Virus record (IMG/VR): IMGVR_UViG_3300022926_000007
Coordinates: 1 to 64,000 of that record
Length of the DNA: 64,000 nt
Direction: 5' to 3' (one strand)
Source: a virus
Numbering within the stretch: position 1 is the first letter of the stretch; the number at the start of each line of letters is the position of its first letter. The notes under the pieces were generated by a model that was not told the origin of the DNA, made no database searches, and was given only the letters and a program-made list of their open reading frames with translations. The position numbers and the translations under genes were made by a program. Below are positions 1 through 64,000 of this stretch, piece after piece.

Positions 1-136
1 CATCAACTTTTATTTCAGTTGTTGTAGTATTAGCGCATCCTATACCAATTATTGTGTCGTAACTGTCAGCCGTAAATACTGTTTCAGCTGAAGTTCCAAC
101 ATTTCTTGCTGTATATCTTCTAAAATTTTGTGCCAT
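1..136 (-). CDS. small virion/tail-fibre-associated protein (runs off the window edge)
   Basis: Read by eye: ATG at 136, MAQNFRRYTARNVGTSAETVFTADSYDTIIGIGCAN..., open to position 1; follows the fibre gene ending FAIAMAIAL. Confidence 0.7.
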   Translation of the reverse strand, partial: MAQNFRRYTARNVGTSAETVFTADSYDTIIGIGCANTTTTEIKVD

Positions 137-154
137 ATTTTCTTTCTCTTTTAT

Positions 155-628
155 TTATAATGCAATCGCCATTGCAATAGCAAATCCCGTTGACGCTTTG
201 TTGTCTAATTGTGTTTGTAAATTACTTGTTACTCCATTTAAATACTGAAATTCTGTATTTGAAACTGATCCATCTGCTATTTGAGTTGCATCTAGTGCTG
301 AAATACCCGATTGTACATAAGAGGTAATTTGACTTGCTTCTATATATTTTTCAACACCGCCATCTGAAATAGCAAACTTATCTGTATCAGCAATTGTGAT
401 ACTAGAACCATCAGTCATGCCATCAATATTTAAAATAGCCTCGACTTCACCCCACTCTAATGCTGTAGCACCAGAGTTTACTTTTAATATTTGTCCAGCA
501 GTACCAAGTGTATTAAGACCTGTACCACCATCAGCATAACCAATTGTATCTGATGTTGTAAATTCAGCAAGGCCTGTGGGATCACCACTGCCGTTAAATA
601 TTCCTTTTATAGGTACTTGATCTGCCAT
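155..628 (-). CDS. tail-fibre-related structural protein
   Basis: G/T/S-rich; GGTG...GQILKVNSGATALEW and EFQYLNGVTSNLQTQLD fibre motifs; C-terminal GFAIAMAIAL. Confidence 0.7.
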   Translation of the reverse strand: MADQVPIKGIFNGSGDPTGLAEFTTSDTIGYADGGTGLNTLGTAGQILKVNSGATALEWGEVEAILNIDGMTDGSSITIADTDKFAISDGGVEKYIEASQITSYVQSGISALDATQIADGSVSNTEFQYLNGVTSNLQTQLDNKASTGFAIAMAIAL

Positions 629-629
629 A

Positions 630-1082
630 TTATGCTAACACCAAAGTTGTTTTTGATGTTCCTCCTCTTGTTGTAAATGGTATATAAAGACTTGTAACAG
701 CTGTACCTAATGTGGATCCTGTTGTACTAGGATCTATATAGGTAGATGTTCCATTTCTTTTTACAAATGTTATACCACTTGATGTGCCAACGGTTAACGT
801 ATCAGTTGATGCATCAGTTGTAACAACATTTAATCCGCCACCAACAACTGTTAATGTATCTGTACTTGAGTCTGCTGAAATATCAGATTGACCAGATACA
901 GATATAGTTGTAAAAGAATTACCACTACTACCACCACCACTACCACCACCAATTTCCTTTATGGTGCCATTATCATTAATATAAAATTTTTGTGCCGAGG
1001 TATCAATTGCAACCTCACCATTTACGATATTACTCGTAGTTGGAGTGGCAGTACCTCGTTTTAATTTTATAACAGTCGCCAT
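630..1082 (-). CDS. short tail-fibre-like protein
   Basis: N-terminal IKLKRG...GEVAID motif typical of phage fibre anchor domains; Gly/Ser linker. Confidence 0.65.
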   Translation of the reverse strand: MATVIKLKRGTATPTTSNIVNGEVAIDTSAQKFYINDNGTIKEIGGGSGGGSSGNSFTTISVSGQSDISADSSTDTLTVVGGGLNVVTTDASTDTLTVGTSSGITFVKRNGTSTYIDPSTTGSTLGTAVTSLYIPFTTRGGTSKTTLVLA

Positions 1083-1105
1083 ATTTTTTTCTATTTATTT
1101 ACGAT

Positions 1106-3706
1106 TTAACTATACGTTCCGCCGTCAATACTTGTAACTGTAACAGTACCACTTGTAACTGTAAAGTTATCTGAACTAAATGAAGCAACACCTTTATTTG
1201 ATGTTGTTGCCAATTCAGCAGCAATCGTTAAAGTGTTTGCTAATATGCTTGTGTCAATACCTTCACCGTCTGTTATAGTTAGTGTTTCTCCTAATGCTAT
1301 TGCATCTGTAGAAGAGTCTCCACCAGCAATTGTAAATGTAGAATTAGCAAGTTTTGCATTTGTAACATCACCATCTGTAATTTTTGCAGTTGTTACTGAA
1401 TTTGATGCTAATTCATTATCTGTAATTCCACCTGACTTAACTTGTAAAGCATTTGAACTAATTTCAATTGTTGAGTCATCAACGTTAGCAGAAAATTCTG
1501 TACCAGTTAATGTTAATGCACCAGCAGAAGCAGCACTATAAACTGCTGTTTCAGCAATTTGTGAAAATGTAATATTTGTAGTACCAAAAGTAATAGTACC
1601 TTCAGTATTCATTACATATAATTCACCAGCACCTGTATCTCCTTCTTTAACGAAGAAAGCATCACCTTGACCAAGTGCGTCTGGATCAGAAACACCATAA
1701 CTATCAGTATCAGTTGCTCTTGTTAATTCCCAATTTGTTGCACCACTACCTACATCTGATACGTAGTAAATACCGTTATGAGCAGCGTTAGTTTGATTGT
1801 AAACTAAAACTCTATCATTTAAACTTAAAGTAACACCGTCAATACTAAGTGCAGCCTGTGTGCCAGCGTTTGTTAACGTTGCACCTACACCTGAAGTACC
1901 GTTATTATAAGTTGCGTTTAAGTTTGAAGGAGCTTCAACTCTTACTGGATCATGGTAATGAATACCAGCAGCAGCAATTGTATCAACGTATGCTTTTGTA
2001 GCAGCGTCTGTTCCATCTGTAGGAGTTCCTAGTGATGTAATTTTTGCACTATTAACATCTACAGTACCAGCACCATTTGGACTTAATGAAATATTACCAT
2101 CAGTATTAGTTGCGGTAATATCGTTACCGTTAATATTAATATTATCTACTTGTAATTCAGTAACAGCACTTGTAGCACCTATAGAACCACCATTAATTGT
2201 AGCACCATCAATAGTACCGCCATTAATATCTGGAGATGTTAAAACTTTATTTGATAAAGTTTGTGAATCAGTTAATGTAGCAACTGAAGAATCAATATTG
2301 ATTGTTAGTGTTTGTCCTGAACCCGCAGTATCAATTCCAGTTCCACCTGCAATAGTTAATGCCTGTGAATCTAAATCAACAGTAAGAGCACCGCCTGTAT
2401 CACCTTGAAAGTCTAAGACTTGTGCTGTAACCGAGTTATCAACATAATCTTTAACAGCAGCAGAAGTAGGAATAGTTGTATCGTTATCGTTTGAACCAAT
2501 TCCTTCAGACTCTATTACAATAGCTGAACCAGCAAAATCAGCAACTTCAATATTTGATATTGAGTTACCAGTACCGTTAGCGTCAAAAGTTTTGTTTGTT
2601 AATGTATCTGTACTTGAAGCTGTTATGTAAGAACCTAAATCAGAAATTTGTGATTCAGTAATACTTAATGCAGCCTCGTGTTGTGTTACACTTGATTCTG
2701 TAATGTTAGCATCGGGTACGTTTGCCCAAGTAACAGAAGCAGTTAAATCATTTGTTTCTGATGTTAGGTATGATTGTAAATCAGATATATCTGCCTCAAC
2801 AATTGTTATCGTGTTGTTTGCGGTATCAATTGTTTTGTTTGTTAAAATGTGAGTTGATGAAGCTGTTAATACGTCAGCGTGTGTACTAATTGTAATTGTA
2901 TCACCCGAAACTGAAGTATCAATGTTTGTACCACCAGTAAATGTTAATGTATCTGTTCCTAATGCAACACCATCGTCTGTACCACTATCAGCAGCAATAT
3001 CTAAAGTTGTTGATATTGTAGCCGTACCAGCCGCTGTTAAACGACCTTGTTGATCAACAGTAAATGTTGGAATTGCAGTTGAAGAACCATAACTACCTGG
3101 AGTTACAGCAGTATCATCTAAGTCTATTTTAATTTCGTTATCTGTATCAATAGATGTAGTAATTCCTGTATCACCAGTAAACGTTAAAGTTTGACCAGTA
3201 GTAAATGTGTCAGTACCACTATCACCAGCAATTGTAAATGAACCAGATGGTACAGCAGCAAAACTTAAATTACCTGAACCGTCAACTGTTAAGAATTGTC
3301 CATTACTAAAACTTCCTGGTAGTGTGTAAGTGATATCTGAAGTAACACTATTAGGTGCTTTTAAGGCAACGAAATGAGCACCGTTATTAGTTCCTTCATT
3401 AAATTTAATTGTACCACCAATAGTTGTAGAGTTACCAATATTTAATGTGCTAATTGCACTATTTGAATCTGTAGATAAAAGTTTTGATGCTTCTAACGTA
3501 CCAAAAGTTGTTGGATATTTTGATGTAAAATATTTACCACCAATTACTTCTATATTAGCGGCTACGCCGTTAGTTTCTGTACCTGTTCCTATATAAAGAC
3601 GATCACCACCCGTACCATTATAATATGAATAGGCCAGTTCACCTTGTGCTAGTTCTGAAGGTGAACCAACTACACCTGAACGTTTAATTTGTAATATTGT
3701 TGCCAT
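1106..3706 (-). CDS. long tail fibre protein
   Basis: 866 aa, T/S/G/D-rich; N-terminal LQIKRS...GELAY anchor; repeated IAGDSG-TL modules; DAATKAYVD; C-terminal IDGGTY. Confidence 0.8.
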   Translation of the reverse strand: MATILQIKRSGVVGSPSELAQGELAYSYYNGTGGDRLYIGTGTETNGVAANIEVIGGKYFTSKYPTTFGTLEASKLLSTDSNSAISTLNIGNSTTIGGTIKFNEGTNNGAHFVALKAPNSVTSDITYTLPGSFSNGQFLTVDGSGNLSFAAVPSGSFTIAGDSGTDTFTTGQTLTFTGDTGITTSIDTDNEIKIDLDDTAVTPGSYGSSTAIPTFTVDQQGRLTAAGTATISTTLDIAADSGTDDGVALGTDTLTFTGGTNIDTSVSGDTITISTHADVLTASSTHILTNKTIDTANNTITIVEADISDLQSYLTSETNDLTASVTWANVPDANITESSVTQHEAALSITESQISDLGSYITASSTDTLTNKTFDANGTGNSISNIEVADFAGSAIVIESEGIGSNDNDTTIPTSAAVKDYVDNSVTAQVLDFQGDTGGALTVDLDSQALTIAGGTGIDTAGSGQTLTINIDSSVATLTDSQTLSNKVLTSPDINGGTIDGATINGGSIGATSAVTELQVDNININGNDITATNTDGNISLSPNGAGTVDVNSAKITSLGTPTDGTDAATKAYVDTIAAAGIHYHDPVRVEAPSNLNATYNNGTSGVGATLTNAGTQAALSIDGVTLSLNDRVLVYNQTNAAHNGIYYVSDVGSGATNWELTRATDTDSYGVSDPDALGQGDAFFVKEGDTGAGELYVMNTEGTITFGTTNITFSQIAETAVYSAASAGALTLTGTEFSANVDDSTIEISSNALQVKSGGITDNELASNSVTTAKITDGDVTNAKLANSTFTIAGGDSSTDAIALGETLTITDGEGIDTSILANTLTIAAELATTSNKGVASFSSDNFTVTSGTVTVTSIDGGTYS
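1570..1990. repeat. fibre module, copy 1 (copy 2 at ~34515-34935)
   Basis: High nucleotide similarity, including a 53-bp exact match 1868-1920 = 34813-34865. Confidence 0.85.
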
Positions 3707-3718
3707 TTTTTTTCTCTC

Positions 3719-3943
3719 CTAAAAGTTACCACCGTTTAATTTTAGTGTACCTCTCTCTGTTTTAATATTTGTTCTAGTTATAAATTTATCACTCGTAGCA
3801 TCATATTGAAGAATAGAACCATCTTCTAATGTTGTTGCATTAACATCAGTTAAACTTGTTAATTTTGATTTTTGGCTTGCACTAGGAACAGTAACGGATA
3901 CTTTTTGAGTACCTGGTGAATTGATTCTAGCTGTAACTGCCAT
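3719..3943 (-). CDS. small structural protein
   Basis: LTDV...DGSILQYD fibre repeat motif; ends LNGGNF. Confidence 0.6.
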   Translation of the reverse strand: MAVTARINSPGTQKVSVTVPSASQKSKLTSLTDVNATTLEDGSILQYDATSDKFITRTNIKTERGTLKLNGGNF

Positions 3944-3997
3944 TTGTAGTTCTCTCTTTTATAATATTATTGTGTACTACTCACAATATTTATGTAA

Positions 3998-4005
3998 TAT
4001 TTATA
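3998..4005 (-). promoter_or_regulatory. T4-type late promoter
   Basis: Exact TATAAATA on the minus strand upstream of the fibre genes. Confidence 0.7.
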
Positions 4006-4024
4006 ATAAAATATTACTTAATAA

Positions 4025-4369
4025 TTAAATAGTTACATTTGGACTGACAGTTATAATTCCTTGTATTACTCGAATTACAGAATTATCAGATGCTTTCAAT
4101 AACTCAACATCATAAACGTATCTAGCAGGTGCTTCTAAATTACTTGTTTCAGTTGGAGATAAAGATAATGTGATTATACCTGTGGTAGGATCACCATTAA
4201 TTGAGGTATTTATTGTTGTTCTTGTTCTGGTCGAGGCATAACCTAATGCCATTTTAGCAGAAGCACTATATCCTGTTAAGTCAAATGCACTTCCATCTGT
4301 ATCTTTTACAGTTACATCTGAAGTAAATGTAGCTCCTTGTTCAATGTATAGGTTAGCCGTCGCAGCCAT
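4025..4369 (-). CDS. virion structural protein (BppU N-terminal-like Ig fold)
   Basis: ANLYIEQGATF...FDLTGY...GIITLSL...YVYDVEL...RVIQG pattern common in T4-like marine phages. Confidence 0.65.
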   Translation of the reverse strand: MAATANLYIEQGATFTSDVTVKDTDGSAFDLTGYSASAKMALGYASTRTRTTINTSINGDPTTGIITLSLSPTETSNLEAPARYVYDVELLKASDNSVIRVIQGIITVSPNVTI

Positions 4370-4377
4370 TTAGTTTT

Positions 4378-4596
4378 TTATTCCTCTTTTTCTTCAACAA
4401 TCTCTTTAGGTTCTTGTTCTTTAACTAATTTCTCTATCTTTTTATTATAAAAGTCTGTCAAAACATCAATTTTTTCTAATTCTACTTGATGTCTTGCTTT
4501 AGAGTTTAGAATTTCCTGTCTTGCAATTAGTGTGTTTTTCAAATCAAGACTCAAACTTTGTTCATCATATTGTTTTCCATTTATGGTTATTGACAT
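4378..4596 (-). CDS. hypothetical coiled-coil protein
   Basis: ORF with a GAGGAG RBS; ITINGKQYD start followed by a helical region. Confidence 0.6.
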   Translation of the reverse strand: MSITINGKQYDEQSLSLDLKNTLIARQEILNSKARHQVELEKIDVLTDFYNKKIEKLVKEQEPKEIVEEKEE

Positions 4597-4639
4597 AATA
4601 TTCTCCTCGTTTATGGTTATAAATTTATATCTATAGTAC

Positions 4640-4647
4640 TATTTATA
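4640..4647 (-). promoter_or_regulatory. T4-type late promoter
   Basis: TATAAATA on the minus strand. Confidence 0.65.
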
Positions 4648-4652
4648 ATACA

Positions 4653-5525
4653 TTATTTAAGTTTGTCAAAAATTACAGGTTGATAATTTTCTATTGATTT
4701 TGAGTAATCAAATGCCGTTCTCCATAGTTGTCTATCTTTATTTTTAACAGCTGATCTTCTATGACTTGTAATTAGTTGATCCATAAACAATAAATCACCC
4801 TTTCTAAACACATGGTGTATCATGTATTTTGATCTTGTTACATCATTCCATAATTTATTATAAAATGTATCAAAATCTTCTATTTCTTTACCATCTCTAT
4901 ACCATGCTTTATATAGATAGATAAACATAGGATACAAATATTCTTTGCCGTTTACAGGATGTTTTGCAACTAAAGGTCGTCTATCTATTTCTTCTTTATA
5001 ATGTTTTTGTCCTGTTCTAAAGTTTTGTTCACCAACATTTTTGTATGCTTTAGAATAGACACCATCATCTCTCCATATTCGTGCTCGATCACCTTCATTA
5101 TTAAGATTTATATCTATACTTCTATAATAATTTTTATCTTCTTCAGATAAATTTTCAAAAGCATATTGTTGATTTACAATTGAAAGAACAGTATCTATAC
5201 ATTCTTCAACACAATATAATCCTACACAAATTTCTTTAAAGTTATATCTTCCAGTACCATTTGCATGCCATTCTAGTTCTGTTGGACCAAACATACCAAT
5301 TGGTTTGCCATTAATAACAGCACCTGACACAATACTTATTTGTGGTGAGTCTTTTGGATTCATAAAGTAGTCCAATTCTTCTACCTCACCTATTCTTGCA
5401 CAAACTTGAGCAAGTTGCTGTCTTGTTAAATCTTGTTCATGTAAAACAACAGAGCCTTCATTAACAATTTTATAAACTAATTCTGTTAACTCTTTATCTG
5501 TATAATTTATTATTTGTTTACTCAT
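4653..5525 (-). CDS. TauD/TfdA-family dioxygenase-like protein (atypical H-x-N motif)
   Basis: WHANG, RPLVAKHPVNGKEYLY, GDLLFMDQ...HRR, RQLWR; start set at the ATGA overlap (MSKQ). Confidence 0.75.
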   Translation of the reverse strand: MSKQIINYTDKELTELVYKIVNEGSVVLHEQDLTRQQLAQVCARIGEVEELDYFMNPKDSPQISIVSGAVINGKPIGMFGPTELEWHANGTGRYNFKEICVGLYCVEECIDTVLSIVNQQYAFENLSEEDKNYYRSIDINLNNEGDRARIWRDDGVYSKAYKNVGEQNFRTGQKHYKEEIDRRPLVAKHPVNGKEYLYPMFIYLYKAWYRDGKEIEDFDTFYNKLWNDVTRSKYMIHHVFRKGDLLFMDQLITSHRRSAVKNKDRQLWRTAFDYSKSIENYQPVIFDKLK

Positions 5526-6406
5526 AAATTTTCTAACAATGGTGTTATACAAATTCTTGCTGTATCATTCCATTTCATTCTACGTCTTTCAGCATAATAC
5601 TCATCTCTAGTGGTTGCTAAATAAAAACAATCAGACGGTTTAAAGCTATATTCATTACAAATTTGTACTTGTTTTTCTCTATACTTATTCCACATTTCAT
5701 CAACTTTAAAATTACTTATTATTAATTCTATAGTTTTAACGCCATTATAATTCCAATTCTCAAATCTTTTTAATCTATCAAGTGTAGAATGTGGTTCTTT
5801 TGTATATACTAATCCAAGTCGTTGACCTATAAGACCAAATCCTTTAGAAAAACTAAAAAAAACTTGTTCAGTATTTTTTGGTAGATTTATTCTTTGAATA
5901 TTTGTTGAACCTACATAAGTACAATCTAAAATTACAGGTGCTTCAATTTTACCTGGATCAAAATAATTTCCATCAGCAGCTGAGGGTATTGATATATACA
6001 GAGGTTTATTATTATCTATTTTGCCTTTCAATGCTGCTCTTCCAGTTTCCTCATTCATATATTGACCCGGCACATCACAAGTTACAATACTAGGTCTACT
6101 TATAATGTCAGCATATTCATATTCACCGTAACAAAGTTTTTGCCACTCTCTTTTTTCTGTCATTACCCAATGATGAATAGCATCTGTTGTACCATTTGTA
6201 AAATAACAATAATTGAAATCTGATAAATCTATTATTTCACTTACCCATTTTCTATGTAATTCTTCTACCTTATTTAAATCATTTGTTGCATGACCACTAC
6301 CTCTTTTATAATAAGTATCTGAAATTAGTTGTTGACTTATTATATCTTTTACTTCTTTAAATGTTGGTACGTCTACCCAACGATTATCTTTTAATTTTTC
6401 CTTCAT
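5522..6406 (-). CDS. PLP-dependent fold-type I enzyme (aminotransferase/decarboxylase-like)
   Basis: TNGTTDAI, ILDCTY, and an SFSKGFGLIGQRLG Schiff-base lysine motif. Confidence 0.75.
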   Translation of the reverse strand: MKEKLKDNRWVDVPTFKEVKDIISQQLISDTYYKRGSGHATNDLNKVEELHRKWVSEIIDLSDFNYCYFTNGTTDAIHHWVMTEKREWQKLCYGEYEYADIISRPSIVTCDVPGQYMNEETGRAALKGKIDNNKPLYISIPSAADGNYFDPGKIEAPVILDCTYVGSTNIQRINLPKNTEQVFFSFSKGFGLIGQRLGLVYTKEPHSTLDRLKRFENWNYNGVKTIELIISNFKVDEMWNKYREKQVQICNEYSFKPSDCFYLATTRDEYYAERRRMKWNDTARICITPLLENL

Positions 6407-7023
6407 ATATTCAGTAAGTCGTCTGTACCGTCTAAAGTAAACATTAAAGCTATTCTAGGTTTTTTACTCATATTTACAACAGCATGTTTATAACCTATAT
6501 TTAAAAAATATGCTTGTCCATCTTCAAGGTTATACGCTTCAATCTTATCATTTCTTTTAAATAAATTAATTACATTATTGTCACCATATATAGGCACTAT
6601 ACATCTAACACCATAACTTACATCATAATCAACATGCCAAGGTATCATTTTACCAGGCGCTAATTTTGTTATTCTTATTCTACTTGCAGGTGCTTTACAT
6701 TGAGATACAATATTTTCAAAATAACTACCTTTATAAATTTCAGTTGGCATATTATATAAATGTTCTTCTTTTCTTTTTAATCTTTCTTTTATACTTGTTG
6801 TATGAGATAAAATTTCACTAGGTGTTGTTAAATTTATTTGTTCAAAATTATCATATACACTTTTTACCAAATCTTCATGGTTCATACATAACATTGGATT
6901 GGCAGACCTAACGTCAACAAACGTATCTGCTATTAAATCAGTTGACTTTCTTAACTGTGCTAAATTAATATTTAAATTTAAATTAGCTATTGTTGGTAGA
7001 TTGTGTTTCGATAATTTCTCCAT
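6403..7023 (-). CDS. aspartyl/asparaginyl beta-hydroxylase-family 2OG-Fe(II) oxygenase
   Basis: RIRITKLAPG...WHVD...HAVVN...RIALM. Confidence 0.75.
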   Translation of the reverse strand: MEKLSKHNLPTIANLNLNINLAQLRKSTDLIADTFVDVRSANPMLCMNHEDLVKSVYDNFEQINLTTPSEILSHTTSIKERLKRKEEHLYNMPTEIYKGSYFENIVSQCKAPASRIRITKLAPGKMIPWHVDYDVSYGVRCIVPIYGDNNVINLFKRNDKIEAYNLEDGQAYFLNIGYKHAVVNMSKKPRIALMFTLDGTDDLLNI

Positions 7024-7588
7024 TGTGTTCTCTTTCTATTATAAAATTAGATTTAGGTTGCCAGTTGTAGTCACCTTGTAATCTAATACTATAAACATAC
7101 TGTAACATTGTACCTGTTTTAAACAAAAACTTTGTTTCTAATTTTAAATTTTTGTACCACTCTCCATTTATAAATTTTTTAAATGCAGTATCAGTCATCT
7201 TTCTTTTTCTTTGATATAGATTATTTATTGCTCTATTTTTAATGTCATGTGTAATGTAAAGTATCTTAAATCCTTTTTCTCTTGCCCACTTTATCTGGTG
7301 TTCAGCCATAATTAATCCACAATGAGTATGTCTATATTCTTTTAAGATATGATAACGACAAACTCGCACTGCTACAGTTGGATCGTTTGTATAGTGTGAA
7401 CTTTCAGCAGCTGATATTGATATTAACTTATCATCTTTAAAACACATCCACGTTTCTATATTAGGATTATCAGGATTATATTTTTTATAAGTTATACTAT
7501 TATTGCCTTCATTAAAAGTTTGTAATCTAAATCTCTCAATTAAAGGCCAATACTTATTAGGATTTTCTGAATATCTTTTTACTATCAT
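6983..7588 (-). CDS. GNAT-like acyltransferase (tentative)
   Basis: RYHILKEYRH...QIKWAREKGFKILYIT resembles GNAT motifs A/B; start set at the ATGA overlap. Confidence 0.5.
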   Translation of the reverse strand: MIVKRYSENPNKYWPLIERFRLQTFNEGNNSITYKKYNPDNPNIETWMCFKDDKLISISAAESSHYTNDPTVAVRVCRYHILKEYRHTHCGLIMAEHQIKWAREKGFKILYITHDIKNRAINNLYQRKRKMTDTAFKKFINGEWYKNLKLETKFLFKTGTMLQYVYSIRLQGDYNWQPKSNFIIEREHNGEIIETQSTNNS

Positions 7589-8199
7589 ACATGAGCAATA
7601 AGTCTTCGACCACAAAATATTTCTGCCTCAACAATATATTGTTCTTTAAATTTATATTGTTGCATATTGTTTGTAATTGTTTTTAACTTTAATTTTTCTT
7701 CATAGTATTTTTGTGTGTGATACGGTTCTTGTATTACAGCATTTTTACATTGATAGTAATTCATTATATCAGTAAACATTTTATAATGATTTTCTTCATA
7801 TAACAAAACACCACTAAAAATAATACAATCTACTTTGTAATCTACTGATTTTAGATTTGCCCAATCTCTTACTTCGTACTCAATGTTGTTTTCATTAATC
7901 CATCTTTTTTGAGCAAACTCTATAGGCTCTGGCGATGTATCAAAACCGTAGTAACGATAATCTTTATAATTTTTTTCACGTAAAAAATCATTGATAGGTC
8001 CATGTCTGCAACCAATATCAACAATACCTTTATAATTATTTTTTATAATTATTTCTGCTTGTTTTTCAAATATAGGTTTTGCTTCTAAAGTATCTAAGTA
8101 TGACATATCTCTTAAACTATACTGTCTTTTCATAGGTATTTCACCAGTTTTAGTTGTGATATTAGGCCAAGGTATAGATTTGTTTAAAGTCACTTGCAA
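7585..8199 (-). CDS. class I SAM-dependent methyltransferase
   Basis: IVDIGCRHG, YYGFDTS, DCIIFSGVLLY. Confidence 0.75.
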   Translation of the reverse strand: MQVTLNKSIPWPNITTKTGEIPMKRQYSLRDMSYLDTLEAKPIFEKQAEIIIKNNYKGIVDIGCRHGPINDFLREKNYKDYRYYGFDTSPEPIEFAQKRWINENNIEYEVRDWANLKSVDYKVDCIIFSGVLLYEENHYKMFTDIMNYYQCKNAVIQEPYHTQKYYEEKLKLKTITNNMQQYKFKEQYIVEAEIFCGRRLIAHV

Positions 8200-8977
8200 T
8201 CCTCCATAATAGTCTATTGTTATCCATCACAGGTGTTCTACGGTGTAAACTTGTAAATTGATCCATTAATAACAAGTCACCCTCTTTAAAAATGTGATGA
8301 TATTGATATTGTGATTTAAATATTTTAGGTTTTAATTTATTAATCATTTCTTCAGCGTCTATTTGTTTTTTACCTTCCCACGCTTTTGTTATAAAATGAT
8401 ACGGAAAATAAAAATATTCTAAGCCTGTATGGGGATGTTTATCAACTAGTTTACGAATACTTCCTTTGTTTTTACTCATAAATTCTAATTCGGGATCGTC
8501 ATCCTCTAAATTGTATATTGTATTGTTTTTAAATTTTAATCTTATTGTAATTGATCTCCAATAATTCTTTTCATCATCTGACATATCATAAAATGGTTGT
8601 TGAGTGTTACAGACACTTAAAGTTGTATTAATATCTTCTTTTACACAATACAAGGCAATTAAAATTTTGTCTATCAAATGCCTAGAATTTCCATTTGAAT
8701 GCCAACCTAATTCTGTATCTCCAAACATACCTATTTTTTTACCATCAACTTTTTTACCTGTAACTAAAAAGATTTCTGGATAATCTTTTGGATTCATAAA
8801 CAAGTTAGGAGCCTCACACTCACCAAATCTTTTCATTGTATCAATATATTCTTTTTCATTTAATTGTTGATTATAGAATACAGCTACACCTTGTTGATGT
8901 ACATTTTTTGCAACATCAAGTAATTCTTCATTAATCATATCTTTTATTTGTTTATCTATTTTTTTAGGGTATATCAT
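8162..8977 (-). CDS. TauD/TfdA-family dioxygenase-like protein (atypical H-x-N motif), paralog of 4653..5525
   Basis: WHSNG, LVDKHPHTG, GDLLLMDQ...HRR, RLLWR. Confidence 0.75.
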   Translation of the reverse strand: MIYPKKIDKQIKDMINEELLDVAKNVHQQGVAVFYNQQLNEKEYIDTMKRFGECEAPNLFMNPKDYPEIFLVTGKKVDGKKIGMFGDTELGWHSNGNSRHLIDKILIALYCVKEDINTTLSVCNTQQPFYDMSDDEKNYWRSITIRLKFKNNTIYNLEDDDPELEFMSKNKGSIRKLVDKHPHTGLEYFYFPYHFITKAWEGKKQIDAEEMINKLKPKIFKSQYQYHHIFKEGDLLLMDQFTSLHRRTPVMDNNRLLWRIASDFKQIYTLA

Positions 8978-9633
8978 AATATATTTTCTACCATTTCTTT
9001 AAAATCTTTATAGTCTAATATCTTAGGTATGTTATTCCATCTTGTTACCCAAGCACATCTAGGTGCTTCTGTAATAACTACTCTATGCATAATATCAGTT
9101 CTAATTAACACTGGTCTATTTTCTAAAACTATTTCACCTATTTTTCTATCACTTAAAAACTTTTCAAACTCGGGTGTGTATTGACCCATTTCTTTTTGTG
9201 CTTTAAACTCATGGTAGTATGCATGACCATGTGCGTTTTTTTCAGGCAAATAAACTTCTTCATCTTTTGTTTCAAAATAATCAATACGAGATTTACCAAA
9301 CACAGGTATAACAATGTTATAACCATTAGGGTGTTCAGTATCTAAATCTATATCTGTATGAGCAAATACATCTTTTTCTGTACTATCAGCTGTATTGAAA
9401 CCTGTTGAACGAAATTGATAATGTGGATGTACTTTTCTATGTTTAGATAATATAGGATTAAATACTTGTTCATATCCCGTAGGTTTACCTGTTTTATTAT
9501 CTTCAAGTGAATAACTTACAAATGGTGTTTTACCAAATGTATTGTTAACATTACTTTTAACTTTATTGTACAAAGACAAAAGTAATTCTGTATCAGTTGC
9601 TACGTTTATGTATTCAGCTACACCTTGTATCAT
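8974..9633 (-). CDS. 2OG-Fe(II)/cupin-fold oxygenase-like protein
   Basis: HTD...NIVIP...PVLIRTDIMHRV...R pattern. Confidence 0.55.
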   Translation of the reverse strand: MIQGVAEYINVATDTELLLSLYNKVKSNVNNTFGKTPFVSYSLEDNKTGKPTGYEQVFNPILSKHRKVHPHYQFRSTGFNTADSTEKDVFAHTDIDLDTEHPNGYNIVIPVFGKSRIDYFETKDEEVYLPEKNAHGHAYYHEFKAQKEMGQYTPEFEKFLSDRKIGEIVLENRPVLIRTDIMHRVVITEAPRCAWVTRWNNIPKILDYKDFKEMVENIL

Positions 9634-10061
9634 AGTTTATATAAAACACCATCTATAAATGGGTCCTCAAATTCTTTTGTTATACTTCCATTTTCAACTA
9701 ACAAAGCATATCGTTCACTTCTTACACCAAAACTGTCTCCCCAATCAACATCTTTTTTAAGATGTTTTGTAAACACTGCCAATGGATCAGATACACTATC
9801 TATTTCAGAATGACCATGTTGTTTATTCCAAACATCCATGACATATGCGTCATTAACACTTACAAATATTACTTTATCTACACCAAATAATTTTAACTTA
9901 TCTAATTTTTCTGCAAACCCTGGAAGATGTTTATTTGTACAAGTGTTTGTAAATGCACCAGGAATACCACATAATATAATTTTTAATTTATCGTCTACTT
10001 CATAGGGTACAATTTTTTTATCTTTTAAAATGTAAAGACCTTTACTACTTATTTTTTCCAT
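9630..10061 (-). CDS. peroxiredoxin (Prx5/redoxin family)
   Basis: PGAFTNTCTNKHLPGF, SVNDAYVM, RSERYALLVENG. Confidence 0.9.
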   Translation of the reverse strand: MEKISSKGLYILKDKKIVPYEVDDKLKIILCGIPGAFTNTCTNKHLPGFAEKLDKLKLFGVDKVIFVSVNDAYVMDVWNKQHGHSEIDSVSDPLAVFTKHLKKDVDWGDSFGVRSERYALLVENGSITKEFEDPFIDGVLYKL

Positions 10062-10630
10062 TTACTATCCCATTCATTATATTTTTTCTGCCAATCACTT
10101 ACTTGATCTAGCATGTTTTTGTTAATTATTTCTTTACTCTCACTTTCGACAAACTTGTAATTATCTGGTACTAACTTTTCCCAACAATCATGTTTTACAA
10201 ACATTTTTTTTACGTTACCACCTAACTTTTCTAACAACTCTTTTGTCATATCAAAATGTCTATCGCCAGCACCTTTTTTAACAGGTGTAAATGATATAAC
10301 ATATATTTCTTTATTTGATATTGAATACTGTTGACCTAAATCTGCATTATAATATGCCTTTACAACTAACCAGTCCATAAGATTTTTAAAACCTACACAA
10401 TAATGACCAGTGTATTCAGGTATAGAAAAAACTAATTTATCACTTTTACTTAATATATTGTCTATAGCTTCTACCTCTTTAGGAATAATACCGTCTGGTC
10501 TATTTGAATTGCAAATAGGTAAATCCAATTTAATGATGTTTGAAAATTTGATGTAGTGGTCCATTAATAATAGACCTCTATAACTCATAGAGCTTTCACT
10601 ATAACTAAAAGATACTGCTGTCGTATTCAT
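10049..10630 (-). CDS. NAD(P)H-dependent FMN reductase (flavodoxin-like)
   Basis: PEYTG...FKNLMDW signature. Confidence 0.75.
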   Translation of the reverse strand: MNTTAVSFSYSESSMSYRGLLLMDHYIKFSNIIKLDLPICNSNRPDGIIPKEVEAIDNILSKSDKLVFSIPEYTGHYCVGFKNLMDWLVVKAYYNADLGQQYSISNKEIYVISFTPVKKGAGDRHFDMTKELLEKLGGNVKKMFVKHDCWEKLVPDNYKFVESESKEIINKNMLDQVSDWQKKYNEWDSKWKK

Positions 10631-10655
10631 AATTTAAAAATCAATATAATATATA

Positions 10656-11285
10656 TTACTTAAATAACTTCTCTGCTAACCAACCACCTGTATCGTATTT
10701 GTGTAATCGTATTCTTTTAAAATTGTCATGGTGATTTCTATGATATCCTTCACCTGCAATAAAAAAGTTTAACCATGGTACATTTGCACCACCTGGAGTT
10801 CTATGACCTACTGTATTTAATAAACCAAATCCTATTTTAGCAAATACAAATGGTACAACACAAAATGATATCCAAAAGTACGGACTAATTAAAAAACTAA
10901 TTATATTTACTGAAATTAAAATATGTAACCAGTATTTGTGGCAAAAAACTAGTCTAGGATTTTTATACAAATCTCTAGCATATTTACTTGGTATATTTTT
11001 TATATCCCATGTTGTAAATAATACTTTCCAAAAACCTACATACTTAGATGCATGAGGGTCTTCTGGACCATCTGAATGTTTGTGATGAATACGATGGCTT
11101 GCAATCCAACCAATGGGTGTTCTTATACATGCAATCATCAGCATTGAAAGACCTAACACTTCAAACCATACAGGAACTTTAAACTGATTGTGACAATAAT
11201 GTCTATGTAATAAAATACTAGCACCTAAGTGTGAAATTATTTCGGACCAAATGACACCTATAAAAATAGCAAATAACCAATCCAT
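10656..11285 (-). CDS. membrane fatty-acid desaturase (delta-9-like)
   Basis: Three His boxes (HRHYCH, HRIHH, GEGYHRNHH), DPH motif, hydrophobic segments. Confidence 0.85.
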   Translation of the reverse strand: MDWLFAIFIGVIWSEIISHLGASILLHRHYCHNQFKVPVWFEVLGLSMLMIACIRTPIGWIASHRIHHKHSDGPEDPHASKYVGFWKVLFTTWDIKNIPSKYARDLYKNPRLVFCHKYWLHILISVNIISFLISPYFWISFCVVPFVFAKIGFGLLNTVGHRTPGGANVPWLNFFIAGEGYHRNHHDNFKRIRLHKYDTGGWLAEKLFK

Positions 11286-11291
11286 TATATT

Positions 11292-11579
11292 CTATTGACC
11301 CTCTAAACTATAAGATACTGAATTTTCAGAACAAAAGTTTTCTAAATTTTGACCGTTTTGTGTATTAACTGGTTCATTTATAAATTCCTGATAGGCAGCT
11401 TGATCTACAAAGACTGTTGTCCAAGTTTCTACTAAACCATCAACAGTTTTAACAGGTTTTTGTGTTATTTTACCTTGGTCAAAATAACTATCAATCAAAG
11501 CTAATATGTCATTGTTCCAAAAGTTAATTTCAACACCTTCGTTTGGTTTTTGATAAACGTTTCTAAATGTATAACTCAT
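11292..11579 (-). CDS. hypothetical 95-aa protein
   Basis: ORF starting 5 nt after a TATAAATA. Confidence 0.65.
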   Translation of the reverse strand: MSYTFRNVYQKPNEGVEINFWNNDILALIDSYFDQGKITQKPVKTVDGLVETWTTVFVDQAAYQEFINEPVNTQNGQNLENFCSENSVSYSLEGQ

Positions 11580-11584
11580 AATAC

Positions 11585-11592
11585 TATTTATA
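11585..11592 (-). promoter_or_regulatory. T4-type late promoter inside the enzyme island
   Basis: TATAAATA on the minus strand. Confidence 0.7.
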
Positions 11593-12037
11593 TAACCCCT
11601 ACTATATGTATTCTATCCAGCATGGAGGCGTTTAATGCTGTGTGATTTTTTGTTGTATCAACTACATGATAATTACCATCTGCAGGATAATGAAAAATTT
11701 GTTTATCTATAATTATAAAACAACTTTCATTTGTTTCAATAGGTATGTGTATTCTTTTTGATAAATCTTTATGATAAGTATAACATGTTTTAGGTTTTAA
11801 ATTCATTACTCTGGTACGATACATTTTTAAATCTGATAAAATACTGTTAATATAAGGCAGATCAAAAATAAATGTGCTAAAATCTGTTTCTTTATATCCC
11901 ATTTCATATTTTTCATTCCATTTACCCACACCCCAAAATGGATCTAAATTATCTTTGGTACCTTGAAGACAAATTTGTTCATCAAACTTAGGTAATAGCT
12001 TTAGTTCACTTTTTATTTTTTCTATATCTAAGGACAT
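11588..12037 (-). CDS. aspartyl/asparaginyl beta-hydroxylase-family oxygenase
   Basis: RTRVMNLKP...YHKD...RIHIPI...HTALN...RIHIV. Confidence 0.75.
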   Translation of the reverse strand: MSLDIEKIKSELKLLPKFDEQICLQGTKDNLDPFWGVGKWNEKYEMGYKETDFSTFIFDLPYINSILSDLKMYRTRVMNLKPKTCYTYHKDLSKRIHIPIETNESCFIIIDKQIFHYPADGNYHVVDTTKNHTALNASMLDRIHIVGVI

Positions 12038-12462
12038 ACAGTTATCTCTTTGACTCTATGTGGTTGATTTAACACCCAATCTATAATTGAAATACAATAA
12101 TCAATAGACATTTTTTTACTGTCTATATTAGCACTTCTTGGTGAGTCAAAATAACCAAAGTTAATTATACAAGTGTCAACACCTTCATAATAAAGTTGTT
12201 CATTTACATCTCTTAGTGTTTTCTTTTCAATACCATATCTATACATTTCTTTGTGACCTTTTATCCAATCACTTCCTGCAGACCCTATATTGATTATTTT
12301 TTTATGAAGTTTTGCAGCCTTATAAAGCAATTCTACTTGTTGAAAACCATCATGCTTACAATTAATGAATATATCACAATTATTTAAGTCATCAACTGTA
12401 TCATATTTTTCATTTAATACTTTACCAAGGCCTCTACGAGTACCAGTAATATAGAATTTCAT
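12028..12462 (-). CDS. minimal SDR-like oxidoreductase
   Basis: ITGTRRGLG, FINC, IINIGS, YGIEK (YxxxK); start moved to MKFYITG. Confidence 0.7.
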   Translation of the reverse strand: MKFYITGTRRGLGKVLNEKYDTVDDLNNCDIFINCKHDGFQQVELLYKAAKLHKKIINIGSAGSDWIKGHKEMYRYGIEKKTLRDVNEQLYYEGVDTCIINFGYFDSPRSANIDSKKMSIDYCISIIDWVLNQPHRVKEITVCP

Positions 12463-12484
12463 ATACTTATTTAGACGATAAATA

Positions 12485-12513
12485 TTGACAAATTTATCAA
12501 AATGTGTTATAAT
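12485..12513 (+). promoter_or_regulatory. consensus sigma70-type (early) promoter
   Basis: TTGACA-17bp-TATAAT with an extended -10 TG. Confidence 0.85.
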
Positions 12514-12519
12514 ATATAT

Positions 12520-13389
12520 ATGAAAATTGTAAATATAGTGTGTACAAGTAAGCCTGGTGATGGTCTCTTTCATTATAGTTATGAACACTGTTGCTATCTT
12601 AACTCAATTGGCATTAAAAGTCAACTAGTAATTTTGACACATCACAAATTTAGTCAACAAGACTATATTAATGCTATTAATGAATGTTATATAAAATACG
12701 AAAATGTGGTATTTAACTTTTATACACCTTCATCAAACGATATAACATTAATACTAGGAAGAAGTATGTTGACACTAGCATACTTGAACAAAAGCTCATA
12801 CACAAATGATCAATTACTTACTTTACATTTGTTGTTTAGTGGTAACCTCATATCTGTATATTCAGAAAATCATCCTAAAGAATATTCAAACGCCGTAGAT
12901 TATTTTAAACCAAAAAAGATATACGACTTATGCGATTATGATGTTTATCCTAATGGCATAGGAGAACAATTTGAAAAAATAATAAACTTTAGTATTTACA
13001 AACCAGTTAAATCAGATATACAATTTAAGTATCTGTTTTTAGGTACAAATGAAATATACTATAGAGAAATAGAAAAACACATAGACAAATATCCAAATCA
13101 CGGTATTGTAACTTACAATGAAAAGTGGATTAATCCTAAGTTAAATAATCTATTCGTACCTATTAAAAATATATTAGGAAAATTTGAAACATATGTTTAT
13201 ACAAAACCTAATTTTGACCCAGCACCTAGATTATTTGTAGAGTTTAAATGGTTAGGTAAAAAAGTAGATTATTTAAGAGATAAAAGTATGAAAGACGGTG
13301 GTATGGTTTATTGGAACAGACCTGTGCCTACGAAACAGATTTATAAAGACAATATAAATATTTTAGTTGATTTAATTAAAAGAATATGA
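12520..13389 (+). CDS. hypothetical protein (possibly glycosyltransferase-related)
   Basis: First ORF of the + strand operon; start moved to MKIVN; weak GT-B-like PRLFVE motif. Confidence 0.55.
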   Translation: MKIVNIVCTSKPGDGLFHYSYEHCCYLNSIGIKSQLVILTHHKFSQQDYINAINECYIKYENVVFNFYTPSSNDITLILGRSMLTLAYLNKSSYTNDQLLTLHLLFSGNLISVYSENHPKEYSNAVDYFKPKKIYDLCDYDVYPNGIGEQFEKIINFSIYKPVKSDIQFKYLFLGTNEIYYREIEKHIDKYPNHGIVTYNEKWINPKLNNLFVPIKNILGKFETYVYTKPNFDPAPRLFVEFKWLGKKVDYLRDKSMKDGGMVYWNRPVPTKQIYKDNINILVDLIKRI

Positions 13390-14153
13390 AAAAAATATTA
13401 TTAGTTAGTGGTGATAGTTTTAGTGACAAAAACTTCTCTACAACGATTCATCCAGAATTAGACACATCTTGGCCTAAATGGCCTGAACTCTTAGCCGACA
13501 AGTTAAATATGGAATGTATTAACATAGCAAAATCTGGTGCAGGTAATGATTATATCTATGAAGCATTAGTTGATACTTTACAAAACATTGACAAAGAACA
13601 AATAGGATTAGTAATAGCAGCTTGGTCTCAATGTCAAAGAAGAAGTTGGCAAGAATCAAAAAATCTATATTGGAAAAACAGTAGAGTGGATACAAAGGGT
13701 GATGTATTCTATTGGACAAAAAGAACTATGAGATATTGGTATAGTTTTCAAGTATTATGTGAAAGATATAATTTACCGTATAAACAATTTCAAATGATTT
13801 CACTTTTTCAAGGATGGTTAAACGGTTTACATCAAAACGACCATGAGGTATATAAAAATAAATTAAATCCAGATCCTAATTTTATAGAAAAACATATTTA
13901 TCCAGGTGATAAAAATAAAGATGAAAAAATCTTAACAAACATGGTATTTAACCATGAAGATCATATTAATACTAAAAACTTTATAGGTTGGCCAATATTT
14001 TTTAGATTTGGAGGTTTTCACGTTGAGTATAAAGTATTAAGAGATGCAAACCATCAACCGTTAGATGGCATGATAATATCTAAACATGATGCTCATCCTA
14101 CAGCAAAAGGTCAAAAGGCAATAGCGGAGTTTATATATGACAGGTTGGGATAG
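13386..14153 (+). CDS. SGNH/GDSL hydrolase-like protein
   Basis: GDSFS, G-AGN block II, C-terminal DAHP. Confidence 0.7.
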   Translation: MKKILLVSGDSFSDKNFSTTIHPELDTSWPKWPELLADKLNMECINIAKSGAGNDYIYEALVDTLQNIDKEQIGLVIAAWSQCQRRSWQESKNLYWKNSRVDTKGDVFYWTKRTMRYWYSFQVLCERYNLPYKQFQMISLFQGWLNGLHQNDHEVYKNKLNPDPNFIEKHIYPGDKNKDEKILTNMVFNHEDHINTKNFIGWPIFFRFGGFHVEYKVLRDANHQPLDGMIISKHDAHPTAKGQKAIAEFIYDRLG

Positions 14154-15399
14154 AGAATATTTAAAACATAAAGACGAATACCTAGAACTTTTTGATAAGT
14201 CAATGCAAAAAGAACAAGAAAGTAATGTTGAGTTTTTGGAAGATAAACTTAAACTACTCACAGGTAGAAAATATGCTGTAGTTTGTAGTAATGGCACAGA
14301 CGCATTACATTTTGCTTTAAGAAGTTTAGATATAAAAAAAGGCGATGAGGTATTGACAACTAATTTTTCTTGGATTTCTACTGCGTCTTGTATATCTATG
14401 GTCGGTGCAACACCTGTATTTTGTGAAATTGATATATCATCTTATCATATGTCATTAGATAGTATTAAACGTATGTATTCGGATAAAGTCAAAGCAATAG
14501 TTTATCCACATCTATTTGGTAATATGTCAGATACAAAAGAGATAATAGATTTTTGTAAAGAAAAAAATATTACATTTATAGAAGACGCAGCTCAGTCGTT
14601 AGGCGCAAGTCTTAATGGTGTCAAAGCAGGATCAATAGGTGATATATCAACGTTAAGTTTTAACGCAAACAAAGTTGTTGCTGGGATTGCAGGAGGCGGA
14701 GCTATACTTACAGATGATAAAGATAAAGCAGAGATATTTAAAAAATTAAGAAGACACGGCAATAATGAAATATTAGGTTATAACTCTAAAATGTTGTTAA
14801 TGAACGCTGAGTTTATAAACTTTAGATTAAACAAAATGAAAGAATGGCAATCTAAAAGACAGGAAATCGCAAAACAATATAATGAACAATTAAAAGATTA
14901 TGTCACAATACAACCCACAACAAACGGCCTTGATCATAATTATCACAAATATGTTATTAGACTGCCCAACAAAGAGATACGAGATGAATTGAAAAATACC
15001 TTAAACGCAAAAGTACATTATGATAAGCCATTATCAGAAAATGTTATGTATAAAAACATTGAATATAGAAAAGATAAAACTTATGAAAGTAAGTTAGTTT
15101 GCGACACAATACTAACTTTACCTATTCATCCATATATGACACAATCAGAAATAGATAAAATAATTAATGTAATTATTATTACCTTAGAACACAAAAATAA
15201 TAAATTTGTAAACAATATGAAAAAGATATTGGGTAATAACTTATTTGATAAAGAATTACTTAAAGAAACTACTGAAGATATTTACGATTATATTGTTGAA
15301 AAAATATATCAATTGCCAGAGTACATTGAAGAAGTTGAATTTAAAGATAAGAGAAAACTGAAGATAGCATTTAATAAATTTTACAATAAAATAAAATGA
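14137..15399 (+). CDS. DegT/DnrJ/EryC1/StrS sugar aminotransferase
   Basis: SNGTDAL, IEDAAQSLG, SFNANK, LTLPIHP; extra C-terminal tail. Confidence 0.9.
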   Translation: MTGWDREYLKHKDEYLELFDKSMQKEQESNVEFLEDKLKLLTGRKYAVVCSNGTDALHFALRSLDIKKGDEVLTTNFSWISTASCISMVGATPVFCEIDISSYHMSLDSIKRMYSDKVKAIVYPHLFGNMSDTKEIIDFCKEKNITFIEDAAQSLGASLNGVKAGSIGDISTLSFNANKVVAGIAGGGAILTDDKDKAEIFKKLRRHGNNEILGYNSKMLLMNAEFINFRLNKMKEWQSKRQEIAKQYNEQLKDYVTIQPTTNGLDHNYHKYVIRLPNKEIRDELKNTLNAKVHYDKPLSENVMYKNIEYRKDKTYESKLVCDTILTLPIHPYMTQSEIDKIINVIIITLEHKNNKFVNNMKKILGNNLFDKELLKETTEDIYDYIVEKIYQLPEYIEEVEFKDKRKLKIAFNKFYNKIK

Positions 15400-15986
15400 A
15401 TTTTGCAAATATAAGACTCAATATAGAAAATAGTCCTAGATGCACATTAGAATGTCCTCTTTGTAAAAGAACTACATACTTTGATTTAAACAATACCAAA
15501 ATAGTTCCTGGTGTTGATTTGTCCCTAAAAGATTTTAAAAAATGTTTAGATTTCTTTAAAGGTGGAATTACATTTGGTGGTCAATTGTCTGATCCGATAT
15601 TTAATAAAGATTTAATAGAAATGTTAAAGATGTGCAAAGAAAACGAAGTTGATACAAGTGTTTTAACAGCAGCTACAGGTAGAAAAGAAGATTGGTACAA
15701 AAAAGCTTTCTCAGCAAACCCAAATGCTGAATGGACGTTTGGTATAGATGGCCCTCCACATTTAAGTCATAAGTATAGAAAGAATCAGAATGGTGAATTT
15801 TTATTTGAAATGATGATAATGGCAAAAGAAATGGGATTAAAAGTGTATTGGCAATATATTGTTTTTGATTACAACGAAAAACATTTAGAAGATTGTAAAA
15901 AATATTCAAAACTTTTAAAAATAGATATGGAAATATTATATTCTCAAAGAAGTAAAAGGGATAAAGGTGATTTTACGTATGAATAA
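15396..15986 (+). CDS. radical SAM protein
   Basis: CTLECPLC (CxxxCxxC), GQLSDP, FGIDG. Confidence 0.85.
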   Translation: MNFANIRLNIENSPRCTLECPLCKRTTYFDLNNTKIVPGVDLSLKDFKKCLDFFKGGITFGGQLSDPIFNKDLIEMLKMCKENEVDTSVLTAATGRKEDWYKKAFSANPNAEWTFGIDGPPHLSHKYRKNQNGEFLFEMMIMAKEMGLKVYWQYIVFDYNEKHLEDCKKYSKLLKIDMEILYSQRSKRDKGDFTYE

Positions 15987-16374
15987 TAAACTTAAAAAAT
16001 ATAAATCTGAACTTACTTTTCCTGATAAAGATAAAAATGAATTAAAGCCTAAATGTATTTTTGAAAACCAAGAACTTACCTTATCAAGTATGGGATATTT
16101 TACACCTTGTTGCTGGGTTGATGACGAGTTATATAGAAATCAACCTTGGGTAAAAAGTTTATTTAAAGAGCATTTAAAATTACAAAATAATGAAAAAGTT
16201 GAAGACATTTTTAAAAGTAAAGAATGGACAGATTTTTATAATATGTTAAGAAATAATCCCAAAGATGCTCCACCTGTATGTTATAAATTTTGTAGTAAAG
16301 GTGTCATTACAAGAAAAATAAAAAAAAAAGAACATGAAAAAAATAACTCAATTTATACAATGGTAAAACACTAA
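15979..16374 (+). CDS. stand-alone SPASM/twitch-like Fe-S domain protein
   Basis: PKC...GYFTPCCW...CYKFC cysteine pattern. Confidence 0.65.
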   Translation: MNNKLKKYKSELTFPDKDKNELKPKCIFENQELTLSSMGYFTPCCWVDDELYRNQPWVKSLFKEHLKLQNNEKVEDIFKSKEWTDFYNMLRNNPKDAPPVCYKFCSKGVITRKIKKKEHEKNNSIYTMVKH

Positions 16375-17198
16375 TGAAAACCTTAGACGAAATACAAGAT
16401 AATTATTTAGCTATAGACTTCTTTTTGTCAATGTCATGTAATAAGAATTGTCATTACTGTACAAGTTATACTTTAGAAATGAGAAATCTAACAGTTGATA
16501 TGAACTTTTTAAAACAAACTTTAGGTTATCTTAAAAATTATAAAATTAGAATATGTCTATTAGGTGGTGAACCTGGCCTTATCAAAAACTTAGATGATGT
16601 AATAAATGAAATAAAAAAATATCCTAACTTTGTATGTTCAGTATTATCTAATTCATTTGTTCGTAAAAGATATCCACATATACTTGAAGATAGAGATATA
16701 CTTTATGTTGAACACAATATATTAGATTGGTATGAAAATGAAGTAACAAAATTAGGTAACTTTGATTATATACCTGAAAATGATTTTAACAATTATAATG
16801 TTGTTGTAAGAACGCCTAACTATTACAAATATAAAGATAATCATCCTGATGTATTACAAAAATTAAATCACAAAAACACAATGTGGAAAGCATTTAATGG
16901 TAGGTCAAAAGATTTTACAGATGTTATACAAGCAGATGAAATTGATCGTAAAATGTGTGCGGCCTTTCCTATGGTGCCAGTTATTGATTTTGAAAAGAAA
17001 CATATTGTACATTGTAGTAAAAAGTTTGCTAACAATACCGAACTATCTAAAACATTTGAACTGACACAAGAAAATATTGATAAGATGATGAACTTTAGAT
17101 TGTTTAAATATGAAAATTATTGTAAGACCTGTACTGAATGGGTACAACCAAAAGGACATTTTCCTATGAGAAAATATGCAAAGGTACTAAATGACTAA
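16374..17198 (+). CDS. radical SAM protein with C-terminal SPASM/twitch cysteines
   Basis: CNKNCHYC, LGGEP, C-terminal C...HC...CKTC. Confidence 0.85.
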   Translation: MKTLDEIQDNYLAIDFFLSMSCNKNCHYCTSYTLEMRNLTVDMNFLKQTLGYLKNYKIRICLLGGEPGLIKNLDDVINEIKKYPNFVCSVLSNSFVRKRYPHILEDRDILYVEHNILDWYENEVTKLGNFDYIPENDFNNYNVVVRTPNYYKYKDNHPDVLQKLNHKNTMWKAFNGRSKDFTDVIQADEIDRKMCAAFPMVPVIDFEKKHIVHCSKKFANNTELSKTFELTQENIDKMMNFRLFKYENYCKTCTEWVQPKGHFPMRKYAKVLND

Positions 17199-18675
17199 AA
17201 TATATTCTGTAGCACTAAACTTACATGATCACAATACCTATGATGGTGTGTTTCATAATCAAAGAGAAAGATTTACAAGATTTAAACATAATCTACCTTA
17301 TCATGCTGAGGCTTATGCTCATCAATCAGATATTTTAAATCCTGCAGATTATAGACTAAACAATGAATTTGTAAAACAATATTTTGTTAGAAAAGAAGAT
17401 GTATTAGCATTTACATATACCTATGGTGGTGTTAGAATGTGTAAAGATATGTTACCGCAAGATGTATTCAAATATGAACCTAAAAAACTATGGGATTATT
17501 ACTACAAAGATGGATTATATTTTATAGATCATCATCAATCTCACGCCACTTATGCCTTTATTAATTCAGGTTTTGAACAATCGGATATATTAGCAATTGA
17601 TGGTATAGGATCAAAATATAGATGTGTGTTTTTTGATAAAGACCAAAATTTAATGGATTTGTCTGATAAGTTACCTATAGGTTGGTTATGGAATCATATG
17701 TCTAACTTTACAGGTTTTGGCACACTAGGTGCAAGTAAACTAATGGGACTAGTTGCATATGGTAAATTTAGTCAATACTACTATAATATTTTTCAAAGAA
17801 TATTAAACGGCCCGATTACTGAAAAAAAACAAGATTTTTCCTACATAAGTATAGACAATTATGGATTGCACGATTTAGCCCACACACTACAAGTATTTAC
17901 AATGGATAAGATAGAAGAATACGTATATCCACTAAAAAGTTGTGACAATCTTTGTATTGCTGGTGGTGTTGCATATAACGGTTATATGAATGAAGAATTT
18001 ACAAAACATTATAAAAATGTATTTGTACCACCTGCTGTTGGTGATGAAGGACAGGCAATCGGTACATATCAACACGCTGACTACATATTAAATAACAATA
18101 TACACAAATCAGAAACATTTGCTGGTAAACAATATGAATATAATGAAGGTGAACAAGTGAATTATAAAGAGGTTGCACAAGCAATTGCTGACGGTAAAAT
18201 AGTTGGTTGGTTTCAAGGAAAATCTGAAAGTGGCAATCGTGCATTAGGTAATAGAAGTATATTAGCTGATCCTCGTAATCCTGACATCAAAGATATTATT
18301 AATCATACCATAAAAATGAGAGAAGACTTTAGACCATTTGCACCTGCTGTTTTAGAAGAACACTATAAAGAATATTTTGATACAAGATTACCCAGTCCTT
18401 ATATGAGTAGAATATGTAAAGTTAAAACTGATAAAGTGCCAGGCATAACACATAAAGATAATACCGCAAGAATACAAACAGTTAATAAAAAATTTAATGA
18501 AAAGTTTTATAACATTATAAATGAGTTTTACAAAATAACAGGCGTACCAATGTTATTAAACACAAGTTTTAATTGTCAGGAACCCATAGTAGAAACACCC
18601 GAACAAGCTATTAGAACATTCAAACGAACAGCATTAGATATATTAGTTATAAATGATAAGATTTTAAAAAAATGA
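17191..18675 (+). CDS. carbamoyltransferase (NodU/CmcH/TobZ family)
   Basis: HHQSHA, IDGIG, GGVAYN, GDEG, RALGNRSILADP, RPFAP, LLNTSFN. Confidence 0.92.
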   Translation: MTKIYSVALNLHDHNTYDGVFHNQRERFTRFKHNLPYHAEAYAHQSDILNPADYRLNNEFVKQYFVRKEDVLAFTYTYGGVRMCKDMLPQDVFKYEPKKLWDYYYKDGLYFIDHHQSHATYAFINSGFEQSDILAIDGIGSKYRCVFFDKDQNLMDLSDKLPIGWLWNHMSNFTGFGTLGASKLMGLVAYGKFSQYYYNIFQRILNGPITEKKQDFSYISIDNYGLHDLAHTLQVFTMDKIEEYVYPLKSCDNLCIAGGVAYNGYMNEEFTKHYKNVFVPPAVGDEGQAIGTYQHADYILNNNIHKSETFAGKQYEYNEGEQVNYKEVAQAIADGKIVGWFQGKSESGNRALGNRSILADPRNPDIKDIINHTIKMREDFRPFAPAVLEEHYKEYFDTRLPSPYMSRICKVKTDKVPGITHKDNTARIQTVNKKFNEKFYNIINEFYKITGVPMLLNTSFNCQEPIVETPEQAIRTFKRTALDILVINDKILKK

Positions 18676-19367
18676 AACATTTTGATTTATTAGAGCAAAA
18701 AAGAAAACACGTTAAAACTTATAGTGAAAAAATACCTCCTAAGAAGTTAATAGAACAGGCATTATGGAAAGCGTGGAAAACTTCTCCTTCTAAAAATAAT
18801 GCTATGGCATATCAAGTAATAGTTTGGGGACCTGATAAAGAATTAGAAAAGGCAGCTATTCATAGTTTAGTTGTAAAAAATCACAAACACGCTGAAGATA
18901 GAGCTGTTGAAAAAAAGTTAATGAATAAAACTCAAGATGTTAAATTGGGTGTAGTTGAAAACCCATATTATCGACACATAAAAGAAAATCCGTATTTAAT
19001 AACAATACATAGTAGAATAGCAAAACCAAATAAATTTTATGAAGAACAGATAAAAACAGGACACTTTTACGATCAAGCATATAATCCAGAAGATATAATA
19101 GACTCTGTAGCTGTTGAAGTAGGTATATTTGCAGCTAATTTGACAAACTATTTACTAGAAGAAGGATTAGATATGTCTTATAATTCTTGTTTCAAAAGAG
19201 ATATTAAAGACTGGCACAACGTTGGTTTATATATGGTTAAACAAAGACCGATCACAATGATATCTTGTGGTTATGCTGAAAGGTATAGACGTGATGATTT
19301 AAAAAGTTGTGGAAAAGAAACTTGGGATATAAAACCTGAAATAAATGATATTGTAAAATGGATATAG
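18672..19367 (+). CDS. nitroreductase-family protein
   Basis: RKHVKTYS, PSKNN, GLDMSYNSCF. Confidence 0.7.
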   Translation: MKHFDLLEQKRKHVKTYSEKIPPKKLIEQALWKAWKTSPSKNNAMAYQVIVWGPDKELEKAAIHSLVVKNHKHAEDRAVEKKLMNKTQDVKLGVVENPYYRHIKENPYLITIHSRIAKPNKFYEEQIKTGHFYDQAYNPEDIIDSVAVEVGIFAANLTNYLLEEGLDMSYNSCFKRDIKDWHNVGLYMVKQRPITMISCGYAERYRRDDLKSCGKETWDIKPEINDIVKWI

Positions 19368-19948
19368 ACTTACAATTATTTAAAAATATAATGGCAGAGG
19401 CCAGACACAATGATGATCTTTTAGACTCATATAGTCCTAATCAATTTAAATCAAAAGAGGTATTAATTAATCACATTAATAGTTTAAATATTTTAAATGA
19501 TAAATCTGAAATTATAATACTAGGAAGTTGGTATGGCAGTATATTAATTCCTGCATTTAAACAAGTTAAACGAATTACCGCTATAGATTTAGATAAAAAT
19601 GTTATTAGTATTGCTAAAAACAGATTATTTAATCATTATAAAAATGTAGATTTTATTACCAGTGATGTTTTTGACAAAAACAGATATGGTAGAATACAAA
19701 ATGCCACTTTAATTATTAATACGTCTTGTGAACATATGAAACCTATGAATGAATTAAAGGCTTTAGAAAATTCAAAATCATATTTTGCTTTTCAGTCTAA
19801 TAATATGTTTAATATACCTACACACATCAATTGTGTAAATAACATAGAAGAATTTAAAGAACAAATGCCAAGTAACGCAAAAATAATGATTGAAGATCAC
19901 ATTAAAGATGATAGAGGCACTAGATTTTTATTAATAGGTAAATTATGA
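19358..19948 (+). CDS. class I SAM-dependent methyltransferase
   Basis: ILGSWYG, AIDLD, INTSCEHM. Confidence 0.7.
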   Translation: MDIDLQLFKNIMAEARHNDDLLDSYSPNQFKSKEVLINHINSLNILNDKSEIIILGSWYGSILIPAFKQVKRITAIDLDKNVISIAKNRLFNHYKNVDFITSDVFDKNRYGRIQNATLIINTSCEHMKPMNELKALENSKSYFAFQSNNMFNIPTHINCVNNIEEFKEQMPSNAKIMIEDHIKDDRGTRFLLIGKL

Positions 19949-20808
19949 AAAGAGTAATTTATAGTTTTTACATTGACATTCCTAAAGATGAATTAGATAT
20001 ATTTGACAAAAATATACTTAAAAAAAATCATACACCAATAAATTATGTGACTAAAGATGCATTTAAACAAAACTATTCTAAGTTAGTGGCCTGCAAACAA
20101 TGGTATGCTGATCAAATAAATGTACCTTTTAAGATGTTTGAATATGATACTAATTTTATATTATATAAAGATAACCTACAATCAAAATATCCATTTCTAA
20201 CAACCTACAATGTGGTTAATTTTTATAAACTACATTTACTGTATGAGCTATCTAAACAATATGATGAAATACTTTATTTAGATTTTGATGTTGTGCCTAT
20301 GAAGTCAGACAACTTTTTTGAAACTTGGGACTTATCAAAAGGTATAGCGATCCATCACAATACACATAAAGTAATTAAGATGGAAGCGGTAACCGAATAT
20401 TCACAAACTATTCGTAGTCCAACATCAAAATACTATAATACTCAAGCTATGTTATTAGATAGAGGTTTGAATCCTGTACATAAGGTTGTAAACACAGGTA
20501 TTGTTGGTGCAAGTAAAAAACATTTACAACAACTTAAATACTTTGATAATTTTGATTCGGATATGAAAGAAATGAGTAAACTAACAACAGGCCATGATAT
20601 GTTTCCAAAAAAAATAACAAACTTTTTTGGTTGGGATAATGAAACACTTTTTGCAGTTAAACTTGCAGAAAACAAAGTAGATGTACAATGGTTAGATGAC
20701 AACTGGCACTATTTTTTTTCAACACAAGGTTTTATACCAAAAGATATAGTATTATGTCATACTATTAATAAACAATTTGATGTTGTTTGGAGAGCATATA
20801 ATGCTTAA
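19945..20808 (+). CDS. GT-A fold glycosyltransferase
   Basis: YDEILYLDFD (DxD), NTGIV, WHY...H. Confidence 0.7.
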   Translation: MKRVIYSFYIDIPKDELDIFDKNILKKNHTPINYVTKDAFKQNYSKLVACKQWYADQINVPFKMFEYDTNFILYKDNLQSKYPFLTTYNVVNFYKLHLLYELSKQYDEILYLDFDVVPMKSDNFFETWDLSKGIAIHHNTHKVIKMEAVTEYSQTIRSPTSKYYNTQAMLLDRGLNPVHKVVNTGIVGASKKHLQQLKYFDNFDSDMKEMSKLTTGHDMFPKKITNFFGWDNETLFAVKLAENKVDVQWLDDNWHYFFSTQGFIPKDIVLCHTINKQFDVVWRAYNA

Positions 20809-21541
20809 AATTTGTACAGTTTATTTCAAAGGTACATATACTCCAGACTATGTGTCAAAACTTTATAGATCATTAAAAAGAAACAGTACAATACCTTTTC
20901 AATTTATATGTTTAAGTGATACAGATGTTGAAGCTGATATTGTGTTACCGTATAATCACCATAGTCATGTAAAAAAACATTGGCATAAGTTAAAGTTTTT
21001 TAGTCCACAGTTTGCTTATCAACAACCAGGTGATGATATTATCATAATGGACATAGATCAAGTTATTACAAATAACGTAGATGACTTATTAAACTATCCT
21101 GTAAATGAGAATGAACTTGTAAGTTATGGACAATGGTGGGATATTAAATTAAAATTAAATGGTGGATTTTACAAATTTAAATCTGGTAGTTTAAAAACTG
21201 TATGGGATGATTTTGCACTAAATCCTGAATACTGGCAGTTACACTATTATAATAAGGGTGATGTTCACACAAAGTATTATGGAGAACAAAATTATGTTAA
21301 TTGGAAAGTACAAGAACACAATATAAAACTAACTTTAACACCACAACAATGGTTATGTAAATATACAGATGATTTTAAACAAAATTTAAAATTAAATAAA
21401 ATTTATAGCAAAAAGTTTAATACAGATTATATGATATTAGATAATGTTAATAAATATATAAAGATTATTCACTTTACAGGTATTAATAAAACAATACATA
21501 ACAGTAATCATAAATTTTTAAAGGAATATTGGAATGAGTAG
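20801..21541 (+). CDS. GT8-like glycosyltransferase
   Basis: WHKLKFF, MDID, NGG, GEQ, IIHFTG; start MLKIC. Confidence 0.7.
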   Translation: MLKICTVYFKGTYTPDYVSKLYRSLKRNSTIPFQFICLSDTDVEADIVLPYNHHSHVKKHWHKLKFFSPQFAYQQPGDDIIIMDIDQVITNNVDDLLNYPVNENELVSYGQWWDIKLKLNGGFYKFKSGSLKTVWDDFALNPEYWQLHYYNKGDVHTKYYGEQNYVNWKVQEHNIKLTLTPQQWLCKYTDDFKQNLKLNKIYSKKFNTDYMILDNVNKYIKIIHFTGINKTIHNSNHKFLKEYWNE

Positions 21542-22412
21542 TAAAGACTGGACAAGAAAAGAGTGGGAAGAGTGGTATAAAAAAACCATGTATTCATTTG
21601 ATATTGAAAGACAAAGTGTATTAAATGCTCAAAAGTGTCAAAGAAATTGGGATAGAACAAGAAAAATATTACCAGAAGTAAGAGATCACTTTTTATGGTT
21701 AGCACAAAACGCTCCATCAAAACAATATGAAGCGTATTATGATGTATACTGGACTGATAATAAAGAAGTAATAGATGAATGTTCTAACTATACATGGGGA
21801 AATACACATAGTAGAACACCACCATCTAATTGGAAAAATTCTCAACAAAGAGCTTCACTCTATATTTTATTTGTAGGAAAAGAACCAGAAACTCGATTAA
21901 ATTGTAATGCAGATGGAACTTTAAAAGAAAATTCACACCATGAAAGATGGCTTAATGCTTACGTAAGTATAGGTATTGCAATGGGTTTAATTTTACAGTC
22001 TGCAAACAAATTAGGACTATCTACAGGATGTAATAAAAGTCATAATGACATAAACGGTGATGATTATTGGCCTAAAAGATTAGGTATATTAGAAGATGTA
22101 GATAAAGGTAAAAAATTAATATCTTATGGCATTGGTATAGGGTTTCCTATAAAAGGTAAACCAAGATATTGGTCAGATCAAACTGAATTAATGATAGGTG
22201 CGGCTAACGGAAGTAAAATTACTACAACTAATATGGAAAAACATCCTAGAACTGGTCACTCTATGAGAAAAGTAAAAATAGTTGATATTACAAAACACGC
22301 AGGAGAAACTATAGAGGATCCATATGGCAATTTTCATAAAATTCCAGATGAGTCTTTAACAAAAATAAATACACCAAGGATAAGAAAAATTAATCTTATT
22401 GAAATAAAATGA
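21534..22412 (+). CDS. nitroreductase-family protein
   Basis: CQRNWD, APSKQ, SIGIAMG...A..LGLSTGC, GIGFP. Confidence 0.7.
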   Translation: MSSKDWTRKEWEEWYKKTMYSFDIERQSVLNAQKCQRNWDRTRKILPEVRDHFLWLAQNAPSKQYEAYYDVYWTDNKEVIDECSNYTWGNTHSRTPPSNWKNSQQRASLYILFVGKEPETRLNCNADGTLKENSHHERWLNAYVSIGIAMGLILQSANKLGLSTGCNKSHNDINGDDYWPKRLGILEDVDKGKKLISYGIGIGFPIKGKPRYWSDQTELMIGAANGSKITTTNMEKHPRTGHSMRKVKIVDITKHAGETIEDPYGNFHKIPDESLTKINTPRIRKINLIEIK

Positions 22413-22993
22413 GAATAATTTGTTGTAGATTTGGTAATAAATTTACTCAATGGCATGTTGATAACTTAAAACACATGATAGACGAATACTCTGGTCTAAA
22501 ATATGATAGTTTTGAAGTTATTGAAGATGATCTATACGGCAATTGGTTTAACAAGTTTCAAATGTATGATAGATTTAGAGATAGTGAAAATTTATATTTT
22601 GATTTAGATGTAGTTATCTATGACAGACTTCCTAATCTTATAAGAAAAAACTTTACACTATTAGATGACACATGGTGGAGAGAACCAGCTCATACACCTT
22701 TAAATTCATCAATAGTATCTTGGACAGGTGATGTATCTTATATATGGAATAAGTTTAAAGAAAATGATAAAGAATATATTAAAACATACACTAAAGGCAG
22801 TGATGAATGGTACTACAAAAATATAAAATATGAAACTTACGATAGAATATGTCCATCAATAAAAGATTATATTTATCAAAAACCACCACAGTTCAGTATA
22901 TGTACACTTGGACAAATGCACCACTTACAAGAAGAAGGATGGACAGGTTGGTATTCTAATTATTTTTTATCTAAACACTCAAACGCAGCTTGA
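22409..22993 (+). CDS. glycosyltransferase-like protein
   Basis: WFNK, LYFDLD, NSSIVSW; paralog-like to 20801..21541. Confidence 0.65.
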   Translation: MRIICCRFGNKFTQWHVDNLKHMIDEYSGLKYDSFEVIEDDLYGNWFNKFQMYDRFRDSENLYFDLDVVIYDRLPNLIRKNFTLLDDTWWREPAHTPLNSSIVSWTGDVSYIWNKFKENDKEYIKTYTKGSDEWYYKNIKYETYDRICPSIKDYIYQKPPQFSICTLGQMHHLQEEGWTGWYSNYFLSKHSNAA

Positions 22994-23454
22994 AGAACAT
23001 TTATTTTGTTACTAGCTTGTCTTAGTTTCTTTTTTGCGTTTTCATTTTTAGAATCTCTTATTTCTTCCAACTCAAACAACGCAAGTTTTAAAGCAAACAA
23101 ATGATCTTCATTTTCAATATTTTTGAAAATAGCATTTACCAATGAAGGATAAAATTTTGTATTTAAATCTGCATTACCTAATATTAGTCCTTGTTTTTTA
23201 GCAATATTGACTATCGAGTCTTCAAACAACTTTTGCTCTGTTTTATTTTTTTGATAAGTTGACTCATGTAATTGATCAATATTCATATACTTTATAAGTG
23301 CTTGATATTGAGGATTATTTTCTTCGTATGGTATGATGGTTGTAAATACTGATTTTTTATCTTCAACTGTTGTTTGCACTTCTATATTTTTTCTTTCGTT
23401 ATCTATAAAATATGCAGTTAAGAAATTGTCTTTTAAAAATTCTTCAGTTAACAT
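22960..23454 (-). CDS. hypothetical protein (fibre/adhesin-associated)
   Basis: ORF with an AAGGAG RBS, downstream of the fibre-tip genes. Confidence 0.6.
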   Translation of the reverse strand: MLTEEFLKDNFLTAYFIDNERKNIEVQTTVEDKKSVFTTIIPYEENNPQYQALIKYMNIDQLHESTYQKNKTEQKLFEDSIVNIAKKQGLILGNADLNTKFYPSLVNAIFKNIENEDHLFALKLALFELEEIRDSKNENAKKKLRQASNKINVLQAAFECLDKK

Positions 23455-23479
23455 TTTTGTTCTCCTTTATATATTCATA

Positions 23480-24421
23480 CTAAGATTTATTTATACGTAA
23501 ATAATAAGTATTCGCTGTTACTGCTGTTCCATCTGGAAATTCTTGTGCTCTATAGTCGTCTGTGTTTACATACAATTGTTGATAGTTACCAGAACCATTT
23601 AAAATAGTATCACCCATTCCAGAACCTCTTGTATTACCAGAACCAGATGTTCCTAAATTATAACTAATTGAATAGCCATCAGCAGATGAAGCTGCTGTAT
23701 ATCTTATCCATTCTTGTACTAATGAATTAAATGTAGCAGATGTAAACTGTTGAATGTTATTTGATGCGTTAACATAATATGGCAACGTAAAAGTAGGTGC
23801 TGAACCATTTACTCTATGTAAATAATAATTTGTAATTGTTGTTGGTTGATCCAGTGTTTCTGGAATACCACCAGCAGTATATAAACTTGTATCAGCTCTT
23901 GTATCTGTAAATATCGCTGTTGCTGAACCACTTACTTCAGTTGCACCAGCAACAGATGAAGAACTTGAAATAAAATAAGTTCCTGCTTGTTGTGTAGTTG
24001 TAGTTGCGGCTGTTAGTAAATCTATTGCTGGATGTAAAAAAGTATCTTTTACATCTTGTAAATTCATTGCTTGTATTTGACCACTTGCATTGTAGTATGA
24101 TGGCCAAGTTTTACCTGTATCAGTTGTAGGTGTTACTGCTGCTGTAGTTTGATTAATTTTTGAATAACTTACTGTTACTGTACTAGGTTCTGCTGTTGTA
24201 GCTTCACTTGGGAATGCTGTTGTACTTGTTGAATAAGAACCAGCTTGTTTTCTTGTATCCGTAATTGTTCCTAGATTACCACCTGAACTAACTACTGATA
24301 ATGCAACACTAGGATTCAATGAATATTGATAAATTACTTGATCTACTATCGAGTCAACCATTGAGGTTGACATCTCTCTTAAATTTCCACTTACTTCATA
24401 TAAAGGTTTTCTAACTGCCAT
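23480..24421 (-). CDS. virion structural protein, possible fibre-tip adhesin
   Basis: S/T/Y-rich, 313 aa; late promoter at 24452-24459. Confidence 0.6.
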   Translation of the reverse strand: MAVRKPLYEVSGNLREMSTSMVDSIVDQVIYQYSLNPSVALSVVSSGGNLGTITDTRKQAGSYSTSTTAFPSEATTAEPSTVTVSYSKINQTTAAVTPTTDTGKTWPSYYNASGQIQAMNLQDVKDTFLHPAIDLLTAATTTTQQAGTYFISSSSSVAGATEVSGSATAIFTDTRADTSLYTAGGIPETLDQPTTITNYYLHRVNGSAPTFTLPYYVNASNNIQQFTSATFNSLVQEWIRYTAASSADGYSISYNLGTSGSGNTRGSGMGDTILNGSGNYQQLYVNTDDYRAQEFPDGTAVTANTYYLRINKS

Positions 24422-24451
24422 AATATCTCCATTATTTAATATTAATAAATC

Positions 24452-24459
24452 TATTTATA
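24452..24459 (-). promoter_or_regulatory. T4-type late promoter
   Basis: TATAAATA on the minus strand. Confidence 0.65.
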
Positions 24460-24464
24460 ATATT

Positions 24465-25316
24465 TTATGCTCCTGCTCCATATATTGTTTTTACAACTGT
24501 ACCTGATGAGTTTAAAATCTGTAGTGTAACAACGTTTTTAAGTTGATCTTGTCCTATTGCGTCATCAGCCATTTTAGCTTCTGATATTTGATTGTCAGCA
24601 ATATCGTCTGTTGATATTGTACCATTTGCAATCATTGTACTTGTAACAACACCCGAACTTCCTGTGGTTATAATTGTACCAGTTTCATTTGGCAAAGTTA
24701 TTGTTCTATCTGCTGTTGGATCTTGTGCTATTAAATTTATCTCATAAGTATCTGAAGTAGCACCTTCAAAATATAAACCTTCTTTAGTATAAATGTATCC
24801 TAACGTTTCTATATGTTTTGAACCAAAATATACAGATGCTCCTGAACTACTTATATTGTCAGCGGTTAATGTTCCAGTTACAGTTAAATTATCATCAACA
24901 GTAATTAAAGATGTGTCTGAAGAACTAATTGTATTGCCAGCAACTTGAATAGTTCCTAATGAATGTGTACCAGTTCCTTGTGCTGTAAATTCACCTGTAA
25001 CAGTTACATCATTTGGCAATCCAATTGTTAAAATATCAGGACCACTAACCACAGCAGTAATTTGATTTGTTGTTCCATTAACAGTTAATGTTTCACCACC
25101 TCCAATAATTTGAGATGTTGAAGAACTGTCAGTAATTGTCCAACCTGCAGTAGATGTAGCAATACTAATGGTTTCATTCATAGCATCAACTAAATTAGTT
25201 GAACTAATAGCACCAGATAGATTTGCAATATCACCAAAATCATTAGCCGCTAAATCATTAAATTGCGTTCTAAACGTTTCTAGTGTATCGGTTACTGTTA
25301 TATTTTTTACAGCCAT
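24465..25316 (-). CDS. fibre/whisker-like structural protein
   Basis: TDTLETFRTQFN N-terminus; FEGAT..E...DPTADRTITLP fibre motif. Confidence 0.7.
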   Translation of the reverse strand: MAVKNITVTDTLETFRTQFNDLAANDFGDIANLSGAISSTNLVDAMNETISIATSTAGWTITDSSSTSQIIGGGETLTVNGTTNQITAVVSGPDILTIGLPNDVTVTGEFTAQGTGTHSLGTIQVAGNTISSSDTSLITVDDNLTVTGTLTADNISSSGASVYFGSKHIETLGYIYTKEGLYFEGATSDTYEINLIAQDPTADRTITLPNETGTIITTGSSGVVTSTMIANGTISTDDIADNQISEAKMADDAIGQDQLKNVVTLQILNSSGTVVKTIYGAGA

Positions 25317-25352
25317 TATTGTTTAACTACCTCTTTACCAGTTTCTATTATC

Positions 25353-25577
25353 TTAATGTTTTTCATCAACCACCTTTAATAATAATTGTTTAATTTCTGT
25401 TAATTCATTTTTTAATGTATTAATATCTCTAATCATTTCTCTCAATTTGTCACTTTCTTTATTTTTTTGAGTGACTCTTTGCATATATGCGAAATACCCT
25501 TTTCGATCAGAATTAACAATAGCTTGTGTTCTTGTATCTTTTATAAAACTTCTATCTTGTTCTATTACTTTTCTCAT
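25353..25577 (-). CDS. small conserved coiled-coil protein
   Basis: Coupled to the upstream gene by TAATG; D..TQAIVN.D...LKNELTEIKQLL. Confidence 0.6.
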   Translation of the reverse strand: MRKVIEQDRSFIKDTRTQAIVNSDRKGYFAYMQRVTQKNKESDKLREMIRDINTLKNELTEIKQLLLKVVDEKH

Positions 25578-27163
25578 TACGTTGCCAATGCGATTGCTCT
25601 TAAATCTGTTACTCTTGGTGGATAAGCAGGATTAGTTCCTGTCATTACCATTTTAATTGCAAATGATGTAAACTCTCCAAGACCATCTACAGTAAATTTT
25701 TGTTCATTGTAACTTGTATTATATTCTGGACTATAAGGCGTTTGTGAACGACTTTCAGAATAATTAATTGTATCGTCTGCTAAACCTGTTGAATTAAAGT
25801 AAACATAAGGAATTTCATCAAAAGGTCTACTATCATCAACATGTCTAATTTTAAATAACATTTTAATATTAGATGTAGGATAATTGTTTGCACTTATTCT
25901 AACATCTAATGCTGTTGCTGGGTTATCTAATAAAATTTCTTTTGTAATATATTTTGCAGCTGCACTTCCGCCAGTTGCTGATGTTTCATCTACAAAATCT
26001 GTTGTGTTTGAATTATTAGGATCATCTAAACGATTTGTAATTAAAATCATATTTGCTCTAGCTAAATCAATAACAGGAGAAATATTTTCGTGTTGTGTTG
26101 ACATTTCAAATTTATATGTTAGTGATTTATTTCCAGCAAAATGAGTTGTTTCATTTATAGGTGAAGCAACTTGTTGTTGTTCAGTTATATAAAAATTATC
26201 ATTTGGAACAACTTCATTTTCGGTTTGAGCTACATAAGATGTTTCACTGCCGTGTATAGATTGTTTTGAAATTGTTGTAAGTCTATGTGTTACTGAAGTA
26301 TCTCCAGGATGCATAAACCCTATTTGAGGTTGTACAACTTCAAATGCGATATTTCTTGTAGCAGTAACAGATGAGCCACCAACACTTCCTGTTGAAGTTG
26401 CTGAGTCACCAGATATTGTAATTGTATAACTATCTAAAGTTACATTTCCAATATCATGCGTACCATTGATAGCACTTCCTAAAATACCGTTATAGTCTGT
26501 ACCATCAGTTAAACCAGCAATTGTAACTTTATCTGGTTTATCGTCATTCATACCGTGATTTGGGTGATTAATTTTTACAATAGAAGGATTTGAACCAAAT
26601 GTTGATCCAGATCCTGCTGTTTTATTAGTTTCAATAGGATTATTTTCTAAAGTTTCAGCAGTTAAAGCTGAGTTATTAAATGTTACAGTACCAGTTGTGT
26701 TTGTTGTAAAGTTTGCTTTTTTTATTGAGAATTTAATGTCTTGTAGAGGTGACTCGTTTTGTCCACCTACGTTTTGTGATTTAAATAAAGAGCCAACTGC
26801 AGGTTGTTCCGAAACTCGTCTTGAGCCTCCAATAACTGTTTGTCCTAATTCAGAAACATATAAAACATATTTTGTACTATTTGCTGTTATACCAATAGCA
26901 TAACTTATACCACCCTTTAAAAATACTGGTGAATCAAAAGTAAATGTTGTAGCTGTTGTACCATCAGTTGATGTGTTTACATCAGCGGCCGCTTTTGTGA
27001 CTACACTAAATGGTAATATTTTTGAACCAGGTCTATCTCTATAAGTTTCTAATAGAGCAACATTAATAGGCTGAATCGTATCTTTTTCACTAAAATATAA
27101 GTCTAGTGATGTTACAAAACACCCTTCTTCTACCTGATTTACAAATGTTTGAGCTATTGCCAT
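25577..27163 (-). CDS. C-terminal part of the VrlC/DUF4815-like virion protein, encoded as a separate gene
   Basis: Starts AQTF...GCFVTSLDLYF; GSLFKSQN; ends PPRVTDLRAIALA. Confidence 0.75.
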   Translation of the reverse strand: MAIAQTFVNQVEEGCFVTSLDLYFSEKDTIQPINVALLETYRDRPGSKILPFSVVTKAAADVNTSTDGTTATTFTFDSPVFLKGGISYAIGITANSTKYVLYVSELGQTVIGGSRRVSEQPAVGSLFKSQNVGGQNESPLQDIKFSIKKANFTTNTTGTVTFNNSALTAETLENNPIETNKTAGSGSTFGSNPSIVKINHPNHGMNDDKPDKVTIAGLTDGTDYNGILGSAINGTHDIGNVTLDSYTITISGDSATSTGSVGGSSVTATRNIAFEVVQPQIGFMHPGDTSVTHRLTTISKQSIHGSETSYVAQTENEVVPNDNFYITEQQQVASPINETTHFAGNKSLTYKFEMSTQHENISPVIDLARANMILITNRLDDPNNSNTTDFVDETSATGGSAAAKYITKEILLDNPATALDVRISANNYPTSNIKMLFKIRHVDDSRPFDEIPYVYFNSTGLADDTINYSESRSQTPYSPEYNTSYNEQKFTVDGLGEFTSFAIKMVMTGTNPAYPPRVTDLRAIALAT

Positions 27164-30100
27164 TATATTGTTCCTCTAGTTTTATTTATTCTATTTTTTT
27201 TTATTTTTCCAATCACACGACAAATTGGTTTACCTATATTGTGTAATAGACTTCCAATAATTGTTTTCTCACCCGCAAGATATTTTGCCCAATGTGGAAC
27301 TAAATGTTTTGTAAAGAAGAACGCAATTTTACCAATTTTTGTATTTGATTTCATTTCTTCAATTAATGGATAAGCCCAAGCGTGATAACCTATCATCAAT
27401 TCTGGATCATTTAACATAGCCCATTTACCATATTCTTCGTCAAGTTCCCATAATCGTTTATCTAATAATCCAAGTTCATAGATATAATCACAAAGAACCT
27501 TACCACCAGAAGAGCCTTTATTGTGTACTACATATCCGTCAGCGATGTATGAATTATCATTTGAAACATTAAAGTTATATAAAGGCAATTGAGGATTGTT
27601 GATTACTTTTGAATTAATACTAGTAATTTCAACTAAACCATTGTTTGTTACAAGTTTATCACCAACTTTTAATTCACCTTTTAATTGTTCATAAAGTTCT
27701 ACACCATCACGTTCTTTTGTTTTTTCTGGTTTAATAGATTTCCAACCTTCTTCTGTCATAAATGGGTGTTCAGAAGTAAAGAAGTAATGTTCATTATCAT
27801 TAAATGAGTATAATTTTCTTTCAGCCAATAAAGTAGGATCTAATTTAATAACTGTGTTTTCTTCTTTGTATCCTTTTACTTTATCGCCAACTACAACATC
27901 TTCAATATTTTTAAATGTGCCATCAGCCATTGAAACTTTAGTACCTGCTATGAAACAACTACCACCAATACCAGCTTTATTATCTTTTATAGCTTGAGCA
28001 GTTTTTGCTCTTTCTGCATTTCTTTCTTTTAAATCTGAATAAGTTCTAACATTTGGATCATTATCATCTGGATCTATCCTATCTGGAAGACCATCTTTAT
28101 CTCTATCTTCCCATCCACCACTATCATTATTATCTGTTCCTCTATTTGAACCAGAAGATGAACCACCTGAAGAATAAGTTGTTGATGAAGTAATTTCTCT
28201 TACAGAATTTTCTTCTAATAGTTTTGTTTCTATAACATCTGGAACACGAGTTGCATAAACTGTTTCTTGTTCTGTTACTAACAATCCTTGTGCTCTATAT
28301 TTTGTAGAAGCAAATGATTCATTATTTCTACCTGTTCTAAAGTTTGACTGTGAGTCTGTAATTTTAAATACTCTTTCTCCACATCTCCATTTTGGATTAC
28401 CACTTACAGATGGATTTGGAATAGCAAATGTTCCTGAAAGTGAACCATTAGCATCAGATGTTAATTGTCCACCTAAAGAACCTCCAGTAGGTGTTACATA
28501 TGAATCAACATCTACATCTTCAAAATAAGCATAATGTTTAGATAAAGGTTTTAACCCCGTTACTGTAAATGAAATTGTTTTAGACCTGATATAGGGTACA
28601 TAAGATAAATCAACAAGTCTTTCTCCAAATGATTGTTGAACTACTTGTGATGATAATTCTCTCTTTAATCCTGAACGTGTAGCACTACCTGTTCTTCCTT
28701 CTTTAACAGTTGTTTGATTACCACTATGTGTTTTTTCTATAAATGTTCCTGTCCAGTTATTTTGCCATTCATTCCATACTGTTCCTGTTCGGTGAGATGG
28801 ATTTGGAATATCTTTGATACTATTATAAAGTAAATCATTATTTACAACTAAATCTGGAGATGTTTTTGTATCTTTCCATTCATCAAATTCAGGTGTGATT
28901 TTCATATTTCCAACATATGTAAAAACATTAAATGGATTTACATTTACTGTTGTTGTAGCACTTAAATTAGAAACCAATTCTACTTCCGTGTAAGGTAAGG
29001 TAATTAAGTCACCTGTTTTTTGATAACCAGCAGCTGTTCTAGCTGTATCATTTGTTGCTGTTTCTATCAAAGAAACTTGATCTGTAAAACATCTTGGTCT
29101 TACAACACCATTTTCTAAATCCATAGAACATTGATAATCTGAATTTGTAGTATCTCCTACATTATGACCTTTAAAAGTATCTACTAAAAATCCATTTTTA
29201 AATCTGTTAAAACCATTAGCGTCTTGTATTTCTAAATTTAATGTTTCTTGTTCTAATAAAGATAAACTTGTATAATACTCTAAATTTTTAATTCTACTTT
29301 CTAACTTACCAATATCTCTCATTGTATATCTTCTATTATCTACAGGAATGACTGTAACATCACTTGTACTAAAAGTATATGCAGGTAATCTCAAATAACA
29401 TAGAATAATAGAGTTATCAATTGTATCAGGTCTTTGAGGATCAACAGCCGAAGCACCTCTTGCTTGTTTAAACTGGCCACTTGTTGTCATATAGATTGCA
29501 TCTATACGAGAGAGATAAAATTCAAAATCTGCTCTAAAATTTGATCCTGGTTTTGGAATATCTACTGAAACAGCATTCGTACCAGTAAAGTTTTTAGCAC
29601 CTGTTGCATCTTTATCATTGTATCCTATAACATTACTATCATCTGCAACTCTTGGTCTAAAATCAACACACTCTCTTAACTCTAATGTTTCTCCTTTATT
29701 TTCAGATTTAAATGTAGGAATATTTGTATAATCAATCGCATAACTATCTACACTAAAATAATCTCCAGCGCCGTGTGTAAAGTAATCAAAATTAATTAAT
29801 AATTGTCCAGTAGGTACTTGAGAACCTGACTTTAATTTAAGTCTACCTAAATCATAAAAATTATCTCTTTGACCATTGTCCAAATCAAATCTATCAGTTA
29901 TGTTTGTATGTGAAGTAGTAGCAGCAGTTGCAAAATCTGGAGACATATAAACAGAATTTAATTGATAAATGTCTGCCTTACCTAAAGATATTATTGAATT
30001 TGTTGCTGTTGCTTCTGTTGTAATACTTGTTGTAGCGCCTGAAACTAAAGTTTTTAATTTTTCTACTGCAACATTTCTAACTATTGTTGCTGTAAATTTA

Positions 30101-32724
30101 ACTTCAGAGTTTCCATAGTTTGAACCCAAGTCAATAGTTAACTGATTTGAATTACCTGATAATGAAAATATTGTATTACCTTCGTGGTTATTTCCTGATA
30201 AAGAAGTTATTTCACCAACTTCACCTGATGATGAACCTGCAGTTATATGCATTAACGCATAATCTCCTGAAGATAACGAAGCAAAAGTTTCATTTGAACC
30301 TGCATTAAAAATACCAATACCATCACCTGTTAGAGTCGTAACAAATTGTCTTCTAACGGTAAATGATGTGTCAGTTAATCCGTTGTTTGTAGCAGTTTTT
30401 AAAGTTTTAATAACTTTTTCTGGTAATTTATAAACTAAAGTATTGTTTGTTGTTTCTTGTAATTTTGTTCTTCTTCTTTCAACTGGTGAGGCCGTTGTAA
30501 CATCAGAACCACCTACAGCGGCAGATAATGTTAAACTTGTATCACTTACAATTGCTAATACAGTAGCAGTTAATTCTTCTCCAGTATTATCAGTAAATAC
30601 AATTGTGTCCCCACTTATTAATTCTGTTGTAAATTTTGTTCCTTGACCAATAACATCAGCACTACTATTTGCTACACTAATAGTTCCTGTTAAAGTATAT
30701 TGTGAATCATCTGTTGAAGATGTTGCATTACTTGTTAATACTGTATCTGCTGTAAACGCTGGTGTATTAGCTTGATAAATTTGTTTTACATTTTTAAAAT
30801 CATATACAATAACAGATTTAAAATAATTTGTATCTGTAGTTATGACTGCTGTATTACTTGAAGTAGCACCTGTAATTGTATCACCAGCAGTAAAAGTTCC
30901 ACTTTTGTTTGATATAACTACGATACCATTTTGAGCTGTTCCACCTGAAGTGTAACCACTAAATCCTGAAGTATCAGTAGCAATTGTAAATTCGCTAGCA
31001 CCTGTAACAATAATTTCATATGTGTTACCATTTACTTCAGTCATACCACCAACGCTGTCAAAAGTAACATTTTGTCCTGTTGATAAATTGTGTGATGATG
31101 ATGTTGTAACAGTTAATAAAACTGCTGATGTTGCCACCATATTTGAAATAGCAGCTGTAACTGAAGTCGAAGCGGCCTCTACAATACCACTTGCGCCTGA
31201 TACATTTGTTACAGTTTCACCTGTTGTAAGTGAATGTGCTAATTTTGTTCTTAAATGTGTAAATGCTGTAATATTAAATAAACCTAATTTATAATTTGAT
31301 GTAGTATTAGATGATGACGCACCAACTGTACCTGAATTGTATTCAAAAAATCTAGGATGTGCTACACCTATTTGATGTATGTCAGTACCTACGCCACTAT
31401 TTGCTGAACCACGTGAAGAAGTCGCTTCTTTATATAAAGATACTTCTTTATAAGCTTCTGTATCACCAGCAACTGTATCTACATCTGGCGATCCATAAAT
31501 GTTTGAAACTTCTACAAAATTACCTAACGCTAATCCAGTTGTAGAATTATTAACTGTTTTAAAATCTCTGGACTTATCTATTGTAACATATTTTGTAGCT
31601 ATAGTTTCTAACTCATAACCTTGAACATATGCTTTACCTGATCCTAATCCAATAGCTAATCTTGCTTTTGATTCTTCAGCTGTTAAATCAAATTCGTAAC
31701 GTGGATCTAATACTGTTCCTACTCTTGTTGTATCTGGTCTATAAATACCTCTTTCATATTGAGATATAGTTGAGTCAAAATGATGTTCTCTTACATCAAT
31801 GTCAAAATTTCTTACAACATAGTTTCCTGATTCATCAAATGTTCTACGAGCAAGTGTGTCAGCAATTAAACTATAATCTGTTTTTATAACTTTTGTAATT
31901 AAGTTACCATTATCAATTCTTAATAATTCTATAAAGTCATCATCTTCAGTAGATGTTAAATCTTTTTTAGCAAGTGTTAATGTAATTTTAAATCTATGAG
32001 CGCCTGGTGCATTTACATTTGAAGAACCTTGAGCGTTATCATTTAAAGAGGTATCATCTGAAGGTGTAATTAAACTTTCTGTAATTGTAAATCCAACTTT
32101 AAAACTAGGGTTTACAAAATAAGGTTCTAATATTATTGTTTGTGCTTCATTTTGTACAAAAAATCCATTTACATAATAAATTCCAGCTTCTACTCTCACA
32201 GCAGATCCAGTTCCTACTGCATTTGAGTCAATAGGTAATGCTACTCCATTTGTACCTACTGTAGCAGTTTCACCACCATCTCCTGTTAAAGTTTCTGTAC
32301 TAACAAATCTATTAATAACTCCAGCACTAGCACCTGTACTTGCTGTTTTTGTATAGTTGACAAATATTGTTGCGGCTTCTGTATCAGTAGCAGCAGTTGC
32401 ATTTATAACTTCAGCAACTACACCATTCGTGTCACCTGTAAAAATTGTACCAATTAAATCAGATACATTTGAAGTTGAAAATGTTGAAAGTTTAACGAAA
32501 TGATAAGTGTTTATATATTGTATTTCACCAGGAATAACTTGAGCGCCATCTTTAAATATGTGATCTCCAAATCTTTTAATTTGATTTTGAAGTATTGATT
32601 GTACTTGAGTTAATTCTCTTGCTTGAACAGCAAATCCAGGACGAAATAAAATTTTATGAAATCTTTTTGACTCTAAATAATCATCAAAGTACGGACTAAT
32701 ATTAAAATCAGTTTTTGTGGCCAT
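27163..32724 (-). CDS. large VrlC/DUF4815-like virion protein with a C-terminal Hint domain
   Basis: SPYFDDY...LFRPGFAVQARELTQ.QSILQNQ, PGAHR, RFKNGFLVD; CFIAGT...VVHN near the C-terminus. Confidence 0.85.
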   Translation of the reverse strand: MATKTDFNISPYFDDYLESKRFHKILFRPGFAVQARELTQVQSILQNQIKRFGDHIFKDGAQVIPGEIQYINTYHFVKLSTFSTSNVSDLIGTIFTGDTNGVVAEVINATAATDTEAATIFVNYTKTASTGASAGVINRFVSTETLTGDGGETATVGTNGVALPIDSNAVGTGSAVRVEAGIYYVNGFFVQNEAQTIILEPYFVNPSFKVGFTITESLITPSDDTSLNDNAQGSSNVNAPGAHRFKITLTLAKKDLTSTEDDDFIELLRIDNGNLITKVIKTDYSLIADTLARRTFDESGNYVVRNFDIDVREHHFDSTISQYERGIYRPDTTRVGTVLDPRYEFDLTAEESKARLAIGLGSGKAYVQGYELETIATKYVTIDKSRDFKTVNNSTTGLALGNFVEVSNIYGSPDVDTVAGDTEAYKEVSLYKEATSSRGSANSGVGTDIHQIGVAHPRFFEYNSGTVGASSSNTTSNYKLGLFNITAFTHLRTKLAHSLTTGETVTNVSGASGIVEAASTSVTAAISNMVATSAVLLTVTTSSSHNLSTGQNVTFDSVGGMTEVNGNTYEIIVTGASEFTIATDTSGFSGYTSGGTAQNGIVVISNKSGTFTAGDTITGATSSNTAVITTDTNYFKSVIVYDFKNVKQIYQANTPAFTADTVLTSNATSSTDDSQYTLTGTISVANSSADVIGQGTKFTTELISGDTIVFTDNTGEELTATVLAIVSDTSLTLSAAVGGSDVTTASPVERRRTKLQETTNNTLVYKLPEKVIKTLKTATNNGLTDTSFTVRRQFVTTLTGDGIGIFNAGSNETFASLSSGDYALMHITAGSSSGEVGEITSLSGNNHEGNTIFSLSGNSNQLTIDLGSNYGNSEVKFTATIVRNVAVEKLKTLVSGATTSITTEATATNSIISLGKADIYQLNSVYMSPDFATAATTSHTNITDRFDLDNGQRDNFYDLGRLKLKSGSQVPTGQLLINFDYFTHGAGDYFSVDSYAIDYTNIPTFKSENKGETLELRECVDFRPRVADDSNVIGYNDKDATGAKNFTGTNAVSVDIPKPGSNFRADFEFYLSRIDAIYMTTSGQFKQARGASAVDPQRPDTIDNSIILCYLRLPAYTFSTSDVTVIPVDNRRYTMRDIGKLESRIKNLEYYTSLSLLEQETLNLEIQDANGFNRFKNGFLVDTFKGHNVGDTTNSDYQCSMDLENGVVRPRCFTDQVSLIETATNDTARTAAGYQKTGDLITLPYTEVELVSNLSATTTVNVNPFNVFTYVGNMKITPEFDEWKDTKTSPDLVVNNDLLYNSIKDIPNPSHRTGTVWNEWQNNWTGTFIEKTHSGNQTTVKEGRTGSATRSGLKRELSSQVVQQSFGERLVDLSYVPYIRSKTISFTVTGLKPLSKHYAYFEDVDVDSYVTPTGGSLGGQLTSDANGSLSGTFAIPNPSVSGNPKWRCGERVFKITDSQSNFRTGRNNESFASTKYRAQGLLVTEQETVYATRVPDVIETKLLEENSVREITSSTTYSSGGSSSGSNRGTDNNDSGGWEDRDKDGLPDRIDPDDNDPNVRTYSDLKERNAERAKTAQAIKDNKAGIGGSCFIAGTKVSMADGTFKNIEDVVVGDKVKGYKEENTVIKLDPTLLAERKLYSFNDNEHYFFTSEHPFMTEEGWKSIKPEKTKERDGVELYEQLKGELKVGDKLVTNNGLVEITSINSKVINNPQLPLYNFNVSNDNSYIADGYVVHNKGSSGGKVLCDYIYELGLLDKRLWELDEEYGKWAMLNDPELMIGYHAWAYPLIEEMKSNTKIGKIAFFFTKHLVPHWAKYLAGEKTIIGSLLHNIGKPICRVIGKIKKNRINKTRGTI
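27520..27957 (-). other. Hint (intein-like) autoprocessing domain, 146 aa
   Basis: Block A CFIAGTKVSMADG, block B TSEHPF, blocks F/G LYNFNV...YIADGYVVHN; the +1 residue is Lys. Confidence 0.85.
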
Positions 32725-32741
32725 TTCTATCCCTATGTATG

Positions 32742-34235
32742 TTAAAATTCTATAATCAGTTTAATATTTTCTGTTTGATCTACAGCTCTTGATATTGGTG
32801 TTCTATTTTCAACATATAAAACATCTCCTGTATCGTGGTCGATTTCAGGTACAGAATATCCTGAAGCAAAAATAACATTATTAACTGGTGATGAAGCAGA
32901 TGTGTCGGGTGTGCCTGTTGCACTTGAACTTTGTCCTGTAATTACGTTTGCACCAGAAAAATCAATTAAATTACCGTTACTGTCAATACCAGCATCACTA
33001 TGTCTTGTCTGAATGTAATATAAAATATTATTTGTTGAATCCCATTCTACAACTTTACCAACAGCACCTGTTGTTGCTTGATTAATTTCTTCATCAACTG
33101 TAAATGTACCTGGTGTTGGTGAAGCAGCAATTTTAATTGCCTTTGTTAATCTGGCTGTTGTTGATGTTACAGCAGAAGAATTTTTTGTAGGATCTCTTAA
33201 CAAAACAATTTTTCTAAAATCGTTTACAGCAGAAAAGTCTCCTGTATTTGCAGATTCACTACCTTCTAATGAAGTATTTAACATCACAAAGAAACCACCC
33301 AATTCTTCTAAAGCATTTGCACCATGTCCACCTTTTGGAGGAATGATTACATCTAATTCAGCGCCAGATAAACCTGTAGCACCAGCGGCAACAATTTGAG
33401 CATTACTTACTGTTGCAAATGTATAATTTACACCAGCAGTTGTTACGGTTACTGAAGATACTAAACCACCCGAAACTACAACTTCGCATAGTCCGCCTGA
33501 TCCATCACCTCTTATTGGAATATTTGAAAATGTTCCGTTTGTACCACCCGAACCAGCAGATTTGATTTTAATAATATCTATTGCACCATTAATAGCATTA
33601 GATATTACGTTTAAATGATCTGTTCCTGCATTTGCATTTGTAGGAATTGCCATAAAATCTGTTGATAGAAAATTAGATTGTTGAGCAGCAGATAAGGTAT
33701 ACATATATTTCCATATGTAACCGTCTGTAGTTGTAATAGGAGTTGTCGATACTCCAGTAGGTTCATCATTGACTGTTGCACCATTATTATTATCTAAACA
33801 CTTATAAACGTTTCTATCTGACGACAAAACATAAAAAGTAGAATCGAATAAAGTAATTGCACCACTAGTAGATGTTATTCTAGTTGAAGTAGAACCAGTT
33901 GTATATTCTCCATAATCATGTCTGTAAATATCGTAAACTGTACCAGATGTCCAGTTTCTTCTTGGAATTACAAAAGAAATATCTGATCCTGTAATTCTTT
34001 TAGCCGCAGTTAATTCATCAAATGTATAAAATTCATTAACTACTGTATCACCAGGAGTTGTAGGATTTGAATCTGTACCCTCATAATCAGTACGTCCATC
34101 AGCTCTAGTTAAGGTACCCCAAGCCTGAGGTCTTCCAATACCTAGATAGTATATGTTATTTGCGGGTTCTGAGAAAGACTCATGAAATTGTTCCGCATTA
34201 TTTAATCTAAACTTATTTGTTATAATTGCTGGCAT
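32742..34235 (-). CDS. gp8: baseplate wedge subunit
   Basis: PRRNW, VYKCLDN, DGYIWKYMY, GDVLYVENR...Q.E.IKLIIEF. Confidence 0.85.
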   Translation of the reverse strand: MPAIITNKFRLNNAEQFHESFSEPANNIYYLGIGRPQAWGTLTRADGRTDYEGTDSNPTTPGDTVVNEFYTFDELTAAKRITGSDISFVIPRRNWTSGTVYDIYRHDYGEYTTGSTSTRITSTSGAITLFDSTFYVLSSDRNVYKCLDNNNGATVNDEPTGVSTTPITTTDGYIWKYMYTLSAAQQSNFLSTDFMAIPTNANAGTDHLNVISNAINGAIDIIKIKSAGSGGTNGTFSNIPIRGDGSGGLCEVVVSGGLVSSVTVTTAGVNYTFATVSNAQIVAAGATGLSGAELDVIIPPKGGHGANALEELGGFFVMLNTSLEGSESANTGDFSAVNDFRKIVLLRDPTKNSSAVTSTTARLTKAIKIAASPTPGTFTVDEEINQATTGAVGKVVEWDSTNNILYYIQTRHSDAGIDSNGNLIDFSGANVITGQSSSATGTPDTSASSPVNNVIFASGYSVPEIDHDTGDVLYVENRTPISRAVDQTENIKLIIEF

Positions 34236-34254
34236 AATTTTTCTCTATATTGTA

Positions 34255-34262
34255 TATTTATA
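34255..34262 (-). promoter_or_regulatory. T4-type late promoter
   Basis: TATAAATA upstream of gp8. Confidence 0.7.
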
Positions 34263-34284
34263 CACTTTCTTTTAATGTTTTAAA

Positions 34285-35460
34285 TTAAGTTCCTGTTCCA
34301 TATAATGATTTTAAGACACTTCCGGATGAGTCTAAAATTTGTAAATTTACAGCACCATTCAGTTGAGTTGAGGTAATTCCACCATTTTTAACTTGCAATA
34401 CTCCTGAATTGACATTGATTGTATTATCATCATAATCTACAGAAAAAATTGTTCCTGTAATATCTATACCATCACCACCTGTAAAAGCTGGTAATGTTGA
34501 AATTTGGGAGAAATTGATATTTGTAGTACCAAAAGTAATCGTACCTTCAGTATTCATTACATACAATTCACCAGCACCAGTGTTACCTTCACTCACAAAG
34601 AAAGCATCACCTTCTCCTAAAGCATCAGGATCAGAAACACCATAACTATCAGCATCAGTTGCTCTTGTAAGTACCCAAGCAGTTGCTCCATCACCAACAG
34701 TTGTTACTGTGTAAATACCATTATGAACAGCGTTAGTTTGATTGTAAACTAAAACTCTATCGTTTGTACTTAGAGTAATACCGTCTATAATTATAGCTGT
34801 TAAAGTTCCATTGTTTGTTAACGTTGCACCTACACCTGAAGTACCGTTATTATAAGTTGCGTTTAGATTTGTTATAGCTTCTACTCTTACAGGATCATGG
34901 TAATGAATACCAGCAGAAGCAATTGTATCAACATAAGTTTTAATTGCTTTTGCTGAAGCAAGAGTATTATGTAATGATGAAACTGTAGTTAAATCAGTAT
35001 CTAAAACACCAGACGCTAAGTCAGCAACTTCTATATTTGAAATTGAGTTACCAGTGCCATTTGCGTCAAATGTTTTATTTGTAAATGATATTGTAGAACT
35101 TGCTAAATCACTTATTTGTGATGAAGTTATAGATAAAGCAGCTTCGTGTTGTGTTACTGAACTTTGAGTTATGTTAACATCAGGCACATCTGCCCAAGTA
35201 ACAGATGATGTTAAATCATTTGTTTCTGAAACTGAAGTTATATAGCCAGTATCATTTGTCCATTGTGATATATTTCCTGACTTGTTTGTTAAAGTATGTG
35301 TAGATGATGCTGTTAGTACATCTGAATTTAATGTTGTACCATCACCTATTGCTGTATAAATTTCATTGAAATTATCATTAATTAGATCACCAGCATCACG
35401 TAATGTTGAACCTGTACCATCATTTTGTATAGTTCCGATATTTATTGTTTGTTTTGTCAT
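34285..35460 (-). CDS. baseplate-attached fibre protein (gp9/gp10-type N-terminus)
   Basis: KQTINIG...DGTG..LR....IN.NF.EIY N-terminal motif; shares blocks with the 1106..3706 fibre. Confidence 0.75.
   Translation of the reverse strand: MTKQTINIGTIQNDGTGSTLRDAGDLINDNFNEIYTAIGDGTTLNSDVLTASSTHTLTNKSGNISQWTNDTGYITSVSETNDLTSSVTWADVPDVNITQSSVTQHEAALSITSSQISDLASSTISFTNKTFDANGTGNSISNIEVADLASGVLDTDLTTVSSLHNTLASAKAIKTYVDTIASAGIHYHDPVRVEAITNLNATYNNGTSGVGATLTNNGTLTAIIIDGITLSTNDRVLVYNQTNAVHNGIYTVTTVGDGATAWVLTRATDADSYGVSDPDALGEGDAFFVSEGNTGAGELYVMNTEGTITFGTTNINFSQISTLPAFTGGDGIDITGTIFSVDYDDNTINVNSGVLQVKNGGITSTQLNGAVNLQILDSSGSVLKSLYGTGT
34515..34935. repeat. fibre module, copy 2
   Basis: Direct repeat of ~1570-1990. 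Confidence 0.85.
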
Positions 35461-35473
35461 AACTCTCTCTTAC

Positions 35474-35481
35474 TATTTATA
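35474..35481 (-). promoter_or_regulatory. T4-type late promoter
   Basis: TATAAATA on the minus strand. Confidence 0.7.
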
Positions 35482-35483
35482 TA

Positions 35484-38093
35484 CTATCCAGCATCCATTG
35501 TATTATTAGTGTTATCAAATGTTATGGAAGTTTGATCCATTGTTGATTGTGAAATAACACCAACCTGAGCAGGTATAGTAAAATTTGTTTTAAGTTTTCT
35601 TCCATCTTCATTGGAAGTCATTAAAAAGATTGCGTTTGAACCGTCTAAAGATGTTCTAGTTCCTTGAACTTTAATATCATTTAATATTTGAAAAGTAATA
35701 CCACTACTACTAAAAGAATTGTTTGCAGTAACTCCAAATGCAGTATTAGCAAATTTATTTAAAACACCAAATCTTGGTCCAGCGTATGCAAATCCTTGTC
35801 TTACATTTACTAAGTCACCCAATGAATTAGATAAATTTCTTCTCACTCTACTTACATAATCTATATTTATAGGTTGTGTTTTTAAGGTAACATCTCTTGT
35901 TGTTTTATCAAATGGAGTAATAGTACTAGTATCAAAATCTGCTGATACAGCTAATTCAGGATTTGTTCTTAAAGTTGTTCCATCAGTTTCAGTTCCTAAT
36001 CTTCTTCCTACAATTGTAGAATATAATTTTGTTAAAATATTTCTTAGAATTTCTGTAATTCCAGAATTAATTCCAGTAATTCTCTTAATTTGTAAATTTA
36101 ATCTACTTGTTAAATCAACTTGTCCTGTAAAATAAAAACCAGCGGTGTGCATTGTCTTTTTAAAAGAATTACGCCAACTATTAATTGATTGACCAACTTT
36201 TAATACATAAGAAAAGTCCTGATAGTATAAACTATCTTGTATCTTCATTGTTTGTTCAGAAACAAATCCATCTTCGTTTAAAAACTTACCGTCTGTATCA
36301 CCTACAGAAACAATGTTTACGCTAATATTTGCAACATCTAATTTGTTTAAAACTGAACTACCGCCACTTGAAGATGTTATAGTTTCTTCAATCGAAAAAT
36401 TACCTGTTACATTTTTAAGTTTTAATAAATTTCTATCACTATCATAGTTAACTATTGTTCCCGTAGTACCTGAAGAACTACCTGTAACTGTGTCATTTAT
36501 GTTAAAATTTCCTGTTACTGTAGTTAAAATTAAATTTTGATAAAAACTTAAAGTAGGAGGTGATGGAGAATTTTCATAACCTTCTCCTAATTCATTTGTT
36601 TTTATTCCTATAATTCTTCCTATTTCAGATCCATAAGTTAATAATTTTGCACCTACACCAGATGAAGATGTAATCGATACTAGAGGTAAAGAAATATATC
36701 CAGAACCAGAATTTGTTATATAAACATCTGTAATATCTCCTACACCAGTTCCTTCTTCTTGTACTATTTTATTTCCTGAATATGTATCATCACTTGTAGT
36801 TTCATCTTCTAATACAATATGATCTTCTGTTGTTGATGTTGAAGTTTCTTGCGTAAATCCACCATTGACAACTGAAACAAATCCAGATGCATTAACTCCT
36901 TGAGTTCCTATATTATTAAAAACTAAATTATCACCCATAGAATAATCTAAACCACTGTCATCAACAATTATTTCAGTAATACCTCCAGAACCAATATCAT
37001 TTATAGAAAATCTAGCACCAGTCCCTCCTCCATTTACAGAAATTAAATCTGTATATGAGTAAAGATTACCATCATTAATTGTTGTTTTTGTTCCGGGTAT
37101 ACCTGTAATATTTGCTTTAATAAAATAATCGTCTGTGTCTGAAAATGTTCCTCTAATTTCTTCACCTATAGAAAATGTTCCATCATAAGAACCATCATTA
37201 ATAACAAATTCAGAAATTATTTGATTACCTAAAATAAGTTTTTTTACTGATTCAACAATAGCAGTTGCACCTGAAGTTTGGCCTGTAATAGTACGACCTA
37301 CTAAATTAATTGTATTACCAGTCGTTGATATAGCTCTTAAAACTTTTTGTGTGTCCCATTGTCCGTCAGAAACACGTAACATTTGTTCTCTAGGATAAAA
37401 TATTTCAGAATCTTCGTTAAATAGTAATCTAAAAAATAATTCGTGGCCTCTATTAGTACCTTTTGCTTTATAAAGTGATTTTACATTTTTAATAAGGTTT
37501 CTTTTATTAACACCAGCATTTAAATTTTCTGGTAATGTATTTAAAAATTCATTTCTAAATTTTGTTAAAAAGTTTGAAATAACTTTATCGGGATCTCTAA
37601 AGTTTAATAATTCTTGTATATTAGTTACAGGATTTGGACTGTAGTTATTAATAACAGCGCTTGCGTTTGAAGAAGCACCTAATACTGTTTCGCCTATAAT
37701 AAATTTATCTTGTGCTGAAATAAACAAGCGGCCATTATTTAAATCTTCAGCAAGAACTGTAGTCGTAGCGCCTGAAGTTTGACCTGTGATAGTTTCACCT
37801 CTTGTAAATTTACCAAAGGCTGAACTTTCTAAAATGATTTTATCACCAGCGTCTAATTGTGTTCTATCAGAATCAATACGAGAACCATCTAATAACAAAG
37901 CATTTGTTTGTGCTGTTTCTGTTTCTAATTGAATACCGTCTGTAGTTTGTACCGAAGTTACATCTAACTCGGCAGATTCCATAAAAGTGTAATATGTTTT
38001 TACAAACTCTAAAAATTTAGGGTGTTGTTCAACAACGAACTCTGGAGCCTGACTATTAATCAGTTTTGATATTTTGTCTTTAAAAGTTGCCAT
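35484..38093 (-). CDS. gp7: baseplate wedge initiator (gp7-like)
   Basis: LYKAKGT...FRLLFNE, IQDSLYYQDFSY, H.AG; lies between gp6 and gp8. Confidence 0.7.
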   Translation of the reverse strand: MATFKDKISKLINSQAPEFVVEQHPKFLEFVKTYYTFMESAELDVTSVQTTDGIQLETETAQTNALLLDGSRIDSDRTQLDAGDKIILESSAFGKFTRGETITGQTSGATTTVLAEDLNNGRLFISAQDKFIIGETVLGASSNASAVINNYSPNPVTNIQELLNFRDPDKVISNFLTKFRNEFLNTLPENLNAGVNKRNLIKNVKSLYKAKGTNRGHELFFRLLFNEDSEIFYPREQMLRVSDGQWDTQKVLRAISTTGNTINLVGRTITGQTSGATAIVESVKKLILGNQIISEFVINDGSYDGTFSIGEEIRGTFSDTDDYFIKANITGIPGTKTTINDGNLYSYTDLISVNGGGTGARFSINDIGSGGITEIIVDDSGLDYSMGDNLVFNNIGTQGVNASGFVSVVNGGFTQETSTSTTEDHIVLEDETTSDDTYSGNKIVQEEGTGVGDITDVYITNSGSGYISLPLVSITSSSGVGAKLLTYGSEIGRIIGIKTNELGEGYENSPSPPTLSFYQNLILTTVTGNFNINDTVTGSSSGTTGTIVNYDSDRNLLKLKNVTGNFSIEETITSSSGGSSVLNKLDVANISVNIVSVGDTDGKFLNEDGFVSEQTMKIQDSLYYQDFSYVLKVGQSINSWRNSFKKTMHTAGFYFTGQVDLTSRLNLQIKRITGINSGITEILRNILTKLYSTIVGRRLGTETDGTTLRTNPELAVSADFDTSTITPFDKTTRDVTLKTQPINIDYVSRVRRNLSNSLGDLVNVRQGFAYAGPRFGVLNKFANTAFGVTANNSFSSSGITFQILNDIKVQGTRTSLDGSNAIFLMTSNEDGRKLKTNFTIPAQVGVISQSTMDQTSITFDNTNNTMDAG

Positions 38094-39949
38094 TAGTAAT
38101 TAGATGTTACTGTGTAACCTACACCAGCGTCAGCGGAACCTCCAACAAAGGTATCTGCCTCTACTGTGATTGTTGAATTTGCTGTATCTATTTCTAAAAT
38201 CTGATCTCTTACAGGAACAATATCATAAGAAGCAGGCTCAACTGTAACCTCTATTACAGACGAAGCAGAACCTCTAATATTTTCTATTGAAGCAATATCT
38301 AAAGAGTTAATTGTAATTTGACCTGTTGTATAGTCAACAGTACCTTGTGTATTATTTACATATGTTCTAATTCCAGAAACAAGATAATATCTTCTTACAT
38401 TACCTTGTCCATCATCATCAAGGTAATAAACATTTGTTGTATCACCTGTCACTTTAAATCCTGATGTAGTGATTACACCACCTGTACCAGATTTGTGACC
38501 TGTATGTGGATTAAAAATACCGTTTCTGAAATAAATGTCATATCTTGTGGATGATCCAATAGTCGGTGTAAGAGTTTTTCTAATTTTTAAACTTGTGACA
38601 TTTGATAAAATACTTGTATCAGCATCATCTATTAAACCTGTAATTTTTGAATGTCTAAACACACCATCAAATTTTTGTAATGTGTCTTTATTGTAATTTG
38701 AAATAGCAGTTAAAACTTCAGACTCTAAAGTGTCAGCTGTTTTGGTAGTTGCCTTTTCATCATACTTTATGTTTGATGTTAAAAGTATTTTTGTAATTTC
38801 TGGATCAACAATTTCTGGTCTTACAGAAGCCACATTGAATTTTTTTAATTGTGTTACAATAGATTGTTTAGTTGCGTCTGTTAAAGTAGAACCTGAAGCG
38901 GCCTTAATAGCAATTTTTACAACACCATAAATTGGCGTTTCATCATCTTCGCCACCCCAAGCTGAAACTGATTGAGCATTAGGATACAATTCTTGTACAA
39001 GTGTTTCATAATCACCTGTTGTAACTGCTCTATCTTGTCTAGCATATTGTAAAGGAGCATTAAATCGAATTGACTCTTTACTTTGTGGTTCAGCACCACC
39101 TTGAGCACTTGAAACTGTAGTAATTGTAACGTCTGAAAAAGTTTCAATAGCACCTGACAAAGCAAAAGTTGAAGCACCATTAGCTTCAGTTTTATTTGTA
39201 ACAATATATTCTAATATTACAATATTACCATCACTTAATGCTCGGCCTATAACACCATCTCCAAAATAAACTTCAAACTTACCATCTTCAACTTCTTGTA
39301 AAAAATAAACTCTACTTGTTGAATCTAAACTTGTAAAACCTGTAGCTAAAGTATATGTCGCTGTTGTTGAATCAGATGATGAGTTTTGAATTTGTACTTT
39401 TAAAGTTGTTGTGTCTGCTCTATTACTAGGTATTATAAAACTCTGGTCAGGATCGGATGTATTAACTGTGTATCTGTAAGTTACTAAAGTACCTTCAAAA
39501 ACAGGAATATTAGAAAACTGATAAACACCATTTGTGGGCGTTAGTGTGTGAGAAGCATTAGTAACAAATTGATAAGAAGTATCGTTTACACTTGTTGTAA
39601 AAACTGTTCCTTTGGCCATTGTAATGGAATCGCCTGAAGCATTATTGACTAAAATATTTAATGAAGCTGAAGGAGCTTTTGCTGAAGTAGGAGTGTAACC
39701 TAACATCTTTGCTAATGACACAATATTTTTTCGAATGTCGGCACTATCTAAGTACATTTCATTTGCTAACATATTAGCATTAAAACCTAGATAATGTGTA
39801 TTGTAAGCTAATAAATCTAAAAGTATGGAAAAACCTGATCCTTCAAAATCATAGTCCTGAAATTCTGATTGTGATTGTAAAAATGTTTTTAAATTTTGTT
39901 TTACTAAATCAAAATCTAAATCTGAAACTGTTAATTTATTACTTGCCAT
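38093..39949 (-). CDS. gp6: baseplate wedge subunit
   Basis: LDFD, DYDFEGS, LAYNTHY, FGDGVIG, RAVT..DY. Confidence 0.9.
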   Translation of the reverse strand: MASNKLTVSDLDFDLVKQNLKTFLQSQSEFQDYDFEGSGFSILLDLLAYNTHYLGFNANMLANEMYLDSADIRKNIVSLAKMLGYTPTSAKAPSASLNILVNNASGDSITMAKGTVFTTSVNDTSYQFVTNASHTLTPTNGVYQFSNIPVFEGTLVTYRYTVNTSDPDQSFIIPSNRADTTTLKVQIQNSSSDSTTATYTLATGFTSLDSTSRVYFLQEVEDGKFEVYFGDGVIGRALSDGNIVILEYIVTNKTEANGASTFALSGAIETFSDVTITTVSSAQGGAEPQSKESIRFNAPLQYARQDRAVTTGDYETLVQELYPNAQSVSAWGGEDDETPIYGVVKIAIKAASGSTLTDATKQSIVTQLKKFNVASVRPEIVDPEITKILLTSNIKYDEKATTKTADTLESEVLTAISNYNKDTLQKFDGVFRHSKITGLIDDADTSILSNVTSLKIRKTLTPTIGSSTRYDIYFRNGIFNPHTGHKSGTGGVITTSGFKVTGDTTNVYYLDDDGQGNVRRYYLVSGIRTYVNNTQGTVDYTTGQITINSLDIASIENIRGSASSVIEVTVEPASYDIVPVRDQILEIDTANSTITVEADTFVGGSADAGVGYTVTSNY

Positions 39950-39950
39950 T

Positions 39951-40376
39951 TTATCTTAATCTTTCTAAAAATGTTGTTACAACAACTGGTTCGTTTGTAG
40001 CCACTACATAAAAGTAAATAGAAACTTTTAATCTATTTTTATCAGGTTCATCATCCACAGTTACATTTTGTAATGAAGCTCTAGGTTCATAGTTTTTAAT
40101 AATTTCTTCAATTTTTCTTTTTAAAAATATACCTGTTATAGGTGTAAAATTTTCAAAAAGTAGACCTCTAACTCCACTACCCAATTCTGGATGAAAAGGC
40201 CTCTCATAAAAATTAGTTTGTATCAAATTTTTAACACTTCTTTTTACAGCGTCAACATCTTCAACTTTAGGTATATCATTTGTAACAGGATTTCTTGTAA
40301 AGTTTAAATCCAAATCTGAATAGATTTTGTTACTTCTTTTACTCTTATTTGTGCTTGAAGCGTCATAACTTGCCAT
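39951..40376 (-). CDS. gp25: baseplate wedge subunit
   Basis: YSDLDL, AVKRSVKNL, ERPFHP..G, YEPR. Confidence 0.9.
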   Translation of the reverse strand: MASYDASSTNKSKRSNKIYSDLDLNFTRNPVTNDIPKVEDVDAVKRSVKNLIQTNFYERPFHPELGSGVRGLLFENFTPITGIFLKRKIEEIIKNYEPRASLQNVTVDDEPDKNRLKVSIYFYVVATNEPVVVTTFLERLR

Positions 40377-40384
40377 AGTAGTAA

Positions 40385-40392
40385 TATTTATA
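40385..40392 (-). promoter_or_regulatory. T4-type late promoter
   Basis: TATAAATA 8 nt before the gp25 ATG. Confidence 0.7.
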
Positions 40393-40394
40393 CA

Positions 40395-40682
40395 CTATCC
40401 AGCGAAAACATTTGAAGAACCTTCAGCCACACTAGTACAACCAGATATAGCGTCACCAACTCTTCCACAACCTTTACCGTTGATAAAAACAGTAGTTGAA
40501 CCTACAGCAATAGGTGCTGTATGAGGTGGGCACACAGCTGCTGGTAATAAATGTGATGTGTTATTATCACCTTGACGTGAAACAGGAATACTATTTACTC
40601 TTACGTTTGGAGATCCTTCAGCTCTTGTCATTCCTGAACAATGAGCCACATCTGCATCACCTATTCTAGTTACCGCTGGCAC
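40395..40682 (-). CDS. PAAR spike-tip protein (gp5.4-like)
   Basis: PAVTRIGD, GSPNVRVN, GS.TVFING...RVGD, GSSNVFAG. Confidence 0.9.
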   Translation of the reverse strand: MPAVTRIGDADVAHCSGMTRAEGSPNVRVNSIPVSRQGDNNTSHLLPAAVCPPHTAPIAVGSTTVFINGKGCGRVGDAISGCTSVAEGSSNVFAG

Positions 40683-40869
40683 GTGTCATTAACTCCTTTA
40701 AATAATCATCAAACTTTGACATTTGATTATGTTGTTCTTCGGTATGTGGTTCAGGTGGATAATCAGGTTTAAATGATATTACGTGTTCAAAACTACTTGG
40801 TATATCATTAAACTTATTATATTTCTCTAATTTGCCATTTCTTCTTATGACAAACTCACCTGTTAACAT
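40666..40869 (-). CDS. conserved small protein upstream of PAAR
   Basis: DIP..F.HVI.F.P..PPEPHT motif. Confidence 0.6.
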   Translation of the reverse strand: MLTGEFVIRRNGKLEKYNKFNDIPSSFEHVISFKPDYPPEPHTEEQHNQMSKFDDYLKELMTRASGN

Positions 40870-41012
40870 TATTTACCTTGTTTGTTATAAACTTTAAATG
40901 AACGTTTTTTATGTTTGTTCATTGAACTTTTTTTAACTTTTTTACTTGTGCCTTGTGAAGTCTTTTTAGGCATTCTTTCGTGTTTTACAAAACCTTTTGA
41001 TAATTTCGCCAT
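40869..41012 (-). CDS. small very basic protein, 47 aa (not in the ORF track)
   Basis: MAKLSKGFVKHERMPKKTSQG...SSMNKHKKRSFKVYNKQGK; TAATG-coupled at both ends. Confidence 0.7.
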   Translation of the reverse strand: MAKLSKGFVKHERMPKKTSQGTSKKVKKSSMNKHKKRSFKVYNKQGK

Positions 41013-41218
41013 TATTTACCTAATTTCTTTTTTCTTCCAAGAGGTAATTGAATTGAACTTACAACCTTTTTGCCTTTTTTACTAATATACTCAAATCCAA
41101 CAAGTTGATTTTTAAATTTTTCTTGTATAGACTTTACGGCCTTCTTAAAACTTGTATTTTCGTTTTTTTCTTCTTGTCCTTTGTCGTTCCAAAATAAGAA
41201 CTCTCTCATTTTTGCCAT
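41012..41218 (-). CDS. hypothetical basic protein
   Basis: ORF with a GGAG RBS; coupled to the next gene. Confidence 0.6.
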   Translation of the reverse strand: MAKMREFLFWNDKGQEEKNENTSFKKAVKSIQEKFKNQLVGFEYISKKGKKVVSSIQLPLGRKKKLGK

Positions 41219-41220
41219 TT

Positions 41221-41412
41221 TTATACTCCATTAAACGAATCATAATCCATTGAATCGTATGTTACTTCATTTTCATCAAAATCATTATTTTTTTCGTGTC
41301 GGCAATAACTACAACACAAAATTTCACCGTTTCCATCATAATTTTTCATACAATGGCCGCCACAATGGCAATCGTGCCCACAATTTTGACATTTCTGAAT
41401 TTTTTTTGTCAT
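41221..41412 (-). CDS. small Cys/His-rich (Zn-binding?) protein
   Basis: CQNCGHDCHC...C...CCSYCRH. Confidence 0.55.
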   Translation of the reverse strand: MTKKIQKCQNCGHDCHCGGHCMKNYDGNGEILCCSYCRHEKNNDFDENEVTYDSMDYDSFNGV

Positions 41413-41426
41413 TATTAATATTTATC

Positions 41427-41636
41427 TTAAAAATTACAGCTTATTTCTGCTTTCGGTTTTCCGTTTTTTAATAAATCTCTAATTTTTTCTTCGGTATTTT
41501 CTTTTTTTTCTTGTGATTCGTCTTTTTTTTGTGATTCTAGCTCAACTCCTGGCAAAAAACGACATTTTTCAACATTTTTAACACAGGAAGAGAACAAAAT
41601 AAGAACAAATAACAAAAAAATGTGATTTTTCTTCAT
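41427..41636 (-). CDS. putative lipoprotein
   Basis: MKK, hydrophobic stretch and LFSSC lipobox. Confidence 0.55.
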   Translation of the reverse strand: MKKNHIFLLFVLILFSSCVKNVEKCRFLPGVELESQKKDESQEKKENTEEKIRDLLKNGKPKAEISCNF

Positions 41637-41654
41637 TTTTTTTGCTTTTTTTGC

Positions 41655-41683
41655 TTGACTTTTATGTATTTATCTGGTATATT
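41655..41683 (+). promoter_or_regulatory. sigma70-type early promoter
   Basis: TTGACT-17bp-TATATT with an extended TG. Confidence 0.75.
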
Positions 41684-41719
41684 GGACGAGTAATGACAAC
41701 AAAAACAAAGGAAAACACA

Positions 41720-42055
41720 ATGTTAAACAAAAAAGAAAAAAACAAACACAATATATCATTATCACTTTTAAAATCAATTAAGTATATTGATAAAAATGAT
41801 TATGATTTAGTTAATAAAGTAACAAAAATGAAAAATGATAGTAATAAAACTTATTATTTCATTAATTATGATAGTGTTACGCCTTCATATGTTGTGAAAG
41901 AAACTATCAGACCTTTCAATAGAACGAAGAAATATATTTCTAGTCAAAAACCTGTGATGAAAATATCTTCAATCTATAATCAATCTATGTATAGAACAAT
42001 TGATATACAAAAATATATTGATATTATTAACAAAGAAGAAAAGAAAGTAGCATAA
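41720..42055 (+). CDS. hypothetical early protein
   Basis: Start moved downstream of the promoter; AAGGA RBS before MLNK (alternative start 41693). Confidence 0.6.
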   Translation: MLNKKEKNKHNISLSLLKSIKYIDKNDYDLVNKVTKMKNDSNKTYYFINYDSVTPSYVVKETIRPFNRTKKYISSQKPVMKISSIYNQSMYRTIDIQKYIDIINKEEKKVA

Positions 42056-42231
42056 TGACAAATATTTTATCTATTACTACTATTGTTTCATTAATATTAG
42101 CTGCTGGCGCCATTGAAGATTGTGGTGGCGCCTGTATTGGAAACGAAAATTGGACAGCATTTTTTATTTGCTTGACAATTGCTATGATTTGTGGTATACT
42201 AACCATATTAACACTTAAAAAAGGAGACTAA
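42055..42231 (+). CDS. small two-TM membrane protein, 58 aa (not in the ORF track)
   Basis: MTNILSITTIVSLILAAGAIEDCGGACIGNENWTAFFICL...; TAATG overlap. Confidence 0.65.
   Translation: MTNILSITTIVSLILAAGAIEDCGGACIGNENWTAFFICLTIAMICGILTILTLKKGD
42172..42200 (+). promoter_or_regulatory. sigma70-type early promoter
   Basis: TTGACA-17bp-TATACT with an extended TG. Confidence 0.75.
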
Positions 42232-42234
42232 ACT

Positions 42235-42597
42235 ATGATAAAAGTAGAAAAAACAGCAAATACACTAGACGAAGGAATTAAAAACTTAATGGCTGGTGCT
42301 AAACAAGACTATGTAAGAATGTCAACAATGGGTGGCAAAGAACTTACTGGTTATTCTAAAGAACAAGTTGACAATTGGGATATGAAAACAAGAGTTTCAT
42401 TCGGTAAAAAGTATATTAAAGTTGTACAAGATACTGGTGTTTTTTGTTTTATTGCTAAAGAAGACTTTAAACATTTTAAAAAAGGTGATATATTAAAAGC
42501 GGCTGGTTGGAATGCTCCTGCTTTAAACTCACCAAGAGGAAATGTATTAACAGGTAACTATCCAATTCAATGGACAGGTCCATTATATTTAAAATAA
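42235..42597 (+). CDS. conserved phage hypothetical protein
   Basis: GKKYIKV...GDILKAAGWNAPA...RGN...WTGP.YL motif; AAGGAG RBS. Confidence 0.7.
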   Translation: MIKVEKTANTLDEGIKNLMAGAKQDYVRMSTMGGKELTGYSKEQVDNWDMKTRVSFGKKYIKVVQDTGVFCFIAKEDFKHFKKGDILKAAGWNAPALNSPRGNVLTGNYPIQWTGPLYLK

Positions 42598-42618
42598 AAT
42601 AATAAAGGAGAAAACACT

Positions 42619-42858
42619 ATGATGATAGAAACACTAAACAAAATGAGTATCACTCAATTAAATGATACCAAGGCTATGATTGATGTATTAATCAAGTCTA
42701 AAGTTAAAAACGAAATGAAGGTTGGCACAAAGGTGAATGTTGTACAAAAAACTAAAAAGACGCCTGGTGTAATTACCAAAATTATGAATAGTAAATGTCT
42801 GGTTGATTTATCAGGCAGAATCTATAGAGTACCAATGACAATGTTGGAGGTAGCATAA
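42619..42858 (+). CDS. small SH3/KOW-like hypothetical protein
   Basis: KVGTKV...GVITKI...YRVP; AAGGAG RBS. Confidence 0.6.
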   Translation: MMIETLNKMSITQLNDTKAMIDVLIKSKVKNEMKVGTKVNVVQKTKKTPGVITKIMNSKCLVDLSGRIYRVPMTMLEVA

Positions 42859-43130
42859 TGTTGTACGCTGATAAAGTTATGAATACTGATTATTACCAAA
42901 AACTAAAAAAGGTTAGTAATAGTATTGCTAAAAAATATAAAGGCCACCCTTTAGAGAAAGGAATAGCCAAAGGCATACCAATGAAGTATCTGCCTTTGTT
43001 TAAAGAGTTTTCTAAAAAAGTAAAACCTTTAAGAATAAGATATAGAGGCAATTCAAAACCAGGTTATAGACGGCCAAGGGATTATGTTCATATGGCCTAT
43101 GCTGATACTTTTGCCATTTATTACAGATGA
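42858..43130 (+). CDS. hypothetical protein
   Basis: GGAGG RBS; RIRYRG...A.TFAIY. Confidence 0.6.
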   Translation: MLYADKVMNTDYYQKLKKVSNSIAKKYKGHPLEKGIAKGIPMKYLPLFKEFSKKVKPLRIRYRGNSKPGYRRPRDYVHMAYADTFAIYYR

Positions 43131-43297
43131 TAAAATATCAAGTTACAAAAGACGGCAAGATTTTAAAAGAGTTTGATAATGATTGGGATGCCGCCATCTT
43201 TGCCTGTAATAATGAATACGGACCAGGTATGAAAATATATACAAACTCAAAAGAGAAAACAGAAAGTTGGATACACTTTGAATACAAAAAAATATAA
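43127..43297 (+). CDS. hypothetical 56-aa protein (not in the ORF track)
   Basis: MIKYQVTKDGKILKEF...; ATGA overlap with the previous gene. Confidence 0.55.
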   Translation: MIKYQVTKDGKILKEFDNDWDAAIFACNNEYGPGMKIYTNSKEKTESWIHFEYKKI

Positions 43298-43517
43298 AAT
43301 AGATTATTATTTAAAATGGATAGCGACAGGCCTATTAATTATCGGCGCCGCTCTTAATTCACTTAATATCTATCCATATGGACCTTTAATGAATTTATTA
43401 GGTGGCTTTGTATGGTTGGCTGTTTCAGTTATGTGGAAAGAAGCCGCCTTAATTACAACTAATGTTGTTTTAGCTAGTGTAACTATTATAGGATTAGTTT
43501 ACACGTATTTCTTTTAA
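43278..43517 (+). CDS. small multi-TM membrane protein
   Basis: LKWIAT...NIYP...W.E.ALI..N, three hydrophobic helices. Confidence 0.6.
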   Translation: MNTKKYKIDYYLKWIATGLLIIGAALNSLNIYPYGPLMNLLGGFVWLAVSVMWKEAALITTNVVLASVTIIGLVYTYFF

Positions 43518-43594
43518 GCAGACGTAGCTCAATTGGTTAGAGCGCTGGTTTGTGGAACCAGAGGTTGATTGTTCGATTCAATCCGTCTGTACCA
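43518..43594 (+). tRNA. tRNA-His (GTG) with encoded CCA
   Basis: Cloverleaf: acceptor GCAGACG/CGTCTGT, D arm GCTC/GAGC, anticodon arm CTGGT-TTGTGGA-ACCAG, T arm GATTG-TTCGATT-CAATC, ACCA end. Confidence 0.95.
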
Positions 43595-43620
43595 GTTTCT
43601 TTGTTGTTGATTGTTAAAGT

Positions 43621-43690
43621 GAGAGGTGCTTGTGTGTGGAGGTAAGCACCTCTCTATGAGAGAGCTACGCTCTCTCGTGGTGTGGTATAG
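43621..43690 (-). ncRNA. candidate two-hairpin small RNA
   Basis: TATAAATA at 43692-43699, followed by perfect 8-bp and 11-bp hairpins; no ORF seen. Confidence 0.5.
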
Positions 43691-43702
43691 TTATTTATAC
43701 AC

Positions 43703-43897
43703 TTACCAATTATTTGTGGATTTAACTTTTGTGTGAGCTAAGACTTTATCTTTGTTTGGTCCGTGTTTAACAATGTAACCAGATGTTCCACCAGCATTGA
43801 TGTCAACTTCTTTTCTGGCACTAAACAAAGCTTTTGTTTTTTTCTCAAGCTCTTTAGACTTACTATAACCTGTAAGTAATCTTGTATGTCTTTCCAT
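43703..43897 (-). CDS. small basic protein downstream of the glutamine riboswitch
   Basis: 64 aa; strong AAGGAGG RBS. Confidence 0.7.
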   Translation of the reverse strand: MERHTRLLTGYSKSKELEKKTKALFSARKEVDINAGGTSGYIVKHGPNKDKVLAHTKVKSTNNW

Positions 43898-43921
43898 AAC
43901 ACCCTCCTTTTTAAAGTTAGG

Positions 43922-43968
43922 TGCGTTCCTTCGGCATTTGCCTACTTCCGTCCGTTTCAGGATGAACG
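43922..43968 (-). ncRNA. glnA-type glutamine riboswitch
   Basis: CGUUCAUCC-UGAAAC-GGACGGAAGUA-GGCA-AA-UGCC-GAAGGAACGCA: P1 CGUUC/GAACG, P2, and P3 with an E-loop (AGUA/GAA). Confidence 0.85.
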
Positions 43969-43976
43969 TATATTAT

Positions 43977-43984
43977 TATTTATA
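43977..43984 (-). promoter_or_regulatory. T4-type late promoter immediately before the riboswitch
   Basis: TATAAATA. Confidence 0.7.
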
Positions 43985-44015
43985 ACAGATATGTGCCTAA
44001 AACATATCTAATATG

Positions 44016-44044
44016 AATATAACACATATCTGTATAAATGTCAA
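44016..44044 (-). promoter_or_regulatory. sigma70-type early promoter
   Basis: TTGACA-17bp-TATATT on the minus strand. Confidence 0.7.
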
Positions 44045-44046
44045 TG

Positions 44047-44526
44047 TTAAAATTTTGATAAGAAGTTTGCGATTTGTTTGACAAATGGAAGTAATGTAAA
44101 CGCCATTATCAAATTTACACCAGTATGTGCTAAAGCGATATGTCTTGTAATTCCTTGTGGTATTCCATCAGATACTAAAAATCCAGCAATCCATATTGTA
44201 CCTGTTGTACCTATGTTTGCCCCTAATACGGCGGCTATGGCCGCTGGTAATGGAACGGCACCAGAGGCAACAAGAGCTATGATTGCTGTCGTTGATAGTG
44301 ATGATGATTGCCAAAGTAATGTCATAATGATACCACCAAAAAACATATAAACTGTATTGTGTGTAAAATAAGATAAGTGATCTAAATTACCCATTGATTT
44401 CATTCCACCTGAAAACATTTTCAAACCAATATAAAATACCACTAGACCTACAAGGGTAGTGATTATAGGATTCCCTAATTCCATTTCTTTGACCTTTTTG
44501 ATTAGTTTTTTAAATGAAGACCTCAT
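44047..44526 (-). CDS. Na+/phosphate cotransporter family protein (single repeat)
   Basis: QSSS signature followed by LGANIGTT; LAHTGVN. Confidence 0.8.
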   Translation of the reverse strand: MRSSFKKLIKKVKEMELGNPIITTLVGLVVFYIGLKMFSGGMKSMGNLDHLSYFTHNTVYMFFGGIIMTLLWQSSSLSTTAIIALVASGAVPLPAAIAAVLGANIGTTGTIWIAGFLVSDGIPQGITRHIALAHTGVNLIMAFTLLPFVKQIANFLSKF

Positions 44527-44574
44527 CTAAAAAATATTTAGAACTAGAAAAGTGATTGTAACAAAAGTTTAATA

Positions 44575-45861
44575 CTATTGTATGATAAGGTAAATACTAC
44601 TATCCGTTGTAAGTTTTTTGGATGTAAAGTAATTAAACTTCATATGATTTTCAAAAGACTTTGGTTTCATTAAAAAAGAATACATATAACTCATTAAGTT
44701 GGCAAATCTATCTTGTACTAGTTTGTCACCTCTTTTAAACAATCGTATGGCCTCATCATAGTTTTCAATTGTATTTGACAATCGTTTATACTTACTAAAC
44801 ATTTCTTTTAATTCTCTTTGTGCTACACTATAACTTGATTGATTTACACCACCACCTCTTAATTTGTAATTATATTCTTCATCTACATATTTTGTATAAG
44901 CCTTAGCATCAACGGCGCCTGTTTGAAAACCAGCACCAATAAAACGGCCTTCTAATGAAACGTTTAATGTAGTAGCACTTGCCTTAAAACCCACACGAAC
45001 AGCAAAACCAGATTTAGTTATAACAATAAAATTATTAAAACTTTCTGATAAATCCACTCTATCAAACTTTAAATCTAAATCTAACTTTTGTGTCATTAAT
45101 TTACTCGGGTCAATAATAGAAGAAGTTGCTCTTGGCTTTTCTACTTGTTTAAGTGAAATAGGAATAACATCTCTTTTTTTAAAGGCCTTTGTTAATTCAC
45201 CATTTAACTCATTGGCCGATTTAGAATTTAATAAAGGTTTCATATTATAATTTTTACGTATCATCCATACATCACCTGGATTCCAGTTATCATCTAATTT
45301 ACCCGTTAACCCACGAGCTAGTTTATATAACTCATTGGTCATTGGACCTTTTTGTCTTTCGTAATGATAACCTTTTTTTAGTTTATACTTTTTTAATTCA
45401 TTTAATTGCTTTAAAGCACTTTCATAATAAAAACTATCAAACAATGTTTCATACACACCTTTAATTTTTCCCACCATTGATTTAACTTGTTCCTCTTTTA
45501 AAGTACGGCCTGTTTCAATATAACTTTCAAATAGATGCATTGATACTAATTCTTTTATTTCAGTCAATACATTGGTTTTTGATTTGGCGTTGGCCGTATA
45601 GTGATTAAATGAACCGTTAATAGAACTTTCAGATCCTTCAATTAACACAATCTTATTTTTACTATCTTTAAGTACAATGGATTTATTGCCTTTGGCCAAT
45701 TCTATAAACTTATTGGCCTTAACTTTTCTACGTATAATTAAAAACACAGATTTACCTGGCACATAACCCTCTTTTTTAAACAAGGCACTATTTACAGGCT
45801 TATCTTTTAATATAACTCTATGGTTTTCACCATACTTTTTATTTTCTACGATTGACGCCAT
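44575..45861 (-). CDS. putative PD-(D/E)XK-fold nuclease
   Basis: DNWNPGDVW...ISLK motif; TATAAATA at 45885-45892. Confidence 0.5.
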   Translation of the reverse strand: MASIVENKKYGENHRVILKDKPVNSALFKKEGYVPGKSVFLIIRRKVKANKFIELAKGNKSIVLKDSKNKIVLIEGSESSINGSFNHYTANAKSKTNVLTEIKELVSMHLFESYIETGRTLKEEQVKSMVGKIKGVYETLFDSFYYESALKQLNELKKYKLKKGYHYERQKGPMTNELYKLARGLTGKLDDNWNPGDVWMIRKNYNMKPLLNSKSANELNGELTKAFKKRDVIPISLKQVEKPRATSSIIDPSKLMTQKLDLDLKFDRVDLSESFNNFIVITKSGFAVRVGFKASATTLNVSLEGRFIGAGFQTGAVDAKAYTKYVDEEYNYKLRGGGVNQSSYSVAQRELKEMFSKYKRLSNTIENYDEAIRLFKRGDKLVQDRFANLMSYMYSFLMKPKSFENHMKFNYFTSKKLTTDSSIYLIIQ

Positions 45862-45937
45862 AATTCTCTCTCTTTATACTTCAATATTTATAGAATGGCA
45901 AGAGATTTTTTCCGAGTTTCCGGTGGTTAAGTGGCCT

Positions 45938-46201
45938 CTAAGGCTTAATTCTTAATAGTATCTTTTTAATGTTTTCATACCAGAATATACCACTTTGTCG
46001 TAGTTTATTGTTAGAACTACGTAACTTCTCCAGACTATTACGTAACCGTGTAACTTGTGCCTTTGTAAGTCGTTTATCATTTTGTTGTAAATGTTCTAAC
46101 TTTTCTATTATATCATCTATTTGAATACAAGTGTAATCAGGTATCTTTGGTGCCTTCTTTTTTAGATAAGGTAGAGTAAAACTCTTAGGCCATTTTGCCA
46201 T
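45938..46201 (-). CDS. hypothetical coiled-coil protein
   Basis: APKIPDYTC..ID...LEKLR..N..LR. Confidence 0.55.
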   Translation of the reverse strand: MAKWPKSFTLPYLKKKAPKIPDYTCIQIDDIIEKLEHLQQNDKRLTKAQVTRLRNSLEKLRSSNNKLRQSGIFWYENIKKILLRIKP

Positions 46202-46550
46202 AGTAGTATGTCCTTTGTAAGTAACAGGCCAGTTGTTAAGGGGAATGTAGAATAATATTACTTTAATATTTAGGAGATAAAGTCGTCTTCCTACGTGTAT
46301 TTTTATCCGAGGGGTTTTTTCTATAAAAGGAAGTGTATTAAGTTGTCTAGCTGGACTCTAAGCTTTTCCTGATGGTTCAACACCACTATGTATAAGATAT
46401 AGAAACTCTACAAGGTGGCCATTTAAATATGGCCTCCAATATATCTATTAACATCTTTATTACATTTATAGTTTAGCAAGCCGCTCCAGTTTGCATAAGC
46501 ACTTTTCCACCACAGGTTTTCGAGCCATAAAAAACACGGCCATATATAAG

Positions 46551-47453
46551 CTAAGGGTTTAAGTCTATTGTAGAGCCTGTATGTATTACTGCTCCAGTTG
46601 TGTTACTTGTCTTTGTACCACTTATGGTTTCTGTTTTATTACCTGCTACGGCCACGTTTAGATTGCCGTTTATCTTTAAGTCGTAGTCGCCGTTAACTAT
46701 GACATCTTTGTCGCCTTGTATATAGACCTTGTTGTCGTTGGTGATTAAGATGTACTTGTCGTTTTTTATTATTTCAATGGTATCACCGTTTGCTGTCATT
46801 TCAATAGAAGTGCCTGACTTGTGACGTAGGTGTATTCGTTCTTTGGTGTCCGTATCATCAAATTCCATTATATGGCCAGACTCACTTTCGTAAACGTGAT
46901 TGTATGGATAAACGGCCGCATAATCAATTTCAGGTTGTGACCAAGTATTATTTACTCCTACAATATTGGTAATCCTATCGGCCTTTCGTGTCGTCAATGA
47001 CGCTGCCTCTTTGTCTGGATTATTAACGGCCAACCTATTGGTATCTGGCTCATCTACCTCTCGTGGATAGACCGACTTTGTTTCGTCATCTGGCCTTGGA
47101 TTTGGGTCATTAAACCCCTTATTTGGATTTCCCAATAAAGACGGCCTGCCAGGTAAACTACCTAACACTATAGGCTCTTGTAAGTCTTCATCTCTAAAAT
47201 ATCCAAACACCCAACTACCTTCAACAAAGGCCGAAGGTGATTGGCCAATTCCTGATATGCCGGCTGATGTAGTAGGTAACAAACAAGTTGCCCAAGGTAA
47301 ATCGGCCGTTGGTAATTTAATCTTGTCTTGTGTATGATAACCAATACAACGTACACGCACACGGCCAGTGTATTGAGGGTCTTGCCTGTCTTCAACTACG
47401 CCATTGAACCAGATGAAACCGTTACGGCCTAGAAAATTTTTGTCTGTAATCAT
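46551..47453 (-). CDS. gp5: baseplate central spike, no lysozyme domain
   Basis: GVVEDRQDP...GRVRVRCIG.H, LPWA, YPYNHVYESESGH..EFDDT, C-terminal beta-helix repeats. Confidence 0.9.
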   Translation of the reverse strand: MITDKNFLGRNGFIWFNGVVEDRQDPQYTGRVRVRCIGYHTQDKIKLPTADLPWATCLLPTTSAGISGIGQSPSAFVEGSWVFGYFRDEDLQEPIVLGSLPGRPSLLGNPNKGFNDPNPRPDDETKSVYPREVDEPDTNRLAVNNPDKEAASLTTRKADRITNIVGVNNTWSQPEIDYAAVYPYNHVYESESGHIMEFDDTDTKERIHLRHKSGTSIEMTANGDTIEIIKNDKYILITNDNKVYIQGDKDVIVNGDYDLKINGNLNVAVAGNKTETISGTKTSNTTGAVIHTGSTIDLNP

Positions 47454-47500
47454 TTTTATTTTTACCGATAATTGTCGCCTTTTAATTCACTCACTATACG

Positions 47501-47749
47501 CTATTTTAACCTATTTCTTCGTACTGTACGCAAATGGCCTATTCTATTACTTATACCACTTATAAGGCCTCGTATATACCCAAACCCTTGTCCCATATAG
47601 AAACAGGCAGTCGCCAGACTGACTTTAGCTTCGTGGCCTTCTAGTTTACCCTTGTAGAACCTCATATATTGTCTTCTATCATATTCCTCTATCAGTCTAT
47701 CGGAGAGGTGGCCGTATGAAGTTCTTATCTTGTTATATAATTTGTTCAT
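47501..47749 (-). CDS. hypothetical protein (uncertain)
   Basis: ORF only. Confidence 0.35.
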   Translation of the reverse strand: MNKLYNKIRTSYGHLSDRLIEEYDRRQYMRFYKGKLEGHEAKVSLATACFYMGQGFGYIRGLISGISNRIGHLRTVRRNRLK

Positions 47750-47875
47750 TGTCTTTATTTACTTGCCTTTCACTTTCATTTGTGTTATATTGTAGGCCAT
47801 ATACTCATATGTTGATTGGTGGCCTGCTCCACAGCGCTCGGAAGCGTCGGAAACTCTCTTATTCTCTATACCTCT

Positions 47876-49378
47876 CTAAAATCCATCTCCTATACTCTCG
47901 TTGTAATAGTTTTGATCTATTTCGTAGATGTTTTCTACTTTTCTTGTAAAATCCTTTAATGTAGGTGTAAATTCTGTGGTTTCGGCAACAAACTCGGTGT
48001 TTACACTATCTTTCATACACTTTAGTACCATTTCGTGTCTTAATAGTGTTGGATTAATAATATGTTTTACTGCCATTACCAAGTATCGGCCAGAATAAAA
48101 AGGATTAGACTCTTGTGTGTCGCCTTCTTCTATAAGTGGTCGCATAAGAGGTATATCAAAGGTAATGACATCTCCGGCGTTGATGGCAGTATTACCAAAC
48201 ACTTGTAGAGATAGATTAATATTGTTCATAGCCAGTCTTTGTGAGTTCTTTTGTTGTACTGTGACTTTTGGATCTATAATTTCATAATCATTGTGTATTT
48301 TACTTGTGTTTGACTCAACCATTACTCTGGCGTCTGAATGTTGTCCAAAGTCTTTTCTTGTATCTTCGTATGGGTGTATAGGTAGTACGCCCTTAAATCT
48401 TGCCTTTTCACCGCCACTATCAAATTCTAAATGAAAATGGTTTTTAAAGTCTGCAAAGTAGTCATAGTTCTTTTCTTCGTATGTCTTGTAAAATGTGTCG
48501 TGTGTAAACAATTTAGAGGCATATAAACCCTTGTTGACATTTTCTAACATATTGACTGGTCGTTCAAACTCGTACTTAATCACACCTTTCATATCCATTT
48601 CTACATCTTTTACGTTCTTGTCTGTATTTGAGTTGGCAATTTGATAATAGTAATTAAACTTAATAGGTCGTGGCATATTACCACCCGAAGCAATCATTGA
48701 CTCTAAACTTCTAAAGTGATAACCGTCTGTTGTTTCGTAAAAGAAATAACCTGCGTTGTTGTATTTCTGTGATATGGCGTCTTTGCCTAATAGTTGTATT
48801 GCTCTAAAAGGTTTAAAATTAGGTACAACAATCTTTGTGTTGGTGTTTGTGGGTTCAATAAAAAATCTTTTTTTAGAGTTTAGATATAATGGGTCACGTA
48901 ATATTGAGTTTACGCCGTTCTCTACTGGTCCTGCGTACGCCTGACTGACTCTTGTAATACTGTTTCTGTACGCCTCTGGCGAACAAAATAATATTCTATA
49001 CCGTTGTGCTCTAGGATTGGTTTGATCTACTTCTACTTTTTCTATTTTGTATATCTGAAATGGAAAACCCTCACCTCTTACATTGTTATAGCCTGGCAGA
49101 CCTGGAGTATTAAATTTAAGTTCTAACTTTTCTAAACCTGTTATTGGCAGTATTGTTCGTATATCTTGTGCATCATATACTGTTACTGAACCAAGTATTG
49201 AATTGCTTAATATGTCTTCTTTTAATTCTAAAAATTGTATAACACCACCAGACACTAAATCCATCTCATAGTTTACACCTTCCTCATCATTACGTCTATA
49301 AGATAGTATATTACAAATTTCTAAATTGTAATCACCGGCCTGTTCTATAATATTAGGATTCTTTTCATCAACTGCCAT
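47876..49378 (-). CDS. baseplate hub protein (gp27-like, by position)
   Basis: Between gp53 and gp5; LPITG.E, FFYE...YHFRSLE, SGRYLV..V.H. Confidence 0.65.
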   Translation of the reverse strand: MAVDEKNPNIIEQAGDYNLEICNILSYRRNDEEGVNYEMDLVSGGVIQFLELKEDILSNSILGSVTVYDAQDIRTILPITGLEKLELKFNTPGLPGYNNVRGEGFPFQIYKIEKVEVDQTNPRAQRYRILFCSPEAYRNSITRVSQAYAGPVENGVNSILRDPLYLNSKKRFFIEPTNTNTKIVVPNFKPFRAIQLLGKDAISQKYNNAGYFFYETTDGYHFRSLESMIASGGNMPRPIKFNYYYQIANSNTDKNVKDVEMDMKGVIKYEFERPVNMLENVNKGLYASKLFTHDTFYKTYEEKNYDYFADFKNHFHLEFDSGGEKARFKGVLPIHPYEDTRKDFGQHSDARVMVESNTSKIHNDYEIIDPKVTVQQKNSQRLAMNNINLSLQVFGNTAINAGDVITFDIPLMRPLIEEGDTQESNPFYSGRYLVMAVKHIINPTLLRHEMVLKCMKDSVNTEFVAETTEFTPTLKDFTRKVENIYEIDQNYYNESIGDGF

Positions 49379-49379
49379 T

Positions 49380-49916
49380 TTATACTCTAACTAGTTTTTC
49401 AAATTCTGTTTCAAATGCTCTTAAAAAACCTGGTTTTAATAATTTAATTTGTCTTTTCTTATCTTGTAATCTTTGTTCGTATTCATAATTAGTGACAGCA
49501 ACTGCTCCTGGTTGTGTGCTATTGACTTCTATTAAATAATCATAGTCATCAGGACCATTTGATGTTGTTGTACCACTTGATTGTGTTATTTCATAATGAT
49601 GAATACCACTCGGGTTGGCATATTTGTCTTTTACATATGACTCAAATGCTTGATATGATAACGGCCAGTCATAGTATCTATCTTTTATATTATTCAATAA
49701 TAGTATAACATAATAATATCTAACTGATCCATATATCTTGTAGGCAATTGTTTCAGGTGAATCACCACTATCTACATCATATTTGTCAAATAATTCGACA
49801 TTATCTCTAATTGACTCTTTTACTTTAACTCGTCTTAATATATCTGTTACAAGTTTATAGTTCTTTGTGTTGTCTATGTCGTATAGTATTTTAGGAAACT
49901 TTTCAAAATATGCCAT
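49380..49916 (-). CDS. gp53: baseplate wedge subunit
   Basis: YFEKFP, PETIAYKIYG (LysM-like), WPL, YEYE...KRQIKL. Confidence 0.85.
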   Translation of the reverse strand: MAYFEKFPKILYDIDNTKNYKLVTDILRRVKVKESIRDNVELFDKYDVDSGDSPETIAYKIYGSVRYYYVILLLNNIKDRYYDWPLSYQAFESYVKDKYANPSGIHHYEITQSSGTTTSNGPDDYDYLIEVNSTQPGAVAVTNYEYEQRLQDKKRQIKLLKPGFLRAFETEFEKLVRV

Positions 49917-51061
49917 TAGTGACCTCTTTCAATATCTGATTTAGTAATAAATGTAGTTTCTTTAAACGCTAAAGTTAAATTTGTCTGTACAGGCGGAGCA
50001 CCCTTTATAGTTTCTCCTAAACCTGTATTCATAATGTATTCATTAAACGAGCTAAACTTACCTTCAGGTCCATATGTTACGTCCATAGTTTCTAATACAC
50101 TTCTTGTAATTTTATTTAAAAAATCGTTTATATTATTTTTGTAATAATAAAATATTTCAAATTCTGAAGGCACTTTAAAAACTCTTCCACCTACAGATGA
50201 AGCGTCATAGCCTGGATGCATATGATATTTAAATAACCATATAATGTTATGTACCATTTCCATTTCATCTTCACTTTTAGGGAAAAATGTAAATGTATAA
50301 TTAAATGATCTAAAATTTGGTTTATTAAAAAATTGTTCTTCGTGTGGGTTAATAGCAATACCTAATGCCTTTGAACCTAATTTTACAGGATCACCTATTG
50401 AAGCATTACCAAATAAATCACCAACTGCTTTACCCAATTCAGTAGCCGCACCACCTACAGCACCACCAGCTAATGTTTTAAATTTTTCAAAAGCGCCTGT
50501 AGCGTTTTTAGCTTCACCTATAGTTCCTAATAATTGTCCTGATAAGTCTGTAGGTTCTGTATCATATGTCATTCCATAACTAACTTTAACTCCTGGAGGT
50601 AAATACAATGCGATAGCACCTGTTGATACGCTATGTGTTGGAAATTTTGATATTACACTATTGTTTGATTTTAGAGATCCTGGATTTACACCTTGTTGAT
50701 TAACCCTTAAATCTTTTATTTCTGGATCACCTGTATCTCTACCGCCTCCTCCACGACCAATAATTGGTTTTGCCAAACCCACTCTAGCCGCCATTACTTT
50801 GTCACTAGAAGTACCACTACCAAAATTATTTGATATACAATAAAATATAACATAGTGACCTAAACCCTCACTACCAATATCTAATGGATATCTTAATCCA
50901 GCAAATTTCAATGGATCTTTTTTCATTGATTCTTGTATTGAATCTGTAATTTCTGTTGCTGATGTATTTGTAATAGAATCAACAAATTTACCTGTAGAAT
51001 TATTAGATTTAGAATTTAATAATCTATTAGCTCTAAATTGTTGTAGTGGTATGTTCGCCAT
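49916..51061 (-). CDS. gp48: baseplate tail-tube cap
   Basis: LRYPLD, IALYLP, NP..E..F....FRSF.Y.F.F.PKS..E, L.F.E. Confidence 0.8.
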   Translation of the reverse strand: MANIPLQQFRANRLLNSKSNNSTGKFVDSITNTSATEITDSIQESMKKDPLKFAGLRYPLDIGSEGLGHYVIFYCISNNFGSGTSSDKVMAARVGLAKPIIGRGGGGRDTGDPEIKDLRVNQQGVNPGSLKSNNSVISKFPTHSVSTGAIALYLPPGVKVSYGMTYDTEPTDLSGQLLGTIGEAKNATGAFEKFKTLAGGAVGGAATELGKAVGDLFGNASIGDPVKLGSKALGIAINPHEEQFFNKPNFRSFNYTFTFFPKSEDEMEMVHNIIWLFKYHMHPGYDASSVGGRVFKVPSEFEIFYYYKNNINDFLNKITRSVLETMDVTYGPEGKFSSFNEYIMNTGLGETIKGAPPVQTNLTLAFKETTFITKSDIERGH

Positions 51062-51080
51062 AAATAACCTTTGTTAGTAA

Positions 51081-51088
51081 TATTTATA
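51081..51088 (-). promoter_or_regulatory. late promoter for gp48; a CATAAATA on + at 51059-51066 may serve gp4
   Basis: Crossed late boxes on opposite strands in the short gp48/gp4 spacer. Confidence 0.65.
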
Positions 51089-51526
51089 ATGAAAAAGAGA
51101 GCAACATATAAGGGTATTTACAGACCCACCAACCCTAGCAAATACGCTGGCGACCATACAAGAATAGTCTATCGTTCAAATTGGGAGCGTAAGTTTATGG
51201 TCTATTGTGATAAAAATGAGGATATTATATATTGGGCAAGTGAAGAATTAGCTATACCATATGTTAATCCACTTGATCGTAAAGTTCACCGTTACTATCC
51301 TGACTTTATCATAAAAACCAAAAAAGGCAAGCGTTATATGATAGAGATAAAACCATCAGCACAAACTAAAAAACCTACACCCAAACTAAAAAAATCAAAG
51401 GCATTTATGAGGGAGAGTTTAGAGTATATCAAAAATGTGGCTAAATGGCAAGCCGCTGATGTCTATTGTAATGATAATGGTTTAGAATTTAAAATCTTTA
51501 CTGAAAAAGAATTAGGTATTTACTAA
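51089..51526 (+). CDS. gp4: head completion nuclease
   Basis: YRSNWE, W.SEE..IPY, HRYYPDF, EIKP, KWQAA; start MKKR. Confidence 0.9.
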   Translation: MKKRATYKGIYRPTNPSKYAGDHTRIVYRSNWERKFMVYCDKNEDIIYWASEELAIPYVNPLDRKVHRYYPDFIIKTKKGKRYMIEIKPSAQTKKPTPKLKKSKAFMRESLEYIKNVAKWQAADVYCNDNGLEFKIFTEKELGIY

Positions 51527-53721
51527 AAGTCGTTTACTCTCTCAGCATAGTTGTCAACATCAACATTTAATTTACCTGTGTAAATATTTTGATTACTATT
51601 ATTACTTACATTATTGACATTGTTATTTGATACTGCCATAGCAGAAGCGGCCTGTGTTGATTGACCTGAATCTAATATGTCTTTTACACTTCTCAAATCA
51701 TTTGGTTTAAACTTGTTCAAAACTGGTGAATCTGGTGGGTAATATTTACCATCTTCAGGATTTAAAACCATATTCATCATTCTATCTTTTGCTATATCTG
51801 CTCTTGTTTTAGGTTTTGTTTCTGTTGGTATATCACCGAATTGAGCATTTTCTTCAGGCATTTTATTTTTATCCATAATTGCCATAGTAGCAGCCGATAT
51901 AGGACTAACTTTTGCTAAACCTCTCAATACTGTTTTAAATTTAGAAAATATACTTTTCTTATCGCCTGGTTTTTGTGTTTCAGTCTGATCGCCAGCAGCA
52001 TTTTCCATAGCAGCTTCTCCAGCAATATCGCCTGCTGTGCCTGCCTCTTCTCCTTGAAAACCTTTGAAGAAACCTTTAACTTTATCAAACATTGTTTTAC
52101 CTGCTTCTTCGGTTCCTATTTTTTTAGCATCAGCATAAGCGTTTTGTTGTGCTCTATTAATAATCTCACTTGCTTTATTATTTCTAATCATACCATTAAA
52201 ATATGCTGCTGAAGCAAATCCTAAATTTCTACCTCTGCCAAATATTTGATCTTGTACTTTATCAAATATTATCTTTTCAGCGTCTTTAGCTTTATCAGGA
52301 TCATTTTTTAATAATTTTTGAAAGTCTTTATTTTTATATAATTCATAGTAATATCCAAATATATCGTTATATAACTTCATATAACCATTTTTAGCAATTT
52401 CTTGTTCGGCATCATTTAAATTAATTTGACTAGTTTTTGATACAGCAAATTTCTTACCATCTTTTTCAATAATATCTTCGGTACTTCTAGCTCCTTCACC
52501 CTCTTTTAATTCTCTACTTTGACCAGCAAAAGTATCACCAAACATCATTTTATCAAAATCAGCACTTGATTTTTGTCCTGCTTTAGTTTTTCCTAATTTC
52601 AATCTCTCTACCGCTAATATTGAAGCCATATCTCCTTCAACACCTGTAACTTTTCCACCCTCAACTTTTGCTGTAGCTGATAAATCAGGTTTTTTAGTCA
52701 TATCAATGCCTTTTTTGGCCTCTTTCATTTCAGGTGCTTTCTCAGCTTCTTTACTTAAATCTTTAGGATTAAGTTTATCGTAATTATATTTTTTAGCCAG
52801 TTCTTCTTCATTTTTTTTCTTTTTAGCCGCTTCTGCTTCTTTTTCTGCTTTAGTTTTAAATAATCCTTTACCTAATTTAGAACCACCAAAACCACCTATT
52901 AAACCACCTATTAAACCACCGATTGCCGTACCTATTACAGGAACAACAGAACCAATAGCAGCACCAGTAGCCGCTCCAGCAAGAGATCCAGCTACAGCAC
53001 CTCCTGTTCCTACCATACTTTCTTGTGCCTCACTAGCGCCGTAATCATCACCTTCAGCTTGTGATTTTTTCATATCAGAATAATCTAACATCAAAGATGG
53101 TATAGCAAATAGAGCAGATAAGACACCAGCTTTACCTGTAGCCATTTTTGATAAACCTCCTAAACTTCTTTTTCCTAATGCTTTTGCTGTACCACCTACA
53201 CCTAATTTTTTAGCAGCTCTAGGGTCATAACCTTTATTTACACCAAAAAATCTTTCAGTACCTCCACCTAATTTTGAACCTCTTAATTTTAGTAATTGTT
53301 TAGCACCAGCAGTTCCAGCAGTACCTAGTCCTAAAAATGCTAATGCTTTACCCATAATCCCCATTCCACCACCTTCACCACTCATTGTTTTAGGTGAGCC
53401 TGTTACACCACTAGGACCCATAGCACCACCTCTTGCCATAGTTTTTTTTAGTTCTCTGGCTAATTCAGTTTGTTGATCTTTAGCTCTACGCTGTTTATCT
53501 CTTTCAAAACCTACCATAGCAGACATTGAATAAGATATTTTTTGTAAATGATTGTTTTGTTTTAAACTATTTTCTTTTAAATCAGATAATATTTTATTTT
53601 CTTTAATTTCAATATCTAAACTATCTTTATTACCCATAACACGTCTACCACCTAAATTAGGTTTCATAGACTTAACTACTTCTTTTGCTAATTCGTCTTT
53701 TAGTACATATTGTTCGGGCAT
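51523..53721 (-). CDS. tape-measure/gp29-like tail length determinant
   Basis: 732 aa, A/G/K-rich and helical; glycine zipper GAATGAAIGSVVPVIGTAIGGLIGG; N-rich C-terminus; position downstream of gp26. Confidence 0.6.
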   Translation of the reverse strand: MPEQYVLKDELAKEVVKSMKPNLGGRRVMGNKDSLDIEIKENKILSDLKENSLKQNNHLQKISYSMSAMVGFERDKQRRAKDQQTELARELKKTMARGGAMGPSGVTGSPKTMSGEGGGMGIMGKALAFLGLGTAGTAGAKQLLKLRGSKLGGGTERFFGVNKGYDPRAAKKLGVGGTAKALGKRSLGGLSKMATGKAGVLSALFAIPSLMLDYSDMKKSQAEGDDYGASEAQESMVGTGGAVAGSLAGAATGAAIGSVVPVIGTAIGGLIGGLIGGFGGSKLGKGLFKTKAEKEAEAAKKKKNEEELAKKYNYDKLNPKDLSKEAEKAPEMKEAKKGIDMTKKPDLSATAKVEGGKVTGVEGDMASILAVERLKLGKTKAGQKSSADFDKMMFGDTFAGQSRELKEGEGARSTEDIIEKDGKKFAVSKTSQINLNDAEQEIAKNGYMKLYNDIFGYYYELYKNKDFQKLLKNDPDKAKDAEKIIFDKVQDQIFGRGRNLGFASAAYFNGMIRNNKASEIINRAQQNAYADAKKIGTEEAGKTMFDKVKGFFKGFQGEEAGTAGDIAGEAAMENAAGDQTETQKPGDKKSIFSKFKTVLRGLAKVSPISAATMAIMDKNKMPEENAQFGDIPTETKPKTRADIAKDRMMNMVLNPEDGKYYPPDSPVLNKFKPNDLRSVKDILDSGQSTQAASAMAVSNNNVNNVSNNSNQNIYTGKLNVDVDNYAERVNDF

Positions 53722-53725
53722 TTAA

Positions 53726-54055
53726 TTATTTCTTATCTGATTTTGCTCTACTACCTGTGTATAGACCAAACCAAGCCGCTCCAGCACCAACTACGATTGA
53801 TACTAAGCCTGATTGTTCCATAGTAGGACTTGATAAATTCATATACCAAATTACTACTTTATATAATAGATAAATGTATGTAGATATAAACACTCTTGGA
53901 AATATTCTCCAACTATCTACTGCTCTTGCCAAATGAATTAATTTAGCGTATGGATTAGGTCCTAAATCTTTTACAGATGTGTCAACTTCTAATTCTACGT
54001 TTACTTTTTTTGATACCTCTTTTTTATCAGATGGTACTGTAATACTCTCTTCCAT
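53726..54055 (-). CDS. two-TM membrane protein (holin-like?)
   Basis: DSWRIFPR, two hydrophobic helices, basic C-terminus. Confidence 0.55.
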   Translation of the reverse strand: MEESITVPSDKKEVSKKVNVELEVDTSVKDLGPNPYAKLIHLARAVDSWRIFPRVFISTYIYLLYKVVIWYMNLSSPTMEQSGLVSIVVGAGAAWFGLYTGSRAKSDKK

Positions 54056-54240
54056 TACTTCATCTCCCTTTTTCTTTTATCACGCTCTTCTTTTAGATGA
54101 GCGACCAACAGATTGATATACACCTCCCTCTCCCAAGGCAACATATTTTCTAACTCCGTCAATGAATATTTATGATGTTGCATCAAAGCAAAGTTAGTTT
54201 CAAAATAGTTTTGTAAACTATCGTGTGAGAGGGCTATCCG
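54055..54240 (-). CDS. gp51: gp51-like C-terminal module in the -1 frame of gp26 (not in the ORF track)
   Basis: RIALSHDSLQNYFETNFALMQHHKYSLTELENMLPWEREVYINLL...; the first ATG (54183) falls inside the conserved-looking block. Confidence 0.75.
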   Translation of the reverse strand, partial: RIALSHDSLQNYFETNFALMQHHKYSLTELENMLPWEREVYINLLVAHLKEERDKRKREMK

Positions 54241-54950
54241 AAAAAATCGTATAATCCTTCCAATGTTACCTTACTTTTAACATTGGTCTTTGGATTTACA
54301 ACTTCTACCTCTTTTGTCAATTTAGGTGCCGTATCATAAAATCTCTTAATTTTATTTAATATTTGAGCATCTAAATTTTCTAAAAATTCGTTCATCTCCT
54401 CTTTAGTGTAATCAGAACCAGTATATGTTTTTTCACCATAATATATTGTATCAATACCTCTTGCCATTATATTAAATAAGTCTGCTGTATCGGCCGCTGT
54501 TAAGTCTTTAATTTCCTCAACATCATCAATACTAGGATATCTTAAAAATATTCCTATTTTCTTATCTTTATCAATAACAATCTCATTTGAATGTTCTTCA
54601 TCAACTTGAACCTCTATTTTAGTTAAGTCAATATCAACATCAGCATAAGTTTCATTGTCATCAGGACATAATACTTTTAATTTTGAAATCTCACCTACTG
54701 ACTTTGCTCGTATTTGTAAAAATACATATTCAAGGTCAAATAGTGGAGAGTTTTCTACATCAATAGTATTAAATGTACAAGATTTTACAATATCTTTTAC
54801 AGCACGAATAAGTGCTTGTTGTCCACCATCTTCTAAAGCCAATAATAAAACTTTTTCTTCTTTTACTAAAAAAGGTCTATATTCTATTTTTTGATCTTTA
54901 GAGGGAAGTGTCAACTCATATCTTGGCGCCTCAATTTTTGGTAAAGCCAT
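54234..54950 (-). CDS. gp26: baseplate hub assembly chaperone
   Basis: MALPK, RPFLVKEEK.LL, D.EY.FL.IRAKSVGE, ends LEGLYDFF. Confidence 0.9.
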   Translation of the reverse strand: MALPKIEAPRYELTLPSKDQKIEYRPFLVKEEKVLLLALEDGGQQALIRAVKDIVKSCTFNTIDVENSPLFDLEYVFLQIRAKSVGEISKLKVLCPDDNETYADVDIDLTKIEVQVDEEHSNEIVIDKDKKIGIFLRYPSIDDVEEIKDLTAADTADLFNIMARGIDTIYYGEKTYTGSDYTKEEMNEFLENLDAQILNKIKRFYDTAPKLTKEVEVVNPKTNVKSKVTLEGLYDFFG

Positions 54951-54971
54951 AATTTACTCCTTCTATTTTAA

Positions 54972-56147
54972 TTATAAAAATGGTGGAAATACTCTTCCAC
55001 CTGTTATTCTACCGATTGGTAAACCTCTCTTAACTTGATTTACTACATCACGTCCTGCTCTTCTTAATTCAGGAGGTAGTTTACTTAAAAACCCACTAGG
55101 TTTTTTAATAAGTGATTTCTTTTTACCTGCCAAAGGATTAACTGAATATATTTGTGACGTTGGTAAAAACTGTCCTTCACCACCTTGACCTATATTCATA
55201 TTATCTCCTATGCCTTCAAATTCTGGTTTTTCTGTTGAACCAAATCCAACTCCTGGCATACCATCAAGTGTCAAGTTTCTCCAAGTTCTATAAGCAAACG
55301 TGATTGGTAAATTGTGTACTGTCGCCGTATTACTATATTCTAAAGAGGCAGTACCAATTGTTTCAGGATAAACTTCAAACAATCTAACAGCATATGTAAT
55401 TTGTGTAGCAACTTCGGCCTTGCCTGCTATATCATCACCACCTGACTCTATTGTTTCAACTGAATTACCTAATTGGTAAATATCAATTGTACCAACATAA
55501 TTATCATAGTAATTCATATTGTGGCTATCTATATCAAACATAGCCTTTTGCCAGTTTTCAAAAAATGATCTTTGTCTTAAATATTTGTCGCCATAAAAAC
55601 TCATTTCTATTTGACCAGGAAAAGTGTATGATGTTGGCATTTTTCTTTGAGGACCATAAGTTATGTATTCTGTTGATTCTATATCTCTACTAGGAAATTC
55701 TGCCTTGTTACACATAGCATTAACGGTTCTTACCATTGTAGATGATGTTAATTCATTAGGAGCAACTACACTTGTTTCACCACTATTTGAATCAAAAAGT
55801 AAACTATTTGGTAAATTAATTTGAACAATAAATCTATTTGTAAAAGCAAAACCCTCACCTTGGCCGACCATCGCTAAAAATCTGCCTATTGTTGTTTCTC
55901 CTTGTCGTCTTGTTTTTTTACTATCATCACCTGTTAAATCTGAACCTCTTTGTACTCTTGCTGATTTAGCACCTTTAGCCGCTTGAGCAATTCTAGCTTC
56001 TGCTGTATTTACAATTCTTTCACCTGATGGACCTGCTTCTCTACCAATTCTAGGATCACTTTCAACATTATCTAAAGACTTATCCCTAGGTAAACCAAGT
56101 CTAATATCAAAATTTCCTATTCTTCGGCCGCCTTTTAAAATCGCCAT
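54972..56147 (-). CDS. gp54: baseplate tail-tube initiator (gp54/gp19-like)
   Basis: NRF.V, C...FP, FENWQ, YYDNY, L.EVYP..I....L, F.YR.W. Confidence 0.65.
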   Translation of the reverse strand: MAILKGGRRIGNFDIRLGLPRDKSLDNVESDPRIGREAGPSGERIVNTAEARIAQAAKGAKSARVQRGSDLTGDDSKKTRRQGETTIGRFLAMVGQGEGFAFTNRFIVQINLPNSLLFDSNSGETSVVAPNELTSSTMVRTVNAMCNKAEFPSRDIESTEYITYGPQRKMPTSYTFPGQIEMSFYGDKYLRQRSFFENWQKAMFDIDSHNMNYYDNYVGTIDIYQLGNSVETIESGGDDIAGKAEVATQITYAVRLFEVYPETIGTASLEYSNTATVHNLPITFAYRTWRNLTLDGMPGVGFGSTEKPEFEGIGDNMNIGQGGEGQFLPTSQIYSVNPLAGKKKSLIKKPSGFLSKLPPELRRAGRDVVNQVKRGLPIGRITGGRVFPPFL

Positions 56148-56215
56148 TATTTACCTTTACATTGACATTGTTTTATGCCAAATATTTTTGCTATAATTTT
56201 TTTAATTGTTTTCAT
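56147..56215 (-). CDS. 22-aa cationic micropeptide
   Basis: MKTIKKIIAKIFGIKQCQCKGK; TAATG overlaps at both ends. Confidence 0.6.
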   Translation of the reverse strand: MKTIKKIIAKIFGIKQCQCKGK

Positions 56216-56766
56216 TAAATCATTCTCCTACTATCAGAATAAACTTTATTTGTTCCTGCTTTCTTAAATTGTTGTACAGGTAGATAAACAGCCAAAGCTG
56301 CCTCATCAAAATCTATTTTTAAAAACTGTGATCTCACGTGACTATACAAATATTTTTTAATTGTTGGTTTTACTAAATTAATTCCTTTAACATCATCATA
56401 ATTCGCTTCAAACTTTGTAGTTGATTTCATACCACCATCAGCAAATTTTTGTAATCTTTGTAATAAGTTAAATCTTAACAAATATGGTAAATAGTGAAAA
56501 TTTAAACCTAAAAAACCACCTTTAATTGGTTCAAGTGGTAAGACTAGTGGAAAAGTGTCATAATATGGTAGTTTCTGTTTTGTTTTAGGGTCATAAAAGA
56601 ACATATTTAATCTACCAGCACTAGGTCTACCAATTAACTTACCTTGATTCATTAACTTTCTGGCCGTCACTCTATCAGCGATAGAAGCTACATTACTTCT
56701 ATACCAAGCTGCTGATTTTCTTATGCCACCTTGCTTATCTACAAGTGGATCTAGTATATTTGCCAT
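56215..56766 (-). CDS. gp2: DNA end protector protein
   Basis: FFYDPK.K..LPYYD.FPL, GLNFHYL, KKYL..HV.S, LP..QF. Confidence 0.9.
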   Translation of the reverse strand: MANILDPLVDKQGGIRKSAAWYRSNVASIADRVTARKLMNQGKLIGRPSAGRLNMFFYDPKTKQKLPYYDTFPLVLPLEPIKGGFLGLNFHYLPYLLRFNLLQRLQKFADGGMKSTTKFEANYDDVKGINLVKPTIKKYLYSHVRSQFLKIDFDEAALAVYLPVQQFKKAGTNKVYSDSRRMI

Positions 56767-56771
56767 AACAA

Positions 56772-56779
56772 TATTTATA
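56772..56779 (-). promoter_or_regulatory. T4-type late promoter
   Basis: TATAAATA 5 nt before the gp2 ATG. Confidence 0.75.
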
Positions 56780-56784
56780 CGCTG

Positions 56785-56822
56785 AAAATAAAAAAAGAGG
56801 CCGTTATTTCTAACGGCCTCTT
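56785..56822 (-). terminator. rho-independent terminator after gp32
   Basis: 12-bp stem AAGAGGCCGTTA/TAACGGCCTCTT with a 4-nt loop, then a T-run on the minus strand. Confidence 0.85.
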
Positions 56823-56848
56823 AAGCATTCAGTTATGAGAGAGATAGA

Positions 56849-57739
56849 TTACTCTTCCTCAGCTAATTTACTAAAGTAAGATAACGTATCGTCATCATCA
56901 CTAGCTTCTGGTTGAGCACTAACTGGTGTGCTTTTCGCTGTATCGTTGGTTTTTGGCGGGAGGTTTGCATTTTCAACGGTACTAGCGTTTCTATCACCCG
57001 TAATTACCCTATTCAGTTTCTCTTTAAGTTCATCATAGGTTTTAAAATTACTAGGGTCAAGGAAAGGTTTAAGAGCATATTGTTTTGACCAGATTTCTTT
57101 AATCTTGTCATCACTTTCAGCAAGAGTTGACACGCCTTCAAATTCAGACTTGTCATAGTTCCAATAACCATCAACTTTTCTGATTTTTAGTTTAAAGTTA
57201 GCACCTTTCCAAAAATCAAATGGGTTAATTGGTTGTTCATCATCAAATGCTGGTTGCATCGCTTCAGTAATCTTATCAAATATCTTTTTACCAAATTTAA
57301 ATAAAAATACTTTACCCTCATTTTCTGGATGTTTAGGGTCTGAAACAACTAATATATTAGAGTAGTAAGATAATTTTCTTTTTCTTTTTCTTGCTATCTC
57401 TTTATCACTATCTAAACCTGTATTCCATAGTCTTGTATTTTCTTCTGACACAGGATCTTTTTGGCCTAGTGTTGTTAGTGAGTTCTCAATATACCAGCCA
57501 CCTTTGTCTTGGAAAGCGTGTGACCAAATTCTTTGCCAAGGTAAATCTTCACCCTCAACTGCCGGCAAAAATCTAATAACAGCATAACCGTTACCAGTTT
57601 TATCTAACTCTGGTTTCCAAAATCTGTCGTCTTGGTATTTGTTTTTATTTGATTGATCTTCTGGAGCAAGATTTTGCTCTAGTGCTTTTGTAAGTTTGTC
57701 AAAATTACTTGACGAGCTTTTTAATGTTTCAAAGTCCAT
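56849..57739 (-). CDS. gp32: single-stranded DNA-binding protein
   Basis: DDRFWKP, GNGYAVIRFLP, FGKKIFDKI, GANFKLK, NYDKSEF, acidic tail. Confidence 0.95.
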   Translation of the reverse strand: MDFETLKSSSSNFDKLTKALEQNLAPEDQSNKNKYQDDRFWKPELDKTGNGYAVIRFLPAVEGEDLPWQRIWSHAFQDKGGWYIENSLTTLGQKDPVSEENTRLWNTGLDSDKEIARKRKRKLSYYSNILVVSDPKHPENEGKVFLFKFGKKIFDKITEAMQPAFDDEQPINPFDFWKGANFKLKIRKVDGYWNYDKSEFEGVSTLAESDDKIKEIWSKQYALKPFLDPSNFKTYDELKEKLNRVITGDRNASTVENANLPPKTNDTAKSTPVSAQPEASDDDDTLSYFSKLAEEE

Positions 57740-57784
57740 ATTTTCTCCTTATTACTTTGTATTCGTTGTATTTGTGTAGGCTGT

Positions 57785-57913
57785 TTAATCGCCTTCATTT
57801 TTATTTATAAGAGTTCTTGTTTTTTTTTTATTTTTCTTTGTAAAAAAGTTTTCAATGCTAGAAAAGAAATCATCAATAGCTCCTAAAATTCTATACATTA
57901 TTTTATCAAACAT
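57785..57913 (-). CDS. 42-aa hypothetical protein (not in the ORF track)
   Basis: MFDKIMYRILGAIDDFFSSIENFF...; GAGGT RBS. Confidence 0.45.
   Translation of the reverse strand: MFDKIMYRILGAIDDFFSSIENFFTKKNKKKTRTLINKNEGD
57802..57809 (-). promoter_or_regulatory. late promoter of gp32
   Basis: TATAAATA. Confidence 0.7.
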
Positions 57914-57932
57914 AATTACCTCTTAATATGTA

Positions 57933-58129
57933 CCTGGTGGGACTTATTGGTTTACCCACAAGCTTTCCAGAAGCGTCCAATCTAATTTTAGATGGTCTGT
58001 ACTCACAGCAAAATAGTGTGTCTTCAGCCACTAGGCCGTAACCCTCACTACCCTCGCCTTACACCCGCTTAAGCGTTGTTCAGCCACAAGGCCAATCAAA
58101 GTTCGAATCTTTAATTGTTTTAACATATT
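57933..58129 (-). ncRNA. candidate ~200-nt structured RNA
   Basis: GC-richer intergenic tract with several stems and a 15-nt internal repeat, under its own sigma70 promoter. Confidence 0.55.
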
Positions 58130-58135
58130 CTGTAT

Positions 58136-58164
58136 AATATAACACACTTTGACTAAAAAGTCAA
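58136..58164 (-). promoter_or_regulatory. sigma70-type promoter
   Basis: TTGACT-17bp-TATATT with an extended TG. Confidence 0.75.
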
Positions 58165-58167
58165 TGC

Positions 58168-59031
58168 TCATTTGATATTAAATCTCTTTTTAAATTCAGC
58201 CATATCAATATATTTTAGGTTTATGACCGTACCATCCCATTCTAATACAGGTTTATTAACTTCATTCATATCTCTTAAATTAGGGTTGACCTTGTAAAAT
58301 TGTATCTTTTTATGTGTGTTTCTACCATTAAAGTCCCAAAATGTCTGTTTCCATTGTTGTACCCAATTGACACTTGGTGTAGGTGAGTGATCTGCCACAA
58401 CATAATTGTCTGTGCCTTTGTACATATTGTTGACTTTACCAGTTGTACTATTCAAATCGTGGCCAACTAGATAAATTTCATCAGGTTGTTCTTTGACACA
58501 GGCAATATAACCTGAAGTAGGACCAGCTGCCCAACCTGGATCTTTCTTTTTATCTAATATGTCATTTATACAATTTGACTTATCATTATCTTTTATCCAA
58601 GAAATCTTAATTGTTTTTTGTTGTACGTGTTTTTTTTGTTTTGATTTATCTTTTTTAATTATGTTCACAGCACCAGCCACACTTGAACCGTGCATTACAA
58701 AATGATTTGTTTCTGGTGTTCTTTTATTTTCATAAAAGGCGCCTTCTTCTCTTGCCAATTTTATATCATCTTCACTTACACCAGACTTAATCATATTTTC
58801 ATATAGTTCAGCAGGTACTTTTGACCAGTTTCTAAAATAACATTCATTTTCATATGGGTAATCACTATGATATATTTCGTGCATTATACCTTGGTCTACA
58901 GCTACTAATACATCTGGTGTAAAATCTCTATATAGGGCATTACAACCATATATCTTACCGTGTTCTCTTAACTGTCTTAAATCTATACTTCTACGGCTTT
59001 CACCATTTCCAATACAAAATACTCTTTTCAT
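58168..59031 (-). CDS. MptE/sialyltransferase-like Rossmann-fold protein
   Basis: CIGNGESR, YGCNALYRD, LVAVD, W..G, IYLVGHD. Confidence 0.55.
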   Translation of the reverse strand: MKRVFCIGNGESRRSIDLRQLREHGKIYGCNALYRDFTPDVLVAVDQGIMHEIYHSDYPYENECYFRNWSKVPAELYENMIKSGVSEDDIKLAREEGAFYENKRTPETNHFVMHGSSVAGAVNIIKKDKSKQKKHVQQKTIKISWIKDNDKSNCINDILDKKKDPGWAAGPTSGYIACVKEQPDEIYLVGHDLNSTTGKVNNMYKGTDNYVVADHSPTPSVNWVQQWKQTFWDFNGRNTHKKIQFYKVNPNLRDMNEVNKPVLEWDGTVINLKYIDMAEFKKRFNIK

Positions 59032-59639
59032 TTGTTTACAAATACATCTTTCATAATCAGTTTACATTCTGTTTCATTAAACCGAATAAAAGGTTTTAGT
59101 CTGGTAAGCGTAGATGAGATTTTAGGCCATACAACTTTCTCGGTAATTTTTTTATTCCAATTCTTACTAAACGATAAGATTTGGTCAAGCACAATGATGG
59201 TCTGCTGAGCCGCTCTTTTTTGAATAAGTAAACGTAAAAGTCGTGGATGTTGTCCATTATGGCAAACGAAACCATCATCAAAACGAATATTATTCCGAAT
59301 AAAGTCATCACTAATCCGTACGCAATCAGCCCTAAAATGGTAGGCAAATGCTTCTTTACGCTTTTTATAATCCAAGTAAACATCTCTACCATCTCTTTGT
59401 AAAAGATTACCAACCCATCCCTTGCTATCTGTAGCAAAGTTAGCAACAAAGAAATCAAGTATATCATTTTGTCCATATTGTTTGCTCAGTTTGTGAAAGA
59501 AGTATCTATCATTTCTTTTGGTAAATGTTTCAAGTTTACAGTTGACTTTTCCACCATATTGTATATAGTCATAATTTTTTGTGGTAAAATGTAGTTTAAC
59601 ACCCAAATAAACTTTAAATACATCAAACCCTCCATACAT
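59028..59639 (-). CDS. gp59: helicase loader
   Basis: YL..KLHFT...YDY..Y.GK, RNDRYFF.KL, FFVANF; synteny with gp32 and gp33. Confidence 0.85.
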   Translation of the reverse strand: MYGGFDVFKVYLGVKLHFTTKNYDYIQYGGKVNCKLETFTKRNDRYFFHKLSKQYGQNDILDFFVANFATDSKGWVGNLLQRDGRDVYLDYKKRKEAFAYHFRADCVRISDDFIRNNIRFDDGFVCHNGQHPRLLRLLIQKRAAQQTIIVLDQILSFSKNWNKKITEKVVWPKISSTLTRLKPFIRFNETECKLIMKDVFVNK

Positions 59640-59642
59640 AAA

Positions 59643-59858
59643 TTAAATAGGCAATTGGCCACACTTCGGATACTTTAACATCCTCTTATTGGTTGCTTCT
59701 AATTTGATTTTTTCTTTTAATGATTTTGAAATAAGTTTTGATACTGTGCCTGGATCTATTTCGTTTTCTTCACAAAATAATAGCACGGCGTCCATATGAG
59801 AACACCTTTTTTCTTTGACTAGACTTTCAATTTTTAAACTAAATTCTTTACTGTTCAT
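59643..59858 (-). CDS. gp33: late transcription coactivator
   Basis: FS..IE, MDAV...CE.NEI, LISK.LKEKI..EA, LPI; start MNSK. Confidence 0.85.
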   Translation of the reverse strand: MNSKEFSLKIESLVKEKRCSHMDAVLLFCEENEIDPGTVSKLISKSLKEKIKLEATNKRMLKYPKCGQLPI

Positions 59859-59923
59859 TTCACACCTTTCATAAATGGGGGTTACTACCACTAGCGTTCA
59901 CCCCCATAGTTATAACCATTACC

Positions 59924-59952
59924 AATATAACATAATGGTCTTAAATTGTCAA
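59924..59952 (-). promoter_or_regulatory. sigma70-type promoter for gp33-gp59
   Basis: TTGACA-17bp-TATATT with an extended TG. Confidence 0.75.
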
Positions 59953-59954
59953 TG

Positions 59955-60290
59955 TTATTTTGGCGCTTCTGTTAAATCAAATGTATGAAATAATATACAT
60001 CTTTCAGCGCCACTTGGTACATCAATAGTTGCTGATGTTTGAGTACCGTCTTCAGATATATAATAAGTTATCATAAAAACAGGTTGACCACCTTCTACCA
60101 TTCCTTCTCTACCCAATGATATACTTACTGGTTTAAACTTATAATGTTTTAGATAGTTTTCTATTTTTTCTGGTGTTGAACACAAAGCTGGTATTTGTTG
60201 AAAATAATAATCACCATAATCGTCTGAATGGTCAGCATTAACAGAAAAAACAAATAAACTTAATATAAAACTTAAAATTAATTTCTTCAT
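59955..60290 (-). CDS. exported hypothetical protein
   Basis: Signal peptide MKKLIL...VNA, two cysteines, AGGAGG RBS. Confidence 0.65.
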   Translation of the reverse strand: MKKLILSFILSLFVFSVNADHSDDYGDYYFQQIPALCSTPEKIENYLKHYKFKPVSISLGREGMVEGGQPVFMITYYISEDGTQTSATIDVPSGAERCILFHTFDLTEAPK

Positions 60291-60327
60291 AGCCTCCTTG
60301 CTGATAAAACGAGGCCACCTTTTTGAT

Positions 60328-61023
60328 CTACTTGCTTATTTTATCTTTGTTTAATTCTTCATAATATTTATAAAAGCCATCAATTGCCTTCATAAGGTCT
60401 TGTTCGTAATCTTTCTTTTCTTTGATAAAACATTGTGAAGTACCATCTTCACTTGCTAATAAAATAACCACTTGTTCTATTGGTGTACCAAATGTTTCTT
60501 CATACATATGAGCATATGCTGTAGTTTGCATAAAGTAATTATCAATCCAACTTTCTTCTCTTTGTTTGTTGGCCGTTTTAAAATCAATTACAGATAGTTT
60601 ACCATTGTATTCAGCAACACAGTCCACTTGACCAGCAATTGTAAGTTTTTTACTATACATAATTGCCTCTAGTAAATGTATGTTATCTATTTGATCTATG
60701 TAAGGTTTTAATAGTTTGAATAAACCTAATGGTAACACATCACGGATTGATGGTGTTTCGTTCTTAATATATTGTTCTACTAAAGTGTGAGTAGCTTTAC
60801 CTCTACGAGCTGCTCTACCCATTTCCCATTGAGCAACTTTCTCACCAATACTGTCACGCCATTTTTGTAAACCATCTTTTTTAAGTTGGCCTAATACTGT
60901 TGTAACTGATGGATAATTTTTACCGTCTATATTGTAAAATCTAAAACCATCTACTTTCATACCTTTGGTTTTAGGAAGTAATGTCTTGTCTAAATCTATA
61001 AATTTAAATTCTTTTTTTGCCAT
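60328..61023 (-). CDS. PD-(D/E)XK exonuclease (Cas4/RecB-like)
   Basis: YPSVTTVL, RG...H, AGQVDC, IDFKT, Q..AY. Confidence 0.85.
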   Translation of the reverse strand: MAKKEFKFIDLDKTLLPKTKGMKVDGFRFYNIDGKNYPSVTTVLGQLKKDGLQKWRDSIGEKVAQWEMGRAARRGKATHTLVEQYIKNETPSIRDVLPLGLFKLLKPYIDQIDNIHLLEAIMYSKKLTIAGQVDCVAEYNGKLSVIDFKTANKQREESWIDNYFMQTTAYAHMYEETFGTPIEQVVILLASEDGTSQCFIKEKKDYEQDLMKAIDGFYKYYEELNKDKISK

Positions 61024-61053
61024 AATATTTCACCTTCATTTATTGTATTCCAT

Positions 61054-61082
61054 AATATATCATAATATAGGGCGTTTGTCAA
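61054..61082 (-). promoter_or_regulatory. sigma70-type promoter
   Basis: TTGACA-17bp-TATATT with an extended TG. Confidence 0.75.
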
Positions 61083-61130
61083 CCCTTAAATGCCCTTTTT
61101 CATATACATATTATTAAGTTCGTCAGGCGT

Positions 61131-61598
61131 TCAGTATTCGTACTTCTCGTATTGTGTCTTACCAAATTGATTTCTAAAAGCTCTCAATAGTTCTTTTCTA
61201 TTTCCTTCTTTTTTGTACGATACGTGTACCCAACCAGAGTTCGGTTCATCTGGACCTTTCCAAAACTCCAATATCATTTGGTCATAATCTAAATTTTGAT
61301 CTATCCAAATTACCAATTCTTGGTTGGAAACTCCAAAGATTTCAAAATCGGCCGCCTGGCCTTTAGCGTGCTGTGAATTTTTGCTTGAGCCAATGGCCTC
61401 ACACAATTCTTCGGATCTAAATCCGGAGCTCACACTTACGACTTTACCAAAGTGATCTCGTACTGGTTGTAAAATTTTTTCACATAATAACTTTAAAGAG
61501 TTAATTTGATCCTCATTAGGATTATTATTAATTCCTTTTCGGTCAGCCGTCTGGCTGGCAACTAGCTCTTTAAGCGTGAAGTTTTTGCTTAATATCAT
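61131..61598 (-). CDS. peptidase M15A endolysin
   Basis: SSGFRS, SQHAKGQAAD (SxHxxGxAxD), WVHVS. Confidence 0.85.
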   Translation of the reverse strand: MILSKNFTLKELVASQTADRKGINNNPNEDQINSLKLLCEKILQPVRDHFGKVVSVSSGFRSEELCEAIGSSKNSQHAKGQAADFEIFGVSNQELVIWIDQNLDYDQMILEFWKGPDEPNSGWVHVSYKKEGNRKELLRAFRNQFGKTQYEKYEY

Positions 61599-61740
61599 TT
61601 AGTTTATCCTTTGCTTTTAATTTTAACTTTTTGAGTTCTCTTAATTCAAACCAACTCTTTATACCTCTATCATTATTTCTTCTTTGTTCAATTTCATTTA
61701 CTTTGGTTTTTAGTTCTTTATGTTTTGCTTTCGCTATCAT
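61570..61740 (-). CDS. YdcH/DUF465-like coiled-coil protein, 56 aa (not in the ORF track)
   Basis: KHKELK......ELKKLKLKAKDKL; GAGG RBS. Confidence 0.6.
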   Translation of the reverse strand: MIAKAKHKELKTKVNEIEQRRNNDRGIKSWFELRELKKLKLKAKDKLNDIKQKLHA

Positions 61741-61741
61741 A

Positions 61742-62134
61742 TTAACCTCTCGTTAGTTTTAAGATTTTCTCTATTTGTGCCTTAATGATTGGACCTCTAT
61801 TAGGCCAATGTATGTAAGGCTCGTCACTTTTAGATAGATTATATAAAAATGGTAATATAATCTTTTCTAAATCTTTAAATCTTTGTTGTGTTTCTTCATC
61901 TGATATTTCTTTTGTGATAGTTTCTTTTTCTGCCACAATTTGCATTATCTCATTCATCATTGATTTGATAGATGAAACATCATCTTTGACTTTTGCTATT
62001 TCTAAATTTGAATTTTCTATGACGCTAGGGTCAATAGTTGGTTGTGTTTGTTCGGCAGGTTTTGATACTGGTGTTATACCCCAATCTTCATTAAGGTCAA
62101 ACCCCCTCATATAATCTGGTATATCGTCAGCCAT
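61742..62134 (-). CDS. conserved T4-like hypothetical protein
   Basis: ILPFL.NL.K....YIHWPNR. Confidence 0.65.
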   Translation of the reverse strand: MADDIPDYMRGFDLNEDWGITPVSKPAEQTQPTIDPSVIENSNLEIAKVKDDVSSIKSMMNEIMQIVAEKETITKEISDEETQQRFKDLEKIILPFLYNLSKSDEPYIHWPNRGPIIKAQIEKILKLTRG

Positions 62135-62135
62135 A

Positions 62136-62435
62136 TTATTTCCTTTTCCTATGTTTTGCTAATACTTGTTCTGTTTTGGATTGTTTAATAGATTTTTTAC
62201 CATATCTATCTGCTAAAGCACTTTTTGGATGTGCTTCTGCTATTCTACTTAAATTTTCTTTCCATCCACCATCCGTTTTCATTGTTATACCTGAAGCACC
62301 ACTAATAATATTTAGACCTTTAATCACCTGTGTTATGTGTGGATTCTTATCCAAATACTCTTCCATTTCAGAAATAGACATCATTTCATCATATTCTTTA
62401 TTGGTTTTCTTATTTAAAAAAGTATAAATGGGCAT
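62136..62435 (-). CDS. FmdB-like small regulatory protein (Cys-less)
   Basis: MPIY.F.N..T...M.ISE...YL..NP, D.GWK..L..I...HP. Confidence 0.6.
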   Translation of the reverse strand: MPIYTFLNKKTNKEYDEMMSISEMEEYLDKNPHITQVIKGLNIISGASGITMKTDGGWKENLSRIAEAHPKSALADRYGKKSIKQSKTEQVLAKHRKRK

Positions 62436-62623
62436 TATTTAAACCAATGATGATATGCTAGATATGGAACCAAAATAGGGTAAACTATATGTTCAACTAT
62501 TTCATATAAAACTAAAAAAGTTAATATTATTGCCCACCATTTAGATGTTTTAGCTTTATCAGCGACATAACCAAAAATCTTAGCGTGAGTTCTACCTATC
62601 TTTTGTATAAGTTTATTGAACAT
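62435..62623 (-). CDS. small membrane protein
   Basis: Hydrophobic WWAIILTFLVLYEIVEH segment; TAATG coupling. Confidence 0.55.
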   Translation of the reverse strand: MFNKLIQKIGRTHAKIFGYVADKAKTSKWWAIILTFLVLYEIVEHIVYPILVPYLAYHHWFK

Positions 62624-62624
62624 A

Positions 62625-62846
62625 TTATTGTTTAAAAGGATCTTTTGTTATAAAATACTTTTCTAGCATTTCTAATTGATCGTCATACTCAGCTATAATC
62701 TTTAATTCATTTTCAATTGTTTCTACAACATCTGGATGTTCAGCAATACCATTTACTTTTTGTAATAATATTTCAACATTTGCTCTATGTTTATCTATAT
62801 GTCCTGTAGCGTGTGATTTTAAAGCTTCTATTAATGCTTCTCTCAT
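62625..62846 (-). CDS. conserved phage hypothetical protein
   Basis: H..G.I.KH.ANVE..L....GI.EHPD...IE.EL. Confidence 0.65.
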   Translation of the reverse strand: MREALIEALKSHATGHIDKHRANVEILLQKVNGIAEHPDVVETIENELKIIAEYDDQLEMLEKYFITKDPFKQ

Positions 62847-62959
62847 TGTTCTAACTCCTTTATTTGTTCTTCACTTAATTCAGATTCTTTTAATCCTTCT
62901 CTTAACATTTGTATTTGGGGTCCCGTTATTGTTTCTGTGTAATCAAACTCTATTATCAT
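62843..62959 (-). CDS. 38-aa acidic hypothetical protein (not in the ORF track)
   Basis: ATGA overlaps at both ends. Confidence 0.45.
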   Translation of the reverse strand: MIIEFDYTETITGPQIQMLREGLKESELSEEQIKELEQ

Positions 62960-63162
62960 ACTAATCCACTCCATCCATTATCTGGTTCTATTGTTTTTTT
63001 TCTTTTAAAACTACCTTTGCCTTTTTTAGGTTTAACTACCTTTGATTTATACTTCGGTGTTCTAACCTCTTTGGCCATAGGATTAGTTTTAAAAATCCTG
63101 TTGTACTCTTCCTCGTATTTCTTATTAGTTATACGGCTTCTACCGTCCCATTTACCTGGCAT
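62956..63162 (-). CDS. ArfA-like (alternative ribosome rescue factor A) protein
   Basis: NPMAKEVRTPKYKSKVVKPKKGKGSFKRK; start moved to MPGKW. Confidence 0.6.
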   Translation of the reverse strand: MPGKWDGRSRITNKKYEEEYNRIFKTNPMAKEVRTPKYKSKVVKPKKGKGSFKRKKTIEPDNGWSGLV

Positions 63163-63724
63163 TTCCAATACTCTTTTGATACCACTCTGGAACAACTGCT
63201 GGAGCTTTCCAAGTAGCAAATCTTTGTTTCTTCATAATATAATAGTTACGATAACTACCAACTACATCACCTGGTATTTTACATTCATCTGGCATAGCAG
63301 GTGTTGGATCAGTAGCAATTTTATTTATCTCAGCATTTTTAGGTGGGTGTTTTAACAAATCACCTAGTTTTTGAATTGCTAAGTGGTTTTTTGTGTGATT
63401 ATATCTTTTTTTGTATTCTTCATTTAGAGCCATCATATGTCTATACAACCACAAATAGTTATAAGCAGATTCAAATAACCATAATGTACTAGGGTGTTTT
63501 ATCCAGCCTGCCTTATACAATACGGCCTCCATATTTGAATTAGGATGTTTCCATCTTTTTATCTTACGACCATTTTTTGTTTTATCATAGTATTCTGTAC
63601 CATCTAATACTCTATGACAAGTAGATAACAATTGTGCTGATTCTAAAATCATTTTGACCACGTGTTTATCACAACTCATTTGAGCAGCTTTAATAGGGTC
63701 TTTATCTAAGTAAAATATATTCAT
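63152..63724 (-). CDS. denV: pyrimidine-dimer DNA glycosylase / endonuclease V-like
   Basis: MNIFYLD...DKHVVKMILESAQLLST, HP...W, EY..RY...H, AMPD, YR.YY. Confidence 0.8.
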   Translation of the reverse strand: MNIFYLDKDPIKAAQMSCDKHVVKMILESAQLLSTCHRVLDGTEYYDKTKNGRKIKRWKHPNSNMEAVLYKAGWIKHPSTLWLFESAYNYLWLYRHMMALNEEYKKRYNHTKNHLAIQKLGDLLKHPPKNAEINKIATDPTPAMPDECKIPGDVVGSYRNYYIMKKQRFATWKAPAVVPEWYQKSIGNAR

Positions 63725-63733
63725 TGTACCTCC

Positions 63734-64000
63734 CTAATATACAGCATTTTCATATTTTGTTTGTTTATTTAATTTGCTTTCAACATTATCTATTTTTTTG
63801 TATAAGATAATTAAATCATTTTTCAATTGTTTCATATACATTGATAAATCATAGTCTATACTACCCAACTCTTTTTTTACATCATTTAATTTTTCATCAA
63901 TAAATGAATTGTCAACTGTACTTTCTACTTTTACATCAAGCACTTTATCTTCTAGCATAACCAAACTACGTTTTACTTTTGTTTCAGACTCTTTAATATT
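63734..64000 (-). CDS. hypothetical coiled-coil protein (5' end probably outside the window)
   Basis: Reading frame stays open from 63964 to the window end. Confidence 0.55.
   Translation of the reverse strand, partial: NIKESETKVKRSLVMLEDKVLDVKVESTVDNSFIDEKLNDVKKELGSIDYDLSMYMKQLKNDLIILYKKIDNVESKLNKQTKYENAVY

Follow-up and report, generated by a model that had tools for sequence, protein, structure and literature searches.

A GGCC array over gp5 of a T4-like pelagimyophage, conserved across lineages and erased in others

Introduction

Why should the palindrome GGCC crowd around a single baseplate gene of a T4-like phage? Few large phages infecting the ocean's most abundant bacteria are as abundant as the pelagimyophages, yet, to our knowledge, nothing is known on the sites and mechanisms by which they initiate DNA replication, recombination or packaging. 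The question arose from a 64,000-nucleotide stretch of viral DNA (the window; positions 1 to 64,000 of IMG/VR record IMGVR_UViG_3300022926_000007, an 81,746-bp contig), in which an earlier note had counted by hand an excess of GGCC sites centred on gp5, and had ascribed it to a cis-acting DNA element overprinted on genes, such as a replication origin, a priming-site array or a methylation-gated packaging site. The island proves to be a real, lineage-conserved GGCC array over the GC-rich gp5 and its flanks, found once per genome in a T4-like pelagimyophage.

The GGCC island and its parts

The four hand counts (32, 24, 8 and 5 sites) were reproduced exactly, and recounting also returned the 12 sites claimed for gp5 (table 1). 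The 8 sites lie in 44749-45718, and the 5 in the low-density comparison stretch at 25577-32724 (0.70/kb). The contig contains 127 GGCC in total, and its densest 3-kb window holds 30 of them against a mean of 4.66 (Poisson p approx. 5e-15). In the tetramer clustering scan of the whole contig that had been proposed as a check, the clustering of GGCC was the strongest among strand-symmetric tetramers after the homopolymer AAAA, and the island at gp5 was its sole peak in the 81.7 kb. The sites are irregularly spaced (median gap, 69 bp; coefficient of variation, 0.78), with nothing beyond H-GGCC-D as an extended motif around them; the Rayleigh signal for helical phasing at 10-10.5 bp is weak and not above that of unrelated periods, in pooled sequences that are themselves related.

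Table 1. Coordinates of the GGCC island, its parts and the adjoining recombinant tract (window numbering).
Feature	Position	Strand	GGCC sites	Remarks
Whole GGCC island	44749..47824		32	3,076 bp; 10.4/kb
Island core	45933..47824		24	1,892 bp; 12.7/kb; matches the pooled peak at -500 to +1500 around the gp5 start in GGCC-rich relatives
gp5, baseplate hub/spike gene, 300 aa	46551..47453	-	12	PHROG 430, E=3e-88; Pfam Gp5_OB, E=2e-27
Basic ORF, 82 aa, immediately upstream of gp5	47501..47749	-	4	GC3 0.373, the contig maximum
Non-coding spacer, upstream island edge	47750..47875			GGCC at 47795 and 47821
Non-coding spacer downstream of gp5, 349 bp	46202..46550		4	GGCC at 46227, 46417, 46431 and 46538
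ORF, 87 aa	45938..46201	-	1	another GGCC at 45933, just beyond the ORF
Late gene, 428 aa, island shoulder	44575..45861	-	8	PHROG 1462 (function unknown)
Mosaic (recombinant) tract directly downstream of gp5	44571..45415			defined by substitutions versus L001

The gp5 product consists of an OB domain and a C-terminal beta-helix, without the lysozyme domain, and its gene ranks second among 109 for GC3 (0.365). The 82-aa ORF gave no family match in profile searches, its homologues being recognizable in only 5 of 82 targets (80 loci and two complete genomes), and the 87-aa ORF gave no match above threshold; the 428-aa gene is equipped with a late-promoter consensus of its own, TATAAATA, at 45885-45892 (-). 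The spacer downstream of gp5 matches neither Rfam families nor tRNAs. Two of its four GGCC form a 6-6-6 inverted repeat, and it differs by several substitutions and indels from that of the 98%-identical relative L001. The two spacers had been described as unusually long, which holds for this one, seventh among the 72 intergenic gaps of a crude gene call, but not for the 126-bp gap at the upstream edge, which falls outside the top 14.

Composition, codon usage and non-coding DNA

Local composition predicts 2.8 (mononucleotide model) or 4.6 (dinucleotide model) GGCC in 44749-47824, versus the 32 observed. The other tetramers made of G and C only are present there in 0-13 copies each (CCGG, 2; GCGC, 1; GGGG, 2), and this scarcity indicates that the island is not explained by its G+C content. 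A second-order Markov model does predict 26 sites, but the reasoning is circular, since GGC and GCC in the region lie mostly within GGCC.

When the gp5 codons are shuffled among its own synonymous positions, 4.1±1.5 GGCC are obtained instead of 12, and only 0.61±0.73 are expected if the same protein is written with genome-wide codon usage. For the 428-aa gene the corresponding values are 1.9±1.2 and 0.43±0.60, versus 8. The non-coding DNA within the island is similarly enriched, with 7 GGCC in 651 bp (10.8/kb) compared with 11 in 7,406 bp elsewhere (1.5/kb), an approximately 7-fold difference. A milder excess is also found outside the island, where the observed/expected ratio over composition is 1.90 across the contig. 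The possibility, raised in the earlier note, that the enrichment might vanish after correction for local G+C content and codon usage is not borne out: the island is maintained at the nucleotide level, being spelled wherever silent codons or non-coding DNA allow it.

Conservation and erasure among relatives

In the complete genome of Pelagibacter phage Mosig (141 kb) the highest 2-kb GGCC bin falls at gp5, and each of four longer relatives belonging to different clades has a single GGCC peak, again at gp5. By pooling the GGCC-rich relatives, a density of 12.9/kb is found in the first 500 bp of gp5, versus 0.9-2.7/kb at more than 2 kb from the gene start. Far from being absent near gp5 in relatives, the outcome that had been named as refuting, the island is present there even in distant ones.

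The effect of codon context was determined on 47 non-redundant gp5 sequences, including 28 GGCC-rich and 12 GGCC-poor ones. In the rich set, Gly is encoded by GGC in 76% of cases before C versus 32% otherwise (odds ratio, 6.9; p=1e-32), and Ala by GCC in 68% of cases after G versus 19% (odds ratio, 9.4; p=7e-31), whereas the poor genes avoid GGCC in the same contexts (odds ratios, 0.42 and 0.16, respectively). In most rich gp5 genes no tetramer scores higher than GGCC (z, 3-6.7), and the word is found in codon phases 0, 1 and 2 in 171, 14 and 166 instances, respectively. The claim of an element overprinted on genes gains from the nearly equal use of phases 0 and 2, from the non-coding sites, from the synonymous choice, and from conservation of the island once per genome.

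Conservation of individual sites is uneven. GGCC is found at alignment columns 936, 702 and 87 in 27, 26 and 24 of the 28 rich sequences, respectively; the window sites at 46874 and 47363 correspond to columns 702 and 87, and those at 47028 and 46914 to columns 455 and 662, where GGCC is common to 18/28 and 16/28 rich relatives. However, just 5 of the 74 columns ever used for GGCC are occupied in at least half of the rich sequences. With a median protein identity of approximately 64%, the rich relatives thus share few near-fixed sites while the others turn over, each gene keeping 9-17 GGCC.

The rich state is present in every major gp5 clade and is common to lineages with saturated silent sites; on a quick maximum-likelihood tree the poor state requires at least four changes. 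Phage HTVC008M is an extreme case, with no GGCC in gp5 and 22 versus 112 expected genome-wide; the observed/expected ratio given above as 1.90 for the contig is 0.23 in HTVC008M and 1.11 in Mosig. Columns 936 and 702 retain GGCC in 5 and 6 of the 12 poor sequences, respectively, and gp5 is a GC3-rich patch in all lineages, the GGCC-free ones included. Further 4-mers are likewise purged in these phages, Mosig itself having 0 ACGT versus 249 expected. A comparison of the neighbouring genes across relatives revealed none that tracks the GGCC-rich state.

In sister lineages the sites have been erased, and GGCC is actively avoided there. With many distant relatives keeping the island and others having erased it, it looks like a selected DNA signal; a published description of such a GGCC island was not found in the literature searched. 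The extreme lineage-specific purging of 4-bp palindromes implies intense pressure from 4-cutters, and passages in two papers describe the host group of pelagimyophages as carrying almost no restriction systems (PMC7029224, PMC9516812).

A recombinogenic junction

The island lies where the conserved baseplate module gives way to a hypervariable region. Of 170 substitutions between the window and L001, 132 fall in the mosaic tract (approx. 16% divergence) and 3 in gp5. Moreover, 25 of 80 contigs terminate within 300 bp downstream of gp5, versus 5.2 expected. On the basis of the mosaic tract and of the excess of contig ends, the gp5 junction is recombinogenic. No breakpoint was seen at the gp5 boundary by comparison with relatives L002-L005, identity being even (66-71%) across it.

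Interpretation

The reading preferred here, tentatively and with less than even confidence, is that of a double-stranded-DNA GGCC array marking a replication or recombination hotspot. GGCC being a 4-bp palindrome of the restriction/modification type, the array would be read on duplex DNA by a putative 4-bp-specific factor. It would most likely mark a hotspot of DNA transactions, in which replication initiation would be accompanied by recombination as in T4-like phages, placed at the baseplate/hypervariable junction and in the same gene as T4 oriE. The array would have been lost in lineages facing hosts or competitors that cut GGCC, a loss that would be tolerable since T4-like phages use several origins and recombination-dependent replication. 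The complete loss of GGCC from HTVC008M gp5 indicates, however, that the array is dispensable, which counts against a hotspot. The excess outside the island and the universal GC3 patch are not needed by a focal binding array either, and fit a graded process better. Searches of the incomplete contig and of the relatives' fragments yielded no candidate reader, a further point against this reading. The GC skew, which had been suggested as a check, and the AT skew follow gene orientation with no switch at gp5. In a more specific and rather doubtful form of the proposal, Mosig-type pelagimyophages would carry an undescribed cis element, namely a bare 4-bp palindrome repeated over approximately 2-3 kb and superimposed on the spike gene, read by a restriction/modification-derived protein and nucleating replication or recombination at the hypervariable boundary.

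The main rival, possible although somewhat unlikely, is that GGCC is the by-product of GGCC-directed mismatch correction or gene conversion in heteroduplex DNA, so that the sites need no function. E. coli VSP repair is known to affect the abundance of CCWGG, and the activity could be of this very-short-patch type, or of the methylation-linked kind put forward for the HIP palindromes of cyanobacteria; as a recombination hotspot, the gp5 junction would then accumulate silent-site G/C along with GGCC. In the model of Elhai, over-represented palindromes are an epiphenomenon, generated and kept up by a mismatch repair that depends on methylation (PMC4390886). Such a process would account for the graded pattern of a genome-wide excess with a focal peak, for the GC3-rich patch in every lineage, GGCC-free ones included, and for the turnover of most sites with neither a spacing rule nor an extended motif, and the recombinogenic setting suits it. 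However, the GGCC methylase that had been suggested as a target for searching did not emerge: PF00145, PF01555 and the NCBIfam methylase models had no match in the contig (58% of the genome) or in the incomplete records of five relatives, where DNA methyltransferases (cytosine or N4/N6), restriction enzymes and Vsr were all sought without success; the annotation of Mosig, the only complete genome of these, includes neither Vsr nor a cytosine methyltransferase. Furthermore, GGTC is still found at ordinary frequency at the GGCC columns of the rich lineages, indicating that the expected deamination/mismatch product is not specifically depleted. GGCC persists at columns 702 and 936 in roughly one avoider in two, as if these individual sites were constrained, and the even identity across the gp5 boundary versus L002-L005 also speaks against it. 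If biased repair did produce the island, the phage would offer a clear example of sequence evolution driven by conversion.

It is improbable that the island is a cluster of methylation sites in which hemi- or fully methylated GGCC gates the initiation of packaging, like GATC at P1 pac, or times some other step. A local, once-per-genome cluster of a classic methylase word would fit, and sections of two papers are in line with it, one recording a methylated GGCC motif only in viral MAGs of marine methylomes, the viruses being unspecified (PMC9516812), the other an orphan GG(m4C)C methylase of Synechocystis that affects transcription, replication and repair (PMC6604393). That no cytosine DNA methyltransferase was found in the incomplete contig and the relatives' fragments weighs against such a gate. 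At oriC and P1 pac the sites are packed into a few hundred base pairs, and the likeness to these clusters drawn in the earlier note fails on spacing, which is far too wide and irregular here (median, 69 bp; no 10.5-bp phasing) to resemble theirs. T4-like phages use headful packaging and are not known to need a strict pac site, which is a further argument against methylation-gated packaging.

A priming-site array is less probable still. In this case, primase would read a GC-rich trinucleotide (GCC/GGC, rare at 31% G+C), which GGCC offers on both strands. The contig encodes a DnaG-type primase, GCC and GGC are among the most enriched gp5 trinucleotides in the contig, Mosig and HTVC008M, and in the GGCC-avoiding lineages gp5 still uses GGC for 37-59% of Gly and GCC for 36-58% of Ala outside the forbidden context. 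However, several other GC-rich trinucleotides are equally enriched at gp5, and in the window GGC and GCC outside GGCC (12 and 24 in 3,076 bp) are approximately at background.

An RNA-level signal, with the self-complementary GGCC stabilizing or structuring late mRNA near gp5 or marking its processing, is very improbable. All 20 dinucleotide shuffles of the sense gp5 RNA fold less well than the RNA itself (z, -2.9), which does not hold for the antisense (z, -0.7), but the folding of gp5 is unremarkable with respect to synonymous shuffles (z, -1.18; 3 of 25 as stable), in which the GGCC count does not predict the folding energy (r, -0.10). The gene is covered by RNA contigs of four metatranscriptome runs (strand-blind), and in poor lineages GGCG and CGCC could pair with each other; on the other hand, the island covers at least two late transcription units as well as non-coding DNA, and sister lineages that erase GGCC and then avoid it are what restriction of DNA would be expected to leave.

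The least probable proposal, that of a passive footprint in which gp5 is either recently imported or just richest in GC among the genes, with no force favouring GGCC, is already strongly disfavoured, for gp5 is indeed within the top 1% of GC-rich windows of three genomes and other GC-rich words also peak there, but the own-codon shuffles, the rank of GGCC among tetramers, the dependence of both odds ratios on the neighbouring base, the non-coding enrichment with CCGG and GCGC not enriched, the rest of the contig not being purged of GGCC, and the sharing of the rich state by lineages with saturated silent sites all oppose it.

Whatever its reader, a once-per-genome and strongly maintained signal provides a concrete place to look, in a group for which the Mosig/HTCC1062 system is cultured, the island of Mosig being a weak one. 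A single gene family that includes both rich and erased states forms a natural experiment setting a functional DNA word against cutting enzymes. If the more specific form of the hotspot reading is true, the recurrent erasure of the array in lineages that encounter GGCC-cutting enzymes would be a visible trade-off between the phage's own DNA signalling and escape from restriction.

Comparison with known systems

Restriction-site avoidance fits the sister lineages, as seen from the genome-wide deficit in HTVC008M and from the avoidance of GGCC-forming codon pairs in poor gp5 genes. In the parts of the avoidance literature covered by the search no case of local enrichment of a restriction-type palindrome surfaced, and it is in this respect that the window differs, being enriched in one both locally and genome-wide.

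As at E. coli oriC and P1 pac with GATC, a restriction/modification-type 4-bp palindrome is over-dense in a unique cis region. However, those systems have a known methylase and a reader, while here 32 irregularly spaced sites extend over 3 kb and the search for a methylase in the incomplete sequences gave none.

A third likeness is to HIP1 (GCGATCGC) of cyanobacteria, described in sections of one paper as an over-represented, conserved palindrome in coding DNA, possibly a product of repair bias (PMC4390886). HIP1 is described as an 8-mer found at approximately one site per 1,000 nt along whole genomes and tied to known orphan methylases. In contrast, the word is here a 4-mer whose excess across the genome is only 1.9-fold and which has a single sharp focus instead of an even density.

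A fourth parallel is with T4 oriE, whose overlap with gene 5, cited in the earlier note, agrees with the T4 RefSeq annotation: oriE is at 79355, within gene 5 (77959-79686), its primer RNA is noted as the complement of the gene 5 transcript, and repEB and repEA are antisense within the gene. A T4 review places oriE near a switch of the transcribed strand and iterons at syntenic places in close T4 relatives (PMC3016281). In the window, transcription changes to plus-strand genes at 41642-43517, approximately 3 kb away from gp5, so that in both phages a nucleotide-level element would be overprinted on gp5 near a change of transcribed strand. The parts nevertheless differ. T4 gene 5 has 1 GGCC and an ordinary GC3 of 0.219, unlike the GGCC- and GC3-rich gp5 described here, and its oriE iterons are 12-nt repeats with 24-nt spacing that mirror the beta-helix protein repeat, whereas spacing in the island is irregular and no iterons of this type were found in it. 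Counterparts of RepEA and RepEB were sought by tblastn with the T4 proteins, yielding only E>1; antisense ORFs in gp5 do not exceed 36 aa, and sigma-70-like promoter matches are at chance level (23 versus 22.7 expected). The parallel with T4 oriE is a purely positional one and, if the more specific form of the hotspot reading is true, the Mosig-type array would correspond to T4 oriE in function while sharing none of its components.

The GGCC island and its gene neighbourhood

The window takes up the first 64 kb of a viral contig (81,746 bp, 31% G+C, estimated to be 58% complete) that its gene content and similarity place among the T4-like pelagimyophages. Of the named phages, Pelagibacter phage Mosig EXVC030M is the nearest, with 68% identity in DNA across part of the region and 46.6% in the gp5 protein. 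In a crude longest-ORF set of gene calls, with ATG starts only, all genes surrounding the island lie on the minus strand, and the next plus-strand genes are found at 41642-43517. The T4 late-promoter consensus, TATAAATA, is matched ahead of gp48 (51081) and ahead of the 428-aa gene (45885), with no match directly before gp5, so that the island extends over portions of two or more late units.

Features in and around the GGCC island, in window coordinates
Feature	Coordinates	Strand	Remarks
gp48 tube cap	49916-51061	minus	
gp53-like wedge protein	49380-49916	minus	
500-aa tail protein	47876-49378	minus	
82-aa ORF	47501-47749	minus	
gp5	46551-47453	minus	OB domain and C-terminal beta-helix, no lysozyme domain
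349-bp spacer			between gp5 and the 87-aa ORF
87-aa ORF	45938-46201	minus	
428-aa gene	44575-45861	minus	function unknown
Na/Pi-cotransporter-like fragment, 159-aa ORF	44047-44526	minus	Pfam PF02690, E=9e-16
Glutamine riboswitch	43920-43970	minus	Rfam RF01739, 58.9 bits, E=2e-11; directly upstream of the 64-aa ORF
64-aa ORF	43703-43897	minus	
tRNA-His (GTG)	43518-43594	plus	ARAGORN and Rfam; where plus- and minus-strand genes converge

The Rfam and tRNA search of the spacers gave matches solely outside the island. A late-promoter consensus at 43977-43984 precedes the glutamine riboswitch, and in all four metatranscriptome runs RNA contigs cover 43569-43935 at 20-90x depth, far exceeding that of adjacent genes. 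The 159-aa ORF is a partial match to NCBIfam Na_Pi_symport (positions 123-258 of 294) and could be either a fragment or an auxiliary gene of minimal size; homologues were found at only four of the best 80 of 314 related loci, all four GGCC-rich.

Every hand count of GGCC in the earlier note proved exact on recount. The whole contig contains 127 GGCC, with 30 in the densest 3-kb window against a mean of 4.66 (Poisson p ~5e-15), a clustering that is the most extreme, contig-wide, among tetramers except AAAA. For the island itself (44749-47824, 32 sites), 2.8 sites would be expected from the local base composition and 4.6 from dinucleotides, and the remaining fifteen G/C-only tetramers number just 0-13 each (CCGG 2, GCGC 1), so that it is GGCC as a word, rather than G+C content, that stands out. 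The 12 sites in gp5 compare with 4.1±1.5 when its own synonymous codons are shuffled and 0.61±0.73 under genome-wide codon usage, and the 8 in the 428-aa gene with 1.9±1.2 and 0.43±0.60, respectively. Non-coding DNA shares the enrichment, with 7 sites in 651 bp within the island and 11 in 7,406 bp of intergenic sequence outside it. No longer motif surrounds the sites (only G is excluded on the 5' side and only C on the 3' side), and their spacing, in a pooled test of related sequences, is neither regular nor helically phased. As to the unusually long spacers ascribed to the zone, the 349-bp spacer is long, although not unique (7th of 72 gaps), whereas that of 126 bp falls outside the 14 longest. 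In the spacer downstream of gp5, a 6-6-6 inverted repeat at 46417-46434 (GGCCAT / TTAAAT / ATGGCC) has one GGCC in each arm, and its centre is not the same in the 98%-identical relative L001.

Distribution of the island among relatives

An IMG/VR scan with gp5 gave 314 relatives, the best 80 of which were used. By thresholds of our own (rich, 8 or more GGCC per kb of gp5; poor, 3 per kb or fewer), 45 of these best 80 of 314 are rich and 20 poor; many loci are near-duplicates, and key tests were repeated on a non-redundant set. When the rich loci are pooled, GGCC density is highest between about -500 and +1500, counted from the gp5 start (consecutive 500-bp bins giving 7.0, 12.9, 10.5 and 6.9 per kb), with 0.9-2.7 per kb more than 2 kb away from it; the poor loci have 0-2.2 per kb in every bin and no peak at gp5. 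In the complete genome of Mosig (141,461 bp) the gp5 bin is the top 2-kb bin genome-wide, with 9 GGCC against 0-5 elsewhere, a weak island. Four longer relatives (55, 24, 23 and 22 kb), which belong to different clades, likewise have their only GGCC peak at gp5. Thus, the absence near gp5 in relatives, which the earlier note would have held against its proposal, is not what the rich loci, Mosig and the four longer relatives show.

No island is present in OM43 phage Melnitz (2 GGCC in gp5), in T4 gene 5 (1 GGCC) or in any of the 27 loci of the HTVC008M-type gp5 clade. Mosig and HTVC008M share the host strain on which they were isolated; the complete genome of HTVC008M carries 22 GGCC where 112 would be expected, and its gp5 lacks the word altogether. 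In a quick version of the gp5 maximum-likelihood tree, rich sequences are found in each major clade and the poor state requires at least four changes, with the window and L001 being sister to the poor loci L002-L004.

Writing and erasing of GGCC by codon choice

From an alignment of 72 full-length gp5 genes, 47 sequences with less than 90% protein identity to one another were retained, of which 28 are rich, 7 intermediate and 12 poor; their median pairwise protein identity is 64%. The 28 rich genes contain 9-17 GGCC each (median, 13). In them Gly is encoded by GGC in 76% of cases if the next base is C and in 32% otherwise (odds ratio 6.9, p=1e-32), and Ala by GCC in 68% if the previous base is G and in 19% otherwise (odds ratio 9.4, p=7e-31). 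By codon phase, the sites number 171 in phase 0 and 166 in phase 2, where a silent position is available, against 14 in phase 1, where none is. Of the 74 alignment columns bearing GGCC at least once, five carry it in at least half of the 28 rich sequences, namely 936 (27), 702 (26), 87 (24), 455 (18) and 662 (16). The closest poor relatives, among the best 80 of 314, are only 66-71% identical to the window in DNA, so that silent sites are saturated; yet the number of sites is approximately constant and a few positions are fixed, which argues for a force acting on the word GGCC itself.

For the 12 poor gp5 genes, GGC is used in 26% of cases before C against 46% otherwise (odds ratio 0.42, p=0.005), and GCC in 12% after G against 45% otherwise (odds ratio 0.16, p=3e-5). 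At conserved dipeptides they use, for example, GGA-CAx or GGC-AGA where rich sequences encode the same residues by GGC-CAx and GGC-CGx, and GGCC is kept at column 702 in 6 and at column 936 in 5 of the 12. In poor gp5 genes CGCC/GGCG is frequently the most enriched word (z of 3.4-4.8 relative to shuffles within the gene); in our reading, this follows automatically where G/C-ending codons are generally preferred and GGCC is banned. Replacement of GGCC by another palindrome in the poor lineages was also considered, as CCGG and GCGC first seemed raised; the unbiased test gave CGCC/GGCG instead. Depletion of GGTC, considered as a sign of T:G correction, is not diagnostic, since poor lineages and ordinary genes show the same change from GGT to GGA ahead of C.

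A G+C-rich patch in a purged palindrome landscape

gp5 is a G+C-rich patch in rich and poor pelagimyophage lineages alike. The two highest GC3 values among the 109 contig genes are those of the 82-aa ORF (0.373) and gp5 (0.365; mean 0.196, s.d. 0.061), becoming 0.342 and 0.325 after masking of GGCC; in relatives, gp5 GC3 is 0.347 (rich) and 0.351 (poor), and that of flanking ORFs 0.227 and 0.205. By G+C, gp5 ranks in the top 0.25% of equal-size windows in the contig, 1.0% in Mosig and 0.5% in HTVC008M. T4 gene 5, with a GC3 of 0.219, differs in not being G+C-rich, and gp5 of Melnitz shows only a mild G+C rise.

Purging of 4-bp palindromes is extreme and lineage-specific across the three genomes. 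Outside the island the contig has no CGCG (13 expected), and observed/expected ratios of 0.20 for CATG, 0.26 for TCGA and 0.31 for CCGG; Mosig has no ACGT (249 expected) and GATC at 0.06 of expectation; HTVC008M has 2 TCGA (182 expected) and GGCC at 0.23 of expectation. CGCG is absent or almost so in all three. SAR11 hosts are said, in the passages concerned of two papers, almost to lack restriction systems (PMC7029224, PMC9516812). GGCC is the sole clearly over-represented palindrome of the contig outside the island (1.90), where the other genes show a two-fold context preference, GGC making up 19% ahead of C and 10% otherwise, and GCC 17% following G and 7% otherwise.

Two other local clusters were observed. 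Of the 54 CATG of the contig, otherwise scarce, 15 lie in one 3-kb stretch (window ~9000-12000; 2 expected) encoding metabolic proteins, namely a TauD-like dioxygenase, a redoxin, an FMN reductase and a fatty-acid desaturase, and possibly a recent import still unpurged. In HTVC008M, 22 AGCT (3.1 expected) occupy 72000-75000, over the scaffold and major-capsid genes, with AGCT elsewhere at 0.34 of expectation, an apparent second local cluster of a purged palindrome.

A probably recombinogenic junction

gp5 is located at the margin of a variable region. Of the 170 substitutions that separate the window from L001, 132 fall within 44571-45415 and 3 in gp5. In 25 of the best 80 of 314 relatives the contig stops no more than 300 bp downstream of its match to gp5, against 5.2 if ends were uniformly placed; this pile-up, found equally in GGCC-rich and GGCC-poor contigs, is compatible with assemblies breaking off where conserved sequence gives way to hypervariable sequence. 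Comparison with L002-L005 gave no sign of a recombination breakpoint at the start of gp5, identity being 66-71% throughout. The relevant passages of a study of pelagimyophage genomics call gp5 unusually divergent, describe hypervariable regions between modules, and do not mention palindromes or GGCC (PMC7029224).

Possible meaning of the island

The island is very probably a real and specific feature, which many lineages keep up at the level of DNA and others have erased; no published description of such an island was found in those parts of the literature searched for it. A putative array of sites read on duplex DNA, which might mark a hotspot of replication or recombination where the modules meet, is tentatively favoured as the likeliest reading, on the grounds that the island occurs once per genome, has fixed core sites, lies in a recombinogenic setting and is syntenic with oriE. 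The main rival, somewhat doubtful in its turn, takes GGCC as what biased repair directed at this word leaves behind at a hotspot of recombination. This rival accounts better for the two-fold genome-wide GGCC excess and for the G+C-rich silent sites, and Elhai's model for the palindromes of cyanobacteria, as outlined in the relevant part of that work (PMC4390886), gives it a precedent in print, but it comes without an enzyme.

The other readings are less likely than either of these. Methylation-gated packaging, advanced in the earlier note, appears improbable. Methylated GGCC is reported as a motif seen solely in viral MAGs in marine methylomes, the viruses being unspecified in the passage concerned (PMC9516812), and an orphan GG(m4C)C methylase of Synechocystis is described, in the pertinent section, as affecting replication, repair and transcription (PMC6604393). 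The search for a reader of GGCC, which bears on the duplex-DNA array as well, gave no cytosine-5 or N4/N6 DNA methyltransferase (PF00145, PF01555), and no Vsr (PF03852), in the 58% of the genome estimated to be covered by the contig; no restriction enzyme or DNA methylase was identified among 88 proteins by Pfam and 65 by NCBIfam; and there was no cytosine-5 methylase (PF00145) in the records of five relatives (11-39% complete) and no cytosine methylase in the annotation of the complete, weak-island Mosig. The absence of a reader is not strong evidence, since all records except Mosig are fragments and the island of Mosig is weak. No adjacent gene tracks the rich state.

An array of priming sites is less probable still. 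An RNA-level role for GGCC is very improbable, the folding tests supporting an RNA-structure role weakly at best: the sense RNA of gp5 folds better than 20 of 20 dinucleotide shuffles (z -2.9; antisense, -0.7), but against 25 synonymous shuffles z is -1.18 for gp5, -2.09 for the 428-aa gene and -0.08, +1.77 and -0.09 for three controls, and the GGCC count of a synonymous shuffle does not predict its folding energy. RNA contigs from four metatranscriptome runs span gp5 at low depth and carry no strand or end information. A passive footprint is scarcely credible.

Comparison with T4 oriE

The overlap of T4 oriE with gene 5, stated in the earlier note, is borne out by the T4 RefSeq record, where oriE is at 79355 and gene 5 at 77959-79686, the primer RNA is noted to be the complement of the gene 5 transcript, and repEB and repEA are annotated antisense within the gene. 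The relevant sections of a review describe oriE as one of five main T4 origins, close to a switch of the transcribed strand, with evenly spaced 12-nt repeats of unproven role, similar ones being syntenic in close relatives (PMC3016281). In the T4 sequence these repeats lie at 24-nt spacing in the beta-helix region (79402-79569; 6403-6570 of our T4 record, L099) and match an octapeptide repeat of the protein, so that the 'iterons' may be the mere DNA image of the gp5 beta-helix. They have no counterpart in the island over the window's gp5. No homologues of T4 RepEA or RepEB were found, promoter-like sites are no more frequent than chance would give, gp5 contains no antisense ORF longer than 36 aa, and neither GC nor AT skew switches at gp5; the skews track gene orientation alone and are therefore uninformative for or against an origin. 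With none of the parts of T4 oriE found here, the parallel is one of position only. Of the main T4 origins, only about three lie in or beside genes shared with pelagimyophages; with these few candidates among five, the coincidence of the island with gene 5 keeps some weight.
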